A stretch of DNA of 64,000 nucleotides from Atribacterota bacterium (lineage in GTDB: Bacteria; Atribacterota; Phoenicimicrobiia; Phoenicimicrobiales; Stramentimicrobiaceae), in NCBI GenBank assembly GCA_028717805.1, contig JAQUNC010000001.1:52269-116268 (forward strand), read 5' to 3'. The position numbers and the translations under genes are program-made. The notes under the pieces are model-generated. The model saw only the letters and a list, made by a program, of their open reading frames with translations. It was not told the origin of the DNA and searched no databases. Shown here in pieces: positions 1 through 64,000 of the stretch; within the stretch, counting starts at the first letter, position 1; each line of letters begins with the position of its first letter.

Positions 1-341
1 TTATAAACAATTTAAGAAAATTAATACCAGCTAAAAAAATTATAGCTGTTCTTGGAGTCTTTCAAGATAAGGATTATCCTACCATTATAAAAACTATTGT
101 TCCCAGAGTTAACCAGGTTATTCTTACTATGGCTGATAATCCACGTGCTACACCCACCTCGATATTAGCTAAAGAAGCTCAGCGTTATATAAATAAAGAA
201 AATATAGTAGAAACTAATAATGTTACTGCCGCTATTAATAAATCTCTTCAGATAGCCCGAGAAGATGAAGTAATTTGTATCACTGGTTCTTTGTATACAG
301 TAGGAGAAGCAAAAGCCTATTTTCTGAAAAGGAAAAAATAG
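1..341 (+). CDS. folC: Folylpolyglutamate synthase/dihydrofolate synthase FolC, C-terminal part (5' end lies outside the window)
   Basis: The frame is open from position 3. It translates to ...IAVLGVFQDKDYP...ICITGSLYTVGEAKAYF, which is typical of the Mur-ligase C-terminal domain of FolC. The track ORF 129..341 is the downstream Met in the same frame. Confidence 0.55.
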   Translation, partial: INNLRKLIPAKKIIAVLGVFQDKDYPTIIKTIVPRVNQVILTMADNPRATPTSILAKEAQRYINKENIVETNNVTAAINKSLQIAREDEVICITGSLYTVGEAKAYFLKRKK

Positions 342-356
342 AAAGGGGTAATAACC

Positions 357-986
357 TTGTTTATTTTATCCAGACAGGAGAAAATAATTTTATTATTTAT
401 TATTGCCGTCATAATCATAATCTTTGGCTGGAAACTATACCTTCAAGAAAAGAGCAGTATTTCCATCATTTCTGCTAACCAGGAGAATAAGGAGGTTAGT
501 CTAAGTACAGAAGAAAACACTAATGAGGGAATCTGTATTATTCATATTTCTGGAGCTGTTCAACAACCTGGTGTATACCAGCTTTCTAATGGTAAGCGTA
601 TAATTGATGCAGTAAAGGTAGCTGGGGGAGTAACAGAAAAGGCGAATCTTGATGCTGTTAATCTGGCAGCACATCTCCATGATGGTCAGATGATAATTAT
701 TCCTTATATTAGAGAAGGTGTAGATGACGATTTAAATGCTACAGTTGAGGAAAATTTAATTTCTCGAGGATATAATTCTTACCATAATAGTAGTTTATTA
801 AATATTAACATCGCAACTGCCCGGGAATTAGAATCATTACCAGGTATAGGCACTATTCTGGCAGAACGTATTGTGGAATATCGTAAAAATAATGGTATAT
901 TCCGCAAGGTAGAAGATATCAAGAATGTTCCAGGAATTGGTGAGAAAAAATACGAAGCTATGAAGGAGATGATTACAACCTATTAG
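357..986 (+). CDS. comEA: Competence protein ComEA (N-terminal TM helix, SLBB domain, tandem helix-hairpin-helix DNA-binding motifs)
   Basis: TTG start after a gaaagggg RBS. Motifs: ICIIHISGAVQQPGVYQL (SLBB) and LESLPGIGTILAERIVEYRKNNG...VPGIGEKKYEAM (HhH). Confidence 0.75.
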   Translation: MFILSRQEKIILLFIIAVIIIIFGWKLYLQEKSSISIISANQENKEVSLSTEENTNEGICIIHISGAVQQPGVYQLSNGKRIIDAVKVAGGVTEKANLDAVNLAAHLHDGQMIIIPYIREGVDDDLNATVEENLISRGYNSYHNSSLLNINIATARELESLPGIGTILAERIVEYRKNNGIFRKVEDIKNVPGIGEKKYEAMKEMITTY

Positions 987-1041
987 ACAGGTTAGACCAG
1001 GATATTTATTACCTGATTTTCAGGTACCGCTATTATCAATA

Positions 1042-3378
1042 TTGATATTTTATATAACAGGAATCATACTGCAAAGGAGTTTTATCTCTTTTAGCTATGA
1101 GTCAGTTTATCTATCTTGTCTGGTATTTCTGCTTTGCTTTATTTCTTATCGCATAGAATGGGATTTTACTGGTATTTTCTTACTCCTTTGTTTTATGTTA
1201 TTCGGGATATTAAATACTTCTTATCAAAGCCAGCCGCATGGCTCCAACCACATTTACCAGTTTGTCCATAGATCCGGATTTTTGACTGGCACCGTTCAGG
1301 AAGCTGAATATAAAGCAGATAATCAATATCAGGAAGTATTGATTTCTGCCCAATACTTTCAAGAGCAGAATAAATGTTATAATACCAAAGGTAAGGTGCT
1401 TCTAAGGATATATGGTGAAGGCGCCTCCCTACAAAATAGAGATTTGATTAAAGCGAGAGTTTTGTTACAAGAACCTACTCTACCTGGAAATTTTGGTGAG
1501 TTTAATTACCGAGAATATTTAACCAGAAAAAATATTTTTGTGATAGGCAGTATTAATATTGACCAAGTAGATTTTATGGGCAAAAGTAAGCAATTGGATT
1601 TATCCTATTTTCTAAATTATCTCAAAGATAAAGTGGAAAAAAATATTGATAAAATCTACCATTATCCCTATAGCCCTTTGATAAAGGCTATTATAACAGG
1701 AAAGAGAACAGAAATACCTCCGGAATGGGAACTTCTTTTTCAAGATGCTGGAATCATGCATATACTGGCAATCTCTGGACTACATGTTGGTATCGTTACC
1801 GCAGTTTTATTATATATTTTAAAATTGCTGCCCATTTTTAAAAGAAAAAACTTAAGTTGTTTTATTGTTATTATTTTCTTACTAGGGTATGCTGCCATAA
1901 CCGGTTTTCGTCCCTCAGTAATCAGGGCTACCATAATGTTTATTACTATTCTCCTAGCCAGATATGTCAATCGACCTTATCATCCTTACAATAGTCTTTA
2001 TTTGGCAGCTTTGATTTTATTATTTTATCAGCCTTTAATATTATTTGATGCCGGTTTTTTGCTTTCTTTCACAGTAACTTTTTTTATCATTTTCCTTTAC
2101 CCCATAGTAAAGGAACAATTAGGTTTTCTGCCTTATTGTATGTCTAAACCATTAGCAGTCTCCTCAGCTGCCTGGTTAGGGATGGCTCCACTGTCTGCCT
2201 ATTACTTTTATAAAATTTCTTATATTGCTATTTTTTCTAATTTGATTATAGTACCGTTGATAAGTATTATTTTAATTTTAGGATTAATTTCTGGTATATT
2301 ATCCTTTATATTCCTCTCCTGGGCAGGACTAATTGCTTTGTTAAATCAAATATTTGTAGAAATATTAATATATCTAGCAAGTCTGTTCTCTTCCTTACCA
2401 TTTGCTTATCGATATATAGCTCAACCACGATTGTATCAGATTATAAATTATTATTCTATTATATTTCTTATAGTTTACAGTAATTCATTATGGTTTAAGT
2501 TAAATACGATAAAAAAGAAAAAATTATTCTGGACTATAACTATCTCTGCAGTAACATATTTACTAATTCAATTTATATTTTCTTCAAATTTGCTTTCGGT
2601 TCACTTCATTAATGTAGGGCAGGGGGACTCTATTTTAATTCAAACCCCTTATAAGCAAAATATTTTAATTGATGGTGGAGGAACGCCTTTTAATGATTTT
2701 GACATTGGCAAACAGATAGTAATACCCTATTTGAGAAGATTGGGAATTGATAGAATTGATTTGTTGGTTCTCACCCATCCAGATATAGATCATTTAGAGG
2801 GATTACTTCCTATTTTAAGAGAAATAAAGGTAAATATGGTTATTGATAGTGGGATAACCAATCGGCATAATGCCTATCTGGAATTTATTTCTTTAATTAA
2901 AAAAGATGAAAATATCACTTATTATCAAGCAAGAGCAGATGATATTATCTGGTTGGGACCAGATCTGGAAATAATTGTCCTTAATTCTTTCAATCCACTA
3001 TCCTACAGTAATGAAAGTAATTTTAATAATCATTCAATTGTGTTAAAATTACTTTATAAAAATGCCAGTTTCTTGTTTACTGGTGATATTGAAGAAAAAG
3101 TTGAAATTGATTTATTATCCCGGAAGAACTTGTTAAGAAGTGGTATATTGAAAGTCGCTCATCATGGAAGTATTACCTCAAGTACTGAATTATTTATGGA
3201 AAAGGTTCAACCAACAGTGGCTGTAATTTCAGTGGGTTTAAATAATTTTAATCACCCCCACGCGGAAGTAGTTAAAAGGTTGGAAGACCAATGTCAGCAA
3301 GTGTTTAGAACAGATAGGAATGGTACTATTTTGATAAGTAGCAATGGCCAGAAATACTATATAAATACTTTAAGGTAA
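1042..3378 (+). CDS. comEC: DNA internalization competence channel ComEC/Rec2 (polytopic membrane domain plus C-terminal metallo-beta-lactamase domain)
   Basis: 778 aa. It has many TM helices, the VHFINVGQGDSILIQTP...LVLTHPDIDH...VAHHGS MBL motifs, and sits directly after comEA. Confidence 0.85.
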   Translation: MIFYITGIILQRSFISFSYESVYLSCLVFLLCFISYRIEWDFTGIFLLLCFMLFGILNTSYQSQPHGSNHIYQFVHRSGFLTGTVQEAEYKADNQYQEVLISAQYFQEQNKCYNTKGKVLLRIYGEGASLQNRDLIKARVLLQEPTLPGNFGEFNYREYLTRKNIFVIGSINIDQVDFMGKSKQLDLSYFLNYLKDKVEKNIDKIYHYPYSPLIKAIITGKRTEIPPEWELLFQDAGIMHILAISGLHVGIVTAVLLYILKLLPIFKRKNLSCFIVIIFLLGYAAITGFRPSVIRATIMFITILLARYVNRPYHPYNSLYLAALILLFYQPLILFDAGFLLSFTVTFFIIFLYPIVKEQLGFLPYCMSKPLAVSSAAWLGMAPLSAYYFYKISYIAIFSNLIIVPLISIILILGLISGILSFIFLSWAGLIALLNQIFVEILIYLASLFSSLPFAYRYIAQPRLYQIINYYSIIFLIVYSNSLWFKLNTIKKKKLFWTITISAVTYLLIQFIFSSNLLSVHFINVGQGDSILIQTPYKQNILIDGGGTPFNDFDIGKQIVIPYLRRLGIDRIDLLVLTHPDIDHLEGLLPILREIKVNMVIDSGITNRHNAYLEFISLIKKDENITYYQARADDIIWLGPDLEIIVLNSFNPLSYSNESNFNNHSIVLKLLYKNASFLFTGDIEEKVEIDLLSRKNLLRSGILKVAHHGSITSSTELFMEKVQPTVAVISVGLNNFNHPHAEVVKRLEDQCQQVFRTDRNGTILISSNGQKYYINTLR

Positions 3379-3389
3379 GGACTAAAAAT

Positions 3390-4409
3390 ATGGTTACCAA
3401 ACTGAAGGCGTTAAATTTTTTTACTATTCAAAGAGAGATAGAAAATAATGTAGTTAAACCCATATACTTAATTTATGGAGAAGAAAATTATTTGCATAAT
3501 ATTATTCTTGATAAATTCAAAGAATACTTTTCCAAGTACCAAGAGCAGGTTAATTATAAAACATTCTTTGGGGAGGATTTAGATTTTAATCGTCTGGCTA
3601 ATTCACTACAAACTTTACCTCTTGGTGGTGGGATACAATGCATTATTATCAAACAGGCAGAACGAATAAAAGCTTCTTTATCTGAAAAATTATATTCCAC
3701 AATAGATAAGTTATCTTTTAAATATGATAATAATTTATTCCTTTTACTTTTTAGCAATGATAAGAAAATCCCTCAACATATAAATACCGAAAAAATAACT
3801 AATTATGGCTCAATCGTTTCCTTGCCCAAACTGAATACATTTCAGACTAAGCAATGGATAAAACAGAAATGTCAGGATAATCAAAAAGAGATAAACGAGG
3901 AAGCTATCTATTATCTGCAAAGAATAACCGAAAATGATTTTGGTCAGATTAGCAATGAGCTGGATAAATTATTTTGTTTTTTGGGGGATTCTACTAATAA
4001 AATAAATAAAGATGATATTATTAAAAACTTGTATGGACTTCAAGAAGGGAATATTTTTGATTTTGTAGATGCGGTAGGGGAACGGAAAACTGGAGAGTCC
4101 TTATTTTTGCTTAGAAAATTAATGAATAACGGTGAATATCATCCTTTGCAAATTTTGGCTATGCTTAATCGCCAGATAAAATTTATTTTCAAGGCAAAAA
4201 TATTTTCCGATAATTATAAAAAAATTAAGGGAGATATGAATCTCCCTCCTTTTGTGATAAAAAAATTGATCACGCAGTCTAAAAAATATAAACTGCATGA
4301 ATTGAAAAAAGCTTATCACTATTTACTAAAAGCTGAAATTAGTCTGAAAACAAGTTCCTTACCATCTGGTATAGTGCTGGAGCAATTAGTAATGAAAATA
4401 ATCAAATGA
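3390..4409 (+). CDS. holA: DNA polymerase III delta subunit HolA
   Basis: 339 aa with an IYLIYGEENYL N-terminus and the typical comEC-holA synteny. It diverges from rpsT (ribosomal protein S20) on the opposite strand. Confidence 0.7.
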   Translation: MVTKLKALNFFTIQREIENNVVKPIYLIYGEENYLHNIILDKFKEYFSKYQEQVNYKTFFGEDLDFNRLANSLQTLPLGGGIQCIIIKQAERIKASLSEKLYSTIDKLSFKYDNNLFLLLFSNDKKIPQHINTEKITNYGSIVSLPKLNTFQTKQWIKQKCQDNQKEINEEAIYYLQRITENDFGQISNELDKLFCFLGDSTNKINKDDIIKNLYGLQEGNIFDFVDAVGERKTGESLFLLRKLMNNGEYHPLQILAMLNRQIKFIFKAKIFSDNYKKIKGDMNLPPFVIKKLITQSKKYKLHELKKAYHYLLKAEISLKTSSLPSGIVLEQLVMKIIK

Positions 4410-4416
4410 AACAGGC

Positions 4417-4722
4417 TTATTTCTTTTCGTCATCCTGATTAGTTACAGTTTTAGCGCTTTGTGCCTGAAGTTTAAATTTTTTTGATAGTAAGGATTTCTT
4501 TCTGGCAACAGTATTTTTTGCTAGAATACCTTTTTGAGCAGCTTTGTCCAGAGCAGATACACATTGATTGTAATATTGCTGAAGAACATCATTGTTTTCA
4601 GTGCTAAGAGAATTTTCAAATTTTTTAATCAATGTTTTTACTTTGGATTTATAAGCAAAATTTCTTTGATGTTGTTTTTCCGAAATTTTGACTCTTTTTA
4701 TTGCTGACTTTATTATTGGCAT
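4417..4722 (-). CDS. rpsT: 30S ribosomal protein S20
   Basis: 101 aa, basic, alpha-helical, starting MPIIKSAIKRVKISEKQHQRN. It is the only minus-strand gene in the first 43 kb. Confidence 0.85.
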   Translation of the reverse strand: MPIIKSAIKRVKISEKQHQRNFAYKSKVKTLIKKFENSLSTENNDVLQQYYNQCVSALDKAAQKGILAKNTVARKKSLLSKKFKLQAQSAKTVTNQDDEKK

Positions 4723-4833
4723 AATTGGCTTCCTTTCTGAAAGTTTTTGCTGGTAAATTGTAACATCTTTTCAAATTAAAATCAAGAAGCAATAAGCTAA
4801 ATAGTTCTTATATTACAATTGTGGAGATAAAAG

Positions 4834-6441
4834 ATGACTAATAGTAATTTATGGATTGCTAGATATACCGGTATAGTAATGATAGCAACTTTATTATGCC
4901 GCATTCTGGGTTTAGGTAGAGAGATGGTAATTTCTAATCAATTTGGAGCTGGTTTTGAAACCGATGCTTTTTTTATAGCTTTTATGATTCCCAATCTATT
5001 AAGAAGTATTATTGGAGAGGGAGCTTTAAATACCGCCTTTGTGCCTATTTTTTCAGGATGTCTAACCAATCAGAATAAGCAAAAAGCAGATGCTTTTGCC
5101 AGTAATGTAATAAATCTCTTAATCATAGCTCTGGTGATTATTATAGCTCTGGGTATCTGGGGTGCACCAATCATTGTAGATATTGTAGCAAGTGGATTTA
5201 AACAATCTCCCGAAAAATACATCTTAACCATTCGCTTGACTAAAATTATGTTTCCATATATAGGTTTTGCAGCTCTTGCTGCTTTGTTTATGGGGATTTT
5301 AAATTCTTATCGAGAATATTTTCTTCCGGCTTTAGCTCCAGCAATGTTAAATATAGGCATTATCTTCTTTGCTTTGTTTTACGCTAATAAAGTTGGTATT
5401 TATAGTCTGGCTTTAGGGGTAATGATTGGTGGATTAGTGCAGGTACTAATACATATCCCTTCCTTATTTAAAAAAAAGTTTCATTATCAAATAAACTTAA
5501 ATATTCATGACCAGGAAGTCCAGATGCTTTTTCAGATGTTAATTCCGGCTATTTTTGGTTTAGCAATTGATAAGATTAATTTTGTTGTGGATCGTATTAT
5601 TGCTTCTTATCTGGCTCATGGAAGTATATCAGCTTTGTATTATGCTAATCGACTTATGCAGTTCCCCCTTGGTGTTTTTGGTATAGCACTTTCTATTGCT
5701 ATTCTGCCTACACTTTCCAGACATGTTGCCAAAGGGCAACTAACGAAAATGAAGGATAGCTTCGCCTTTGGTTTTAAACTCCTTTCTTTTTTTACCTTGC
5801 CTTCTACGGTAGGGTTAATTGTGCTAAGCTATCCTATTGTTCGACTATTTTACGAACATGGTTTATTTAGCTCTCAGGATACTTCTATTACAGAGGTAGC
5901 ACTGGTTTGTTATACTATTGGCCTTTTTGCTACCGCTATTTTGAGATTGGTAATAAGTTCATTCTATGCTTTAAAAGATACCAGAACACCACTTCGAATA
6001 GGTATTTTTGTAGTAGTCTTTAATATCATACTAGATTTAATTCTGGTACGTTTTTTAGCACATGCTGGAATAGCATTAGCAACATCCGTTTCGGCTATTT
6101 TACATCTCCTTATTCTAAGTATTTCCTTAGAGAAGAAAGTTAATGGCATTTACAAAAGGGAATTATGGGTATTTTTTAGTAAAACAGTCCTGTCCTGTCT
6201 GGTAATGGCATTAACCTGCTGGGGCTGTGCCCGCTATTTTGATTTTAGATATGATATGAGTCTAAAAATATTTCAAGTAGGTCAGGTGTTGATTTCCGGC
6301 CTGCTTGGTGTAATAGTATATTATTTTAGTGGTATAATAATGGGTATCCCAGAGTTTAGGAATGCCAGACAGATTATTAAGACTATTATTAGTAGAAAGA
6401 TGAAGGAAACAGAAGATAATGACTATCAATCAGATGATTGA
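4834..6441 (+). CDS. murJ: Lipid II flippase MurJ (MviN)
   Basis: 535 aa with 14 predicted TM segments and the conserved N-terminal [19 protein letters not shown] motif. Confidence 0.85.
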
Positions 6442-8233
6442 AATTGATGATATTCGTAATTTTTCTATTATAGCCCATATTGATCATGGGAAATCTACCA
6501 TTGCTGATCGTATCTTGGAACTTACTGAGGCTATCAGCCAAAGGGAAAAGAGGGAGCAGATTCTTGATAATATGGATTTAGAAAGAGAAAAGGGTATTAC
6601 CATAAAATCAAAAGCAGTCCGACTATCCTACAAAGGATTAAATGGTCGGCAATATGTATTTAATTTGATTGACACTCCCGGTCATGTTGATTTTTCTTAT
6701 GAAGTTTCTCGCAGTTTAGCAGCCTGTGAAGGTGCTTTGTTGGTAGTTGATGCAGCTCAGGGCGTTCAAGCCCAAACAATTTCCAATGTTCAGATGGCTT
6801 TAGAAAATAATTTGTCCATTATACCCGTTATTAATAAAATTGATTTGCCAACAGCTGATCCGGAAAAAGTTAGTAAAGAGATTAAAAAAATTAAAGGATT
6901 AGAAAATAATCCAATATTTCTAGCTAGCGCCAAAGATGGTACCGGAATAAGAGAGATAATGGAAGCAATTATCAAGTATATTCCTCATCCCAATGGTAGC
7001 CTGGAAAAACCATTACAAGCACTGATTTTTGATTCAGTTTATAATTCCTATCAAGGATCTATCGTTTATGTCAGAATTGTAAATGGTTTAGTTACACCAG
7101 GTATGAAAATCCAGACTATGTCCAATAAAAAGAACTATGAAGTAAGTGAAGTGGGTGTTTTTACTCCAAAAAAGAAAAAAGCAGAACAGCTTTCTGTAGG
7201 AGAGGTAGGCTATCTAACAGCTGGATTTAAAGATATAAATTTAACCAAAGTTGGTGACACTATTACCAATACCGATCATCCAGCTGCTCAACAATTACCT
7301 GGTTATAAAAAGGTTATACCAGTTGTTTTTTGTAGCTTTTATCCAGTTGAAAACGATGACTATCATAATCTTAAATATGCTTTAGAAAAGTTAAGTCTAA
7401 ATGACTCCGCCATTAGTTATTTACCTGAAAATTCACCTGCCTTAGGATTTGGTTTTCGATGTGGCTTTCTGGGTTTACTTCATATGGAAATCATTCAGGA
7501 AAGACTGGAACGAGAATACAAAATCCAATTGATTGCCACAACTCCCAGTGTTTTATATCGTGTTCATTTGAAGAATAAACAAGTTATAGAAATAAATAAT
7601 CCTTCCTCATTACCTGAGATTAATTTAATTGACTATATTGAAGAACTGTTTATAGAATTGACCATGATTTCTCCCGGCCAATTTTTAGGTGGAATAATGG
7701 AATTGTTGCAAGATAGAAGAGGAATATTTAAAAATTTAGAATATCTTGATAAGAATAGGGCTCGATTGTTATATCATTTACCTTTAAATGAAATTATGCT
7801 TGATTTTTATGATCGTATTAAATCTATTAGCAAAGGATATGCCAGTATAGATTATCATGTTATAGAATATCAGACATCCCCATTGATAAAGGTTGATTTA
7901 TTAGTCAATCAAGAAGTAGTTGATAATCTATCATTCATTTGCCATAAAGATAAGGCTTATGAGCGAGCCCGGAAACTGGTTGATAATTTGAAAACAGTCA
8001 TTCCTCGTCAATTATTTGATGTACCTATTCAAGCTAGTATAAATCATAAAATAATTGCTCGATCTACTGTGAAAGCATTAAAGAAGAATGTTCTGGCGAA
8101 ATGCTATGGAGGGGATATTACCAGAAAAAGAAAATTATTAGAAAAACAGAAAGCTGGTAAAAAAAGAATGAAAAGAATAGGGAAGGTGGAGATTCCCCAG
8201 GAAGCATTTATGAGTGTTTTAAAAATTGATTAG
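6419..8233 (+). CDS. lepA: Elongation factor 4 (LepA)
   Basis: [24 protein letters not shown]-domain and DTPGHVDF motifs, 604 aa. It overlaps murJ by 23 bp. Confidence 0.95.
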
Positions 8234-8252
8234 ACTTTTTTAAAATCTTACC

Positions 8253-9401
8253 ATGAGTATTAATAAAAGTATTGGTTTATATGTTCATATACCATTCTGT
8301 TTTTCAAAATGCCCTTATTGTGATTTTTTTTCTATTGTTACTGACAATAAGCAGTTAAAGAAAAATTATCTCTTGGCATTAAGACAGGAGATGGAAATTT
8401 ATAGTCAGAAAAATAAAGATATTGAAATTATATCAATTTATTTAGGCGGAGGAACTCCCACTGCTTTGGAAGGGATACAATTAAAAGAAATACTGGCTTC
8501 CTGTTACAGTAATTTTCACATAAAAAAGGGGATAGAAATTACCGTTGAAGGTAATCCTGGAACTATAGATAATGAGAAAATCAAAATGTTATTACAGGCA
8601 GGGGTAAATAGAATTAGTTTAGGAGCCCAATCTTTTAATAATAGAGTATTAAAGAAGATTGGAAGAATACATACTAAAAAAGATATTATGATTTCTTATC
8701 AATTAGCTAGAGAAGCTGGATATAAGAATATTAATCTTGATATTATGTTTGGTTTGCCGGGACAGAGCAAGACGGAATTCGAGCAAACATTAGATGAAGT
8801 AGTTCTACTAAAACCAGAACACATATCTCTCTATGCTCTTTCGGTGGAGCCAGGAACTCCTTTAGAATATTTAGTGAAAAAAGGTAAAATGAAACTTCCT
8901 TCTGATGATTTTAGTAACGAATTATTTTTAAGAGCAATTAATATTCTGGGTGAATATGGTTATGAACATTATGAAATATCCAATTTTGCTTTACCAGGAA
9001 GAAAGTGTTTTCATAATCAGATTTACTGGAAAAACCAGTCTTATTTGGGAATTGGAGCTGGAGCATCTTCTTATATAGATAATAAAAGGTATCAAAATTA
9101 TCGCGACTTGAGTGAATATGTTTTTCTTCTGGAACATGGTATGTTACCAATAGAATTTCAAGAAGTACTCTCCTGGAAGGAAAGGATGGTTGAAACAATA
9201 ATTTTAGAATTAAGGATGATGGAGGGATTGTCGAAAAATGATTTTTTGATAAAATTCAATATACCAGTAGAGAAAATATTCTGTAAACCCTTACAAATTT
9301 TGATAAAACAGGGTTTATTAGAAGAGAATGAAACCAGTTATTTTCTTACTACCAAGGGGATCTCGCTGGCAAATAATGTATTTATGGAATTTATAGATTG
9401 A
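8253..9401 (+). CDS. hemW: Radical SAM heme chaperone HemW (coproporphyrinogen III oxidase-like)
   Basis: CxxxCxxC motif YVHIPFCFSKCPYCDF, 382 aa, with the lepA-hemW synteny common in Firmicutes-like genomes. Confidence 0.85.
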   Translation: MSINKSIGLYVHIPFCFSKCPYCDFFSIVTDNKQLKKNYLLALRQEMEIYSQKNKDIEIISIYLGGGTPTALEGIQLKEILASCYSNFHIKKGIEITVEGNPGTIDNEKIKMLLQAGVNRISLGAQSFNNRVLKKIGRIHTKKDIMISYQLAREAGYKNINLDIMFGLPGQSKTEFEQTLDEVVLLKPEHISLYALSVEPGTPLEYLVKKGKMKLPSDDFSNELFLRAINILGEYGYEHYEISNFALPGRKCFHNQIYWKNQSYLGIGAGASSYIDNKRYQNYRDLSEYVFLLEHGMLPIEFQEVLSWKERMVETIILELRMMEGLSKNDFLIKFNIPVEKIFCKPLQILIKQGLLEENETSYFLTTKGISLANNVFMEFID

Positions 9402-9446
9402 AATATTTTTATCGTATATTTTAATATGTTCTTTCAGAAAGAAGTA

Positions 9447-9475
9447 TTGACAAAAAGTTTGTTGAGTGCTATCTT
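9447..9475 (+). promoter_or_regulatory. Sigma-A type promoter of the hrcA operon: TTGACA, 17-bp spacer, TGcTATCTT extended -10
   Basis: -35 TTGACA at 9447-9452; -10 TATCTT at 9470-9475 preceded by TG at 9467-9468. It lies immediately upstream of CIRCE. Confidence 0.5.
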
Positions 9476-9485
9476 AAATAAGAAA

Positions 9486-9512
9486 TTAGCACTCTCGGTC
9501 TTAGAGTGCTAA
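9486..9512 (+). promoter_or_regulatory. CIRCE operator (HrcA binding site), perfect consensus TTAGCACTC-N9-GAGTGCTAA
   Basis: The sequence reads TTAGCACTCtcggtcttaGAGTGCTAA exactly. It lies between the promoter and the hrcA RBS. Confidence 0.92.
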
Positions 9513-9527
9513 TTTGAGGTGATAATA

Positions 9528-10553
9528 ATGATAATAAATATTAGGATGAGTAATATCTTAAATGCTGTAGTGCATCTTTATATTACTAAAGCAGAACCTG
9601 TTAGCTCAGAAATGATTGTTTCTTATTACGATTTGCCCATTAGTACGGCAACTGTTCGCAATGATCTGCTGGTACTGGAAAAACTTGGCTTTTTGAAAAA
9701 ACCACATACCTCAGCAGGACGTGTGCCAACGGATAAAGGCTATCGCTTTTATGTAGACCAATTAATGGAAAAAGAAATTGACTATCTGACCGATAGAGAG
9801 AAACAAGAAATTATAGAACAATACAAAATGGTAAGAGATTACAATGAAATAATGAAGGTTACCTCTAAATTAATTTCCAGATTGACTAATAATCTAGGTG
9901 TGGTTCTAGCACCCAATATGGTAAAGGATACTTTAAGAGATATCCATTTTATTGCCTTAAATAATCAACGTATTTTGATAACTTTGGTTACTAATAGTGG
10001 TTTGTTTTTTCAAAAAATGATGAGAACTAATTGTGATATTTCTGAAGAAAATTTAGAAACCATTTCCCAGATTATAAAGAAGGAATTCTATGGTAAAAGT
10101 TTGGAAATAGTTAATGAAGAGATGTTGAACCAAATTTATCGTTATTATTTTAAATATCAGACTTTGGAATCAATCTGGAAATTGCTTGAAAGCTGTTTTA
10201 ATTTTACTGAAGATGAAGCGAAGATTTTTTTAGGCAATCGTAGTTATATATCACGGCAACCAGAATTCAAGGAAATTGAAAAATTAAATTATCTTTTTGA
10301 TTTTATTGAGGAAGAAAAGAATCTGGTTAAAATTATCAATAAATCCATTTTAAAAAAACAGATTGACATTATTATTGGCAGTGAACTGGGACAAGAGCTT
10401 ATGGAGAATTGTAGTGTAATTACCAGGCAATACCTCATCAAAGGGAAAATGAGAGGAGCTATTAGTGTTTTAGGACCTACAAGAATGGATTATTCCAAAT
10501 CTGTTTCTATCCTGGATTTTATTGCTGATCAGTTAAGTGAAATATTATCCTGA
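9528..10553 (+). CDS. hrcA: Heat-inducible transcription repressor HrcA
   Basis: The winged-helix N-terminus is ...ISTATVRNDLLVLEKLGFLKKPHTSAGRVPTDKGYRFYV. The six-frame ORF begins at GTG 9519. I place the start at ATG 9528, 7 nt after GAGG, so the start is uncertain by 3 codons. Confidence 0.85.
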   Translation: MIINIRMSNILNAVVHLYITKAEPVSSEMIVSYYDLPISTATVRNDLLVLEKLGFLKKPHTSAGRVPTDKGYRFYVDQLMEKEIDYLTDREKQEIIEQYKMVRDYNEIMKVTSKLISRLTNNLGVVLAPNMVKDTLRDIHFIALNNQRILITLVTNSGLFFQKMMRTNCDISEENLETISQIIKKEFYGKSLEIVNEEMLNQIYRYYFKYQTLESIWKLLESCFNFTEDEAKIFLGNRSYISRQPEFKEIEKLNYLFDFIEEEKNLVKIINKSILKKQIDIIIGSELGQELMENCSVITRQYLIKGKMRGAISVLGPTRMDYSKSVSILDFIADQLSEILS

Positions 10554-10616
10554 TGAGATAGTTGAAGAGTAAATTTAGGGAAAATGTTATAACTGTGCTA
10601 TCAGTGGAGGTAAATA

Positions 10617-11297
10617 ATGGATCATAATGAACAGCAAAGAAAAGAATGCGAAGATGTAAGTGATATTCAAATAGAAAAATATAAGAAGATGAAAAAAACA
10701 GAACTTCTTACAGAAATAGTGTCCCGAGATAAGAATCTAAAAGAAGTTGAAGATAGTTTAAAAAAAACAGAAGCTGATCTTGAAAAAATGGGAGAGAATG
10801 AAAAAACTTATAAAGAACAATTAATCAGAATGCAAGCTGATTTTGAAAACTATAAAAAAAGAGAAGAAAAGAAAAAACTTGAATTTATGGAATATGCCAA
10901 GCAAGATTTAATCTGTCAACTACTATCTGTAGTTGACAATTTAGAAAGGGCTACTTCCTATACTAGTGAACAAAACAATGAAAAGTACTATGAAAATATT
11001 AAAGAAGGACTAAAGGGTATTTTAAAGAATTTTCAAAATATATTGGAAAAAGAAGGTCTTAAACCCATTAAGGCTGTAGGTACAAAATTTGATCCTTATT
11101 GTCATGAGGCTATTATACAGGTTGAATCTGACAAATTTCCTGAGGATACAGTTATTGAGGAACTTATTAAGGGATATTATTTAAAAGCAAAAGTACTTAG
11201 GCCCTCTGTAGTTAAGGTTTCCAAGGGTGTCAGTGAAAAGCAAAAGGAAACCGAAAATAAAGCTGAAGATTTCAATAAGGATGATACAAAAAAATGA
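10617..11297 (+). CDS. grpE: Nucleotide exchange factor GrpE
   Basis: 226 aa with a coiled-coil N-terminus, the C-terminal FDPYCHEAI motif, and a position between hrcA and dnaK. Confidence 0.9.
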   Translation: MDHNEQQRKECEDVSDIQIEKYKKMKKTELLTEIVSRDKNLKEVEDSLKKTEADLEKMGENEKTYKEQLIRMQADFENYKKREEKKKLEFMEYAKQDLICQLLSVVDNLERATSYTSEQNNEKYYENIKEGLKGILKNFQNILEKEGLKPIKAVGTKFDPYCHEAIIQVESDKFPEDTVIEELIKGYYLKAKVLRPSVVKVSKGVSEKQKETENKAEDFNKDDTKK

Positions 11298-11337
11298 TAA
11301 TTGTTATAAGGAATAAAATAAAAGGAGGAAATTAATT

Positions 11338-13275
11338 ATGGCAAAAGCAATTGGAATTGATTTAGGTACTACAAATTCGGTTGTTGCTGTTATAGAAGGC
11401 GGCAAACCTATTGTTATAGAGAATAAAGAAGGTAGTAGAACTACTCCTTCCATGGTCGCTTTTACAAAAAAAGGAGAACGATTAGTCGGTTTGTTAGCAA
11501 AAAGACAGGCAGTAACCAATTCAAAAAATACTGTCTATTCTGTTAAACGATTTATTGGAAGACGTTTCACTGATTCAGAAGTACAACAAATTAAAAAAGT
11601 TCTTTCTTATGACATAGTAGAGGGAGAACATACAGATGTACAAATAAGAATTCAGGATAAGCTTCATAGCCCACAAGAGATATCAGCAATGGTTTTACAA
11701 AAGTTAAAACAAGCAGCAGAAGATCATCTGGGAGAGGAGATTAATGACGTTGTTATTACAGTTCCTGCCTATTTTAATGATAATCAGAGAGAAGCAACTA
11801 AGGCAGCAGGGAGAATAGCTGGCTTGAATGTCTTAAGAATAATAAATGAGCCCACTGCTGCTGCCCTGGCCTATGGTCTAGATAAGAAAAAAAGTGAAAA
11901 GATTGCTGTATTTGACCTGGGAGGAGGTACTTTTGATATTTCCATTTTAGATATAGGAGAGGGTGTTTTTGAGGTCAAGTCAACTAATGGAGATACTTTT
12001 TTGGGAGGAGATGACTTGGATCAGCGAGTCATCAATTGGCTGATTGACAATTTTAAAAAGGACCAAGGTATTGACTTAGGTAAAGATCAGATGGCTTTAC
12101 AGAGATTAAAAGAAGCTGCCGAGAAAGCTAAGTGTGAACTTTCTTCTTCATTGGAAACTGAGATTAATTTACCTTTTATTACGGCTGATACCAGTGGACC
12201 AAAACACCTAAATTATACTTTAACCAGAGCTAAATTAGAACAATTGACGGAAGATCTGTTAGGAAGAACCATAGAACCATGTAAAAAGGCATTAGCAGAT
12301 GCAAAAATGACTGCTGAAGATATTGATGAAGTGATTCTAGTAGGTGGTCAAACAAGAATGCCTAAGGTTCATGAAATAGTGAAGCAAATATTTGGCAAAG
12401 AACCTCATAAGGGAGTTAATCCTGATGAAGTAGTTGCTATGGGTGCTGCTATTCAAGCTGGAAAATTAAAAGGAGAAGTTAAAGACATTCAATTATTAGA
12501 TGTTACACCATTATCCCTGGGTATAGAAACCCTTGGTGGTGTATTTACTAAATTAATTGAAAGAAATACTACTATTCCGGCATCAAGACAGCAGATATTT
12601 TCAACTGCATCTGATAGTCAAACTGCTGTTGATATTAATGTTCTTCAAGGAGAAAGACCTTTGGCGAAGGATAATACCAGTTTAGGACGTTTCCAACTGG
12701 TAGGAATTCCACCAGCACCAAGAGGAGTTCCGCAGATTGAAGTTTCTTTTGATATTGATGCCAATGGTATTCTCAAGGTTACTGCAAAGGATAAAGGTAC
12801 AGGAAAAGAGCAAAAGATTACCATTAAACATTCCAGCGGATTAACGGAAGAAGAAATTCAAAAAAAGATAAAAGAATCAGAGCAGTATGCTGAAGAAGAT
12901 AGAAAACAAAAGGAGAAGGTGGAATTACACAATCAAGCAGATAATCTAATTTACATTACTGAAAAGACTCTGAAGGATGCTGGAGATAAGATTAGTGATA
13001 GCTTGAAAAATGAAATAGGTAATCATATCACTCAATTGAGAAAAGCTATGCAGGATGACAACATAGATGAAATGAAAGCGGGTATTGAAAAATTAACCAA
13101 TTCTTCTCATAAAATGGCTGAAGAGATGTATAAGCAGTCTTCAACTCAACAAGAACAACATACTCATTCTGGTAGCTCTTCTGACCAACAATCAGAGGGA
13201 GAACAGGAAGCACAAAAGGATGAAAAGGTATTTGATGCTGAATATAAAGAAGAGGATGGAGACAATACTAAATAA
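11338..13275 (+). CDS. dnaK: Chaperone DnaK (Hsp70)
   Basis: [22 protein letters not shown] and [11 protein letters not shown] motifs; 645 aa; strong aaggagg RBS. Confidence 0.97.
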
Positions 13276-13320
13276 TAGCTACCGGCTATAAAAGAAATAA
13301 TAAACTATATGAACTTTAAA

Positions 13321-13373
13321 ATCTTGCTGAATTTCTGGAGAAAATAATATTTTATCCAGAAATTCAGCAAGAT
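13321..13373 (+). terminator. Perfect 18-bp inverted repeat with a 17-nt loop between dnaK and dnaJ, a likely partial terminator or mRNA processing/stability hairpin
   Basis: atcttgctgaatttctgg...ccagaaattcagcaagat. It is followed by an AU-rich tract rather than a clean U-run. Confidence 0.4.
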
Positions 13374-13414
13374 AAGCTTATATATACTTATATTTTACTA
13401 AAGGGGTTTTTACT

Positions 13415-14566
13415 TTGGCTAGCAAGGATTATTACCAAATATTGGGAATTAACAAAGATGCTAATCAGGAAGAAATAAAGAAAGCATATCGTAAATTAGC
13501 TTTAAAATATCATCCAGATGCAAATCCTGATAAGAAGGAAGAGGCAGAAAAAAAATTTAAAGAGATAGGTGAAGCTTACGCTGTTTTAAGTGATCCGGAA
13601 AAGAGAGCTAGATATGACCAGTTTGGCTCTGCTGATACTTCCAATTTTGGTGCCGGATTTGACTTTAGAAACTTTTACGGTGAAGGAATGGATGATTTTA
13701 GTAGCTTTAGTGACATCTTTGAAAGTTTCTTTGGTGGTGGTACTCGTAGAACTTATCGCCGTGATAGAGCTAAAAAAGGAGCTGATTTAAGGTATAACCT
13801 AGAAATAACTTTAAAAGAAGCTGCTTTTGGAGCAGAAAAAAAGATTGAAATACCGGTTTGGCAAACATGCAGTAACTGTAAGGGAAGCGGAGCAGAACCA
13901 GGAACGACAAAAAAAACCTGTCCTGATTGTAAGGGAAGTGGAGAGATTAGGATTACTCAAAACACTTTTTTTGGTCAAACCATTAATATTCAAACTTGCC
14001 CCAGATGTAAGGGGGAGGGTAAGATTATAGAAACACCCTGTAGAGTCTGTCGTGGTTCTGGAAAGGTAAAGAAAAGAAAAACAATAAACATCAAAATTCT
14101 GGCTGGTGTGGAAAGTGGGCATCGTCTCAGACTGGCCGGTTTAGGAGAACCTGGTGAAAACGGTGGCCCTTCGGGAGACTTATTTATAGTTCTGTATGTT
14201 AAAGAGCATCCCATATTTAAACGAAGTGGGGCAGATATTTATTGTGACCATAAAATTAGCTTACCCAAAGCAATTTTAGGCGGAGAAACTACAGTTCCCA
14301 CTTTAGAGGGCAATGTTAAAATGCGTATACCAGCAGGGACTCAGAGTGATACTGTTTTTCGATTACGGGATAAAGGTGCTTATGTTCTTGGTTCTAAAAA
14401 TAGAGGAGATGAGCAAGTCAGGGTGATCGTAGAAATTCCTAAAAACTTAAATGCTAAGACAAAAAGATTGATTTATGAATTAGCCCAGGTAATGGGAGAA
14501 AATATTGACCAAATTGGTGAAAAAAATTTTTTTGAAAAGGTAAGAGATTCTTTTACCAAAAAATAA
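13415..14566 (+). CDS. dnaJ: Chaperone DnaJ (type I: J domain, G/F region, four CxxCxGxG zinc-finger repeats)
   Basis: [32 protein letters not shown] domain. The four repeats are [24 protein letters not shown] and [11 protein letters not shown] start 7 nt after aaagggg. Confidence 0.95.
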
Positions 14567-14581
14567 ATTTTGGTGAAATAA

Positions 14582-15898
14582 GTGACCTATAAAGTTGCCT
14601 TTAAAACTATAGGCTGTAAAGTAAATCAATACGAAACAGGTACTCTAAGACAGTCATTTATCAAAAATGGCTATCAGGTTGTTGAATTCCGAGATAATGC
14701 CGATATATATATTATTAACACCTGCTCTGTTACTGGGGAGGCCGAAAGAAAATCAAAGCAAATAATTAGAAGGGCAATCCGATTAAATCCCCTAGCTACC
14801 ATTATTGTAACTGGATGTGCAGTACAATCTAATTTACCTGAAATCAAGAAATGCAAAAATATCTCCTTAATTGTCGGAAACAGCTATAAAGAAGAAATTT
14901 TTAATATTATCAATCAGATACAATTAGCTGAAGAACAACAATTAATTTATATTAGTTCCCCAGAAAAAATTATCAGTTTTACAGAAAGTAAATATGATAG
15001 TGCCTCAAACCGTATTCGTGGATTGGTTAAAATACAGGATGGGTGCAACCAATTTTGCAGTTATTGCATTGTTCCCTATCTTCGTGGTCGAGCTAGAAGC
15101 AGGTCTATTAATCTAATATTATCTGAAATCAGGAATTTAAGCAGAAAGGGGTATAAAGAAGTTATTTTGCTGGGCATCAACCTGGGTAGTTTTGGCTCTG
15201 ATTTAAATAATACCAAAATAAATCTGATAAAATTAATTAGTAAAATAGAAAGTATTCCCAATATTGAGAGAATACGTTTGAGTTCTATAGAATTACCTTA
15301 TATTAACAAGGATCTTATTGATGCCTTTTATTACAACCCAAAGCTCTGTCATCATCTTCATATTCCTTTGCAAAGTGGTGATAACAGAATACTCTCTCTT
15401 ATGCATAGGAAATATACCACTGAACAATTTAGCAACATTATTGACTCAATTAAGGAGCAAATCCCTGATGTAGCTATTACTACAGACGTTATTGTTGGAT
15501 TTCCAGGTGAAGATGAAGAAGCATTTCAGAATACTATAAATTTAGTAAAAAAGATCGGCTTTAGTAAGGTACATGTTTTCCCTTATTCGGCGAGAAGACT
15601 TAACCTATCCTCATTTTTACCTGATAAAATTGATGAAAAGGTAATAAAAAATAGAAGTAGACAGCTAATTAATTTTTCAAAACAAATTGCCGGAGATTAT
15701 ATACGAAAAAGTCTTGGAAAAGAAAAGAATGTGTTAATTGAATTTCGAGGACAAGTTAAAAACGAAAGTTTTGTTTATGGTTTGACTGATAATTATATTA
15801 AAGTTTATATCTATGATGAAAATACTGAAAAGGGTCGCCTAATTAAAGTTAAAATAATTCAAGTTAATGATAGTTATGCAGTGGGGAAACCATTATAA
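14582..15898 (+). CDS. mtaB: Radical SAM methylthiotransferase of the MtaB/RimO family (tRNA t6A37 methylthiotransferase-like)
   Basis: UPF0004 N-terminus VAFKTIGCKVNQYETG, radical SAM CNQFCSYC motif, and a TRAM-like C-terminus. Its position downstream of dnaJ matches the B. subtilis yqeV locus. GTG start. Confidence 0.7.
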   Translation: MTYKVAFKTIGCKVNQYETGTLRQSFIKNGYQVVEFRDNADIYIINTCSVTGEAERKSKQIIRRAIRLNPLATIIVTGCAVQSNLPEIKKCKNISLIVGNSYKEEIFNIINQIQLAEEQQLIYISSPEKIISFTESKYDSASNRIRGLVKIQDGCNQFCSYCIVPYLRGRARSRSINLILSEIRNLSRKGYKEVILLGINLGSFGSDLNNTKINLIKLISKIESIPNIERIRLSSIELPYINKDLIDAFYYNPKLCHHLHIPLQSGDNRILSLMHRKYTTEQFSNIIDSIKEQIPDVAITTDVIVGFPGEDEEAFQNTINLVKKIGFSKVHVFPYSARRLNLSSFLPDKIDEKVIKNRSRQLINFSKQIAGDYIRKSLGKEKNVLIEFRGQVKNESFVYGLTDNYIKVYIYDENTEKGRLIKVKIIQVNDSYAVGKPL

Positions 15899-15965
15899 TA
15901 AGAATATTCTATAATATAAAGCAGGTATTGATGGGAATTTAATAATATGTATTAAAATTAAGATT

Positions 15966-15993
15966 TTGATATTTTTTATTTCTATGTTATAAT
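15966..15993 (+). promoter_or_regulatory. Near-consensus sigma-A promoter (TTGATA, 16-bp spacer, TGtTATAAT) in the nusA leader region
   Basis: -35 at 15966-15971; extended -10 TGtTATAAT at 15985-15993. Confidence 0.45.
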
Positions 15994-16023
15994 GTTATAA
16001 ATTTTAAAAACATCTTAATCTAG

Positions 16024-16057
16024 AAAAGAGTGGTTTGTGAACCACTCTTTTGTTTTG
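16024..16057 (+). terminator. Intrinsic terminator: 12-bp stem, 4-nt loop, then a U tract
   Basis: aaaagagtggtt-tgtg-aaccactctttt followed by gtttt. It sits about 30 nt downstream of the promoter above and 125 nt downstream of the mtaB stop. Confidence 0.6.
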
Positions 16058-16280
16058 TAATTCTATTTAACTATGCAAACTAATGCTTTGAAAGGTATTA
16101 ATGGTTAAATAACAGGACTCCTGTTTACTAACTTATTCTAATAGTAAACTATAGAGAAAGATGATATTATTAAGTTTTGAACAAAAGTTATTTTATTTAA
16201 GGAATAGAAGATAAGAAAAGGGACAAGTAAAAATACTCCAGTCTTCCCATATTATATAGGGGAGGAGGTTAATAAATATT

Positions 16281-17366
16281 ATGAACATTGATCTGATTAA
16301 AATACTTGATGAAATTGAAAAAGAAAAAGGTATCCCCAAAGAAGTTATATTGGATGCTATTGAGATATCTCTTGTTTCTGCTTATAAGAAAAATTTTGTT
16401 CAGGGAAAGGATACTGTAGAGATAAACATTGATAAAGAAAGTGGAAAGGTACAAGTGTTATCTAAAAAAATAGTAGTTGAGGAGGTCAAAAAGCCAAATT
16501 TAGAAATTGATATGGGGCAAGCTCAACAGTATAAAAAAGGAAATATTAAATTAGGAGATGAAATTAACGTTGAAATAACTCCGGAAGAATTTGGTCGGAT
16601 TGCTACTCAAACTGCTAAACAAGTTATTGTTCAAAAGATAAGAGAAGCAGAGAGAAAGGCAATATATGAAAGATATATTGATAAAGTTAGGGATATTGTG
16701 ACAGGAATTGTTCAACGTCAGGAACATTACAATTATATAATAGATTTAGGTAAAACAGAAGCTATCTTACCACCTAATGAGCAAGTAAAAAGCGAGGCTT
16801 ATAACAAAGGTAAGAGAATGAAGTTTTATGTAGTTGAAGTTAAAAAAACTTCAAAAGGACCTAGAATTATACTTTCTCGAACTCATCCTGATCTTCTAAA
16901 GCGCTTATTTGAGCTAGAAGTCCCTGAAATTCATGAAGGATTAGTAGAAATTAAGCAGATTGCCAGGGAAGCAGGAAAAAGGTCTAAAATTGCCGTTACC
17001 AGTAGAGATAATATGGTTGATTCAATCGGTTCCTGTATTGGAGACCGAGGTTCAAGAATTAAATCAATAATGACCGAACTTCAAGAAGAAAAAATAGACA
17101 TTATTAAATGGCATGAAGATGATAAGATATTTATTGCTAATTCTCTTAATCCAGCAAAAGTATTGTTGGTTAAATTGTTTGAAAAAGAAAAAAGGGCTTT
17201 AGTTGTAGTTAATGATCAACAACTATCTTTGTCTATTGGTAAAGAGGGACAGAATGCTCGCTTAGCTGCTAAGTTAACAGGCTGGAAGATTGATATAAAA
17301 AGTGAATCGCAATACAAGCAGGAAAATAATATCGAACAGAGTGTAGATTTAAGCAAAATGGCATAA
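16281..17366 (+). CDS. nusA: Transcription termination/antitermination factor NusA (short form, S1 plus two KH domains)
   Basis: MNIDLIKILDEIEKEKGIPKEVILDAIE N-terminus, 361 aa, with a gggaggagg RBS. Confidence 0.95.
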   Translation: MNIDLIKILDEIEKEKGIPKEVILDAIEISLVSAYKKNFVQGKDTVEINIDKESGKVQVLSKKIVVEEVKKPNLEIDMGQAQQYKKGNIKLGDEINVEITPEEFGRIATQTAKQVIVQKIREAERKAIYERYIDKVRDIVTGIVQRQEHYNYIIDLGKTEAILPPNEQVKSEAYNKGKRMKFYVVEVKKTSKGPRIILSRTHPDLLKRLFELEVPEIHEGLVEIKQIAREAGKRSKIAVTSRDNMVDSIGSCIGDRGSRIKSIMTELQEEKIDIIKWHEDDKIFIANSLNPAKVLLVKLFEKEKRALVVVNDQQLSLSIGKEGQNARLAAKLTGWKIDIKSESQYKQENNIEQSVDLSKMA

Positions 17367-17404
17367 AGAATTGCTAAATTAAAATACAATTTTATTGAAA
17401 GAAT

Positions 17405-17716
17405 ATGAAGAAAAAACAATTCCCAAAGATACCATATAGGACATGTATAGGATGTCAAGAAAAAAAACCGAAAAGAGATTTATTAAGAATTATTAGAACA
17501 CCTGATGGTGTTGTTGAAATTGATGAAACAGGTAAGAAATCAGGCCGTGGAGCATATTTATGTTATAATAAAACATGCTTCCAAGAAGCTATCAAAAAAA
17601 AGAGATTAGGAAAAGCATTAAAAATTGAACTTTCGATAGTAATAGTTCAAGAATTAGAAAAAAGGTTTAATTTAATAGAAAAGAATCAGAGTGATAATAC
17701 AAGTATTCCAAACTAG
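17405..17716 (+). CDS. ylxR: YlxR/RnpM family RNA-binding protein (DUF448)
   Basis: PYRTCIGCQEKKPKRDLLRIIRTPDGVVEIDETGKKSGRGAYLC motif, located between nusA and infB. Confidence 0.8.
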   Translation: MKKKQFPKIPYRTCIGCQEKKPKRDLLRIIRTPDGVVEIDETGKKSGRGAYLCYNKTCFQEAIKKKRLGKALKIELSIVIVQELEKRFNLIEKNQSDNTSIPN

Positions 17717-17785
17717 GCATTAGTAGATTAGTTAGAGAGCAATATTTTCTTGTTTACAAGCCGGTTGAGATGGAGGTCAATGTGT

Positions 17786-19720
17786 ATGAAAAAAAGAGTA
17801 TATGAAGTAGCTGAGGATTTAAAAATCCCTACAAAGGAATTAATTGACTTTTTAGCAAAGGAAGGAATTAATGTTAAAAATCACATGAGTACCCTTGATG
17901 ATGAGATAATTGAAATTATTAAGGAAGCTATCACTGAGGAAAGAAAAAAAGAGAAAAAAGTAGGAAATGAAGAAAGTAGTGTACTCGTATTGAATAAATT
18001 ACCAAGCTTAAAAGAGTTATCAATACAACTCAATTTATCTTTATCAAAAGCAATGCAACAAGCTTCTAAATTTGGTAAAATACAATCTATTGACAGAGAA
18101 TTACCATGGGAAATTGTTGAAAAAATATGTCAACAGCACAATATAAAGATAAATATATCCAGTAAACTAAAAAAGTTACTCAAAACTAAGTACACTAAAG
18201 ATATTAAACCTCTATCGACAGCTAAATCACCAGTTATTACTATTGTTGGTCATGTTGATCATGGCAAAACAACCCTACTTGATGTAATTAGAAAATCAAA
18301 CATCACCAAAAAGGAAGTAGGTGGTATTACCCAACATATTGGGGCTTATGTGGTTAATCTAAATAATAATCGATTTGTTTTTATTGATACCCCAGGGCAT
18401 GAAGCCTTTACCACTATGCGAGCCCGCGGTGTGAAGGCAACAGATATTGTAGTATTGGTCGTAGCTGCAGATGATGGTGTTATGCCACAAACTGTTGAAG
18501 CAATTAATCATGCCCGAGCAGCTAACGTTCCTATCATCATAGCCATAAACAAGATTGATAAAGCAAATGCTAATATAGATAAGGTAAAAAAAGATCTCTC
18601 TAAATATCAGTTAGTTCCAGAAGATTGGGGAGGAGACACTCTTATAGCTGAAATATCTGCTTTGCAGAAAAAGGGTATCGATGAGTTGTTAGAATTAATA
18701 TCTCTTCAAGCAGAAATATTAGAGCTAAAAGCTAATCCACAGCTCCCTGCTACTGGAGTTGTGATAGAAACTAAACTGGATAAGAGAAAAGGCGTTCTGG
18801 CAACTATTTTAATCCAAGATGGTCATCTGAAAATTGGCGATAATTTTGTTGTTGGAACTGCTTATGGAAAAGTTAGAAATATGATTGATGATATGGGAAA
18901 ACATCTTACCCAGGCAGGTCCTTCTACTCCAGTGGAAATAGCCGGTTTTAATAAAATGCCCATGGCTGGAGATATATTTCAAGTAGTTTCTAATGATCAT
19001 TTTGCCAAAATAATAATCAGTGAAAGGGAACTAGAAGAAAAACGAAAACAAAAAAAGGAAGAAGAGAAAGTTTCTCTGGAACGATTATTTGAAGAAATGA
19101 AAAAAGGTAAAATTAAAGAGTTAAATATTATCTTGAAAGCCGATACACAGGGATCTTTAGATGCTATTAAAGAAACTCTGTCTACTTTGAGCAATGAAGA
19201 GGTCGAAGTTAGAATAATTCATGGAGGTATTGGCACAATTACAGAAACAGATATTATGCTTGGTTCTGCTTCAAACGCTTTAGTTATAGGATTTAATGTA
19301 GCAGTGGACCACAATACTCAAAAGCTTGCCAAAAATGAAAAGATTGAAATTAGAACTTATAATATAATATATGATTTGATTGACGAAGTTAAGGCAGCAT
19401 TAAAAGGATATTTAAAACCCCAATTGGAAGAGGTAACCAATGGTATAGCTGAGGTGAGAGAAATATTCAAAATACCTAAGATTGGAGTTGTTGCTGGATG
19501 TTATGTTATTGAAGGAAAAATATCGACAAAAGACATCATCCGTGTTTTTCGTAAAGGGCAGAAATTATATGATGGAAAAGATTTTTCCTTAAAACGCTTT
19601 AAGGAAGATGTAAAGGAAGTAAATTCCGGATATGAGTGTGGTGTTCATATAGAAAAGTTTGATGACTTGCAAGTACAAGATAATATTGTTTTTTATAATT
19701 TTCAAGAAGTTACTAAATAA
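17786..19720 (+). CDS. infB: Translation initiation factor IF-2
   Basis: [12 protein letters not shown] and DTPGHEAF G-domain motifs. The ATG at 17786 lies 9 nt after GGAGG. The six-frame ORF extends upstream to 17750. Confidence 0.95.
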
Positions 19721-19725
19721 TTAAA

Positions 19726-20007
19726 ATGCTAGTCGGTATATGTGAAATTATTATATATTTACCAAATAGTCATTCTTTGAAAGACAAAAGAAGTATTCTG
19801 GAAAGCTATAAGGCTTCCTTGAGAAAAAAATATAACATATCTATTGCAGAAATCGATCAGAAAAATATATGGAAGAAAAGTATTATGGGAATTGTTTGTA
19901 TCAGTGACAATCGTGGAGCAATTGACCATATATTTCAAAAAATAATTAGGATTACTGAAAATCATTCTGAAATACAACTGCTTAATTATCGAATTTCTGT
20001 TAATTAG
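19726..20007 (+). CDS. DUF503 family protein (YlxP-like)
   Basis: 93 aa in the conserved position between infB and rbfA. Confidence 0.7.
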   Translation: MLVGICEIIIYLPNSHSLKDKRSILESYKASLRKKYNISIAEIDQKNIWKKSIMGIVCISDNRGAIDHIFQKIIRITENHSEIQLLNYRISVN

Positions 20008-20048
20008 ATAAAACAAAATCTAAGACTATACAATGGATAATTAGAAAA

Positions 20049-20429
20049 ATGGTTTTAGAACAAAAAAAGAAACATTTTGAAAAATTATTAAAAAGAAATA
20101 TAAGTCATATAATATATAGAAATACAAAAGATCCCCGTATTGGCTTTGTCACTGTAACCAGAATTACCCTATCCAATGACTTGCATAATGCAAAAGTATA
20201 TATTTCTATTCTGGGAAGTAAAGAAGAACAGGACAGAAGTCTAAAAGGTCTCTACAGTGCAACTAAATTTATAAGGGCAGAATTAGCACATGAGCTTAAG
20301 GGATATCGCTTTACGCCATCTATATCTTTTCACTTTGATAAGGAATTAGAAAAAGTACATCAACTTATGATAAAAGTCAGTAATTTGGAGAAGGAGAACG
20401 AAGATAGGGAAAAACAAAATGCAGAATGA
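20049..20429 (+). CDS. rbfA: Ribosome-binding factor A
   Basis: RIGFVTVTRITLSNDLHNAKVYISILG KH-like motif, 126 aa. Confidence 0.9.
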   Translation: MVLEQKKKHFEKLLKRNISHIIYRNTKDPRIGFVTVTRITLSNDLHNAKVYISILGSKEEQDRSLKGLYSATKFIRAELAHELKGYRFTPSISFHFDKELEKVHQLMIKVSNLEKENEDREKQNAE

Positions 20430-21426
20430 GAAAATATGCGAAATTGCCAGATTATTTAAAAAATACCATAACTTCATCATTACTTCTCATGTAAACTTAG
20501 ATGGTGATGCCCTGGGTTCAGAGCTAGCCTTATATTTTATGCTTAAACAGCTTGGAAAAGAAGTGAAGATTGTTAATCAAGACAAAGTACCATATATTTA
20601 TAAATTTATGCCAGGAATAGATGAGATTATCAACAGTGTTGAGCTTGATAAAAATTATGTTTTAGAAATTAAAAGTGATACAGTATTAGTGGTTCTTGAT
20701 TCAAGTAATTTAGAAAGAATTGGTAGCATACCTTTAGAAATTGATAAAATTAATATTATTGTAAATATTGATCATCATCCCAGTAACACATATTTTGGCC
20801 ATATTAATTATATTGATATTAATTCTTCCTCAGTTGGCGAGATTCTCTTTAAACTGAGCAAGGAGATGAATTGTCAATTAACAGAGCAAATAGCAATTCC
20901 CTTATTTACGGCAATAGTTACTGATACAGGTTCTTTTCGCTATGCTAATACCAGGGCTAAGACATTCCAAACTGCCTTTCATTTAGTTAAATCCGGAGTT
21001 AATCCTCACTTAATTACTAATTATATTTATAATAATAATGAATTATCCAGTCTAAAATTATTAGGAGAAGCGCTTCTAAAATTACAAGTTGACAAGAACT
21101 CAAGGATTTCCTGGACTATAGTTACCAGAGAAATGATAGATAAGAACTTGGCAAAAGAAGAAGAAACAGAGGGTATTGTTGATAGAATACTTTCAATCAA
21201 GAAAGTACAGATTTCGGTATTATTCAGGGAAACTAAAGAGGGAAAGACAAAAATCAGTTTCCGCTCTAAAAGTAGGTTTAATGTAGACCAATTTTCTCGA
21301 ATATTTGGTGGAGGTGGTCACCCCAATGCAGCAGGTTGTCAATTAGAGGGAAACATGAATGCCATAGTTGATACAGTAATTGGAAGATTGAAAAAAGCGC
21401 TTGACGATTGTAATTTTAATCAGTGA
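20419..21426 (+). CDS. nrnA: DHH/DHHA1 family phosphoesterase, NrnA-like (oligoribonuclease/pAp phosphatase)
   Basis: DHH motif (NIDHHPSN) and DHHA1 GGGGHPNAAG motif; 335 aa. Confidence 0.75.
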   Translation: MQNEKICEIARLFKKYHNFIITSHVNLDGDALGSELALYFMLKQLGKEVKIVNQDKVPYIYKFMPGIDEIINSVELDKNYVLEIKSDTVLVVLDSSNLERIGSIPLEIDKINIIVNIDHHPSNTYFGHINYIDINSSSVGEILFKLSKEMNCQLTEQIAIPLFTAIVTDTGSFRYANTRAKTFQTAFHLVKSGVNPHLITNYIYNNNELSSLKLLGEALLKLQVDKNSRISWTIVTREMIDKNLAKEEETEGIVDRILSIKKVQISVLFRETKEGKTKISFRSKSRFNVDQFSRIFGGGGHPNAAGCQLEGNMNAIVDTVIGRLKKALDDCNFNQ

Positions 21427-21461
21427 TATTATTTTTTTAGTACCCCCTCCCTTTTTTTATT

Positions 21462-22205
21462 ATGAAAGATGGTATTTTAATTATTGATAAGCCTGAAGGA
21501 ATTTCTTCAGCAAAGACAGTTTTTAAAATAAAAAAAGTGCTAAATCTAAGTAAAGCCGGACATACTGGAACATTAGATCCTTTTGCTACCGGAATACTGG
21601 TTATATGTTTGGATAATACTACAAAAAAAGCTGTTTTTTTTTCTAATTTGGATAAAACATATTTAGGTACAATGATACTTGGTATTTCCACTGATACTCA
21701 GGATTTAACAGGTAAGGTAATAAAAGTAAATACTAGAAAGAACTATAGATTAAGCGCAGATGAAATTAAAAGTGTTTTTAAAATGTTTCATGGTGAAATA
21801 TGGCAAACGCCTCCAATGTTTTCAGCCATAAAGTCTAAGGGGAAACCGGTTTACCTATTAGCCAGAAAGGGTATCCAGATAAAGCTTATTCCTCGAAAAG
21901 TAAAAATATTTCAGTTAAATCTATTAGATGCGAGGTGGGATCGATACCCCAGTATTAGTTTTAAAGTTCAGTGCTCTAAAGGAACTTATATTAGGACATT
22001 GTGTAATGATATCGGAGAATATTTGGGGTATGGAGCATATATGTCCAATCTAAGAAGAATTCAAGTTGGAAAAATTGCTCTCAAGCAAGCTATTCCATTA
22101 AATAAATTTATAAAGCTACCATTTGAAAAACAAAAGAAACATATATTACCTTTTGATAAGATTTTAAACTATATTTCCACTAAAGAAGAGGAAGTATACA
22201 GTTAA
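21462..22205 (+). CDS. truB: tRNA pseudouridine(55) synthase TruB
   Basis: GILIIDKPEGISSAKTV...GHTGTLDPFATGILVIC catalytic-Asp motif. Confidence 0.9.
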   Translation: MKDGILIIDKPEGISSAKTVFKIKKVLNLSKAGHTGTLDPFATGILVICLDNTTKKAVFFSNLDKTYLGTMILGISTDTQDLTGKVIKVNTRKNYRLSADEIKSVFKMFHGEIWQTPPMFSAIKSKGKPVYLLARKGIQIKLIPRKVKIFQLNLLDARWDRYPSISFKVQCSKGTYIRTLCNDIGEYLGYGAYMSNLRRIQVGKIALKQAIPLNKFIKLPFEKQKKHILPFDKILNYISTKEEEVYS

Positions 22206-22280
22206 ATCTCTTTTATAAAAATCATGAAGCCACTAGTAAGTGGGTATGATATTTGCTGAATAAGGATTAATAAGAATTGC

Positions 22281-23258
22281 ATGAAATCTTTTCAATATAA
22301 ATATCTTTTGAGAAAAAAATTACTACATAACAAAAAATTATTTTCCTATATAGCTCTGGGATTCTTTGATGGGATGCATTTAGGTCACCAGGCATTATTA
22401 AGATTGTGTATTGAAAAAGCAAGGCATACTGATGCCCTGAGTACCGTTATCCTGTTAGAACCTCATCCAGAGAAAATTGTGAATAAAATAGATAATTTTT
22501 CTCTTCTTACTACATTATCGGAAAAGGTAAAACATATCAGAAATGCTGGTGTTCAACAAGTCATTGTTCTAGATTTTACTGATGAATTTAAGAAAATTAG
22601 TGGTGAGGATTTTATAAAGGATATTTTATTGAATAAATTCCATATGGGTGCCGTTTTTATAGGATATGATTATCGCTTTGGCTATCAGAAAAAGGGTGAT
22701 ATAAACCTAATAAAATTATTAAGTGATAAATATAATTTTAAATACTATATTTTAGAACCCAAAAAGATAAATAATAAGCTAATAGTTAGTAGCACTATTA
22801 TTAAAAAGCTTTTAAAAAAGGGAGATATAGTTAAAGCCAATCGATTATTAGGTTACTCTTACCAAATAAGCGGAAATGTTATCCATGGTGATAAAAGAGG
22901 AAAAAAAATTCTTTCTTTTCCCACTGCTAATATAGAAATTCCACAGGAAAAATTATTACCTCAAAATGGAGTTTATATAGCCTTAGTAGAAGTCCAAGAT
23001 CAAAAGTATAAAAGTATAGTAAATATTGGCATTAAACCTACCTTTCAACAGAAATCTAGCAATAGCATAACCAGCAAATCTGTTGAAGCATATATATTTG
23101 ATTTTGAAAGAGATATATATAATAAAAAGATAGCCGTCTCTCTACTTAAAAAAATAAGAGGCGAGAAAAGGTTTGCTGATGTTAAGAAATTAACTCAGCA
23201 AATCACAAGGGATAAATCAGAAGCCGAAATTTTTTTCAGAGATGACTACAAACCTTAG
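22281..23258 (+). CDS. ribF: Bifunctional riboflavin kinase/FAD synthetase RibF
   Basis: GFFDGMHLGHQ nucleotidyltransferase motif and a C-terminal riboflavin kinase domain. The exact start is uncertain. Confidence 0.9.
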   Translation: MKSFQYKYLLRKKLLHNKKLFSYIALGFFDGMHLGHQALLRLCIEKARHTDALSTVILLEPHPEKIVNKIDNFSLLTTLSEKVKHIRNAGVQQVIVLDFTDEFKKISGEDFIKDILLNKFHMGAVFIGYDYRFGYQKKGDINLIKLLSDKYNFKYYILEPKKINNKLIVSSTIIKKLLKKGDIVKANRLLGYSYQISGNVIHGDKRGKKILSFPTANIEIPQEKLLPQNGVYIALVEVQDQKYKSIVNIGIKPTFQQKSSNSITSKSVEAYIFDFERDIYNKKIAVSLLKKIRGEKRFADVKKLTQQITRDKSEAEIFFRDDYKP

Positions 23259-23286
23259 TTAATATTTAAAAAATAATTAAATATAT

Positions 23287-23316
23287 TTGAATGAATTTCT
23301 TAATTGTGGTAAAATA
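23287..23316 (+). promoter_or_regulatory. Candidate promoter TTGAAT-17-TGgTAAAAT about 220 nt upstream of rpsO
   Basis: Sequence ttgaatgaatttcttaattgtggtaaaat. Confidence 0.35.
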
Positions 23317-23537
23317 TTTGAATGATGTAAGATTGAAATAGTATTTAAAGCAGGTAATAAATCCCTATTTTGGGGGTTTTGTTATAAAAGGAATATTTTT
23401 CTGACAATCTCACAAACATCTTTCCTTACAATAGCTAAGGGAAATAAAACAATTTCATTAAATATTTAAAATATATGATTAATGTTAAAAAAGTAGAACA
23501 TATAACTACCATTATGTAGAAGGAGAGTTTAGCAAAA

Positions 23538-23804
23538 ATGGTTAAGAAAGAATTAAAAAATAAAATCATAAAAGAATACCAGCATCATGAAACTGATACT
23601 GGTTCAACAGAGGTTCAGGTAGCTATTTTAACTGAAAAAATAAATAGTCTAACCAAACATTTAAATGAGAACAAAAAAGATAAACATTCTAAATATGGAT
23701 TATTGAGAATGGTTGGACAAAGAAGAAGTCTTCTTAATTATTTAAAAAAGAATGACATTGAAAAATATCGTAAATTAATTGAACATTTAAACCTCAGAAA
23801 GTAA
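23538..23804 (+). CDS. rpsO: 30S ribosomal protein S15
   Basis: 88 aa with ...[21 protein letters not shown]...[16 protein letters not shown]. Confidence 0.95.
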
Positions 23805-23846
23805 TGAAATTAAATTTTAATTGCCTATTAAGGAGATATTTGATTT

Positions 23847-26030
23847 ATGTCTAATAATAATGTTATCTACAATACAGAAATAGAAATTGGTGGTAGGACT
23901 ATAAAAATAGAAACAGGGAAATTGGCTAAACAGGCCAATGGTTCAGTCACCGTTACTTGTGGTGAAACGGTAGTACTCGTTACCGCAGTTGCCTCAAAAG
24001 AACCTAAAGAAGGGAATGATTTCTTTCCGTTACTTGTTGATTATGAAGAAAAATTTTATGCCGCTGGAAAAATACCTGGCGGATTCTTCAAGCGAGAAGG
24101 GAAACCAAGTGAGAATGCCATTCTGACATCCAGGCTTATTGATAGACCGATACGTCCATTATTTCCTGAAGGCTATTACAATGATGTTCAGATTATTACT
24201 TCGGTATTGTCTTATGACCAGACAAACCTTCCTGATATCATTTCTATTATTGGTGCCTCCTGTGCTCTTTATATTTCTGATATACCTTTTTATAAGCCAA
24301 TTGCTGCGGTACGTATTGGGTATTTAAATGGAGATTATTTAATAAATCCTACAGTAGAAGAACTCAAAGCATGTCAGCTAAATCTGGTTGTTGCGGGCAC
24401 AAAAGATTCAGTTATTATGCTAGAAGGTGAAGCCAATGAATTATCTGAAGAAGATATTTTAGTGGCAATTGGGAAAGCACAGGTTGAGATTGAGAAGATT
24501 GTTGAAATGCAGGTTAAGATTGCTCAAGAAATAAAAACCGAGAAAATAAAACAAATATGGCAATTAGAACAATCCTTATTGAAAGAAAGAGATACGTATT
24601 ACCAGCTGATAAAAAAGGAATATTCAAAACAAATTGAAATATCAATCACTACCAGGGATAAAGTTGAGAGAGAAGCGAAATTAGCTAATCTAAAAGATGA
24701 TATAATCTCAAAATTAGAAAATAAACGTAAAAACACGGAAGAAGAACTGAATGTTTGCATAGTTAATGAAGTGTTTGACTCTATATGTAAGGAAACTATG
24801 AGAGAATTAATTATTGAGAAAAAAACAAGAGTGGATCATCGTGAACTGGATGAAATTAGATCTATTGAATGCGAAATAGGTATTCTACCGAGAGTGCATG
24901 GAAGTGCTCTTTTTACCAGGGGACAAACACAGGCTTTGGTTATTACTACTTTAGGTTCGGTGAGAGATGAACAATCTGTTGATACATTAGAAGAGGACAC
25001 TACCCGTAAATTTTATTTACACTATAATTTCCCTCCTTTTTCTGTAGGAGATGTTAAACCAAGAAGATCTCAATCCAGAAGAGAGATTGGTCATGGAGCC
25101 TTAGCTGAGAAAGCTGTGAAATCTCTTATTCCTGATGAGATAGAATTTCCCTATACTATTCGTGTGGTATCTGAAATTTTAGAATCGAACGGTTCGTCAT
25201 CTATGGCTACAGTCTGTGGCACCAGCTTATCTTTAATGGATGCTGGAGTACCACTAAGAAAACCGGTTGCTGGTGTTGCTATGGGATTGATTAAAGAGAA
25301 TGATAAATATGAAATACTAACTGACATTCTTGGTATTGAAGACCATTATGGTGATATGGACTTTAAAGCAGCAGGTTCTGCCGATGGCATAACCGCTATA
25401 CAGATGGATCTGAAAATTGATGGTATATCTATTGATATATTACGAGAAATTTTAGAAAAGTCAAAGAAAGGACGTTTATATATACTTGACAAAATGAATA
25501 CAGTCATTCCTGAACCCAGAGCAGAATTGTCTCATTATGTTCCTAAGATGCTAATTATTAAGGTTAATACAGATAAAATCGGAAATATTATCGGTCCAAG
25601 TGGTAAAAATATAAAGAAGATAATTGAAGAGACTGGTACCTGTATCGATATTAAAGATAATGGTGAAATATTTATAACAGCTGATACTAAGGAAAAGATA
25701 GAAAAAGCCAAATATCTCATTGAAGGGCTGGCAAGAGAAGTAAAGACTGGTGAGATATATAATGGCAAGGTAAAAAGAATAACTAAATATGGAGCATTTG
25801 TGGAGATTCTTCCTGGTGTAGAAGGTCTTTTGCATATATCAAATCTATCTCATTCTCATGTTGATAGAGTAGAAGATGTATTGAAAGCAAATGATGAGAT
25901 ACAGGTAAAGGTGATTGGAATTGATCAGCAGGGGAAAATTGATTTAAGCAAAAAAGAATTAATGCCCAAGCCAGGAAAAAATGAGAATAATTTTAACAAG
26001 CACTATCACAAAAGACCTACTTTTAGATAA
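23847..26030 (+). CDS. pnp: Polyribonucleotide nucleotidyltransferase (PNPase)
   Basis: Two RNase PH domains followed by KH and S1 domains, 727 aa, with rpsO-pnp synteny. Confidence 0.97.
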   Translation: MSNNNVIYNTEIEIGGRTIKIETGKLAKQANGSVTVTCGETVVLVTAVASKEPKEGNDFFPLLVDYEEKFYAAGKIPGGFFKREGKPSENAILTSRLIDRPIRPLFPEGYYNDVQIITSVLSYDQTNLPDIISIIGASCALYISDIPFYKPIAAVRIGYLNGDYLINPTVEELKACQLNLVVAGTKDSVIMLEGEANELSEEDILVAIGKAQVEIEKIVEMQVKIAQEIKTEKIKQIWQLEQSLLKERDTYYQLIKKEYSKQIEISITTRDKVEREAKLANLKDDIISKLENKRKNTEEELNVCIVNEVFDSICKETMRELIIEKKTRVDHRELDEIRSIECEIGILPRVHGSALFTRGQTQALVITTLGSVRDEQSVDTLEEDTTRKFYLHYNFPPFSVGDVKPRRSQSRREIGHGALAEKAVKSLIPDEIEFPYTIRVVSEILESNGSSSMATVCGTSLSLMDAGVPLRKPVAGVAMGLIKENDKYEILTDILGIEDHYGDMDFKAAGSADGITAIQMDLKIDGISIDILREILEKSKKGRLYILDKMNTVIPEPRAELSHYVPKMLIIKVNTDKIGNIIGPSGKNIKKIIEETGTCIDIKDNGEIFITADTKEKIEKAKYLIEGLAREVKTGEIYNGKVKRITKYGAFVEILPGVEGLLHISNLSHSHVDRVEDVLKANDEIQVKVIGIDQQGKIDLSKKELMPKPGKNENNFNKHYHKRPTFR

Positions 26031-26044
26031 GAATATGACTTTTT

Positions 26045-26518
26045 ATGGATAATAACATTGAAAAAGTAGAAGTAAAAATAGAGAGGGAACTAGGATGCGA
26101 GGATTTGCCTTTACCTAAGTCAGCCAGTAAATATGCTTCAGGTATTGATTTGTACTCCGCTCAGAACGAGGTAATAGAAATCGAACCCGGTGAACGAAAA
26201 TTAATTTCAACTGGTATAAAAATTGCCTTACCACCAGGTTACGAAGCACAGGTAAGACCCAGAAGTGGACTAGCCATCAGTTACGGTATTACAGTACTTA
26301 ATTCCCCGGGAACAATTGATGCTGATTATCGTGGAGTAATAAAAGTAATTTTAATTAACCACGGAAAAGAAAAGTTCTATGTAAATAGGGGAGATCGAGT
26401 TGCGCAACTGGTTATTCAAAAAGTAATTCAACCTCTATTAATAGAAATAAAAAAATTGGATAATACCAGAAGGGGTGAAGGCGGATTTGGACATACTGGT
26501 ATTAAGGTTATAGAATAA
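26045..26518 (+). CDS. dut: dUTP diphosphatase
   Basis: RSGLA and GTIDADYRGVI motifs, 157 aa. Confidence 0.9.
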   Translation: MDNNIEKVEVKIERELGCEDLPLPKSASKYASGIDLYSAQNEVIEIEPGERKLISTGIKIALPPGYEAQVRPRSGLAISYGITVLNSPGTIDADYRGVIKVILINHGKEKFYVNRGDRVAQLVIQKVIQPLLIEIKKLDNTRRGEGGFGHTGIKVIE

Positions 26519-26574
26519 ATGGTTTTCTTTATATTTGTACATTCATATATGATAATATAAAAGGAAGGATATCA

Positions 26575-27399
26575 ATGCACTACGTTATCCTTGGTCTTAT
26601 ACAAGGGTTAACAGAATTCCTCCCAGTTAGCAGTTCCGGTCATTTAGTAATTAGCCAGAATCTTTTAGGGATTAGTGTTCCTGGCGTAGCTTTTGAAGTA
26701 TTCGTACATTTTGGTACATCATTAGCTGTAATCTGTTTATTCAAAAAAGAAATAAAAGAGATTATCATTTCTTTTTTAAAAAGCATTTTAATGCTATTTA
26801 ATTGGCCATTATTTTTTAGTTATATCAAAGAAGATGATCACTGTAAATTTGCCTGGCTATTATTCATCAGTACCATACCAGGTGCAATAATTGGCTATCT
26901 GCTTCAAAATGCAATCGAGAAGATGTTTGATAACTCATTATTTACTGCCTTTATGTTGATGATAACAGGTCTTTGCCTTTTTTTTACGGATAAATATTTC
27001 ATTCAAGGCACTAAAACAATAAAAGATGTTAATTGGGTGGATGCCATATTAATTGGCTTAGCTCAAACTTTTGCTATTATTCCTGGTATTTCCCGCTCCG
27101 GATTTACCATTATGATGGGTCTCAGCAGGAGATTAGAAAGAAATTTTGCTGCTAAATATTCTTTTATTTTATCAATTCCCATAATTATGGGAGCTTCGAT
27201 CTATAAATTCAGGGAAATTTTTCAGTTAAATATGGATATTTTTGTTGTCCTTATTTCAGGATTAGCTGCATTTCTTTCCGGATATTTAGCAATGTTATTT
27301 TTTACTAAAATGTTGATTAATTTTAAATTGCGTTTCTTTAGTTACTACTTATGGATTGTTGCTATCATAGTAGTATTTCTTATTATAAAAAGTTGGTAA
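26575..27399 (+). CDS. uppP: Undecaprenyl-diphosphate phosphatase UppP (BacA)
   Basis: LTEFLPVSSSGHL and PGISRSG motifs, 8 TM helices. Confidence 0.9.
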   Translation: MHYVILGLIQGLTEFLPVSSSGHLVISQNLLGISVPGVAFEVFVHFGTSLAVICLFKKEIKEIIISFLKSILMLFNWPLFFSYIKEDDHCKFAWLLFISTIPGAIIGYLLQNAIEKMFDNSLFTAFMLMITGLCLFFTDKYFIQGTKTIKDVNWVDAILIGLAQTFAIIPGISRSGFTIMMGLSRRLERNFAAKYSFILSIPIIMGASIYKFREIFQLNMDIFVVLISGLAAFLSGYLAMLFFTKMLINFKLRFFSYYLWIVAIIVVFLIIKSW

Positions 27400-27403
27400 T
27401 GAA

Positions 27404-29611
27404 ATGTCAAAAATTGAGAAAAAAAATTATTCCGTTAAGATTAAGAAAAGAGTTATAGGTATTTTTCTAATCTTTATTGCTATTTATTACTTATATATGC
27501 TTTTTTCCCCTGAAAAAACAATTGCTCCCTTTCTTAATATTATCAACAATATCAACAAGCTAATTGGATTGGGTAAATATTTCATATTTGTCTTTATGAT
27601 GATTGAAGGTTTTCATTTACTTTTTAATTTTAATATTCCCAATTTCTATAATAGAATGTTTGGAATTACCTCTTTAATATTGGTATTATTAGCTTTTATT
27701 CATTTAAGATTAATATTTATTGAAAACGCCTATTATATGTCCATTAAGGGAATAGGCGGAGGCCTTTATGGATATTATATAGCAAGGCATTTAAATAATT
27801 ATTTTGGCTTATCCGGAGCTTATCTATTTCTCATTGCCCTGGGTTTAATTGCACTATTATTTGCAACAGATCTTTCTTTTCTGTACCTTTTTAGCTTTAT
27901 TTTTAAAAGAATAGTAATTGGATTCAATAGGTTGGTAACAATATTTCCAACCAATAGAATGAAAGAAAAAAGAATGCAGAAAAGAGAATCAAGAAAATCA
28001 ATTAAAATTTATTCATCAAATACTGAGGAAATAAAAAGAAAACCAGAACCAATTTTTAAGAAAGATATTTTATCAAAAGACGAAAAAAAATCAACATCAG
28101 CAATTCAAGAGAAGATAGATTTTATGGTAAAGGGTGATGATGAAGAAAAAAGACTTTCTAACTATTATATTGCCCCATCGATTACTTTATTAAATGAACC
28201 AAAAAAAGAATATAAAGATCGGGATCTGGAAAAAATAAAAGAAAATATTGCTCTATTACAGAGAACTTTGGATAATTTTAATATTCAGGGTGAAGTAATA
28301 GGTGCAACCCAGGGGCCAACGGTAACAAGATATGAAATTCAACCTGCACCCGGGGTGAAAGTATCAAAAATTACCAATCTTAGTAATGATATCGCCTTAG
28401 CATTTGCGTCTCCTTCAGTAAGAATTGAAACCCCTATTCCAGGTAAGAATGCCATAGGCATTGAAGTTCCTAACAAGGAAAAAAACATCGTCTTTTTAAG
28501 AGAAATAATTGAATCAAAAAATTATCAAAGTAATTCTTTTATTTTACCTATAGTACTGGGAAAAGATATAGGTGGGAAAAATATTATTGCAGACTTAGTG
28601 GAATTACCTCATCTACTTATTGCGGGTTCAACAGGATCAGGTAAAAGCGTCTGCCTTAATACCATTATCTTGAGTTTGGTTTATCGTTTTGGTCCTGAAA
28701 TGGTCAAGTTTTTAATTATTGATCCAAAAAGAGTAGAACTTAACATATATAATGGGATACCCCATCTAATTACTCCTATTGTTACTAATACTAAAAAAGT
28801 TGATAAGGTACTTAATTGGGCTATTTCTGAGATGGAAAGAAGATTTAAAATATTTGCTGAGGTTGGAGTTCGCAATTTAAAAGGATATCATGACTATATT
28901 AAAAGTATAAAATCTGAGGAAACAAATTTACCATATATTGTCTTTATTATTGATGAATTAGCTGATTTAATGCTTTCTTCGCCAGTGAAAGTAGAAGAAG
29001 CATTATGCAGGTTAGCTCAAATGACCCGAGCTACGGGAATTCATCTTATTATTGCCACTCAAAGACCTTCTGTAGATATTATTACTGGTTCCATCAAGAT
29101 TAATTTTCCTTCGCGTATTGCCTTTGCAGTATCCACTCAGGTTGATTCAAGGACTATTCTGGATGTAAATGGAGCTGAAAAATTGCTGGGCAATGGAGAT
29201 ATGCTTTTCTCCCCCATTAACGCTCCCAAACCTATAAGAGCCCAAGGAGCATTTGTTTCAGAAAAGGAAATTAAGGATATTGTATCATTTCTAGTCAAGA
29301 ATAATCTCCCTCCAGATTATAATGAAAATATAATTGAACATTTACAACAAAAAGAAGGTGAAAGTGAAGGAATGGGAGATGATGAAGAAGATGAATTATT
29401 CGAAGATGCAGTAGATACAATTATTAATAATAATCAAGCTTCAATTTCCATTTTACAAAGAAAGTTGAGAATTGGTTATACCAGAGCAGCTCGTTTAATA
29501 GATTTAATGGAAAAAAGGGGATTAGTTGGACCATATGATGGTCGTAATCCCAGAAAAATATTACTTTCTAAAGAAAATTTTTTCTCTAATTATAAAAACT
29601 CAAATTCTTAG
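27404..29611 (+). CDS. ftsK: DNA translocase FtsK/SpoIIIE
   Basis: N-terminal TM helices, a linker, the GSTGSGKS Walker A motor, and a C-terminal winged-helix gamma domain (ISILQRKLRIGYTRAARLIDLME). Confidence 0.9.
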   Translation: MSKIEKKNYSVKIKKRVIGIFLIFIAIYYLYMLFSPEKTIAPFLNIINNINKLIGLGKYFIFVFMMIEGFHLLFNFNIPNFYNRMFGITSLILVLLAFIHLRLIFIENAYYMSIKGIGGGLYGYYIARHLNNYFGLSGAYLFLIALGLIALLFATDLSFLYLFSFIFKRIVIGFNRLVTIFPTNRMKEKRMQKRESRKSIKIYSSNTEEIKRKPEPIFKKDILSKDEKKSTSAIQEKIDFMVKGDDEEKRLSNYYIAPSITLLNEPKKEYKDRDLEKIKENIALLQRTLDNFNIQGEVIGATQGPTVTRYEIQPAPGVKVSKITNLSNDIALAFASPSVRIETPIPGKNAIGIEVPNKEKNIVFLREIIESKNYQSNSFILPIVLGKDIGGKNIIADLVELPHLLIAGSTGSGKSVCLNTIILSLVYRFGPEMVKFLIIDPKRVELNIYNGIPHLITPIVTNTKKVDKVLNWAISEMERRFKIFAEVGVRNLKGYHDYIKSIKSEETNLPYIVFIIDELADLMLSSPVKVEEALCRLAQMTRATGIHLIIATQRPSVDIITGSIKINFPSRIAFAVSTQVDSRTILDVNGAEKLLGNGDMLFSPINAPKPIRAQGAFVSEKEIKDIVSFLVKNNLPPDYNENIIEHLQQKEGESEGMGDDEEDELFEDAVDTIINNNQASISILQRKLRIGYTRAARLIDLMEKRGLVGPYDGRNPRKILLSKENFFSNYKNSNS

Positions 29612-29850
29612 AATTAAATAATTAAATTCTATGATCATTATTTTTTAATTGAATAAAGAGTGGGAACGTATTATTATAATAATGATAAATATTATTAGAA
29701 TGATTTTAGAATTTTGTTATGATGTGAGCAGAATTATAACTAGTCCAAATATATGAGGAAAGGAGGAGAATATATACTAGAAAATTGAAATCATAATAAA
29801 TAAAAAATATTTGCTTACCAATAAATTATTAGAAAGGAGATAAATAACAA

Positions 29851-30906
29851 ATGAAAGTTAATTATAAGAATGTAATTACTTTTTTACTAGTTACAATCAT
29901 TTTTTCTTCTTTAATTGCGGTAAATTGTTTTGCTCAGAGCGATATTACTGTGGGTTTATGTTTTGATGTTGGTGGTAAAGGGGATAAATCGTTTAACGAT
30001 TCTGCCTCACGAGGATTAAGCTGGGCAGCTCAAGATTTTGGTATAAAGAGAATAGAGCTTGAGCCAGGAGCAGATGCAGATAGAGAAGTTAACTTGAGAA
30101 ATTTAGCCAGTATCGGATATAATCTTATTATTGGAGTAGGATTCTTATTTACTGATAGTATTTCTGATGTTGCTGATGAATTTCCAGATACAAAATTTGC
30201 TATTGTTGATGGATTTATTCCTGACAAACCCAATGTCGTTTCTTTAAATTTCGCAGAACATGAAGGATCTTTTTTAGTAGGTATGATTGCTGGATTAAAG
30301 GCTCTTCAAGATGGGAAGGATACAGTAGGATTTGTAGGGGGGATGAATGTTCCACTAATTCAAAAATTTGAAGCCGGTTATTTAGCTGGTGTCAAGTATG
30401 CTTACCCTGATTGCAAAATATTATCTGCTTATGCCGGAGATACTGATAAAGCTTTTGCTGATCCAGTTAAAGGTAAGGAGCTGGCTTTATCACAGTATGA
30501 CAATGATGCGTATGTTATTTACCATGCTTCTGGCTTAACCGGTGCCGGAGTCTATGAAGCAGCAAAAGAAAGAAAGAGGTATGTAATTGGGGTAGATTCC
30601 AACCAGAATTATTTAGGATATATTGAGGAAACTGGTGAAAATTTTGGATTGACTAGTATGTTAAAACAGGTTGATGTATCAGTGTATTTAACGGTGAAAT
30701 CTGTTATAGAAGACACCTTTGAGCCCGGAATCAGGCTATTTGATTTAGCCACATCAGTTGTGATTAATGATGTTGAATACAATGGAGTTGGTTATGCTAT
30801 GGATAAATATAATCAAGACTTGGTATCAGAGGATGTATTACAAAAAGTTGAGGAAGCTAAAGCAAAAATTATAAAAGGAGAAATTTTAATACCTGCTGAG
30901 TTATAA
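29851..30906 (+). CDS. BMP-family ABC transporter substrate-binding protein (nucleoside-binding, PnrA/Med-like), secreted
   Basis: N-terminal signal peptide, then LCFDVGGKGDKSFNDSASRGL, typical of the BMP family. Confidence 0.85.
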   Translation: MKVNYKNVITFLLVTIIFSSLIAVNCFAQSDITVGLCFDVGGKGDKSFNDSASRGLSWAAQDFGIKRIELEPGADADREVNLRNLASIGYNLIIGVGFLFTDSISDVADEFPDTKFAIVDGFIPDKPNVVSLNFAEHEGSFLVGMIAGLKALQDGKDTVGFVGGMNVPLIQKFEAGYLAGVKYAYPDCKILSAYAGDTDKAFADPVKGKELALSQYDNDAYVIYHASGLTGAGVYEAAKERKRYVIGVDSNQNYLGYIEETGENFGLTSMLKQVDVSVYLTVKSVIEDTFEPGIRLFDLATSVVINDVEYNGVGYAMDKYNQDLVSEDVLQKVEEAKAKIIKGEILIPAEL

Positions 30907-30913
30907 AATATGA

Positions 30914-30990
30914 ATTAATCATCAGGAAATTAATAATATTTATGTACTGTAAATATTTAATTTCCTGATGATTAATGTTTTTATATTATT
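30914..30990 (+). terminator. 20-bp perfect hairpin with a T-rich tail between the SBP gene and the ATPase gene, a likely partial intra-operon terminator
   Basis: attaatcatcaggaaattaa, a 23-nt loop, ttaatttcctgatgattaat, then gtttttatattatttatttt. Confidence 0.5.
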
Positions 30991-31016
30991 TATTTTATAA
31001 GATATGGTGATAAAAA

Positions 31017-32564
31017 TTGCTTGAATATCTAATAGAAATGAAAAATATTTCCAAAAATTTTCCCCTGGTAAAAGCAAATGATAAAGTCAATTTTGCTGTA
31101 AAAATGGGAGAAATACATGCCTTGGTTGGAGAGAACGGAGCAGGGAAAAGCACATTAATGAGTATATTATATGGTCTATACCAGGCAGATGAAGGAGAAA
31201 TATTCATTGCTGGTAAAAAAATCAATATTTCTAATCCTAATAGAGCTATAGAAAATAAAATTGGAATGGTTCATCAACATTTTATGTTAATTCCCCCCTT
31301 AACTGTCATAGAAAATGTAATACTTGGGATGGAACCCAGAAGGAATTATTTTTTTGTTGATTTACATAAAGCTGCCAGCGATATTAAAAAACTCTCGGAA
31401 AAATATGGTTTTAAAATAGAACCTTGGGTAAAGATAGAAGATGTTTCAGTTGGAATCCAACAGAGGGTTGAAATAATTAAAGTCCTATATAGAGGAGCTG
31501 AAATATTGATATTGGATGAACCAACTGCTGTTTTGACTCCTCAGGAAGTAGATGAATTATTTAAGATTCTAAAATCTTTAAAAAAACAGGGGAAAACAAT
31601 TATTTTTATTACCCATAAACTAAATGAAGTAATGGAAATATCAGACCGAGTTACTGTAATGAGGGATGGTAAAGTTGTTGGTACTAAAGACACTATGCAA
31701 ATAAATACTTCCGAAATTGCTACACTCATGGTAGGCAGAGAGGTCTTATTAAAGACCAGCAAAATCGATCGAAAAACTGGTAAGACTGTATTAAGACTCG
31801 AGCAGGTAAGTGCTTTTAATCAAAATAAATATCTTGTGTTAAAAGACGTTAGTCTTTCAGTTAAAGAAGGTCAGATATTAGGAATAGCCGGGGTAGAAGG
31901 GAACGGACAGACTGAATTAGTAGAAGTAATTACTGGATTAAAGCCAATTTCCAGTGGAAAAATATATTTATATGAACATAATATTACAGGATTAAGTCCC
32001 AGGAAAATAAGGGAGTTAAATATTGCTCACATACCAGAGGATAGACGTAAAAGAGGATTCATTGGTGAATATTCAGTAGCAGAGAATCTGGTATTAGGTA
32101 GCCACTATAAGCCACCCTTTGTTAAAGGTTCTTTAATAGACTTTCCAGAAATTCATAGATATGCTAACAAGTTAATTGCGGATTTTGATATAAGACCAGC
32201 TGTAAAAGAAAATTTATTAAAATCATTATCTGGTGGAAATCAGCAAAAAGTAATTGTAGCAAGAGAATTACAGGGTGAACCAGTTCTTCTAATAGCTGCT
32301 CAACCTACTAGGGGATTAGATGTGGGTTCCATAGAATTTGTTCATAAACAAATATTAAACGAAAGAAGTAAAGGTAAGGCAATACTATTGGTTTCGGCAG
32401 AATTAGACGAGATACTATCTTTAAGTGATGAAATAGCAGTTATTTACGAAGGAAGAATTGTTGAAATTTTAATAAATAAAGACATTGATAGAGGAAAATT
32501 GGGCTTTCTTATGACTGGCGGTTCCTCGCAAGGAGAAAAGAGCAACAAAACCACAATATTCTGA
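31017..32564 (+). CDS. ABC transporter ATP-binding protein with duplicated NBDs (nucleoside/sugar type)
   Basis: Two Walker A motifs (GENGAGKST and GVEGNGQT) and LSGGNQQK signatures; 515 aa; TTG start. Confidence 0.9.
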   Translation: MLEYLIEMKNISKNFPLVKANDKVNFAVKMGEIHALVGENGAGKSTLMSILYGLYQADEGEIFIAGKKINISNPNRAIENKIGMVHQHFMLIPPLTVIENVILGMEPRRNYFFVDLHKAASDIKKLSEKYGFKIEPWVKIEDVSVGIQQRVEIIKVLYRGAEILILDEPTAVLTPQEVDELFKILKSLKKQGKTIIFITHKLNEVMEISDRVTVMRDGKVVGTKDTMQINTSEIATLMVGREVLLKTSKIDRKTGKTVLRLEQVSAFNQNKYLVLKDVSLSVKEGQILGIAGVEGNGQTELVEVITGLKPISSGKIYLYEHNITGLSPRKIRELNIAHIPEDRRKRGFIGEYSVAENLVLGSHYKPPFVKGSLIDFPEIHRYANKLIADFDIRPAVKENLLKSLSGGNQQKVIVARELQGEPVLLIAAQPTRGLDVGSIEFVHKQILNERSKGKAILLVSAELDEILSLSDEIAVIYEGRIVEILINKDIDRGKLGFLMTGGSSQGEKSNKTTIF

Positions 32565-32590
32565 TATTAGATAGATAGGAGGAGTATTTT

Positions 32591-33721
32591 TTGAATAAGG
32601 AAAAGATACAGAAAGGCAATCTTTTTTTCTCCATAGTTGAAAAAATTACTCCTATTATTGCTATTATAGGAGCTCTTATTATTGGCTCAATAGTTATTCT
32701 ATTAATGGGTGAAGATCCAATACAAGTTTATAAAATGATGTTCGGCTTGGCAATAGGAAATCGTGATGGATGGGGAAATGTTCTCTTTAGGGCAACTCCT
32801 TTAATATTTACTGGACTAGCTGTTGCCTTCGCTTTTCGTTGTGGACTGTTTAACATTGGAGGAGAGGGGCAGGTTTATGTAGGTGCATTTTTGGCTGCTT
32901 ATGTTGGATTTACATTTACCAATTTCCCGGCAATTATATTAATACCTTTAACTATTGCTGCCTCTGCCATAGGTGGAGCATTCTGGGCGACCATTCCTGG
33001 TGTTTTAAAAGCAAAGAAAGGCATTCATGAAGTGATTATCACGATAATGATGAATTGGATTGCTGCCTCATTTACTTTTTATTTGGCTTTAGTATATAAG
33101 GCTCCCCCCACTGAGGCTATGAGGATGGCGGGAGTGCAACAGATGATTCCCCATACCAGTGAAATAGTAGAAGCAGCAAGGTTACCAAGAATTGCTTCAA
33201 TATTATCTAAGATAAATATTCAGTTTCCCGCACACAATCCTCTGAATGTGTCTTTTATTATCGCTATTATTGCTGCATTTTTAGTTTATTATATTCTATG
33301 GAAAACCAGTTTGGGTTATGAAATAAGAGCTGTTGGATATAATCAGACTGCTTCTGAATATGCCGGAATAAACATATCAAAAAATATCATACTGGCAATG
33401 ATGATTAGTGGAGCATTGGCTGGTCTGGTAGGTACGAATGAGCTGATGGGTTATAAATTTCGCTGGCGTCAGGATCTTTTTACGAACTTAGGATTTAATG
33501 GCATTGCTGTTGCTTTGTTAGGTAAAAATCATCCTTTTGGTGTGGTATTAGCTGCAATATTATTCGGTATACTTTCTTATGGTGGTGCATTAGTTAATAT
33601 TTTTACAGCGGGGAAAATACCACGTGAATTAATAATGGTAATTCAAGCGGTTATTGTTATTCTAGTGGTTATTTCTGATGAAATTATAAAAAGAGTTATT
33701 CTGAGGAGGAAAGCAGAATAA
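32591..33721 (+). CDS. ABC transporter permease (BMP-type uptake system)
   Basis: 376-aa polytopic membrane protein immediately downstream of the ATPase. Confidence 0.85.
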   Translation: MNKEKIQKGNLFFSIVEKITPIIAIIGALIIGSIVILLMGEDPIQVYKMMFGLAIGNRDGWGNVLFRATPLIFTGLAVAFAFRCGLFNIGGEGQVYVGAFLAAYVGFTFTNFPAIILIPLTIAASAIGGAFWATIPGVLKAKKGIHEVIITIMMNWIAASFTFYLALVYKAPPTEAMRMAGVQQMIPHTSEIVEAARLPRIASILSKINIQFPAHNPLNVSFIIAIIAAFLVYYILWKTSLGYEIRAVGYNQTASEYAGINISKNIILAMMISGALAGLVGTNELMGYKFRWRQDLFTNLGFNGIAVALLGKNHPFGVVLAAILFGILSYGGALVNIFTAGKIPRELIMVIQAVIVILVVISDEIIKRVILRRKAE

Positions 33722-34665
33722 TGATTGATAGTATCTTAAATCCAGATTTTTTTGCTTCCGTAATACGAATTACAATTCCTCTAACTTTAGCGGGTTTAGG
33801 TGGGGTTTTTTCTGAGAAGTCAGGAGTAGTAAATATAGGCTTAGAGGGCATTATGCTCACCAGCGCCTTTGCTGCTGTTGCCGGTACCAATTTTACAGAA
33901 AATGTATGGATGGGTATTTTAATTGCTGCCATTGTTGGTACGTTATTGGGTTTAATACATGCTATTGTTACAGTAACTTTTAAAGCTAATCAAATTGTAA
34001 GCGGAGTAGCTATTAATCTATTTGCCAGTGGTATTACTGTATTTTTAAGTTGGCTCTGGTTTCATGAGACACAAATAATGGCATTAGATAGTCTTCCTAT
34101 CTGGGGATTTAATATTCCAAATCCAGGAGAAGCTTCGCCTCTGGTAAGAAGTTTAATAGTAATATTTGCCCATCATTCGCCGATGGTATATATTACTTTA
34201 ATTATCATCATAATTTCTCATATTTTAATTTTTAAAACTCCATTTGGTTTAAGATTGCGTTCTGTTGGAGAATATCCGCAAGCTGCAGATACTCTTGGAA
34301 TTAACGTTATTAGTATGAGGTATATAGCGGTATTGATTTCTGGTGGTTTAGCTGGTTTAGCCGGATCATTTCTTTCCATTGAACAAGCGCATTTTTTTGT
34401 AAAAGAGATGAGTGGTGGTAGAGGTTTTATTGCTTTAGCAGCAATGATATTTGGTAAATGGACACCAATTGGAACAGTTGGAGCAGCCCTTTTATTTGGA
34501 GTAGGAGAGGCATTAGCAATTAGATTACAGGGAATTTTTACTATCCCAGTTCAATTCATTAATATGGTACCTTATTTATTGGCTATATTTGTATTGGTCG
34601 GAGCTATTGGCAGAGCTACTGCACCTGCTGCTAGTGGAATTCCTTATGAGAAAGAAATAGGCTAG
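33721..34665 (+). CDS. ABC transporter permease (second permease subunit)
   Basis: 314-aa polytopic membrane protein whose start overlaps the stop of the previous permease. Confidence 0.85.
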   Translation: MIDSILNPDFFASVIRITIPLTLAGLGGVFSEKSGVVNIGLEGIMLTSAFAAVAGTNFTENVWMGILIAAIVGTLLGLIHAIVTVTFKANQIVSGVAINLFASGITVFLSWLWFHETQIMALDSLPIWGFNIPNPGEASPLVRSLIVIFAHHSPMVYITLIIIIISHILIFKTPFGLRLRSVGEYPQAADTLGINVISMRYIAVLISGGLAGLAGSFLSIEQAHFFVKEMSGGRGFIALAAMIFGKWTPIGTVGAALLFGVGEALAIRLQGIFTIPVQFINMVPYLLAIFVLVGAIGRATAPAASGIPYEKEIG

Positions 34666-34842
34666 TTTTATATATTTTTATAATATAATAATTATCACTA
34701 CATTAAAATTTGTGCTATTATTAAAAAAAGATTAACTCAATCAATTATTGTTTGAATTAATCGAAGATAATTATTGAATATATGATAATCCCTGACACTG
34801 AAAATCTTTGGTAACAAATAAGCAAGAGGAGTATTATTTAAG

Positions 34843-35664
34843 ATGAAGGAAATAGGAGAGTACTTGAAAAATAGAAGAATTGAACTAGGAATTTCCTTAG
34901 ATGAGGCAGAACAATTTCTTAAAATTAGAAAAAAATATTTAATTGCTATAGAAGAAGGGGATGAAAGTGTTCTTCCAGGCAAAACATATTTTGTTGGCTA
35001 TTTAAGAAATTATGCCAATTATCTTCAGGCAGATCAGGATTATATAAATCAACTCCTAGATAAATCAGAGCCAGTTTCTAAACCTCTTGAACCGGAGCCA
35101 CAAATCAAAAGGAAAAAACTGAGTAGACATTTTTCACAAGGAAAAAGAAAAATACGCGTAAAGAAAGAAAAAAAACCAATTAATATTATTCCTTTATTCA
35201 AAATAGCTCTGGTTATACTTTTAATAGGCGGCTTCATTTTTATTCTTAATCAATATTTACATAGAATGAGGCAACCTTCTATCCCTATAGTTGAAAATGA
35301 AAGTATCTCTCCAGAACAAAACATAGAACAGGAAATGCTTGAGATAGCTTTGGAAAATATTGAACAAGAAGAAATCTCTGAGCTTGATGGTGTTGTTTTT
35401 TTAGAACCCTTACCCGATTATAAACCAATTGAAATTATTGCGAATGATCCGAGTTGGATAAAAATAATTCAGAATGATCAAGTGTTATACGAAGGAGTTA
35501 TTATCTCTGAAGATAAAATTTTAGTAAAATCAGATGAATTAATTTCATTAATCACCGCTAGTCCAAATAGAATTACAGTATCATATAATAATAATGTTTT
35601 AGAACCCCAACCTTTAGAGAATTATCGTCTTATAAGTTACCAAATTTTGCCTAGCAATAATTAG
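34843..35664 (+). CDS. rodZ: RodZ-like cytoskeleton protein (XRE-type HTH, single TM helix, C-terminal DUF4115-like domain)
   Basis: IGEYLKNRRIELGISLDEAEQFLKIRKKYLIAIEEGD HTH, a TM helix IIPLFKIALVILLIGGFIFIL, and a beta-rich C-terminus. It lies upstream of recA, as B. subtilis ymfM does. Confidence 0.6.
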   Translation: MKEIGEYLKNRRIELGISLDEAEQFLKIRKKYLIAIEEGDESVLPGKTYFVGYLRNYANYLQADQDYINQLLDKSEPVSKPLEPEPQIKRKKLSRHFSQGKRKIRVKKEKKPINIIPLFKIALVILLIGGFIFILNQYLHRMRQPSIPIVENESISPEQNIEQEMLEIALENIEQEEISELDGVVFLEPLPDYKPIEIIANDPSWIKIIQNDQVLYEGVIISEDKILVKSDELISLITASPNRITVSYNNNVLEPQPLENYRLISYQILPSNN

Positions 35665-35675
35665 TTAAATAAAAA

Positions 35676-36251
35676 ATGGGAAAAATTATTTATCCTAATC
35701 CAGTCAAATTAATATTTAGCATTATCAGCGGCGAGGATAAACTTTTTTTTGAAGCAAAGGATTTACTAATAACTTTTTTCGGAATAATTGATATGGAAAG
35801 TGACTTTCAACCGTTTGATTATACCAGTTATTATCGAGATGAAATGGGAGAGGGATTAAAACAAAAGATAGTATCTTTTGAAAAATTAATATTTCCTGAC
35901 CAATTAAGTCAGATAAAGTGTAGTAGTAATAAATGGGAGTTTTTATTCAGTTCTTATCGCAATCATTCTTATGCATCAGGAGAAAAGAAGAGAAAAGTAA
36001 ATTTTGATCCAGGTTATTTAACATTGAACAAGTTCATCTTGGCAAGCACTAAAGATGGTCCTGCTAGAATTTATCTTACACAGGGGATATTTGCTGAAAT
36101 AACTCTGAGATTTATCAACAAAACATATTGTCCTTTAGAATGGACTTATCAAAACTATAAAACCGAATCATATATATCTTTTCTAAATAAAGTAAGAGAA
36201 CAATATAAGAAACAGATAAATTATTATGCTAACATCAATTATAATATATAA
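35676..36251 (+). CDS. Hypothetical protein, 191 aa (possibly DUF4416-like), no recognisable catalytic motif
   Basis: Clean ORF with a start 11 nt after the rodZ stop. I cannot recognise a family with confidence. Confidence 0.4.
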   Translation: MGKIIYPNPVKLIFSIISGEDKLFFEAKDLLITFFGIIDMESDFQPFDYTSYYRDEMGEGLKQKIVSFEKLIFPDQLSQIKCSSNKWEFLFSSYRNHSYASGEKKRKVNFDPGYLTLNKFILASTKDGPARIYLTQGIFAEITLRFINKTYCPLEWTYQNYKTESYISFLNKVREQYKKQINYYANINYNI

Positions 36252-36282
36252 AATATAAGGGAACAGCATCAATATTAACGAT

Positions 36283-36858
36283 ATGATAAGGACATTTATT
36301 GCTATTAACTTAGAGAGTGAAATCAAAGAATATATTTCTAAAATACAAGGAGATATCGCACAGTTAAGAAATAGCTGTAACATGAAGATCAAGTTTATCG
36401 AAAAAGATAATCTTCACATTTCTTTAAAGTTTTTAGGTGATTTAAATTCAATAGAGATAGAAAAAATCAAAATCACATTACAAAATATTTCCAATGAATA
36501 CAGACAATTTACTATTGGACTATCCAAAAATGTTGGTATTTTCCCCAATTTCATAAGACCAAGAGTTCTCTGGATAGGTATTGAAAAAGGAAATGGTACA
36601 CTTCTAAAAATATTCCAATCAATTGAGAAGGAATTGAGATTAGAATCATATTATCAGAAAGAGAATCAATTTACAGCACATATAACCCTGGCTAGGATAA
36701 AATACTTAAAATATCCCAAAATATTGAATGATTATATAAGAGATATTCAGATTAATTCTATATCACAGAGAATAAAAGCCATTGATCTTATGGAAAGTCA
36801 ATTAACCAAAGATGGTCCGATTTATAAGATTATTAGTAGCTTTACACTTGTGACTTAA
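36283..36858 (+). CDS. thpR: RNA 2',3'-cyclic phosphodiesterase / 2'-5' RNA ligase ThpR (2H phosphoesterase)
   Basis: Two H-x-[ST]-x motifs (HISLKFLGD and HITLARI), 191 aa. Confidence 0.8.
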   Translation: MIRTFIAINLESEIKEYISKIQGDIAQLRNSCNMKIKFIEKDNLHISLKFLGDLNSIEIEKIKITLQNISNEYRQFTIGLSKNVGIFPNFIRPRVLWIGIEKGNGTLLKIFQSIEKELRLESYYQKENQFTAHITLARIKYLKYPKILNDYIRDIQINSISQRIKAIDLMESQLTKDGPIYKIISSFTLVT

Positions 36859-36993
36859 GTAAGATTTCAATGTTTTTGCAATGTCTTTTTTTAATATATT
36901 AATTAATGAAATTACCAGTTTTAAAAATATTTTTACTACTTAAAAGGTGAATTAGATATAAATTGAATCAAATTGTTAAAGAGGAGTTATTTT

Positions 36994-38034
36994 ATGAAAG
37001 AGGATAAAAACAATGTTTCGGAAAGGGAAAAAGCTTTAAAAATGGCAATGGACAATATTGAACATCGTTTCGGGAAAGGTTCTATTATGAAGTTTAGTGA
37101 CCGACCGAAAGTTGCCGGCAGTAATATTATTTCTACTGGCTCCTTAGCACTTGATATTGCATTAGGTATTGGTGGTGTGCCTAGAGGAAGAATAGTAGAA
37201 ATCTATGGGCCCGAATCATCAGGAAAGACTACTTTGGCTTTAAATATGATTGCAGAAGCCCAGAGGCATAAGGGAATAGCTGCATTTATTGATGCAGAGC
37301 ATGCTCTTGATCCGGTTTATGCCAAAAATATTGGTATTAATATTGACGAACTTATTATTTCTCAACCAGATACTGGGGAACAGGCATTGGAAATTACTGA
37401 ATCTTTAGTTAGAAGCAATGCAGTTGATATTATTGTTATTGATTCTGTAGCAGCTCTGGTTCCTAAAGCTGAAATTGAGGGGGATATGGGTGATGCTTCA
37501 ATGGGCTTACAAGCTCGCTTGATGTCTCAAGCGCTGAGAAAATTAACGGCAATTATTAATAAGTCTAGAACAACGACAGTATTTGTTAACCAAATAAGAG
37601 AAAAAATTGGCATTATCTTTGGAAATCCAGAAACAACTCCAGGAGGAAGGGCCTTAAAATTTTATGCCTCCATTAGATTAGATATCAGAAAGAAAGCTTC
37701 TATTAAAAAGAATGAATCCAATATTGGCATAACAGTAAAAGTAAAAGTTGTGAAAAATAAGATGGCTCCACCATTCCAGGAAGCTGATTTTGATATTATT
37801 TTCGGCAAAGGTATTTCAAAAGATGGAGATATATTCAATTTAGGCTACCAATATGGAATAATTCAAAAATCAGGTACTTGGTTTTCTTACAATGATATGC
37901 AATTAGGCCAGGGAAAAGAGAACACAAAATCTTTCTTATCAGAAAATCCTGAATTAGTTAGGGAAATTGAAAAGAAAATATTGAAGGCGGCGAATCTTCC
38001 CAATATAGAAAATAATTCATCTGATGAACAATAA
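36994..38034 (+). CDS. recA: Recombinase RecA
   Basis: GPESSGKTT Walker [35 protein letters not shown] 36994 lies 7 nt after agaggag. The six-frame ORF starts at 36973. Confidence 0.97.
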
Positions 38035-38680
38035 TTACCAAATAACTAATATTAAAGTTAAGAAAAACAATATATATAGAGTAAAAATATACATCAATAA
38101 TGAATTCTTTGCAGAAATTGATTCATCTATTATAAATGATTTAGATCTTTATATCAGTAAAACAGTCTCTCAAAATATTTTGGATATTATTCAACAAAAA
38201 TGTAAACTATCAGAAGCCAAGAATGAAGCTATTAGATTTTTATCTTATAGACCTCGCTCTAAATGGGAGGTTAAAAAGAAATTAAGAGATAAAAAATATC
38301 AATTAAATACAATAAATGATGTAATCAATTGGTTAAAATATGAGAATCTTATTGATGACCGAGAATTTTCTATACAGTGGATAAAATATCAAATTAATAA
38401 AAAACCTGCTGGAAAAATAAAATTAAGAAACGAGCTATATAAAAAAGGAGTCAAGAGAGAAATCATTGATAACGTTATTAATTCATTTTTTGAACAGGAT
38501 GAATGTGAGTTATCATTAGCTTACAAGTTAATCAGGAAAAAACGCAATTCTCTTCAAGCAAAAAACATAAAGATAGAACCCCAGAAAATTATTAATTTGT
38601 TAAGGAGTCAGGGTTTCTCTAATCCAATTATCCAACAAGTATATAATGAATTTATTAATGGCGAAAATACTGAACCATGA
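38024..38680 (+). CDS. recX: RecA regulator RecX
   Basis: [23 protein letters not shown] with a three-helix repeat architecture. It overlaps the recA stop. Confidence 0.8.
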
Positions 38681-38891
38681 TAAAATTTAAGAATTTTAAT
38701 CAATTTGACTTTTATTTTATTAAGAGATAAAATATTAAAGTTAATTAAAATGAGATAATTTTTATGTTTTGTGCCGATATTTTTAAGATAAATTATGGTA
38801 TTGAAAATTATTCTTTAATAATTTTATAGGTTTGAAACACTAAGTATTTGCTTTAAACTATAATTTTTGTACCTTTTAAATTGAATAGGGG

Positions 38892-40433
38892 GTGAAAGCT
38901 ATTAGCATATACATTATATCTATTTTAATTATTTTGATTGGAATATTCATAGGCTTTTTCTTAGCCAATTTTATAGCAAAAACAAAATTGTCTGTTTGTG
39001 AAGAAAATGGCAAGAAAATAATTGAAAATGCAAAAAAGGAAGCTGAATCAATCAAAAAAGAAGCACAATTGCAAGCCAAGGAAGAAACATATCAGATTAT
39101 CCGGCAAAATGAAATAGAATGTCAACAAAAAAGATCAAAATTAGAAAGCATAAATGAACAACTAATAAAGAAAAGCAATAATCTGGTGCAGAAAATAGAA
39201 TTGATTGAAAACAAACAGAAACAAATCGACGTAAAAGAAAAGGAAGTAGAACAAAAACTACAAGAAATAAATCAGCTTTGCCAAAAACAAAGAGATGAGT
39301 TATTGAGAATATCCAAGTTAAATATTGAAGAAGCCAAGATAGACTTACTTAATCTTCTTGAAAAGGAATTAAGTCATGAAGCAGGTAAGATTATAAAGAA
39401 TATTGAAGAGAAAGCCAAAGAAGAAGGCGAAAAGAAGGCACAAAACATTCTATCTCTGGCAATTCAACGTTATTCTTCTGAATATACAGTAGAGTCAACG
39501 ATATCCGTAGTTCCTCTTCCCAATGAAGAAATGAAGGGTAGAATAATTGGTAGGGAAGGTAGAAATATACGGACTTTTGAACGAATTGCAGGTGTAGATC
39601 TTATTGTGGATGACACACCAGAAGCAGTTATTATATCTGGTTTTGATCCTATAAGACGTGAAATTGCCAGAATTGCTTTGGAAAAATTAATTACAGATGG
39701 CAGGATTCAGCCAGCTAGAATAGAAGAAGTAATAGATTCTTCAAAGAAGATCGTTGAAAACAATATTAAAGAAGAAGGCGAAAAAGCTGTATTTGAGACA
39801 AATGTTAGAAATCTAAATCCAAAACTAATTAATACTTTAGGTAAACTAAAATATAGAACAAGTTATGGACAGAATGTTTTGCAACATTCCAAAGAAGTAG
39901 CATATTTTGCAGGGATAATGGCAGATGAACTTGGCTTAAATACAAGTTTATGCAGAAGAGCGGGACTACTTCACGATATCGGAAAATCTGCTGACGTTGA
40001 AGTTGAAGGACCACATGCATTAATAGGTGCGGATATTGCTAGAAAAAATGGGGAATCGCCTAAAGTGGTTAACGCTATTGCTGCTCATCATGAAGATGAA
40101 AAACCTGAGACGGCAGAAGCAATATTAATACAAGCTGCAGATGCTATCTCCGCTTCTAGACCAGGTGCCAGAAGAGAGATGCTGGAAACTTATATTAAGA
40201 GGTTGCAACAATTAGAAGAAATTGCCAATTCATTTGAAGGAGTAGAAAAATCTTATGCTATTCAGGCTGGTCGTGAGATAAGGATTATTGTGAATCCTTT
40301 AGAAATAGATGATTATTTAGCAGCAAAACTTTCCAGAGATATTTCTAAAAAAGTTGAAAAGAATATTGATTATCCTGGCCAAGTAAAGATTAATGTTATT
40401 AGAGAAACACGCTCTGTAGAATATGCTAAGTAA
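38892..40433 (+). CDS. rny: Ribonuclease Y
   Basis: N-terminal TM helix, a coiled coil, a KH domain ([12 protein letters not shown]) and an HD domain (LLHDIGK). GTG start. Confidence 0.95.
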
Positions 40434-40467
40434 ATTATAATTTGGATTATACATTACGAGTTGATAG

Positions 40468-40505
40468 AGAAGGAGGTATGTTAAGAAATATCTCCTTCTT
40501 TTTTC
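40468..40505 (+). terminator. Intrinsic terminator after rny: 12-bp stem (one G-U pair), 8-nt loop, TTTTTT tail
   Basis: agaaggaggtat-gttaagaa-atatctccttct-tttttc. Confidence 0.6.
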
Positions 40506-40709
40506 ATTAAAGGCATTATTTTGTATTGAAACATATATTTTTACATTAGTCAGCAAAGAAGATAGTTTTACCATAAAGATTAAGCTATTTTAGTAGATAA
40601 TGTTCTTGAAATTTTAGGGTGAGCAATCTTACCCTGTTAGATTAACTGACATGATGCAGTAGAAATAAGCAAACAGGAGAAGGTAAATAGAAATTGTCTT
40701 ATTAGAGAA

Positions 40710-42083
40710 ATGATGTTTGATATGAATAGAAAAGATAAAAATATATTATATTATTATATTAAAACATTTGGTTGTCAAATGAATGTGAATGACTCTGAAT
40801 ATTTGGCAGGTCAACTCGAAGATATTGGTTATGTAATGACATCAGATTTGAATAAAGCTGACCTTATTATCTTAAATACCTGTTGCGTTAGAGAAAAGGT
40901 AGAGCAAAAGATTTACAGTTTAGCAGGTATAATCAATAAAATTAAGAAGGAAAAGCCCGAACTTATTTTTGGAATCTGTGGTTGTCTGGCTCAGAAGGAA
41001 AAAGAAAATATCCAAAAAAAAGCACCTACAGTTGATTTAATATTTGGACCATCTCAAATTACTTCATTCATAGAGATATTAGAGCTTTACTGGCAAAATA
41101 AAGGAATGAAAACCATTACTTTATGTGATAATACAGAATTATTACAATTAGCAAACAAACCGATAAAATACCATAGCTCCATTACAGCATATGTCCAAAT
41201 TATGAAAGGATGTAATAATTTTTGTTCTTATTGTATTGTTCCCTATACTAGAGGCTTTGAAGAAAGCAGATCTTTACAAGAGATATTAAATGAAATTGAA
41301 AAATTAGTAAAGAAAAACTATAAAGAGATAATATTGTTGGGACAGAATGTTAATTCTTATGGAAAAGATCTAAGTAATGGAGATAATTTTTTAACGTTAC
41401 TTTCAAAAATTAATGACATAAATGGAATTGAAAGAATCAGATTCATTACTTCACATCCCAAAGATTTCAATCTTGATTTAATTAAAGTTATTAAAAATGG
41501 TAATAAAATTTGCGAACATATTCATTTACCTCTTCAATCCGGATCAGATAGGATATTACAAGAAATGAATAGAAAGTACAATATGGAACAATATTACAAT
41601 ATTATTAATAATATTAGGAAATATATTCCTGAAGCCAGTATTACTACTGACGTAATGGTTGGTTTTCCAGGGGAAAAAGAAGGAGATTTTCAAGAAACAG
41701 TTAAAACCTTTCAAAATATTCAGTTTGATTCTGCTTATACCTTTATCTATTCTAATCGAAAAGAGACTCTATCCTCTTTTTTTGGGCAAGAAGTAACCCT
41801 TTTAACTAAGAAAAAACGTTTGTGGACCTTATTAAAAATACAAAATAATATAACTACCAGAATAAATCAACATTTAATAGGTAAAACAATAGAAATACTG
41901 GTTGAAAATAAATCTAAAAAGGGAATAGAAAAGCAATATTGGGGAAAAACAAGAACAAATAAAATAGTTGTTTTTAGCTGTTCTGATGATAATAATGATT
42001 TGTTAGGTAAATTAGTCAATGTGGAAATCAAACAGGCAGATTCTTATACCTTGTTTGGGGAGTTGGTTGATGTTAAATATTAA
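40710..42083 (+). CDS. miaB: tRNA-i6A37 methylthiotransferase MiaB
   Basis: YIKTFGCQMNVNDSE N-terminus, radical SAM CNNFCSYC motif, TRAM C-terminus. Confidence 0.9.
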   Translation: MMFDMNRKDKNILYYYIKTFGCQMNVNDSEYLAGQLEDIGYVMTSDLNKADLIILNTCCVREKVEQKIYSLAGIINKIKKEKPELIFGICGCLAQKEKENIQKKAPTVDLIFGPSQITSFIEILELYWQNKGMKTITLCDNTELLQLANKPIKYHSSITAYVQIMKGCNNFCSYCIVPYTRGFEESRSLQEILNEIEKLVKKNYKEIILLGQNVNSYGKDLSNGDNFLTLLSKINDINGIERIRFITSHPKDFNLDLIKVIKNGNKICEHIHLPLQSGSDRILQEMNRKYNMEQYYNIINNIRKYIPEASITTDVMVGFPGEKEGDFQETVKTFQNIQFDSAYTFIYSNRKETLSSFFGQEVTLLTKKKRLWTLLKIQNNITTRINQHLIGKTIEILVENKSKKGIEKQYWGKTRTNKIVVFSCSDDNNDLLGKLVNVEIKQADSYTLFGELVDVKY

Positions 42084-43023
42084 CAAAATAATTGTTCTTA
42101 CCGGTCCGACCTCTAGTGGAAAAACAGAAATATCCATCAAAATTGCCCAGATTATACCAGATTTGGAAATTATCTCTGCTGATTCAATGCAAATCTATAA
42201 AGATATGGATATTGGTACAGATAAACCAGGAGAGGAAATACTAAATAAATATAAACATCATTGTATTAGTTTAATTGAACCATCAGAAAGTTATGATGTT
42301 AAACAATATACTAAACAAGCACAAAAATGTATTTATGATATATTAACTCGAAATAAAAAACCTATTATTGTGGGGGGAACGGGGCTTTACATTAAAACAC
42401 TTATCAATCCAATATTTCGAGGTCCCGGTCGAAACCAAAAAATTAGAGATGAATTAACTGAATTAGCTAAAGAGAAGGGGAATATATTTTTATATGAGAA
42501 ACTTAAGGAATGTGACTTAGAATATTCCAAGAAAATAAGCATTAATGACACCAGAAGAATAATAAGGGCTTTAGAAGTTTTTTATTTAACTGGTAAACCA
42601 GTATCATATTTTCATAATAAAGAAGATAACCATAAAAATAAAGCAAAATACCAGTATTACATTATATGTATTTACAGGAACAGAGAAAACCTCTATAAAA
42701 GAATTAATTATCGTGTTAACAAAATGGTTGAAAATGGATTGATAGATGAAACTAAAGAATTAATAAACAAATACAATAATATTAATATGAATGCCATGCA
42801 AGGTTTAGGTTATAAACAAATAGTGGATTATTTGCAAGGGGAAAAATCACAAGAAGAATCAATTGAGATAATTAAAAAAGAAACCCGTCATTTTGCGAAA
42901 AGACAGTTAAGCTGGTTCAAAAATCAAATAGAGATAGATTATTGGATCAATTTAGATGACTATTCAGATATACAACAGTGCATTACAGAGATAGTTGAAA
43001 TAATGAAGAGAGAAGGATACTAA
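42070..43023 (+). CDS. miaA: tRNA dimethylallyltransferase MiaA
   Basis: IIVLTGPTSSGKTEISIKIA P-loop. ATG 42070 is in frame with the track ORF that starts at 42019. Confidence 0.9.
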   Translation: MLNINKIIVLTGPTSSGKTEISIKIAQIIPDLEIISADSMQIYKDMDIGTDKPGEEILNKYKHHCISLIEPSESYDVKQYTKQAQKCIYDILTRNKKPIIVGGTGLYIKTLINPIFRGPGRNQKIRDELTELAKEKGNIFLYEKLKECDLEYSKKISINDTRRIIRALEVFYLTGKPVSYFHNKEDNHKNKAKYQYYIICIYRNRENLYKRINYRVNKMVENGLIDETKELINKYNNINMNAMQGLGYKQIVDYLQGEKSQEESIEIIKKETRHFAKRQLSWFKNQIEIDYWINLDDYSDIQQCITEIVEIMKREGY

Positions 43024-43051
43024 AATAATTGATATTATAAAAATATTTTAT

Positions 43052-43079
43052 TGTTCCGATAATATATCTTATGTAAAGT
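43052..43079. other. dif: Candidate dif site (XerC/XerD chromosome dimer resolution site): TGTTCCGATAA-TATATC-TTATGTAAAGT
   Basis: It matches the B. subtilis dif ACTTCCTAGAA-TATATA-TTATGTAAACT at 22 of 28 positions, with 10 of 11 in the XerD arm. It lies 29 bp after the miaA stop, at the point where gene orientation switches from + to -. Confidence 0.5.
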
Positions 43080-43919
43080 GATGGAGGATATTAATAAAAG
43101 ATAATTAGTCTTTATTTTATTTATTTTATCCAAGTTACCCCTTATATCTTTCTTAGAAGTTAGAAATTTTGCTTGTAAGTTCATTCTATGTTACTTAAAT
43201 ATCTATTCATTTTAATTTTATTTATTATTTTTTCCATCATTTAGTAAAATTATTTAAAATTAAAATGTAATTCATTACTTCCAATATTAGTTTCGGTTAT
43301 TCTAAATAATATTAAAAAATCTTTTTAATACGATATGCTTACGTTTAATTTAATTTCTTTTGAACAAACAATAAATATTTCTCTCATTAATGGAATACAA
43401 AATAAGTATTAGAAATTCTATAATATTGATTGATTAATATAATTATTTTGATAATTTTAACTAACTTTATTAGTTATTATATTCAACACTGTATTTTAAA
43501 AATATTTTTATAAATATGTTTAAAAATAAAAAATATTAGAAAATAAACTAACATATTATTGTAATATACCAGAATAACTCAAAATACGTTCAAAATTGAA
43601 AAAATAATTAGGTATTAATGGTTTTATATTTATAGAAAAAATATCAATATTTTTTCAATTAATTGTAAATATTAATTCAATCCAAAATATTTAAAAGATA
43701 GAAGTATTTTTTAAATAAGTATACTAATATATGATGTTATATAATTTCAATGAACAAACTTCAAAATTTCATTGTAAAAATATTTTTAAAAAAATAAAAA
43801 AATAGAAATAGAATATTTAATATTGAAATATATTATTTTTATTTTTCAATTATATTTCAATATTCATTAAAGCTTATTACTACATATAAAAATATAAAAA
43901 GACAAATTTGGTAAGTTAA

Positions 43920-44264
43920 TTAGCAAGTTAAGTGTAACGCAGCAACTTTTTTTAGAGCAGTTTCCTTATTATAATATTGACAAGCTATTTTTGTTTTTTC
44001 AACTATTAGATTTTTTATACCCAAATCTTTTAATTCTTGTATCAAATAATTATCAACCTTCATCAAGCCATATCTACCGGTACCAATAATTAAAATATCT
44101 GGTTTATAATTTATAACGCTTTCTAAATCTGCAATCCTTAAAAAATGCTCTTCTCCTCTCCACCATTTATCCTGAACATGATCGGGAAATACAATAACAT
44201 CTGTTTTATAGCTTGAACCATTAATTATTATTTTACCAAATTGATATTTTACAATAGTATTCAT
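43920..44264 (-). CDS. Mth938-like domain protein (DUF498 family)
   Basis: 114 aa with ...DVIVFPDHVQDKWWRGEEHFL...PDILIIGTGRYGLMKV...LGIKNLIVEKTKIACQYYN, which matches the Mth938 fold family consensus. Confidence 0.6.
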   Translation of the reverse strand: MNTIVKYQFGKIIINGSSYKTDVIVFPDHVQDKWWRGEEHFLRIADLESVINYKPDILIIGTGRYGLMKVDNYLIQELKDLGIKNLIVEKTKIACQYYNKETALKKVAALHLTC

Positions 44265-44315
44265 ATTTATTATTTATTATTAATAAATTCTAAAATATTA
44301 TATGAACTTAAAAAC

Positions 44316-45179
44316 TTATTGAAAAATAATTGAAGCATAACCAACAACCTGATCATTCATACCGGAAACATCGCCTGATGTGGCATATTTTAATAATTTA
44401 CCCCTATTGATACCTAATCTTTTACAAGTCTCCATCACTACAGAAATAGTTCCAGGACCGCAAATAGAAGCACCATTTTCCTGAATTGTTTTATAAAAAA
44501 GGCCAGTATCCATATTAAGAATTTGCTTAATTCCTTCAGCATCTTTGCGCTTTGTACTTTCCTGGTCTTCATAGTGATTGAAGTCAGAACTGGCAATTAA
44601 GAGAAATGCACTGTAATTGTCCTTAATTGTTTTGTATATTATATCGGTTAGATATTTCATTAATGAAAGTTGCTGATTAGTGACGCAAATAGGTATGATT
44701 TTGTATTCATTGGCAGGATAAATGAATTGCAAAAATGGTAACTGCACTTCAATGGAATGTTCAAAAAGATGTGCTTGAAAATCATCTTGGATCATTTTTT
44801 TTTCATCATGAGCAAGCATTTCACTGGCTATAAGCTGATCAATTTCTATCATTCCTAGGGGTGTTTCCCATTGACCCGAAGACATAAGTGATATGTCTCC
44901 TCCCAAACCTCTATGATTAGGGCCAAGTATAATAATAATTGGAGGCGTTTTTTCTAAAGAAAGTTGTAAATAATTATAAGCTGCAACTGGACCTGAAAAC
45001 ATAAATCCTGCATGGGGAGAAATAATACCCATTATTTTTCTATCTCTTTTCTCATTTTTCGTGGGTAATGCTTGAGGACCGATTTGATGCAAAAAGCAAT
45101 CTTTTATTTGTTGATATAAGGATTTCCGATTAGCTGCATAAAAAGAACCAGCGACAACAGCTCTTCTTTTGTGTTCCAT
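44316..45179 (-). CDS. MEMO1-family protein (AmmeMemoRadiSam system protein B-like)
   Basis: 287 aa with AVVAGSFYAAN...GIISPHAGFMFSGPVAAYNY...LGPNH, typical MEMO1 motifs. Confidence 0.75.
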   Translation of the reverse strand: MEHKRRAVVAGSFYAANRKSLYQQIKDCFLHQIGPQALPTKNEKRDRKIMGIISPHAGFMFSGPVAAYNYLQLSLEKTPPIIIILGPNHRGLGGDISLMSSGQWETPLGMIEIDQLIASEMLAHDEKKMIQDDFQAHLFEHSIEVQLPFLQFIYPANEYKIIPICVTNQQLSLMKYLTDIIYKTIKDNYSAFLLIASSDFNHYEDQESTKRKDAEGIKQILNMDTGLFYKTIQENGASICGPGTISVVMETCKRLGINRGKLLKYATSGDVSGMNDQVVGYASIIFQ

Positions 45180-45217
45180 AAAAAATCCTCCTAAAAAAGT
45201 ATATTAAAGGTTCTAAT

Positions 45218-46672
45218 CTAAAAACTGTTCCTACCTTTAAAATGTTTACCACTTCTTTTCTTTTTACTTGAAATCTTTGGAAATATAAAAAAGATGACCA
45301 TAATTAAAATAATAAGTGCAATAATAAGCTTAAAAAATATTGAATTATATAGATATTTAATATAAGTCAAATAATAATTCATTTTTGCTTCAGGGTAATT
45401 CGGTTGATTTTCCAGAACGATTTTATAATGCTTTAAAGCTTCTTGGTAACGATTTTCTTTCGTGTAATGCGTTGCTAATGTATAATGAGTATCGATTAGT
45501 TTTAAATTAATATTTTGATCTTGTGGATATTCTTGCAGAATTAGTGAATATTGTTGTATTGCCTGTTCTAACTGACCATTTTCAAAATACGCCACAGCTA
45601 TTGCTTTCATACTGTCAATATCTTTTGGATCTTCTTCTAGTACCTTCTGGAAAGATTGAATTGCTTCATTCCACTGTTTATTTTCCAGGTACTCTATTCC
45701 CAGTTTCTTATTGACAATTATTTTGGAAATGCAATACTTTATGATTCTATTATTACCAGCATCAGCTACATAAATATAACCTCTTTGATCAATGGCGATA
45801 CCTTCCGGATACATTAAAGATACGCCATGCTCATTTGCTCCAAATTCTGTTGCAAAATTAAATTCATTATTATATTGGACCACTTTACCATTTCTATAAT
45901 CCGTTATATAAATATTATTTTTTTTATCAATAGCGATATATCTTGTTCCATTAAATTCACCAGGACCACTGCCAGCAGAGCCTATACGTCTAATGAATTG
46001 ACTTTTTTCATTAAAAATTTGCACTTGATGATGAAAAGTATCGGCAACATAGATATTTCCCTCTTTATCAAGAGCAATACCTCTGGGATAATAAAACTCT
46101 CCATCACCCATCCCTTCTCTGCCAAAAGCAAATAATAGGTCAAAATCTTTTGAAAATACTTGAATTCTGTTATTGCCGGTATCGGCAACATAGATATTTC
46201 CCTCTTTATCAAGAGCAATACCTCTGGGATTATCAAATTCTCCTGGTTTATTACCAGGTTGACCAAATATAGTAATTAATTGACCATCAGGAGATATTTT
46301 TTGTATCCTATGATTGTGTTGCTCTACCACAAAAATATTATTTTCGTTATCAAAAGCAATCCCTACCGGTCCATCTATTTGTACATTGCTTTTTTCATCT
46401 GGTATCATACCTAAAAAATTTCCATTATTATCAAATATTTGTATCCTATCATTTTCCCAGTCAGTAACATAAATGTTATCATCTTGGTTCAGAGCAATGC
46501 CAACCGGGTAATTAAATTCCCCTGCTTTGTTACCATATTCACCAAATGTGGCTTCAATAACATATTCACTATTATTAGCTAATACAACTTGAGGATATAC
46601 AATCAGTAATATAAATATAAATAAAACAAATAAATTGCTACAATTACCCTTACTTTTATTTATGTTTGGCAT
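45218..46672 (-). CDS. NHL-repeat beta-propeller plus TPR-repeat protein, with an N-terminal signal peptide and a C-terminal TM anchor
   Basis: Repeated G..NYP.GIA.D..GNIYV.D..N.RIQ.F NHL units (at least 5), TPR-like helices in the C-terminal third, then a TM helix IIALIILIMVIFFIF and a basic tail. Confidence 0.7.
   Translation of the reverse strand: MPNINKSKGNCSNLFVLFIFILLIVYPQVVLANNSEYVIEATFGEYGNKAGEFNYPVGIALNQDDNIYVTDWENDRIQIFDNNGNFLGMIPDEKSNVQIDGPVGIAFDNENNIFVVEQHNHRIQKISPDGQLITIFGQPGNKPGEFDNPRGIALDKEGNIYVADTGNNRIQVFSKDFDLLFAFGREGMGDGEFYYPRGIALDKEGNIYVADTFHHQVQIFNEKSQFIRRIGSAGSGPGEFNGTRYIAIDKKNNIYITDYRNGKVVQYNNEFNFATEFGANEHGVSLMYPEGIAIDQRGYIYVADAGNNRIIKYCISKIIVNKKLGIEYLENKQWNEAIQSFQKVLEEDPKDIDSMKAIAVAYFENGQLEQAIQQYSLILQEYPQDQNINLKLIDTHYTLATHYTKENRYQEALKHYKIVLENQPNYPEAKMNYYLTYIKYLYNSIFFKLIIALIILIMVIFFIFPKISSKKKRSGKHFKGRNSF
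46039..46229. repeat. Perfect 50-bp direct repeat (copies at 46039-46088 and 46180-46229, period 141 bp) inside the NHL-repeat gene
   Basis: tatcggcaacatagatatttccctctttatcaagagcaatacctctggga occurs twice. It encodes IALDKEGNIYVADT in two adjacent NHL blades. Confidence 0.8.
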
Positions 46673-46699
46673 AAGAATTTACCTCACTGTAATTTTTAT

Positions 46700-47329
46700 C
46701 TACATCATTTTTTTTGATAAATGAGTCAATTCCCTTATTTTATTTTCTATTTTTAGTAGGGAATCTTTTATATATTTCACCTCTTTACGCTTATTCCTAT
46801 CAAGGTATAATGGTTTACCAAAATGAATATAGATATATTGTTTTTTAAACAATGCTGGGAATTTAGCATGTGGAGGATAAATTTCAAAAGTTCCACTCAA
46901 TCCCACTGGAATAATTGGTACATTAGTTTGTAAGGCTATTTTTATCAATCCTGAATTAAATTCTAAAAGTCTTCCATCTAAAGAACGCGTTCCTTCCGGG
47001 AATATACCAAGGATTTGGTCTTTTTTTAGCAAAGCTATACTTTTTCTAATAGAAGCAGGATTAATATTTTTTCTATCAACCGGAATGACTCCTATTCTTT
47101 TTAGAATAAAACCGAGGATAGGTATATCAAATACTTCCTTTTTAGCAATAAAGTATATTGGTTTTTTTACCGCAATTCCCAAAATAAATGGATCTAAATA
47201 GCTAACATGATTTGCTGCCAAAATATAAGGACCTTTATAATTAGATATATCTTCTCCCTCTATTTTTAGCGGCCAGAAAAGACAAATAACTATATGACAA
47301 ATAAACCTACAAACTTTGTAAATAATCAT
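46700..47329 (-). CDS. plsC: 1-acyl-sn-glycerol-3-phosphate acyltransferase PlsC
   Basis: ANHVSYLDPFIL (HxxxxD) and FPEGTRS motifs, 209 aa. Confidence 0.85.
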   Translation of the reverse strand: MIIYKVCRFICHIVICLFWPLKIEGEDISNYKGPYILAANHVSYLDPFILGIAVKKPIYFIAKKEVFDIPILGFILKRIGVIPVDRKNINPASIRKSIALLKKDQILGIFPEGTRSLDGRLLEFNSGLIKIALQTNVPIIPVGLSGTFEIYPPHAKFPALFKKQYIYIHFGKPLYLDRNKRKEVKYIKDSLLKIENKIRELTHLSKKMM

Positions 47330-47463
47330 TTATTCATTTCTTTGTTAAAAAATTTTCCCCATAATTCTTAACTAACTATTTTTTCGATAGTTCTAAAAGA
47401 GAACTGTCGTTTGATAATAGTTATCATTAAAAATCATATTTTTTATTAAATAATATCAAACCA

Positions 47464-47540
47464 TGGTGTGCCCGAGAGGATTTGAACCTCCAATCTACGG
47501 CTCCGGAGGCCGTCGCTTTATCCAGTTAAGCCACGGGCAC
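47464..47540 (-). tRNA. tRNA-Arg (anticodon CCG), CCA encoded
   Basis: The reverse complement folds as a canonical cloverleaf: acceptor GTGCCCG/CGGGCAC, anticodon stem ACGGC/GCCGT with loop CTCCGGA, T arm GGAGGTTCAAATCCTCT, 3' ACCA. Confidence 0.85.
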
Positions 47541-47792
47541 CTATTTTATTATTATATATAATATCATTTTTATAGGTTAAAATGCCAGGTAATTTTTTAA
47601 CAATTTAGTGAATTAAGAAGAAATTTCTTAATCAAATTGATAAATTCATAGATTGTTTTGAAAAATATTTGAAGTTGTTGTTGCGATGTTTGGATAAATA
47701 GATTCAGAGAAATAGAATAGATATATTATGACTATATGATAAAAAGATATTATCAAGGTATATGTGATTTCGAATCAGATATTACTATATTT

Positions 47793-48419
47793 TTATTCGT
47801 ATTCGCCTCGTATCATCTCTTTAATACGCATAATGGCTGAATTATTAGATCGGGCCATTTCATCTAGTTTCATTGTTATAAATTTTATAGTATCTTCTAA
47901 ATTGGGAATCATTACGTATTCTAATGCATTAACTCTTCTTCTGGTTTTTTCAATTTCTTCAGTTAGTAATATTATGGTTTTATCTAATTCTGCCATTTTT
48001 ATCATTAGAGGCATAATCTCATGGTATTTTTTTATGGCACTATCTAATTCAGGGCTTGTTTTAATCATACCATAAGTATATAAATTTCCTTCCTCTATGA
48101 TTTTATATTTTGGTACTTTTACACTCATTATGTTTTGATGTTCAACTTTAACTTTGGTATCTCTTTGGGGAAATAAGAAAATGGAATTCAACTCATCTTC
48201 TCCCATATATAAAGTAGCAAGAAGAAATTCATTCATATATTCTCTCATCTTCTTATCAAATTCTTCTCTTGTTTTTTTATTTTCCTGAACTAGTTTTATA
48301 AATATTTGGATAAGTGCATCACGTTTATCTCTTAGTAGTTTATACCCACGCCTTGCCAGTTCTAACCTGCGTTTTAATCTTAATAACTCCATACGATTAG
48401 GATTAACAGCTAATATCAT
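47793..48419 (-). CDS. ntpD: V/A-type ATP synthase subunit D
   Basis: MELLRLKRRLELARRGYKLLRDKRDAL N-terminus, 208 aa. It is the last gene of the operon. Confidence 0.9.
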   Translation of the reverse strand: MILAVNPNRMELLRLKRRLELARRGYKLLRDKRDALIQIFIKLVQENKKTREEFDKKMREYMNEFLLATLYMGEDELNSIFLFPQRDTKVKVEHQNIMSVKVPKYKIIEEGNLYTYGMIKTSPELDSAIKKYHEIMPLMIKMAELDKTIILLTEEIEKTRRRVNALEYVMIPNLEDTIKFITMKLDEMARSNNSAIMRIKEMIRGEYE

Positions 48420-48479
48420 TATTAGAAAACCTCTTGATGAAATTGTAAAGTAATGAAATAATTTTTATATTCTTATTTT

Positions 48480-49895
48480 TTATTCTTTATTGTTTATTTC
48501 GTTTTCTTTATTATTTGATGGTTTGGGCAAATACTTATTTATGTACTCATCTTTAATTCTTTTCAATTCATTTATTGGTAATATGGCTAGCGTTTCCCAT
48601 CCAATACTTAGACTTTTTTCAATATCCCTATTCTCATCTTCTCCTTGCTGGACAAAAATCTCTTCAAATTTATCAGAAAATTCAACGTATTTCTTATCTT
48701 CTTCAGTCAATGCAGCTTCACCCAATATAGTAGCTAGTTCTTTTGATTCTTTTCCTCGAGCATAAGAGGCAAAAAGTTGGTTCATAACATTAGCATGATC
48801 CTCTCGGGTTTTATTTTCTCCAATTCCCTTGTCCTTTAAACGTGATAAAGAGGGCAGGACATTTATAGGAGGATATATTCCTTTTAGATGCAATTCGCGT
48901 GCCAGGATAATCTGACCTTCTGTGATGTATCCGGTCAAATCTGGGATAGGATGTGTTTTATCATCTTCCGGCATACTAAGAATTGGCATTAGAGTAATCG
49001 AACCTTTTTTGTCTTTTATTCTTCCTGCTCTTTCGTAAAGTGTCGCTAGATCAGTATATAAATAACCAGGATATCCCCTTCTCCCCGGTACTTCTTTACG
49101 GGCTGCAGATACCTCTCTTAAAGCTTCACAATAATTAGTCATATCTGTTAAGATTACCAGTACATGCATATCCTTTTCGAAAGCCAAATATTCTGCAGTA
49201 GTAAGAGCCATTCTTGGAGTAATTATTCTTTCAATTGCTGGATCATTGGCCAGGTTAATATACATTACGCTCTTTTCTATAGCCCCTGTTCTTCTAAAAT
49301 CATTAATAAAAAAGTTAGCTTCTTCAAAAGTAATGCCCATTGCTGCGAATACTACGGAAAAACCTTCTTCTTTACCTAGGACTTTTGCTTGGCGTGCAAT
49401 TTGAGAAGCAACTTTAGAATGTGGTAATCCTGCACCGGAAAAGATGGGTAGCTTCTGACCTCTAACCAAAGTATTTAGAAGGTCAATAGAAGAGATTCCA
49501 GTCTGGATGAAATCATTAGGGTAATCCCGAGCATAAGGATTTAATGGACTTCCATTAATATCTAATCGTTTTTCAGCAATTATCCTAGGCCCTTGATCAA
49601 TTGGCCTACCAGAGCCATCAAATATTCTCCCCAGTATATCCATAGAAACCGGTATCTCTATTACTCTTCCTAAAAAACGTACCTTAGTATTGAATACATC
49701 AATTCCTGAAGTTCCTTCAAACATTTGGACAACGGCTTTGTCTTCTGATACCTCTAGAACTTGCCCTCTTCTTTTTTCCCCATCTGATAATTCTATTTCT
49801 ACTAATTCATCGTACTTAACATTAGTTATTTTGTTAACGATTATTAGTGGACCATTCACTTTAGTAATTGTAGAATATTCTTTTATCATGGTCAT
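48480..49895 (-). CDS. ntpB: V/A-type ATP synthase subunit B
   Basis: 471 aa with the non-catalytic nucleotide-binding fold, IFSGAGLPH, and typical V-ATPase B conservation. Confidence 0.95.
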
Positions 49896-51676
49896 TCTTC
49901 CTTTCCTGACTTTTTTGACATGAGGGAATTAATCTGTTCTTTTATTTGATCTTTTATTTTCATAAACTCTTCTAATTTTTCTTCAGGTATATATTTAGCT
50001 CTAGCTATTTGATTTTTTACTGATAATTGATTTAGTTGTTCATTGGTGATATAGTCTTCCTGAATAGCTGATGTTGCCATTTTATGAAAAAAGATGATTA
50101 AATCTAACATTAAGTATTGCTTTTTCATAGAGGTATAAGTATCAATTTCATCAAAGGCGTTTTGGTGTAAGAAATCTTCTCTAATAGAACGTGCAGTATC
50201 TAGGATTAGACGCTCTCTTTTTGACAGGGCATCAATACCTACTAATCTAACTGTTTCTTCTAATTCAGATTCTTCCTGAAGAATACTCATAGCAGTTGTT
50301 CTAATATTAATAAAATCTTTACTTATTTCTTCTTGGAAATAATCACTCAATTGGTCGAGATAAAGAGAATAACTTTTTAACCAATCAATTGCCGGGAAAT
50401 GCCTTTTATAAGCTAATTTATCTTGTAAACTCCAATAAACCTGTACTGTTCTAAGAGTATTCTGAGTAACTGGTTCTGATAAATCACCCCCAGGTGGAGA
50501 TACTGCGCCGATAACACTTATAGTTGCTTCATGTTCTTGCGAAGACAAACATTTTACTCGACCTGACCTTTCATAGAAGCTAGCAATCCTCGTTCCTAAG
50601 TAGGCAGGATATCCTTCTTCCCCCGGCATCTCTTCCAACCTACCAGAAATTTCACGCATTGCTTCAGCCCATCTTGATGTGGAATCAGCCATTAAAGCAA
50701 CATTATATCCCATATCTCGATAATACTCTGCGATAGTGATACCTGTATATACTGATGCTTCTCTAGCTGCAACAGGCATATTAGAAGTATTAGCAATCAA
50801 GACTGTTCTTTCCATTAGTGGTTTACCTGAATTAGGATCAATTAGCTCAGGAAATTCAAGTAAAACATCGGTCATTTCATTTCCTCTTTCTCCACAACCA
50901 ATAAAGACTATTATTTCAGCATTACACCATTTAGAAAGTTGGTGTTGTACAACAGTTTTCCCACTGCCGAAAGGACCAGGAATACAAGCAGTACCACCCT
51001 TGGCAATAGTAAAGAATGTATCAATAACTCTTTGACCGGTAATCAGTGGTTCTTTGGGAGGTAATTTTTCTTTAAAAGGACGTATTTTTCTTACCGGCCA
51101 TTTTTGTAGCATTTGAACTTCATGAAGATTTCCATTTTTATCCTTAATCTTAGCAATAGTATCACTCACGCTATAACTACCTTCGTTGATACTTTCAATT
51201 ATCCCTTCCATCCCAATAGGAACCATAATATAATGAGATACTATAGAAGTTTCCTGAATAACACCTAATCGATCCCCAGAAGTAACATGATCACCGTTCT
51301 GTTTTAATGGTTTAAAACCCCATTTGGTTGATCTAATCAAACTGTGAGCTTCCACTCCTCTGGAAATAAAAGCTCCTTCATTTTGAAATATTATATCTAA
51401 AGGTCTTTGGATTCCATCATAAATTGATTTAATGAGACCAGGACCTAATTCTACGCTTAGGGGTAAACCAGTAGTATAAACAGGTTCTCCAGGGCCGATA
51501 CCAGACGTTTCTTCATATACCTGAATAGTTGCTCTATTTTTATTTAATTCAATTATTTCTCCAATCAATTTATTTTCACTAACTCTTACTACATCATACA
51601 TTTTAGCTCCTAATAAATTTTCAGCAATTACAACCGGTCCTGATACTTTTACAATTTTGCCTGTATTTTCTTGCAT
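49892..51676 (-). CDS. ntpA: V/A-type ATP synthase catalytic subunit A
   Basis: 594 aa with P-loop GPFGSGKT and the non-homologous insert region typical of the A subunit. Confidence 0.95.
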
Positions 51677-51678
51677 TC

Positions 51679-52002
51679 TTATCCCTCTTTTCTAAACAAT
51701 ATATCTGTACCAACTGCTTTTTCTACATTCTTTCTTAACTTTTTTATACTGAGCTCAGAATCTTTTATACGATTTGGGAGGATACAAATTGAAATCGGTG
51801 ATATTTTTTGAAATTGTTCAATTTCATCAATAACCAAATGGGCAATATTATCAGTGATAAATACTATCTTATAATCACCATGACAGCATTTTTCTAAAGC
51901 TTCTTTAGTCTCAGTCAGATCAGTTACTGGAAATAGTTGAAATCCAATGAGGTTATAACCAATAATAGTCTCTTTTTCTCCAATTATTGCTATATTAGAC
52001 AT
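51679..52002 (-). CDS. ntpG: V/A-type ATP synthase subunit F
   Basis: About 107 aa starting MSNIAIIGEKETIIGYNLIG. The track ORF extends to 52059, but Met-20 at 52002 avoids overlap with subunit C. Confidence 0.8.
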   Translation of the reverse strand: MSNIAIIGEKETIIGYNLIGFQLFPVTDLTETKEALEKCCHGDYKIVFITDNIAHLVIDEIEQFQKISPISICILPNRIKDSELSIKKLRKNVEKAVGTDILFRKEG

Positions 52003-53047
52003 AAGCGTCCCTGACGTATTTTTTAATACTATCATTTGGTAAAGAATATCTCTTACCATTGATAATCATTCTAATATTTTTTATATCATTTTCTTTAGCA
52101 TAATAATAAGCAATTATGCTTTCCAGTCCAAAAGTAGTGTATTTACCTATTTTGAGTAAGCTTAATAGATAATTGTCACTTAACTGTTCAAGCTTCAATA
52201 ATGAATTATTTTCTAACCAGTATTTAATGCCTTCTTCAACTATTGTAGAATATTCTGTTTTTTGGAAATCATTTGACCAGGTATGCAGAGAATTATCATA
52301 AATATCAATTATTTTTTGAATTGGAAAATAACCATATTTTACTAATATCTCAAATAATTTTGATTTTCTAATATCTCTTATTTTGCACCGACAGGCAATA
52401 CTTAAATTTATTAAATCAATTTCAGTTTTATATAAGTAAAATAAAAAGGGATTGTTAATTTCTTCTAATTGATCAAAGATAATTTCATAGTAGCCTTGAT
52501 CCAATATTATTTCCATTAATTGCAAATTTTCTGATTTCATGTATTCAGCCTCTGATTGTTTAATAATCCTTTCAATTTTAACTGGCACTAACTGGAATTT
52601 CCCTTCAAAAACAGCTGCGAATAATCCATTTGAACTTATATTCCCCATATCATTATATATAGGGTAAGGTTCCTTTTTGTCGAGTGCTTTTGCTTTTAAC
52701 AGGACTTTTAAATTATGAAAATCATATTTCCATCTAAATAAATGCAACAAGTAAGGATATGGTGAAATTTCATTGATTATATTTAAAGTTACTTTTAAAA
52801 TATTTGCTAATACTTGATCAATATAATGAGAGTCAGTACTTTCAAAAGAGTATTCACTCAAGTTATTTTCAATTAATACTTTAAGGGCATTTTCTAAATC
52901 AGGAGCCCCAATCATTTTATTAATAACTTCTTTGTTTAATAAGTGTTTTTCCAGCTCTCTAATGCGAGCACAGGCATATCCATATTCTTCCTGTGTATTA
53001 GTAGTTTCATTGATATACTTGAGCATACTAACCCTCATTCTTAGCAA
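51995..53047 (-). CDS. ntpC: V/A-type ATP synthase subunit C
   Basis: About 345 aa, helical, with YGYACARIRELEKHLL near the N-terminus. The start is uncertain: an internal Met at 53026 would abut the subunit E stop. Confidence 0.8.
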   Translation of the reverse strand: MLRMRVSMLKYINETTNTQEEYGYACARIRELEKHLLNKEVINKMIGAPDLENALKVLIENNLSEYSFESTDSHYIDQVLANILKVTLNIINEISPYPYLLHLFRWKYDFHNLKVLLKAKALDKKEPYPIYNDMGNISSNGLFAAVFEGKFQLVPVKIERIIKQSEAEYMKSENLQLMEIILDQGYYEIIFDQLEEINNPFLFYLYKTEIDLINLSIACRCKIRDIRKSKLFEILVKYGYFPIQKIIDIYDNSLHTWSNDFQKTEYSTIVEEGIKYWLENNSLLKLEQLSDNYLLSLLKIGKYTTFGLESIIAYYYAKENDIKNIRMIINGKRYSLPNDSIKKYVRDAYV

Positions 53048-53636
53048 ATAGAAATTGGTTAAGTTGCGTTTCTATTTCATCCTTAATATTTTCCAAAATG
53101 ACTTCTAAAGAAGCATTTTTTTTAATATCTCCAGTACCTAGTACTACACCGCCCTTAATAGGAAGGCGATCTTCAGAAAGTTTCAATTCTCCCTTTTTGC
53201 CTTGTGCTTTTAGTTTTTTATTAATTTTAATGATGAATTCTTGGTTAATTGATTGTCGTTCTTGATTTCCAATATATACAGTTTCATCTCCTATTTCTAC
53301 GTTTTCCAGAATAAATTTTTCCATTAAAGATAAGTATTTATTATTTTCTAATTTAATTATTCTATTTATTGCTTCTGAGAAGATATTATCAATGATAGCT
53401 TGTTTTTCCGCGAGAATATCTTTGTTCGCATTCAATTTAGCTTCTGTAATAATTTTTTTCTCTTTTAGTTCGGCTTCTTGGTTATATCTTTCCAAAATTT
53501 CTTTTTGAATGGAATCAATTTCTTTTTTAGCTAAGCTTTTTATATTTTCTATCTTTACTTTGGTATCTTTAAATATTTTTTCCTTTTCTTCTAAAGCATC
53601 TTGTAATATCTTCTCTTTTATTTCTTTTATTGACAT
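53028..53636 (-). CDS. ntpE: V/A-type ATP synthase subunit E
   Basis: 202 aa with a long N-terminal coiled coil and a globular C-terminus. Confidence 0.85.
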   Translation of the reverse strand: MSIKEIKEKILQDALEEKEKIFKDTKVKIENIKSLAKKEIDSIQKEILERYNQEAELKEKKIITEAKLNANKDILAEKQAIIDNIFSEAINRIIKLENNKYLSLMEKFILENVEIGDETVYIGNQERQSINQEFIIKINKKLKAQGKKGELKLSEDRLPIKGGVVLGTGDIKKNASLEVILENIKDEIETQLNQFLFAKNEG

Positions 53637-53657
53637 AAGTAAAAATCTCCTCAGATA

Positions 53658-54134
<477 letters not shown>

Positions 54135-54210
54135 TCATATCCCCCTTTTATACTTTACATTTTTTTATCTTTATTCTTAATTTTATTTAGAATTATATTT
54201 AAATTATTAA

Positions 54211-56199
54211 TCAAACGTCTTCTTCAACCTTAATGTATTTAGTTTTAAGAGCGAATGGCTTGAAAGGTGTTCCTCCTGCTTGATAAAATTTAGTAAAAAA
54301 TTCAACATATTGCAGTCTTGCATCATGGATAAAAGCACTTAATCCACTAATTAATAGATTAAAGGTATGTCCTATTATTAGTATGATTATTGTTAGTAAA
54401 AAACCTATATAAGGAATATTGACCATAGTAGAAAGCATATTAAACATCTGAGCAATAATTCCGGTAGCCAATCCAAGTGCGAATAACCGGGAATAAGAAA
54501 GGACATCACTAAAATAACCGGTAATATCATATAGAGCAAGGACGCCACTGCCAATTCTTAATAAAATATCATTTTTAGTTCTTCCCTGGGTTAAAACAAT
54601 AGTTAGAATACCAATTAATGCAATAATCCAGGAAATTTTCCCTATAATGGAGGGCATCATGCTTTTTAATAAGACTAAAATTATACCGGTTAACAGAAAT
54701 AACCAGGATATCTGGTCCATCAATCCATCATATAATTTGCCATTTCTTATATTATCAATAAACTTTAAAATTATTCCTGTATAAACTTGTATAACTCCCA
54801 GAGTAAGACTCAATATTAATAGAGGAAGTGGATTATCCGTTGGTTCAAATAAGGCAAGTTTTTGGATTAGAACATTCCTTAAATTGGAAAACATTGGTGG
54901 TAAAAAATTTAAAATATCACCGAACCAGCTACCCACAAGAATTCCTCCAAAAATTCCCGATATACCGCAATAATAAAGCAATTTAAAAAATTTAGTGGGG
55001 CCTTCTCCCAATTTTATTTTTTTTATGGCGATGTAACTGATCAATGCCATAGAAGCACCATATCCTACATCAGAAAGACAAAGCCCAAAGAAAACAAAAT
55101 AAAATATAGAAAGGATTGGGGTCGGATCTATTTCATGGTAATTTGGTAAGCTATAAAGTTCAGTAATTATTTCAAACGGTTTTACCAGATTATTATTGTT
55201 TAGAGCAACTGGAATTTGTTCATCTTTTTTTGGTTTTGTAAAATCAATTTCATATTCAGTATAATTTTTTTCCAATCTTTTTTGTAATTTGGTAATATCT
55301 TTATTTTGTATCCAACCTTTAACAACAATTATTTTTTCACTCTTCTTTAAATATTTTTTAGTTTCCTCTTTTTCATGTATAATGGAAAGATAATCATATA
55401 AGGGATAAATAAGTTGATTGTCTCGGTGTAATTTAATTAAGATTTGTGCAATCTCACTTCTTCTTTTATCAATTAACATCAGTTGCTCGGAAATTGTTTT
55501 AAGTATTTGTTTAGGGGTACCGGTAAAGGAATAACTGTATTTATATATTTCAAAATGATATTTTTGAAGAATAGAATCAATTTTAGGCTGGTTTTCTTTT
55601 AAAGTAATAATTATAATGTTTAATTTATTCTTTTCTTCTTTGATTGTTTGAATAATAGTTGTTTTAACAAGGTGTTCTATATCAAACAATAGATTATTAA
55701 CATATTTTTTTGTTATGGAGCCAAGTATATATTTAATATATTTTCTTTTATCAATTTTATTAAAATCTAATTCTAAATCTTGCCATTTTTCTATTTCTTG
55801 TTTAGCGTTAATTAATTTATTCTCTTGTAATTTAATCCGATTAAGTTCATTATCCAATTCTTTACATTGTGTAAACAATTTTTCATAGTCAAACTGTTGT
55901 GAAATTTTTACCAGATCATTATAGCTATAGAACTTTTTTGATGGAAAAAATGAATTTAATCCCCTTCTCTTTTCACTTCCATAACTTGAAAGCAGCTCAA
56001 TGCAGAATTTTATATTATTTAATTTTACTGAGGTACCACTTTTAGTATCTTCTTCGATATCTTTCCAATTATGAAATTCTGCCTTTTCCTCAATATGAGA
56101 AATCTCCACACAACCTAATTTTTGCAAATCACTAAGTATAGGTTCTTTTATTGATAGATGAGCAAAAATATGAAATTTACTTACCGCAGATATAGCCAT
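54211..56199 (-). CDS. ntpI: V/A-type ATP synthase subunit I (a subunit)
   Basis: 662 aa with a soluble coiled-coil N-terminal half and a polytopic membrane C-terminal half. Confidence 0.9.
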   Translation of the reverse strand: MAISAVSKFHIFAHLSIKEPILSDLQKLGCVEISHIEEKAEFHNWKDIEEDTKSGTSVKLNNIKFCIELLSSYGSEKRRGLNSFFPSKKFYSYNDLVKISQQFDYEKLFTQCKELDNELNRIKLQENKLINAKQEIEKWQDLELDFNKIDKRKYIKYILGSITKKYVNNLLFDIEHLVKTTIIQTIKEEKNKLNIIIITLKENQPKIDSILQKYHFEIYKYSYSFTGTPKQILKTISEQLMLIDKRRSEIAQILIKLHRDNQLIYPLYDYLSIIHEKEETKKYLKKSEKIIVVKGWIQNKDITKLQKRLEKNYTEYEIDFTKPKKDEQIPVALNNNNLVKPFEIITELYSLPNYHEIDPTPILSIFYFVFFGLCLSDVGYGASMALISYIAIKKIKLGEGPTKFFKLLYYCGISGIFGGILVGSWFGDILNFLPPMFSNLRNVLIQKLALFEPTDNPLPLLILSLTLGVIQVYTGIILKFIDNIRNGKLYDGLMDQISWLFLLTGIILVLLKSMMPSIIGKISWIIALIGILTIVLTQGRTKNDILLRIGSGVLALYDITGYFSDVLSYSRLFALGLATGIIAQMFNMLSTMVNIPYIGFLLTIIILIIGHTFNLLISGLSAFIHDARLQYVEFFTKFYQAGGTPFKPFALKTKYIKVEEDV

Positions 56200-56201
56200 G
56201 C

Positions 56202-56552
56202 CTATTTCACCATCTGGTTTAAGACCATTTCTATAGCTTGGTCATATTTATTTATTATATCTTCTTTTATTTTTACCTTTTCTTTTTTACTATTTTCATA
56301 TATTTCTTTAGATTTCTTTTGAGCAACATTGATTCTTTCCTTCACCATATCTTGACTTTTTTTATGTAAATCAGAAATTATTTTCTCTTTATTTTCATTC
56401 TGTTTATTTATTTCCTCTTGAATCATTTTTTGAGCTTCTTTTTGGGCATTTATAATTATTCTTTCAGCTTCATTTTCCATATCTGTTAATTCTTTTACTA
56501 TTTTTTTTAACATGAGGTTGTTCTCCACAAGTATTTTATTTTTTTCCATCAT
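56202..56552 (-). CDS. ntpF: V/A-type ATP synthase small coiled-coil subunit (subunit G / NtpF-like peripheral stalk)
   Basis: 116 aa, an entirely charged helix, and the first gene of the operon, as in the Enterococcus hirae ntpFIKECGABD order. Confidence 0.55.
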   Translation of the reverse strand: MMEKNKILVENNLMLKKIVKELTDMENEAERIIINAQKEAQKMIQEEINKQNENKEKIISDLHKKSQDMVKERINVAQKKSKEIYENSKKEKVKIKEDIINKYDQAIEMVLNQMVK

Positions 56553-56714
56553 AGCTAAAATCTAAAAAATGCAACAAAATATTCTCTTAAGACAGAAGTT
56601 GTTAAGTATTTTTATTTCAAAAGCACATACAGTTAAAAATTTACCATAAATTGTTTTTCAAGTCAATTTTCACAATTGAAATTAGCTTGAGCTATCTTAG
56701 TAGTAAGGAATTTA

Positions 56715-57341
56715 TTAAGATTTTAGTTGTTTAACAATGTCTAAATACATTTGCAACCTTTTTTTAGTTCCTTCAATAATTCCATATTTTTCTTCCTTTA
56801 TAATCTGACTTAAATTAGTTAATTTTATTTTATCTACTCTATAGTGATATTTTTTTACCGTTTTAGTAATAGCAATTTCTAAACCATATTTTAGTAGATC
56901 AATGTCAGGAATAAGGTTTATTATTTCCCTTTTCATAGCTCTCTGGCCTGAAAGGTAGGGCATTATAAATTGAGATAGATCTGTTAATAGTCTTCCCTTA
57001 CTAAAAATACCAATAGTCATGTCAGCCAAATTACTTATAATTGGATTAACCAGAGAATAGATATGTCGTGTTTTTAAACCAATTAAATCAGCATCTAAAA
57101 ATAATAATATTTCAGAATCAGTTTGGTCAAAACCCTTCTTAATTGCACCACCCTTACCGACATTTCTTTCAATTTCATAAACGTTAACCTCTAAGGAAGT
57201 AGCAATTTTAACTGTTTGGTCAGTAGAACCATCACTTACTACTATAATGGAATTAATTTCTGGCACCTTCTTTACAGTTTTAATTACATTAGCAATAGTA
57301 CCTTCTTCATTATAAGCAGGTATTATAACAGAAATTTTCAT
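56715..57341 (-). CDS. Family 2 glycosyltransferase (polyprenol-phosphate sugar transferase-like)
   Basis: MKISVIIPAYNEEGTI...VVSDGSTD...DADL GT-A fold motifs, 208 aa. Confidence 0.8.
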   Translation of the reverse strand: MKISVIIPAYNEEGTIANVIKTVKKVPEINSIIVVSDGSTDQTVKIATSLEVNVYEIERNVGKGGAIKKGFDQTDSEILLFLDADLIGLKTRHIYSLVNPIISNLADMTIGIFSKGRLLTDLSQFIMPYLSGQRAMKREIINLIPDIDLLKYGLEIAITKTVKKYHYRVDKIKLTNLSQIIKEEKYGIIEGTKKRLQMYLDIVKQLKS

Positions 57342-57432
57342 TTACTATCATCCTCTTTGGTAATTTTCATATTATTGTTTTGTAAAATAATTTAAATATT
57401 CGGGAAAAACACAATAGTCGGCATTTCTATCA

Positions 57433-58509
57433 TTACATAGATCTTATCTCCCGATTTAAAATCTCGATAGCCTCTTTTATATTATATCGTCCAATCAATT
57501 TTCCTTTTTTAAATAGCATTGCCTCTTTGTTATTAAAAGCAATTCCTGCATCAGCCATTTTTGCTTCACCTGGTCCATTAACTATACAACCCATGATGGC
57601 AACTGTAAAAGGATATTTTATATCACTCAAGATAGATTCTACTTTCTTAGCAATTTTATATATATCGACTTGACATCTTCCACAGGTGGGACAGGTTATT
57701 AAGTTGATGCCTATTTTTTTTATTTCTAATGCTCGTAATATATCATGACCAACCAGAACTTCTTTTACCGGATCTCCAGTTAAAGAAACCCTAATGGTAT
57801 CTCCGATCCCTTCATATAATAATATACTAATTCCTACTGCTGATTTGATGACGCCTGATTGATCAAATCCAGCTTCGGTAATACCAATATGTAGAGGATA
57901 ATCACAATTTTGAGCAATAATTTTATTAGCTTTTATGGTGTCAATAACGTTACTTGATTTAATAGAAATAACAAAATTTTGATATTCTATTTTTTTTAAG
58001 AAGGTAATTAACTGCTCAGCTTCTTCTGCCAAAGCTAAATAACTTGGTTCCTTATACTTTTCCATAATACTTTTATCTAGAGATCCTGCATTAATTCCAA
58101 AACGAATCATAACATTTTTCTTTTGAGCTTCTTCAATAACTTGAATTATTTCTGATTCTTTTTTTATATTACCAGGATTTATTCGAATACCATCAATATT
58201 ATATTTAATAGCTTCTAGTGCTATTAGATAATTAAAATGTACATCAGCCATGATAGGTACCCTCGTCTTATTCTTAATTACTGCTATTAGCTGACATGAT
58301 TGGATATCTGGGAAAGCAATCCTGATTAGATCACATCCTGATGATTCTAATTGTCTAATTTGTTCCAAGGTAGATTTGATATCTTTAATATCACAGCTAG
58401 TCATTGATTGAACAGAAATGGGATGGCTACTACCAATTTGTAATGTACCTATCTTTGCAGTTTTACTTTTTCTTCTCGTAATATTAATTAAATTGGACCT
58501 ATTAGACAT
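57433..58509 (-). CDS. ispG: 4-hydroxy-3-methylbut-2-en-1-yl diphosphate synthase IspG
   Basis: TIM-barrel N-domain plus a C-terminal 4Fe-4S CPTCGRC...C motif, 358 aa. Confidence 0.95.
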   Translation of the reverse strand: MSNRSNLINITRRKSKTAKIGTLQIGSSHPISVQSMTSCDIKDIKSTLEQIRQLESSGCDLIRIAFPDIQSCQLIAVIKNKTRVPIMADVHFNYLIALEAIKYNIDGIRINPGNIKKESEIIQVIEEAQKKNVMIRFGINAGSLDKSIMEKYKEPSYLALAEEAEQLITFLKKIEYQNFVISIKSSNVIDTIKANKIIAQNCDYPLHIGITEAGFDQSGVIKSAVGISILLYEGIGDTIRVSLTGDPVKEVLVGHDILRALEIKKIGINLITCPTCGRCQVDIYKIAKKVESILSDIKYPFTVAIMGCIVNGPGEAKMADAGIAFNNKEAMLFKKGKLIGRYNIKEAIEILNREIRSM

Positions 58510-58526
58510 ATTATCAAAACGTACCT

Positions 58527-59609
58527 TTATTGAACAAATATTCTTAAAATATCCTGATAAGTAGCGATTATAAAAATCATAATAATTAACGCAATACCAA
58601 TAATATATAGAAAATTAATATGTTCTGGTTGTATTGGTTTACCTCTTATTTTTTCAATCATTAATAAAAGAATTTGACCGCCATCCAGAATGGGAATAGG
58701 AAAAAGGTTAATAATTCCTAAAAATATATTAATTACTGCAGTAAAAAATAGTAAGTTTAAGAAGCCAAATTGTGCCGCCTCTCCAGCCATTTGAGCAATA
58801 CCCAATGGACCAGCGAGTTCAACAGGTACCTTACCGGTAAACATTTCTAAAAATCCTTTTATAATTAAACAAAATATTTCTCCAGTAGTAACAATTGACT
58901 TTTTAATAGACTGTAAAATAGATGATTTCTTTACTTTAAGTTCCAAGGTTATCCCTATCAGGGCCCTCTCTAATTCTTCATTGTATTCTGGCATAAGAGT
59001 GGTTTCAAAAATATTATTATTTCGCGATATTTTCAAAGAAATAATAATATCTCGATTGTTATTTATTATTTTAGAAATATCTTCGGCATTCTCTATAGTT
59101 ATTGAGTTAATAGCGATAATTTGGTCTCCCTTTTGAAGTCCGGATTCTTCAGCTGGTGTCCCAGGAGTAACTTCTGCAATAGTATTTGATATTGTTGCTA
59201 TGCCGGAAAAGAAAAAGACCAGTATTAATAAGCATATAGCTAAAATCACATTCATTACAGGACCATTTATTATAACAGAGGTTCTAATTAAAAATGATTT
59301 TTTATCAAATCTTTGATGTTCAGGAACATATTCGTCGGGATCTATTGTCCCAATGTCATTATCTATTTCATTTTGTGTGCCTTCCCCAGCCATCTTCACA
59401 TAACCACCGAAAGGAAATAAACATAATATATATTCAGTTCCTTTCCATGATATGCCGGCAATTTTAGGACCAAAACCTAAAGAAAATTTAAATACTTTTA
59501 TACCTGATATTTTTGCTATAATAAAATGTCCGAATTCATGAAATAAAATAGCTATGCCTAGTACAAATATAAAAGCAAAAAAAGTTATCAATTTATATTC
59601 TCCTTGCAT
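58527..59609 (-). CDS. rseP: Site-2 protease RseP (zinc metalloprotease with PDZ domain)
   Basis: HEFGHF zinc motif, a PDZ domain, and the LDGG motif. Confidence 0.9.
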   Translation of the reverse strand: MQGEYKLITFFAFIFVLGIAILFHEFGHFIIAKISGIKVFKFSLGFGPKIAGISWKGTEYILCLFPFGGYVKMAGEGTQNEIDNDIGTIDPDEYVPEHQRFDKKSFLIRTSVIINGPVMNVILAICLLILVFFFSGIATISNTIAEVTPGTPAEESGLQKGDQIIAINSITIENAEDISKIINNNRDIIISLKISRNNNIFETTLMPEYNEELERALIGITLELKVKKSSILQSIKKSIVTTGEIFCLIIKGFLEMFTGKVPVELAGPLGIAQMAGEAAQFGFLNLLFFTAVINIFLGIINLFPIPILDGGQILLLMIEKIRGKPIQPEHINFLYIIGIALIIMIFIIATYQDILRIFVQ

Positions 59610-60754
59610 ATTTTTTCAGTTAGCTTTCTAGTTTCACGATCTTGATAGATAATATCATGAATATTAGGATTAGATTGATTTTGGTGAGTTTTCATCACCA
59701 TTGAAACAACTTTAATAATGTCTTTAAATCTCAATCCTTGATTTAAAAAAGCATTGACAGCTACCTCGTTTGCTGCATTTAATACTACTGGTAAGGTACC
59801 ACCCTGTCGAATTGCTTCATAACATAATTCAATACTAGGAAATCTTTTTGAATCAAGTTTTTTGAAGGTTAACTGCCCAATTTTTGCTAGATTAATTCGA
59901 GGTAGAGAATTTTTTACTCTAATAGGATAATGTAAGGCAAAATGTATTGGAATCCTCATATCATGATTACTCAATTGAGCAATCATACTGCCGTCATCAT
60001 ATTGGACCAGGGAGTGAATATAACTTTGAGGATGTATTAAAACTTCTATTTTATTTAAGGGGACATTAAAGAGCCAATAAGCTTCTATTATTTCTAAACC
60101 CTTATTCATTAATGTAGCTGAATCTATGGATACTTTTTTACCCATTTGCCAATTGGGATGATTCAAGGCTTCCTCTACAGAGATATTTTCTAGTGCACTT
60201 TCTTTTAAATGATAAAATGGTCCGCCGGATGCAGTAATAATTACTTTTTCTATATTTTCATAATAATCAGGCATAATGCATTGGAAAATAGCACTATGTT
60301 CACTGTCGATGGGAATTATTTTTATATTATTTTCTTTTGCTTTTTTCATTATTATTTCGCCCGCAGATACAATGATTTCTTTATTAGCCAGACAGATTTG
60401 CTTTTTTGCATTGATAGCTTCTACAGTTGGTTTTAATGCTGCCATACCTGTAATTGCTACTATAATCAAATCGACATCTGGCAATGTAGATATTTTAGTA
60501 AGTCCATATTCGCCATATAATATATGGCAACTAATTTTATTGTTTAATCTATTTATTAGTTCTTTTGCTATTTTATCATCTCTGACTACTGCATATTTTG
60601 GTTTAAATTTTATAATTTGCTCTTTCAATAATTCCAAATTTCTCCATGCAGATAATCCAAAAACTTCAAATTTTTCTGGTTCATTTTGGATTATCTGTAA
60701 GGTTTGTGTTCCTATTGAACCAGTTGAACCTAAGATTGTTAACTGTTTTTTCAT
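59588..60754 (-). CDS. dxr: 1-deoxy-D-xylulose 5-phosphate reductoisomerase
   Basis: LTILGSTGSIGTQTL NADPH-binding N-terminus, 388 aa. Confidence 0.95.
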   Translation of the reverse strand: MKKQLTILGSTGSIGTQTLQIIQNEPEKFEVFGLSAWRNLELLKEQIIKFKPKYAVVRDDKIAKELINRLNNKISCHILYGEYGLTKISTLPDVDLIIVAITGMAALKPTVEAINAKKQICLANKEIIVSAGEIIMKKAKENNIKIIPIDSEHSAIFQCIMPDYYENIEKVIITASGGPFYHLKESALENISVEEALNHPNWQMGKKVSIDSATLMNKGLEIIEAYWLFNVPLNKIEVLIHPQSYIHSLVQYDDGSMIAQLSNHDMRIPIHFALHYPIRVKNSLPRINLAKIGQLTFKKLDSKRFPSIELCYEAIRQGGTLPVVLNAANEVAVNAFLNQGLRFKDIIKVVSMVMKTHQNQSNPNIHDIIYQDRETRKLTEKICKENIN

Positions 60755-60789
60755 AATAATAATCTTTTCTCCAGTATTTCACAAAAATA

Positions 60790-61596
60790 TTATAATACAA
60801 TTTGAAAGGTATAATATAGAATTGGAATAGCAAATAAAATACTGTCCATACAGTCTAAGATACCTCCATGTCCGGGTAGTAATGTACCAGAATCTTTTAC
60901 TCCAAAATTTCTTTTTATTAAAGACTCAAATAGATCTCCAATCTGACCGGCAATTGCTGCAATAAGACCCAAGATAATTAATGTATATATTTTTAACGGA
61001 AGTATAGAGTAAAAAGCTAAAGCACATATCCCCCCACTTAAGAAGCCACCTATTGCACCTTCTAAGGTTTTATTTGGACTTAGATATGGGAAAGGATGTT
61101 TTTTCCCAAAATTAATTCCAACTAGATAAGCAAAAATATCGCTTATCCAAGTGCAAAATAAGGAAAAGGTTAATAATATTTTACCATTTGTGAGGCCTCT
61201 AATTTCTATAAAGAATGATAATAGATGACCTATATATATTGCCATAAATATAGTTAGTGTAATATTTAAAATACTACGTTTATGAGGCTTTATAAAAAAA
61301 TGTTCCAAAATAATTAAAAAAAATAGCAGTGTAAAGATTAGTTTAATGTTACTAAATAATTCCGATATGTTTTTCAGAAATAAAAAAAATATTGTAAGAG
61401 TTACACCTAGTATTAAAGAAGGTTGATATTCTTGATGTTTTATTATATGCCACAGCTCCCAAAAAGCTAATATAGTAATTAAAATTATAGTCGAATAATA
61501 TAATATTCCACCAAAGTGAATTATTAATAATATTATAGGTAGACCAATAACAATAGTAAGTATTCGAGCACTTATTTTCTCAAACTTTTTCCCCAA
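60790..61596 (-). CDS. cdsA: Phosphatidate cytidylyltransferase CdsA
   Basis: 268-aa polytopic protein with the C-terminal signature ...GDLFESLIKRNFGVKDSGTLLPGHGGILD. Confidence 0.85.
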   Translation of the reverse strand: MGKKFEKISARILTIVIGLPIILLIIHFGGILYYSTIILITILAFWELWHIIKHQEYQPSLILGVTLTIFFLFLKNISELFSNIKLIFTLLFFLIILEHFFIKPHKRSILNITLTIFMAIYIGHLLSFFIEIRGLTNGKILLTFSLFCTWISDIFAYLVGINFGKKHPFPYLSPNKTLEGAIGGFLSGGICALAFYSILPLKIYTLIILGLIAAIAGQIGDLFESLIKRNFGVKDSGTLLPGHGGILDCMDSILFAIPILYYTFQIVL

Positions 61597-62323
61597 ATTT
61601 TCTCACCCTTTTTTCATAATCACTTAATGCTTTCCATAGTTGTTTTTTTGAAAAGTCTGGCCAGAAGGTCTTTGTAAACCACAACTCGGTATAAGCAATT
61701 TGCCACAGAAGGAAATTGCTTATCCTTAGTTCCCCTCCTGTTCTAATTAATAAATCAGGATCAGGTAATCTTGAAGTAAAAAGATGTTCATTAATAAGAT
61801 TCTGGTTTATCTGCGATGGATCTATTTTTCTCTGGAGAATATCTTCAGAAATTAATTTAAAAGCATGACACAATTCTGATCTTCCACCGTAGTTAATGGC
61901 GATATTGAGTAAAAATTTTTTATTTTTTTTAGTTTTTTCTTCGATATTTTCCATAGCTAATTTAAGTGGCATGGGCAAATTGTCTCTGTGTCCTATAAAT
62001 CTAACTCTAATATTATTTTCTAATAAACTCATTTTCCCTTTTTCGATCATTTCTTGAAATAGATTCATTAATGAGGATATTTCTTGTTTTGGCCTTTTCC
62101 AATTTTCGGTAGAAAAAGCATATAATGTCAAAATACCTATACCAACTTTAATTGATTCAGCAATTACCATTTTAACAGTTTTAACGCCAGCTTTATGCCC
62201 AGCAAAACGTGGCAAATTGCGCTTCTTTGCCCATCTGCCATTTCCATCCATTATAATAGATAAATGATTTGGGATTACCATGAACCTTGTTCTATTTAAA
62301 TTATTTTTATTATTTTTTAACAT
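61580..62323 (-). CDS. uppS: Undecaprenyl diphosphate synthase (isoprenyl transferase) UppS
   Basis: HLSIIMDGNGRWA and ...ELWF motifs, 247 aa. Confidence 0.95.
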   Translation of the reverse strand: MLKNNKNNLNRTRFMVIPNHLSIIMDGNGRWAKKRNLPRFAGHKAGVKTVKMVIAESIKVGIGILTLYAFSTENWKRPKQEISSLMNLFQEMIEKGKMSLLENNIRVRFIGHRDNLPMPLKLAMENIEEKTKKNKKFLLNIAINYGGRSELCHAFKLISEDILQRKIDPSQINQNLINEHLFTSRLPDPDLLIRTGGELRISNFLLWQIAYTELWFTKTFWPDFSKKQLWKALSDYEKRVRKFGEKV

Positions 62324-62496
62324 GCATTATACTTACCTTTTCTTATAAAAAAACCCCCATTTTTTAAAAAAATTCATTAATACATTCTATTTATATAATA
62401 ATCTGGGGGAAATTTATTATATTTAATAATAACCTTTTGTGTTTTTTAAGTGAGAATCTTATAAACCATCCTCTCAAGGAAATAATTTTATCTTAA

Positions 62497-63054
62497 TCAT
62501 ACTTTCATTATTTCTATTTCTTTTGTTTTACAAATTTCATCAAGTTCTTTAATAAAGGAATCCGTTAAATCCTGTACTTTTTTAAAAATTTCCTTACTTT
62601 GATCCTCAGAAATATCACTATTTTTTTCGAGTCTTTTAACTTGGTCATTAATTTCTCTTCTTACGTTTCTAATAGCAACTTTCCCTGATTCAATCTCTTT
62701 TTTTACTACTTTCACTATTTCTTTCCTTCGCTCTTCGGATAAAGGAGGAATTGATAGCCGGATAACAGTTCCATCACTATTAGGAGTTAATCCAATATCA
62801 GCTTTCCAAATGGCTTTTTCAACCTCGCTAACAAAATTTTTATCCCATGGTTGTATCACGATTAAATCAGATTCGGGGACAGTAATATTAGCGATTTCTT
62901 TTAGGGGAGTTAAAACACCATAATATTCAATTTTAATTTTTTCAACTAAAGCAGTCGAAGCCCTTCCAGTTCTAATTTGAGATAATTCTTCCTTAGTTAT
63001 TTCTATTGCCTTTTTCATTTTGTAATCAGCTTCTTTTGTTATCTCAAGTAACAT
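62497..63054 (-). CDS. frr: Ribosome recycling factor
   Basis: 185 aa with EDQSKEIFKKVQDLTD... and the typical frr fold sequence. Confidence 0.95.
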   Translation of the reverse strand: MLLEITKEADYKMKKAIEITKEELSQIRTGRASTALVEKIKIEYYGVLTPLKEIANITVPESDLIVIQPWDKNFVSEVEKAIWKADIGLTPNSDGTVIRLSIPPLSEERRKEIVKVVKKEIESGKVAIRNVRREINDQVKRLEKNSDISEDQSKEIFKKVQDLTDSFIKELDEICKTKEIEIMKV

Positions 63055-63056
63055 AT

Positions 63057-63782
63057 TTAATCCTCCTTCACAATGGTTCCAATAGGTTCTCCTAAAATTA
63101 CTTTCTTAATATTACCAGGTAAATTCAAATTAAATACAATTACTGGTACTTTATTTTCCATGCATAACGAGATGGAAGTTGCATCCATTACTTTTAAATT
63201 TTTATTTAAAAATTCAAGAAAACTTATCTTTTTAAATTTTAAAGCATTGGTATTAACTAGGGGATCTGATTCATAAATACCATCAACTTTAGTGGCTTTT
63301 AGTATTGCATCAGCTTCTAACTCTATTGCTCTCAAGGCTGCGGCAGTATCGGTGGTAAAAAAGGGGTGACCAGTGCCAGCTGCCAGGATAACAATACGTC
63401 CTTTTTCTAAATGTCTTATTGCTCTTCTTCTAATATAAGGCTCGGCAATTGATCTCATTTCAATGGCTGTCTGTACTCTTGTTTCAATATTAAGTTTTTC
63501 TAAAAAATCTTGTAAGGCAAGAGCGTTAATAACCGTACCTAGCATCCCCATATAATCAGCAGAAACCTGGTTGATACCCTTAGCAGTAGCCTCTCTTCCT
63601 CTAAAAATGTTTCCTCCTCCTATAACAACAGCAATCTGAATTCCCATCTGTTTTATTTCCGCTAATTCAGCAGAGATGAACTTAACACGCTCAATTTCAA
63701 TACCAACTTTTTTTTCACCGGAGAAAGACTCTCCTCCTAATTTCAATAATATCCTTTTATAAATAGATTGTTCTTTTTTCAT
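63057..63782 (-). CDS. pyrH: UMP kinase PyrH
   Basis: [11 protein letters not shown]..., GGGNIFRG, 241 aa. Confidence 0.95.
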
Positions 63783-63858
63783 TTTACTCGAATTTATTAA
63801 TTTATTTTAGAAAGGGTAAAATTTATCAAGAGTAGATTATAAAAAATATATTATATCT

Positions 63859-64000
63859 ACTCACCCAGTTGATATCTCACAAATCTTTTAATTTGGATAT
63901 TTTCTTTTAATTTAGATATGGTTTCTAAAATTAATTGATTAACATCGATCTCGGGATTACGAATATAATCTTGCTCAATTAAACAATGTTCTTTTAAAAA
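63859..64000 (-). CDS. tsf: Elongation factor Ts, C-terminal fragment (5' part lies beyond the window end)
   Basis: The reverse-strand frame is open to the window edge and ends ...NIQIKRFVRYQLGE*. The tsf-pyrH-frr synteny supports the call. Confidence 0.7.

Follow-up and report, generated by a model that had tools for sequence, protein, structure and literature searches.

A probable chromosomal dif site at a local replichore junction of an Atribacterota genome

Bacterial chromosomes carry a short recombination site, dif, at which Xer-family recombinases act, and a sequence resembling that of Bacillus subtilis was noticed in the stretch of Atribacterota DNA analysed here (64 kb in length, referred to below as the window). 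It lies where a long block of plus-strand genes meets a block of minus-strand genes. The question raised by this locus is whether the sequence is the dif of the chromosome or owes its resemblance to something else, such as a passing mobile element, the binding site of another protein, or chance. The analysis suggested that the 28-mer at positions 43052–43079 is the chromosomal dif of this Atribacterota genome, located at a replichore junction, and we put the probability of this reading at roughly 0.93. The first-pass annotation had offered the same interpretation from the letters alone, and it has since gained support from the local skew, the single copy in the window, the presence of a Xer enzyme in the species, the conservation footprint, the reuse of the sequence across phyla, and the crossover of a prophage within it.

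Sequence and chromosomal setting of the 28-mer

The whole candidate site (43052..43079, + strand) reads TGTTCCGATAATATATCTTATGTAAAGT directly from the window. It consists of two 11-bp arms with imperfect dyad symmetry, in which 6 of 11 positions are complementary (inner bases ..ATAA / TTAT..), with a 6-bp centre between them. The left half-site, TGTTCCGATAA (43052..43062, +), would be the arm of the XerC/CodV type; the central region is TATATC (43063..43068, +); and the right half-site, TTATGTAAAGT (43069..43079, +), would be the arm of the XerD/RipX type. The left arm is given to XerC by the convention used for B. subtilis and E. coli (PMC5357621), and strand exchange would be expected in the TATATC centre. 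Compared to the dif of B. subtilis, ACTTCCTAGAATATATATTATGTAAACT as printed in Kono et al. 2011 (PMC3025954), the 28-mer is identical at 22 of 28 positions (7/11 in the XerC arm, 5/6 in the centre, and 10/11 in the XerD arm); the total and the right-arm count had both been given in the first-pass annotation and proved exact on recounting. Compared to the dif of E. coli, it is identical at 20 of 28 positions, with 9 of 11 in the right arm.

No other place in the window matches the B. subtilis site as well, the runners-up reaching 19/28. The maxima in 20 mononucleotide shuffles of the 64 kb ranged from 19 to 21 of 28, so that the match of 22/28 is by itself only modestly significant. The window holds no further copy of the 28-mer at three or fewer mismatches and no dif half-site elsewhere. 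In two other stretches of the source contig, one scanned directly and the other scanned for the 24-nt core only, no further copy was found. The expectation that a dif should be unique is thus borne out within the window and these two stretches.

The arrangement of genes around the site is that expected of a terminus. The open reading frame of miaA, which encodes an IPPT domain, ends at 43023, and the site begins 29 nt further on, as had been claimed. All open reading frames of at least 100 aa before 43023 lie on the + strand, except rpsT (4417–4722) and a short one at 13811–14122, which sits within the dnaJ frame; past 43920, all those of at least 100 aa lie on the – strand, except three short + frames that overlap annotated – strand genes. 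The strands therefore switch at the site, in agreement with the earlier description of about 43 kb of + genes followed by about 20 kb of – genes. The + block continues for another 6.6 kb to the left on the contig (tig, clpP, clpX, valS, and folC). The window sequence is also carried by the 73.5-kb contig JAQVGP010000006.1 of the MAG GCA_028696625.1, the right end of which lies 647 bp upstream of rpsB.

The base composition changes at the same point. Of the 2-kb windows to the left of about 43 kb, all but 1001–3000 (–0.005) have a positive GC skew, and all those to the right have a negative one. Likewise, sums of G minus C over 1 kb are above or near zero as far as 43 kb and below zero from there on. 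The cumulative G–C maximum at 43108 and the cumulative A–T maximum at 43043 bracket the site, both within 30 bp of it. Together with the convergence of gene strands, they define a local replichore junction at 43043..43108. The skew extremum is local to the 73.5-kb MAG contig, and it is confounded with the switch of coding strand under strong gene-strand bias. The prediction that dif should sit at a skew extremum holds locally, to within 30 bp, and relatives that have both flanks agree.

Between the site and the convergent DUF498 gene lies an AT-rich non-coding spacer of 840 bp (43080..43919; about 22–24% GC), which is given for context. It contains no open reading frame of 50 aa or more wholly inside it, gave no Rfam match at E ≤ 1, and yielded no predicted terminator; promoter-like sites occur at chance level, and its repeats are of the low-complexity kind only. 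Compared to the related locus L111, the spacer is 82.6% identical with a 160-bp indel, and the flanks are 94.5% identical. Motifs resembling KOPS point toward the site on both sides (GAGAAGGG at 5:0, GAAGAAG at 29:1, and GAGAAGG at 13:0), and the KOPS sequence GGGNAGGG is almost absent from the window, with 2 copies. The polarity of KOPS or SRS motifs was considered as an independent line of evidence and dropped. The most skewed k-mers are generic purine-rich words, and the polarity was not counted because it is confounded with the purine-rich bias of the coding strand.

Conservation in Atribacterota and recurrence across phyla

Related loci were gathered by their MiaA, by exact-protein look-ups, and by a pattern scan in which each species was represented by one genome. 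The site and 150 bp on each side were aligned for the window, L007, L111/L204, L123, L160, L186, L189, and L196, the coding flanks of which share 70–95% nucleotide identity. Positions 3–28 of the 28-mer (26 of 28) are invariant across the nine aligned Atribacterota loci and also in one unrelated contig of 63% GC, and the same invariance holds in the additional loci L207–L210. In the left arm, the first two bases vary among relatives (TG, TA, AC, or AG) and the other nine do not; the TATATC centre and the right arm are invariant in all aligned Atribacterota loci. The intergenic bases beside the site cannot be aligned on either side; what still aligns, at the left edge, is the coding sequence of miaA alone. 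In a distant lineage (L211–L213), in which the Memo protein is 49% identical, the site reads GTCCTATAATATATCTTATGTAAAGT and 24 of the 26 positions are kept.

In most lineages, miaA is the gene directly before the site. L211 differs: there the gene before the site is DUF498, and between the site and miaA lies a defence island of 9 kb with genes for DUF3800, AbiV, two methyltransferases, and a LexA-like protein. A flip of GC skew from positive to negative was found at the site in the window, L007, L186, L189, and L196, which is five of the five loci having more than 1 kb on both flanks. The site tracks the switch of strand and skew and no particular neighbour gene. As a separate observation, the region beside the site varies in structure, and many MAG contigs have an end in it. 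A search of the literature on Xer or dif in Atribacterota returned nothing relevant.

The same sequence is found far beyond the phylum. In a scan of a genome collection of 596 Gb, the 24-nt core TTCCGATAATATATNTTATGTAAA matched at least 120 genome stretches, in Bacillota, Actinomycetota, Atribacterota, Thermodesulfobacteriota, Fibrobacteraceae, Nitrospirae, Planctomycetia, Desantisbacteria, Dictyoglomaceae, and others. Fewer than one match is estimated to be expected by chance, even if all 596 Gb had 35% GC. Four bases that were left unspecified in the core pattern are conserved as well, as ACTTCCGATAATATATATTATGTAAACT in 57 of the 120 matches listed. Given this expectation and the conservation of the unspecified bases, the core matches can be taken as the dif sites of those genomes.

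The position of these matches points in the same direction. Among the matches listed, 59 loci had at least 1.5 kb on both sides, and 54 loci centred on miaA homologues served as controls. The skew flips in the sense of a terminus at 39 of the 59 core loci and in the sense of an origin at 3, with no flip at 17; none of the 54 controls shows a flip. Two large records among those listed, the complete chromosome of Brochothrix campestris and a 4.7-Mb scaffold of Cytobacillus gottheilii, have the core at 51–53% of the sequence. These mid-sequence positions agree with the result of Kono et al. that dif lies within about 1–3% of the skew shift point (PMC3025954). The same authors noted that the dif sites of many other phyla are recovered with a Firmicute profile, and they predicted dif in 16 phyla (PMC3025954).

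Among the matches listed, which do not include the source MAG itself, all but two genomes contribute one match each. In the first of the two, the matches are in overlapping contig ends of one MAG. In the second, Halalkalibacterium ligniniphilum, two dif sites were considered and rejected: a 1,067-bp exact repeat lies at a contig end and is probably an assembly artefact.

The Xer system and a prophage at the site

The window encodes a DNA translocase of the FtsK family with a gamma (winged-helix) domain (27404..29611, +), which would be the accessory factor expected for Xer recombination. Its Pfam domains are FtsK_4TM, FtsK_alpha, FtsK_SpoIIIE, and FtsK_gamma, the top NCBIfam match of the protein is DNA translocase FtsK, and the gamma segment matches the solved FtsK-gamma chains 2VE8, 2J5O, and 5DCF with E values of 1e-11 to 1e-13. 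It had been proposed that this FtsK is present and that its gamma domain directs Xer recombination at dif. The first part stands. For the second, direction of Xer by FtsK-gamma is established in E. coli and not in the system of the Firmicute type, to which this site is most similar (PMC5357621).

No tyrosine recombinase was found in the window or in those stretches of the source contig that were read. The search for one was a walk to the right from pyrH. It was guided by the gene order of B. subtilis, topA-gid-codV-clpQ-clpY ... rpsB-tsf-pyrH. In a sister species with about 95% nucleotide identity (Ga0334882_1000082), the order is der-plsY-topA-[tyrosine recombinase]-hslV-hslU-rpsB-tsf-pyrH. 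The recombinase, P0255, is a Xer-family protein of 306 aa. It scores 329 bits with the XerC model TIGR02224, just under the equivalog cutoff of 335, and 305 bits with the XerD model TIGR02225; it passes the 'tyrosine recombinase' subfamily model NF001399 (291 against a cutoff of 279); and against XerS it scores 128 bits, where the cutoff is 267. In GCA_028706875.1, SRR31227859, and ERR14964773, the gene between topA and hslV encodes P0256, an orthologue with 96% identity. Each of these assemblies has at least one protein identical to that of the window (HolA, PyrH, or Memo), and the 28-mer itself is found unchanged in SRR31227859. The occurrence of P0256 in conspecific assemblies therefore indicated that the species encodes a Xer-family enzyme, and its xerC-type gene is probably only a few kb past the end of the source contig. 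The check for xer genes proposed in the first-pass annotation thus has a positive answer for a XerC-type recombinase. With the XerC-type protein as query, tblastn returned no XerD paralogue in the Atribacterota loci collected.

These components fit a mechanism modelled on two paradigms, those of B. subtilis and of E. coli (PMC5357621). Homologous recombination would at times fuse sister chromosomes into a dimer. FtsK at the septum would then pump the DNA until one dif copy meets the other, with synapsis at the closing septum, and Xer tyrosine recombinases bound to the arms would swap strands across TATATC and restore the monomers. The arms may be bound by one recombinase on the left and another on the right, or by a single enzyme on both. 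The role of FtsK-gamma may be activation, as in E. coli, or mere positioning of the terminus, as in B. subtilis. It is from these paradigms that we infer the assignment of recombinases to arms, a separate XerD, the order of strand exchange, and activation by FtsK.

Evidence that the sequence takes part in recombination came from the sister species, in which the dif locus is polymorphic, being empty or occupied across independent assemblies. At the empty sites (L226, L228, and L230), the order is miaA ... TATTCCGATAA TATATC TTATGTAAAGT aatgggaaat ... DUF498. At the occupied sites (L225, L233, L235, and L007), about 33.3 kb is inserted between DUF498 and miaA, and one contig of 161.7 kb spans both junctions of this prophage. 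At the miaA-side junction (L007, the partner of which is L225), a complete dif is followed by new sequence. At the DUF498-side junction (L225, L229, and L231), AAGTATATTAA TATATC TTATGTAAAGT is followed by the host flank unchanged, so that this junction is a hybrid in which the host left arm is replaced by the phage arm AAGTATATTAA. These junction sequences place the crossover inside the 17 bp of the central region and the right arm. The prophage attP, for which the predicted circular junction is ...tatacgattAAGTATATTAATATATCTTATGTAAAGTaaaaggggatatt..., has the same TATATC centre and these 17 bp in common with the host site, and its left arm is diverged (5/11). The insertion shows that the 28-mer is a target of site-specific recombination in vivo, whatever the enzyme.

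The insert is a complete tailed prophage, bounded by dif and the hybrid pseudo-dif. It has genes for Rep_O/DnaD, RusA, a ParB-like nuclease, a large terminase, a portal-MuF protein, an S78 protease, an HK97-type capsid, a tail tube, a tape measure, and an endolysin. The gene of a 104-aa HTH repressor abuts dif. Precomputed Pfam hits for the roughly 50 prophage genes include no integrase, serine recombinase, or transposase domain, PHROGs scans of the open reading frames without annotation gave no recombinase, and tblastn of the Xer protein against the prophage gave no match. The 360 bp of the prophage outside the DNA read are accounted for by two structural genes. Because no phage recombinase was found, the host Xer system would be the most economical explanation of the insertion. 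We consider it about an even chance that a family of tailed, HK97-type, siphovirus-like temperate phages without an integrase hijacks the host Xer enzymes at the Atribacterota dif by means of a 17-bp attP. If so, the family would be an IMEX among Caudoviricetes, with an attP that mimics the central region and the XerD arm. Alternatively, a recombinase may be hidden among the prophage ORFs that lack annotation.

A viral contig of 37.7 kb (IMGVR_UViG_3300031553_000013), with a terminase 77% identical to that of the prophage, has an internal dif-like site, ATATCCTGTAA TATATC TTATGTAAAGT, directly after the gene of a 62-aa HTH protein. Late genes lie on one side of the site and early genes on the other, which is the layout expected of an unintegrated attP. 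Several viral contigs share the same 20-mer. The exact attP junction of the prophage had no match in IMG/VR, and in relatives of the prophage found by their terminase, no 17-mer resembling dif lay within about 10 kb of the terminase gene. A literature search, which was not exhaustive, found no report that joins the exploitation of Xer to tailed phages.

Two other arrangements near the site were considered and set aside. An IMEX structure was sought in the window, in L211 with its defence island, and in L189, and no second dif or half-site was found. In L227, DUF498 is followed by phoH-ybeY..., and the sequence diverges 175 bp past DUF498 and not at dif, so this locus was rejected as a Xer event; it may be a rearrangement or a chimera unrelated to Xer.

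The prophage also offers an argument for reading the 28-mer as mainly the scar of a mobile element (an attL or attR, or the pseudo-dif of a phage or IMEX), with the true dif elsewhere. An element occupies the exact site in the sister species with 17 bp in common, viral contigs carry the shared 20-mer, and the neighbourhood is variable in structure, with frequent contig ends. However, the window and the three empty loci of the sister species are sites between housekeeping genes with no element in them, and the window has no second site or half-site. In addition, the 26-mer that is kept across the phylum includes the left arm, which is not that of the phage, and it fits the cross-phylum dif consensus at skew flips. 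We therefore regard a scar as very unlikely.

Less probable still is that the 28-mer serves another protein, as a fork trap of the Ter or RTP kind or as a regulator or terminator sequence of miaA or of the convergent operon. Its place at a terminus-like junction just past miaA and the partial dyad symmetry (6/11) would be compatible with such a role. Yet no terminator-like structure is predicted, the same sequence stands beside unrelated genes in other lineages and phyla, including the contig of 63% GC, and the 28-mer fits the established consensus of Xer sites; we know of no Ter consensus that it resembles. Least probable of all is a resemblance to dif that arose by chance in AT-rich intergenic DNA between convergent operons. 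In its favour, the motif is AT-rich in a window of about 30% GC, shuffles reach 21/28 in 64 kb, and about one match per window would be expected for the right-arm 11-mer if one base is left free. Against it, 26 of 28 bases stay the same where the flanking intergenic DNA of the relatives has diverged beyond alignment, the exact core is found again in at least 120 genome stretches from many phyla, and a site-specific insertion has taken place inside the 28-mer.

Significance and comparison with known systems

Identification of the 28-mer as the chromosomal dif would fix where replication ends and where the replichores meet in an uncultured Atribacterota genome, and it indicates that the phylum uses a classical 28-bp dif like that of Firmicutes. 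As a marker of 26 nt, TTCCGATAATATATCTTATGTAAAGT can orient MAG contigs and flag why assemblies of this group tend to break here. The dif described here is an ordinary element of a well-known sort, previously predicted by Kono et al. in 16 phyla. The more novel lead is the tailed prophage without an integrase at dif, and its insertion precisely in the site is an in vivo sign that the sequence is recombinogenic. If its dependence on Xer is true, tailed phages would join filamentous and tailless ones as exploiters of Xer, and such exploitation would reach a deep-branching, poorly studied phylum.

Compared to the dif of B. subtilis with its recombinases CodV and RipX, the site shares several features. 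First, it is 28 bp long, is built as 11-6-11, and probably lies in the terminus region. Second, the xerC-type gene of the species lies in a topA-...-hslVU context, which corresponds to codV-clpQY. Third, a translocase of the FtsK/SpoIIIE family is present; for the translocases of B. subtilis, direct activation of the recombinases is not known (PMC5357621). Unlike in B. subtilis, the left arm is TTCCGATAA rather than TTCCTAGAA, the centre ends in C (TATATC) and not in A (TATATA), the host belongs to a different phylum, and one Xer paralogue has been seen so far.

Compared to the XerC/XerD-FtsK system of E. coli, the architecture is the same and the terminus location probably so, and the gamma domain of the window FtsK is homologous to those of E. 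coli and P. aeruginosa, including that in the XerD-gamma fusion 5DCF. Unlike in E. coli, the left arm and centre of the site are diverged and the GGGNAGGG KOPS is almost absent; the polar motifs of the window resemble the SRS of Firmicutes or the types of L. lactis, a resemblance that is confounded by strand composition.

Systems with a single recombinase include difSL/XerS of streptococci and lactococci, difH/XerH of epsilon-proteobacteria, and dif/XerA of archaea. The present system is like them in having a Xer site that is probably at the terminus and one Xer paralogue found so far. The difSL site is 31 bp long and is genetically linked to xerS (PMC5357621). Unlike difSL, the site described here is a classical two-arm site of 28 bp, with no recombinase gene in the 43 kb on its left or the 21 kb on its right. 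A site of the difSL/XerS type was ruled out by this form, by the lack of a linked recombinase, and by the XerS score of 128 against 267.

Examples of IMEX include CTX-phi, VGJ-phi, TLC-phi, the gonococcal island, and the dif-type double-jelly-roll vibriophages. An IMEX junction inside the window was ruled out, as there is no second site or half-site and the housekeeping flanks have the configuration of an empty attB. Unlike the known IMEX phages, the prophage of the sister species is not filamentous, microvirus-like, or tailless; it is a tailed phage of 33 kb (HK97-type capsid, terminase, portal, and tape measure) in an Atribacterota host, and its dependence on Xer is putative. It is like an IMEX in three respects. 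First, it has no detectable integrase. Second, its attP mimics 17 bp of dif, made up of the centre and one arm, and matches the 'right/left-armed' pattern of dif-like attP described in Vibrio (PMC12715192). Third, a canonical dif is restored at one of its junctions, and a repressor gene lies directly against the site.

Prophage at dif and dif-like sites in viral contigs

In the sister species, which shares about 95% nucleotide identity with the window, a tailed prophage of 33.3 kb occupies dif exactly (contig Ga0334882_1000082, about 80.96-114.3 kb). Pieces of this contig that bear the prophage were recovered as L225 (11089-11114), L233 (about 2140-20426), L235 (1-14720), and L007 (6994-12951). 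One border of the prophage carries the hybrid site AAGTATATTAA TATATC TTATGTAAAGT and the other a regenerated dif, and no integrase was detectable within the 33.3 kb. Both empty and occupied dif alleles are present among independent assemblies of the sister species from related samples.

The sequence TAATATATCTTATGTAAAGT was found, with varying left arms, on ten IMG/VR contigs, including IMGVR_UViG_3300031553_000013 (L323, dif-like site at 8101-8128) and the further loci L321, L322, L324, L325, L326, L329, and L327/L330. Several of the contigs bearing this sequence share proteins with the dif prophage of the sister species. Some of the viral copies are internal to their contigs and adjoin an HTH gene; these internal copies are candidate attP sites. 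L324, L325, L326, L328, and L329 carry their copy at the end of the contig or close to it. In L325, L326, and L329, the left arm is of the ..GTCCTATAA type, as in the dif of the L211 lineage of more distant Atribacterota, and these three look like provirus borders at a host dif.

DNA flanking dif and breaks in its vicinity

To the right of dif (window 43052-43079, + strand), a non-coding stretch of 840 bp with about 22-24% GC (window 43080-43919) extends to the 3′ end of a convergent gene for a DUF498/MTH938-family protein (43920-44264), the first gene on this side. The stretch is less conserved than its coding flanks and yielded no terminator, no notable repeat, and no match to an RNA family; it may represent decayed DNA. 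A gene for a Memo-family protein (named "AmmeMemoRadiSam system protein B" by NCBI) follows at 44316-45179, and beyond it lie the genes for an NHL-TPR protein and plsC and then a V-type ATPase operon. The gene order from Memo onward is kept in the Atribacterota lineages examined; DUF498 was not called in loci L207-L210. On the miaA side, an island of 9 kb separates dif from miaA in the distant lineage (L211 11470-20630). It encodes DUF3800, HEPN_AbiV, and DUF6338 proteins, two DNA methyltransferases, and a LexA-like protein, and contains neither an integrase nor a second dif-like site.

Ends of Atribacterota MAG and metagenome contigs recur at dif or within about 1 kb of it. The site occupies bases 26-53 of the contig in L111, lies at the end in L204, and is 19 bp from the end in L160, 326 bp in L123, 1,040 bp in L186, and about 200 bp in L212 and L213; two contigs of one MAG overlap on dif itself. 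These breaks would fit structural variation (prophage or islands) beside dif at the population level, or else an AT-rich flank that assembles poorly. In the sister species, the 208.9-kb contig L227 departs from L226 at 175 bp downstream of DUF498 (L227 10345-10740) and, without any dif, continues along the same strand with phoH-ybeY-...-recO-glyQS. An inverted repeat, ACTGCTCTCCC...GGGGAGCAGT, just precedes the switch point. The switch is explained by a rearrangement or else by a chimeric assembly.

Recombinase genes, dif in other phyla, and polar motifs

A XerC-type tyrosine recombinase is encoded within the gene order topA-xerC-hslV-hslU-rpsB-tsf-pyrH in the sister species (L222, recombinase gene at 4717-5637) and in L237-L240, which are conspecific with the window. 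Because the source contig of the window ends 647 bp short of rpsB, the xerC gene of this species probably lies just past that end. Several non-Atribacterota genomes (L199, L091, L191, L099, L162, L137, L105, L126, and L117) have a tyrosine-recombinase gene no more than a few kb from dif. Such genes could be xerC near dif, an arrangement noted by Kono et al. (PMC3025954), or could belong to integrated elements.

The sequence AGTTCCGATAATATATCTTATGTAAAGT occurs between unrelated flanks on CAWVLT010000051.1 (L097, labelled Coriobacteriia), a contig of 63% GC. The Atribacterota site matches its final 26 bases at every position, which shows strong cross-phylum conservation of this dif variant. Halalkalibacterium ligniniphilum NZ_ANNK01000091.1 (L092, L142) carries two dif copies 3,792 bp apart, both contained in an exact repeat of 1,067 bp extending to the contig end, and this doubling is probably an assembly artefact.

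Over the whole window, motifs are oriented toward dif from both sides (GAGAAGGG 5:0, GAAGAAG 29:1, and GAGAAGG 13:0), a bias that cannot be told apart from the high purine content of the coding strands. These polar motifs of the window are of the Firmicute type.

Follow-up and report, generated by a model that had tools for sequence, protein, structure and literature searches.

The 840-bp tract at positions 43080-43919, made up largely of A and T, forms the non-coding flank of a chromosomal dif site, on the side of its XerD arm, at the replication terminus. In a sister species, a tailed prophage is inserted at this dif site, and two short islands of the tract resemble the dif-proximal end of the prophage. 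We think it probable, with limited confidence, that the tract is the gutted relic of the dif-proximal module of an Xer-exploiting element, in a zone of insertion and decay beside dif. If so, the AT-rich gap would be the landing and decay side of dif rather than a missed gene.

An AT-rich, non-coding gap between convergent genes

The window, i.e., the whole stretch of 64,000 nucleotides analysed here, has its longest and most AT-rich ORF-free gap at 43024-43919 (896 bp). A preliminary description of the window had pointed to an ORF-free tract of about 85% AT between two convergent 3' gene ends, and both statements are correct. Bases 43080-43919 are 84.8% AT (A 356, T 356, C 67, G 61), and the gap is bounded by the stop codons of miaA, on the plus strand, and of a DUF498 gene, on the minus strand (Table 1). 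For comparison, the AT content is 69.0% in the window, 76.6% in the remaining spacers pooled and 76.3% at 4-fold degenerate sites, and it never rises above 77.0% in 840-bp stretches located more than 1.5 kb away from the tract. The largest ORF touching the gap has 49 aa (43035-43184, minus strand). It overlaps dif, and the sister species has only a truncated version. Besides this one, the ORFs in the gap have at most 27 aa. There is thus no ORF of 60 aa or more, as described, but the gap is not featureless, as its left end carries dif at 43052-43079. The ceiling of 380 bp that had been given for the other spacers of the window was too low, since gaps of 588 and 463 bp occur elsewhere in it.

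The tract is genuine sequence, and independent assemblies exclude an assembly artefact. A Logan assembly (L082) is 100% identical over miaA, the tract and DUF498, and another one (L083) shows a single difference, a 9-bp insertion that adds one TTTATTTTA unit to the tandem repeat at 43111-43129. The DUF498 protein and its synteny are the same in independent assemblies. In addition, the window shares 99.995% identity with GCA_028696625.1, a metagenome-assembled genome from Atribacterota. In databases miaA starts at 42070, which gives 317 aa, and a 100% identical 317-aa protein from an Atribacterota bacterium is named MiaA.

Table 1. Features of the terminus region and ftsK, in coordinates of the window
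Feature	Position	Strand	Evidence and remarks
ftsK with gamma domain	27404..29611	+	Pfam FtsK_SpoIIIE, FtsK_alpha, FtsK_gamma, FtsK_4TM
miaA (tRNA dimethylallyltransferase)	42019..43023	+	NCBIfam TIGR00174, E 5e-88; last plus-strand gene
Chromosomal dif, TGTTCCGATAA-TATATC-TTATGTAAAGT	43052..43079	+	28 bp; 28 bp past miaA
dif-proximal island, decayed hairpin and T-run (AAAGATAATTAGTCTTT ATTTTATTTATTTTAT)	43084..43144	+	resembles dif-proximal end of prophage
TTTATTTTA tandem repeat, 2.1 copies	43111..43129	.	Tandem Repeats Finder; copy number differs among samples
Fast-evolving AT-rich filler	43145..43569	.	ortholog in sister species only
Conserved 66-nt block	43570..43635	+	two TCAAAAT repeats 11 nt apart, then AATGGTTTTATATT
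Variable right part of tract	43636..43919	.	alignment and blastn
DUF498 (MTH938/NDUFAF3-like) gene	43920..44264	-	Pfam PF04430, E 2.4e-18; first minus-strand gene right of terminus

The gap adjoins dif at the replication terminus

A dif site is composed of two partly inverted arms of 11 bp with a 6-bp central region between them (PMC9226527). The sequence next to miaA fits this 11+6+11 architecture, with an XerC-type arm at 43052-43062, a central region at 43063-43068 and an XerD-type arm at 43069-43079. It is identical to the B. subtilis dif at 22/28 positions (6/28 mismatches) and to the E. coli dif at 20/28. It is also the sole good match to dif in 64 kb, the next best having at least 9 mismatches. 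The 23-nt core of the site, CGATAATATATCTTATGTAAAGT, is invariant in all Atribacterota relatives examined (MiaA identity 57-100%), and lies 20-67 nt past miaA in each of them. The tract is thus the flank on the side of the XerD arm.

Gene orientation and base composition both switch at this locus. Left of the tract, all ORFs of at least 100 aa lie on the plus strand, barring a 101-aa minus-strand ORF (4417-4722) and a nested minus-strand ORF (13811-14122). Right of it, all such ORFs lie on the minus strand, barring three plus-strand ORFs nested within minus-strand genes. The GC skew is positive left of the tract and negative right of it, and its cumulative maximum falls in the 43-44 kb bin. 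The leading strand is usually G-rich, and genes are usually co-oriented with replication. According to this rule, the locus is the replication terminus, because skew and gene orientation switch here. Fork convergence had been among the explanations offered in the preliminary description, and the orientation switch, the skew peak and the adjoining conserved dif bear it out. FtsK is the translocase that normally activates Xer at dif, and ftsK is located ~15 kb from dif. The window ORFs that were tested yielded no Xer gene. The terminus and dif of a member of an uncultivated candidate phylum could be located from sequence alone.

Like the B. subtilis terminus (dif, RTP/Ter, XDS), the locus has a Firmicutes-like dif (22/28) at the skew switch between convergent replichores. 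Unlike it, the tract is without Ter-like repeats and without extra XerD arms. That the tract itself is a fork trap (Ter sites with a Tus/RTP-like protein), a cluster of XerD-binding sites for SMC unloading or a curved, nucleoid-organising segment is barely conceivable, even though it lies exactly at the skew switch, is very rich in AT and holds six copies of ATTGAAA/TTTCAAT where 0.9 are expected. This motif, one of the recurring motifs listed in the preliminary description, does stand out, but it was picked post hoc, the maximum in an unbiased k-mer control is not above shuffles, and its copies are unconserved in the sister species. The search for Ter-like repeats, suggested at the outset as a search for termination-protein motifs, returned no opposed sets in the tract, only weak two-copy AT-rich repeats, and the 66-nt block is single-copy and in one orientation. 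XerD arms (at most 2 mismatches) are not enriched: the window has 41 of them where 64.8 are expected, and the tract has a single copy, with 2 mismatches. A-tract phasing, which would indicate curvature, is not significant, as 60/300 shuffles reach it, and the earlier idea of a nucleoid-organising AT tract finds no support there.

Evolution of the tract among relatives

The tract is mostly unconstrained and inherited. The sister species (MiaA 91% identical) has an orthologous gap of 810 bp, and ~660 bp of the window tract can be aligned with that of its contig L089 at ~83% identity, with several indels. The filler alone is ~82% identical. In the flanking genes of the same species pair, 4-fold sites are 13.3% divergent (79/595). 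Therefore, the tract drifts at or above the neutral rate. Bases 43685-43845 have no counterpart in the sister species, which has a ~120-nt inverted-repeat element there instead, and a second copy of this element is found in L220. In a third species, at 49% 4-fold divergence, the gap measures 805 bp and is ~80% AT, and it is unalignable past dif and a few tens of bases. Comparison by tblastx across lineages revealed neither coding conservation nor protein remnants in the tract.

A long ORF-free flank is present in most Atribacterota lineages, and on the XerD side only. We surveyed 110 metagenome stretches with the dif core, which comprise 18 Atribacterota-like loci and 92 loci from other taxa. 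In the 18 loci, miaA and dif are invariably 20-67 nt apart. The distance between dif and the following ORF, measurable in 12 of them, is 27, 182, 185, 436, 595, 682, 710, 837, 842, 894, 1697 and >1557 nt, i.e., at least 436 nt in 9/12 loci having enough flank. In the 92 non-Atribacterota loci, the gap has a median of 29.5 nt on the left and 61 nt on the right, and the right one exceeds 400 nt in 1/88.

The content of the flank differs among the lineages. In L100, miaA and DUF498 are 894 bp apart, and the interval is filled by a 188-aa cyclase (PF04199) and a 252-bp spacer; in L096 and L186 the cyclase lies 182 nt past dif. IS transposases are located in the XerD-side flank of L215. The longer tracts of L160 and L164 contain a conserved membrane ORF of 51-54 aa, and that of L164 has no counterpart in the window tract by tblastn or tblastx. 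Related genomes had been proposed as the measure of whether the tract is more than an ordinary spacer. The close relatives do keep a long tract, but the deeper ones carry the cyclase or a ~180-bp spacer. One junction variant (L106) has right-hand genes that are absent from the window, and represents a chimera or a rearrangement.

A tailed prophage inserted at dif in a sister species

In the sister species, the junction occurs in two forms, empty and occupied, within one family of samples. The empty contigs (L089, L091 and L105) have the order miaA, dif, tract, DUF498. The occupied contigs L088, L090 and L092 agree with them at each of 11,023 bases, to a point 2 nt past dif, beyond which foreign genes follow. 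The data for L088 and L105 derive from 3300033174 and the ERZ272522xx assemblies. L104, L108 and L110 represent the other end. They are identical to the empty form from DUF498 across the entire tract and into dif, and diverge within the XerC arm, so that the hybrid site on the tract side reads AAGTATATTAA-TATATC-TTATGTAAAGT with a foreign XerC arm. The prophage sits exactly between dif and the tract, the crossover is inside dif, and a perfect dif is restored on the miaA side. L088 and L104 lie on one 161.7-kb contig, and coordinate arithmetic gives an insert of 33.3 kb.

We read ~30.4 of the 33.3 kb from L104, L088 and L241, where the overlap of L241 with L104 is 100% identical. Most of the remaining ~2.9 kb is taken up by an 846-aa fibre gene. 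Starting at dif, the prophage encodes an XRE-type HTH regulator at L088 11037-11351, a 77-aa protein and a TPR protein, followed by a methyltransferase/restriction-endonuclease fusion and lysis genes. Then come Glug and fn3 fibre-like proteins and a tail tube protein, head-tail connectors, an HK97-type capsid and a prohead protease, and a portal fused to a Mu-F domain with the terminase. The far end holds radical-SAM proteins, Rep_O, a Gp3-like protein and a 172-aa protein. The ~30.4 kb read gave no match to an integrase or any other recombinase family. Related phage contigs of ~37 kb have an HTH gene beside a dif-like site as well, and no integrase in the portions read. In IMG/VR, the HTH and 77-aa (p77) proteins of the prophage have few relatives. 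We infer that insertion of the prophage depends on Xer.

Two islands that resemble the prophage

Apparent homology between the tract and the prophage is claimed for two islands only, as judged from alignments and a profile search. The first one lies directly beside dif. Over ~60 nt, 38/65 positions of the window and 40/65 of the sister species (L089) agree with the prophage end in an ungapped comparison, against a background of 22-23/65 in relatives having the cyclase beside dif. With this dif-proximal segment included, the tract-prophage alignment scores z=3.8. In the phage, L160 and L164, the segment contains a GGCC-loop-GGCC hairpin and then a T-run. In L160, the hairpin AAGGCCCATAGGCCTT and the T-run are intact and were scored as terminator-like in the direction of miaA. 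In the window, the hairpin has decayed to AAAGA-TAATTAG-TCTTT. The interior of the tract gives z=1.5 against the prophage in a composition-aware chained alignment with the first 45 nt omitted, which is not significant, and an 80-nt blastn match in the interior is equalled by 1/200 shuffles.

The second island is the 66-nt block, a linear DNA motif that is possibly a promoter or an operator. A profile HMM was run on both strands of 2.85 Mb of fetched sequence, and its matches at E<0.01 are all on the XerD side of dif and in one orientation. They lie 105-790 nt from dif, and the independent lineage L215 is included. In leave-one-out tests, the block was recovered in the window (E 1.9e-6), L164 (E 3.8e-7) and L160 (E 1.1e-5); L183 and L094 were unrecovered (E 1.6 and 3.3), and their membership is doubtful. 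The robust chromosomal members are the window and its sister, L164 and L160, and L215, and in these the block is 396-491 nt from dif. The prophage copy, 789 nt from dif, was found at E 0.002 by a model built without the prophage and is the best non-training match. It is located just upstream of sigma-70-like promoters for the genes of the 77-aa and HTH proteins, reading towards dif. At the end of the prophage that faces dif, the two islands bracket the regulator genes. RNAalifold found 0 consensus pairs for the block in an 8-sequence alignment.

That the tract encodes an unannotated ncRNA or a small protein is highly improbable. The promoter-like block, together with the dif-side hairpin that is intact in some relatives, could bound a transcript of ~450 nt, and the small membrane ORF is conserved in L160 and L164. 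This ORF is missing in the window tract, however, where none of the ORFs (up to 49 aa) is conserved and no coding signal is seen across lineages. Rfam matched neither the tract, at the gathering threshold or with E relaxed to 10, nor the sister tract. The folding z-scores (-1.2 and +0.25) carry no signal of RNA structure, and the block is without consensus structure. The structured ncRNA that had been considered for the tract is therefore unsupported. Promoter-like sites in the tract are at chance level (17 against 17.4 expected), and terminators number 0. Repeat searches found only small AT tandem repeats and no CRISPR-like periodicity, in agreement with the preliminary description. By the searches described here, a gene, a structured RNA, a CRISPR array and a Ter fork trap were rejected as the identity of the tract.

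Origin of the tract

The junctions of the sister prophage suggest how such a tract may arise. Each insertion would regenerate dif on the miaA side, and foreign DNA would always be deposited on the XerD flank, where the tract lies. Because every insertion would land on that side, the XerD flank may be an arrival and decay zone for foreign DNA. Most of the present 840 bp would then be DNA free of constraint, whose AT content has risen very high by drift. The two islands, i.e., the decayed hairpin and the promoter- or operator-like block, could be leftovers of the dif-proximal regulatory module of a phage. At this position, deeper-branching relatives keep the cyclase gene, which the element appears to have displaced. 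The IS elements in the flank of L215 and the small repeated element in the sister tract point to a decay zone as well.

A decayed IMEX-type element at dif had been proposed at the outset, and this proposal holds in part. The sister prophage at dif and the two shared islands argue for it. On the other hand, the classical mark of an IMEX remnant, a distal degenerate dif-like site, is absent from the tract and from eight related tracts. The search for such a second site, also suggested in the preliminary description, found none above chance in these nine tracts (28-mer and 20-mer Hamming scans). The best match in the tract to the 20-mer common to dif and attP has 7 mismatches, and 200/200 shuffles are as good. 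Nor are there gene remnants, as tblastn at a cut-off of E 5 found nothing of the prophage proteins HTH104, p77, TPR and p172 in the tract.

Base composition and spacing also count against a simple scar. The AT content of the tract (84.8%) is higher than that of 4-fold sites (76.3%) and that of the prophage-bearing locus L088 (~68% overall). Simple decay to high AT is therefore an assumption. In at least three lineages with saturated neutral sites, the block lies 396-491 nt from dif. The similar spacing despite saturation fits an old selected host element better than independent scars.

Accordingly, the flank might be an old functional feature of the host, in which selection keeps the block and perhaps its spacing from dif, as a binding site or promoter that serves the terminus or dimer resolution, and the block of the phage would have been copied or mimicked. 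We regard this as possible, if rather unlikely. Across lineages of saturated divergence, the block keeps to the XerD side, to one orientation and to the above range of distances. Long ORF-free flanks on this side persist in most Atribacterota despite their compact genomes, and are rare in other taxa with the dif core (1/88 above 400 nt). Furthermore, a two-part pattern search found no block in IMG/VR phages. Against these points, the block is absent in L113/L236, L163, L177 and L169, and the long flank is absent in L100 and L096/L186. In the sister species, a 5-nt deletion disrupts the right half of the block. The DNA between block and dif changes no more slowly than neutral sites, and promoter-like sites in the tract are no more frequent than expected.

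It is doubtful, too, that the block serves as an accessory element of dif maintained by the host (a protein-binding site or promoter ~400-490 bp off on the XerD side), that the AT-rich flank is a selected architecture of the terminus in this phylum and that integrase-less tailed phages integrating into dif carry a copy of the block so as to connect to this machinery. If this were true, the block would be a new component of the Xer/dif system, and Xer exploitation would reach tailed phages. Non-coding DNA beside an Xer core is also a property of the plasmid Xer accessory sequences of cer and psi, and like them the block may bind a protein. The accessory sequences of cer and psi are ~180 bp long and are found on the XerC side of the core, always equally far from it. 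The block, unlike these, is on the XerD side, 396-491 nt from dif in chromosomes and 789 nt from it in the phage.

The tract could also be a neutral spacer or an eroded pseudogene, for example of the cyclase, that has nothing to do with mobile elements, and its likeness to the prophage would be a matter of chance or of generic features such as terminators and AT-richness. We find this improbable. The miaA-DUF498 distance in L100, with cyclase and spacer, is 894 bp against 896 bp here, the tract diverges at about the neutral rate, and its interior has no significant similarity to the prophage under composition-aware scoring. But neither tblastn nor tblastx detects any similarity to the cyclase (PF04199) in the window tract, and the similarity beside dif is confined to lineages with a long flank. 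In addition, the model that excluded the prophage picked out the prophage block at E 0.002 in 2.9 Mb.

Comparison with known Xer-exploiting elements

At dif1 of Vibrio cholerae, integrase-less elements such as CTXphi, TLCphi and RS1, termed IMEXs for integrative mobile elements exploiting Xer, recombine in dif, and one junction regenerates a canonical dif (PMC12715192, PMC9226527). The elements pile up on one side, and the repressor is the terminal gene beside attP (PMC12715192, PMC9226527). The sister prophage has the same junction logic, and an XRE-type regulator is located beside dif. Unlike V. cholerae dif1, the window holds a non-coding flank only, with the two islands apparently shared with the prophage and with no second dif-like site. 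The sister element also differs from the V. cholerae IMEXs in its type: it is a tailed phage of 33 kb with a capsid of the HK97 type, and is neither filamentous nor double-jelly-roll. Its attP has a degenerate XerC arm, whereas that of TLCphi has a degenerate XerD arm.

Dif islands, such as the Neisseria gonococcal genetic island and Legionella LME-1 (PMC9765430), consist of foreign DNA at the terminus, bounded by dif and a non-canonical dif-like site. The tract would resemble them as foreign DNA at the terminus. However, the gonococcal genetic island and LME-1 have kept both sites and their genes, and the tract keeps neither. In the literature examined, Xer-exploiting elements are described as filamentous phages, non-tailed double-jelly-roll phages or genomic islands. 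Confirmation that the sister prophage depends on Xer would add to the kinds of viruses known to hijack host dimer resolution. The block that accompanies dif in several Atribacterota lineages and the 33-kb, apparently integrase-less tailed prophage at dif provide testable leads.

Xer dependence, if confirmed, would also account for the frequent breaks of metagenome assemblies at this locus. L111 breaks off precisely where the two alleles part, L001 stops 2 nt past dif, and L093 ends at most 125 nt into the flank. A bubble in the assembly graph would produce such breaks.

A tailed prophage at dif in a sister species

In the sister species (MiaA 91% identical), a tailed prophage lies between dif, the chromosomal dimer-resolution site at the replication terminus, and the tract orthologous to the AT-rich spacer of the window. 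The three stretches that carry it (L088, L104 and L241) belong to one JGI contig, Ga0334882_1000082, in which the prophage occupies about positions 80,989-114,291. It encodes an HK97-type capsid, a tail tube, a portal and a terminase; an intact dif bounds it on one side and, on the other, a hybrid site whose XerC arm is foreign. The approximately 30.4 kb that were read, out of 33.3 kb, revealed no integrase. In addition, the same sample series yields assemblies of both the empty and the occupied dif allele. [quoted passage not shown]

Ten viral contigs from IMG/VR (L118-L127) carry dif-like sites, often at the contig end, in which the central region and the XerD arm are the same as in dif and the XerC arms differ. 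Their terminases are ~76% identical to that of the sister-species prophage. In one of them, L120, an XRE-type HTH gene adjoins the dif-like site, and no recombinase is found near it. The 23-nt dif core CGATAATATATCTTATGTAAAGT is also present in 92 metagenome loci of other, GC-richer taxa, human-gut samples among them, where it is set in short spacers.

Features at and around dif in the window and in related stretches
Feature	Location	Setting
dif site, 28 bp, conserved	43052-43079	window, just outside the AT-rich tract (43080-43919)
Overlap of longest miaA ORF (334 aa) with miaB, 65 nt	42019-42083	window
Tailed prophage, 33.3 kb	L088 11022-20954, L104 11117-20345 and L241	sister species, intact dif to hybrid site
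Inverted-repeat element, ~120 nt	L105 10396-10530 (= L089 11580-11714)	inside sister-species tract
Third junction variant	L106 10518 onward (ERZ27252296 k141_175720)	DUF498 side, switch inside tract
51-54-aa ORF, conserved	L164 and L160, ~780-1085 nt right of dif (oriented coordinates)	
Two large ORFs	L215, 573-3357 nt right of dif (oriented coordinates)	XerD-side flank, just past conserved block

Assembly breaks and junction variants

Many independent Atribacterota assemblies end at dif or at most a few hundred bases away, as seen at the ends of L001, L093, L111, L094 and L117 and also in L224 and L215. The end of L111 coincides exactly with the point at which the occupied allele departs from the empty one. 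Together, these recurrent breaks and the position of the L111 end suggest that the population is heterogeneous at dif, and that low coverage of AT-rich DNA is not the sole cause. As a separate observation, the end of L094 (11332-11351; GCA_964525625.1, CAZGKY010000033.1) reads AGATCGGAAGAGCGTCGTGT, an Illumina adapter left in a public metagenome-assembled genome.

In a third junction variant, L106, 172 bp of tract follow DUF498. At the border of the inverted-repeat element the tract then gives way to genes for PhoH, a 7TM-HD protein, YbeY and others on the same strand. Either the assembly is a chimera through a repeat, or the terminus is truly rearranged here.

Elements in the flanks of relatives

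The inverted-repeat element of the sister tract is GC-richer and carries inverted repeats at its termini (CTGCTCTCCC...GGGGAGCAG); it does not occur in the window and has no Rfam match. Another species has a second copy, 94% identical, ~3 kb to the left of dif (L220 6747-6850). The element is possibly a small mobile element or repeat. Two related lineages with longer dif flanks, L164 and L160, share a small ORF (MENVIREIQSYLAPFKELFFLLGVIILVWAIVALVIKK...) with a predicted transmembrane helix, which is not in the window. Judged by their N-terminal sequences, the large ORFs of L215, from another Atribacterota lineage, look like IS256-type and IS21-type transposases.

Local features of the window

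The sole polymorphism seen in the tract among same-species assemblies is the unit number of the TTTATTTTA tandem repeat (43111-43129), which differs by one unit between L083 and the window. Throughout the window (1-64000), genes on either side of the terminus point almost without exception in the direction of replication; among ORFs of 100 aa or more, the sole one that deviates without being nested is a 101-aa ORF on the minus strand (4417-4722). MiaA proteins in the databases are 317 aa long and start at 42070, which is probably the real miaA start.
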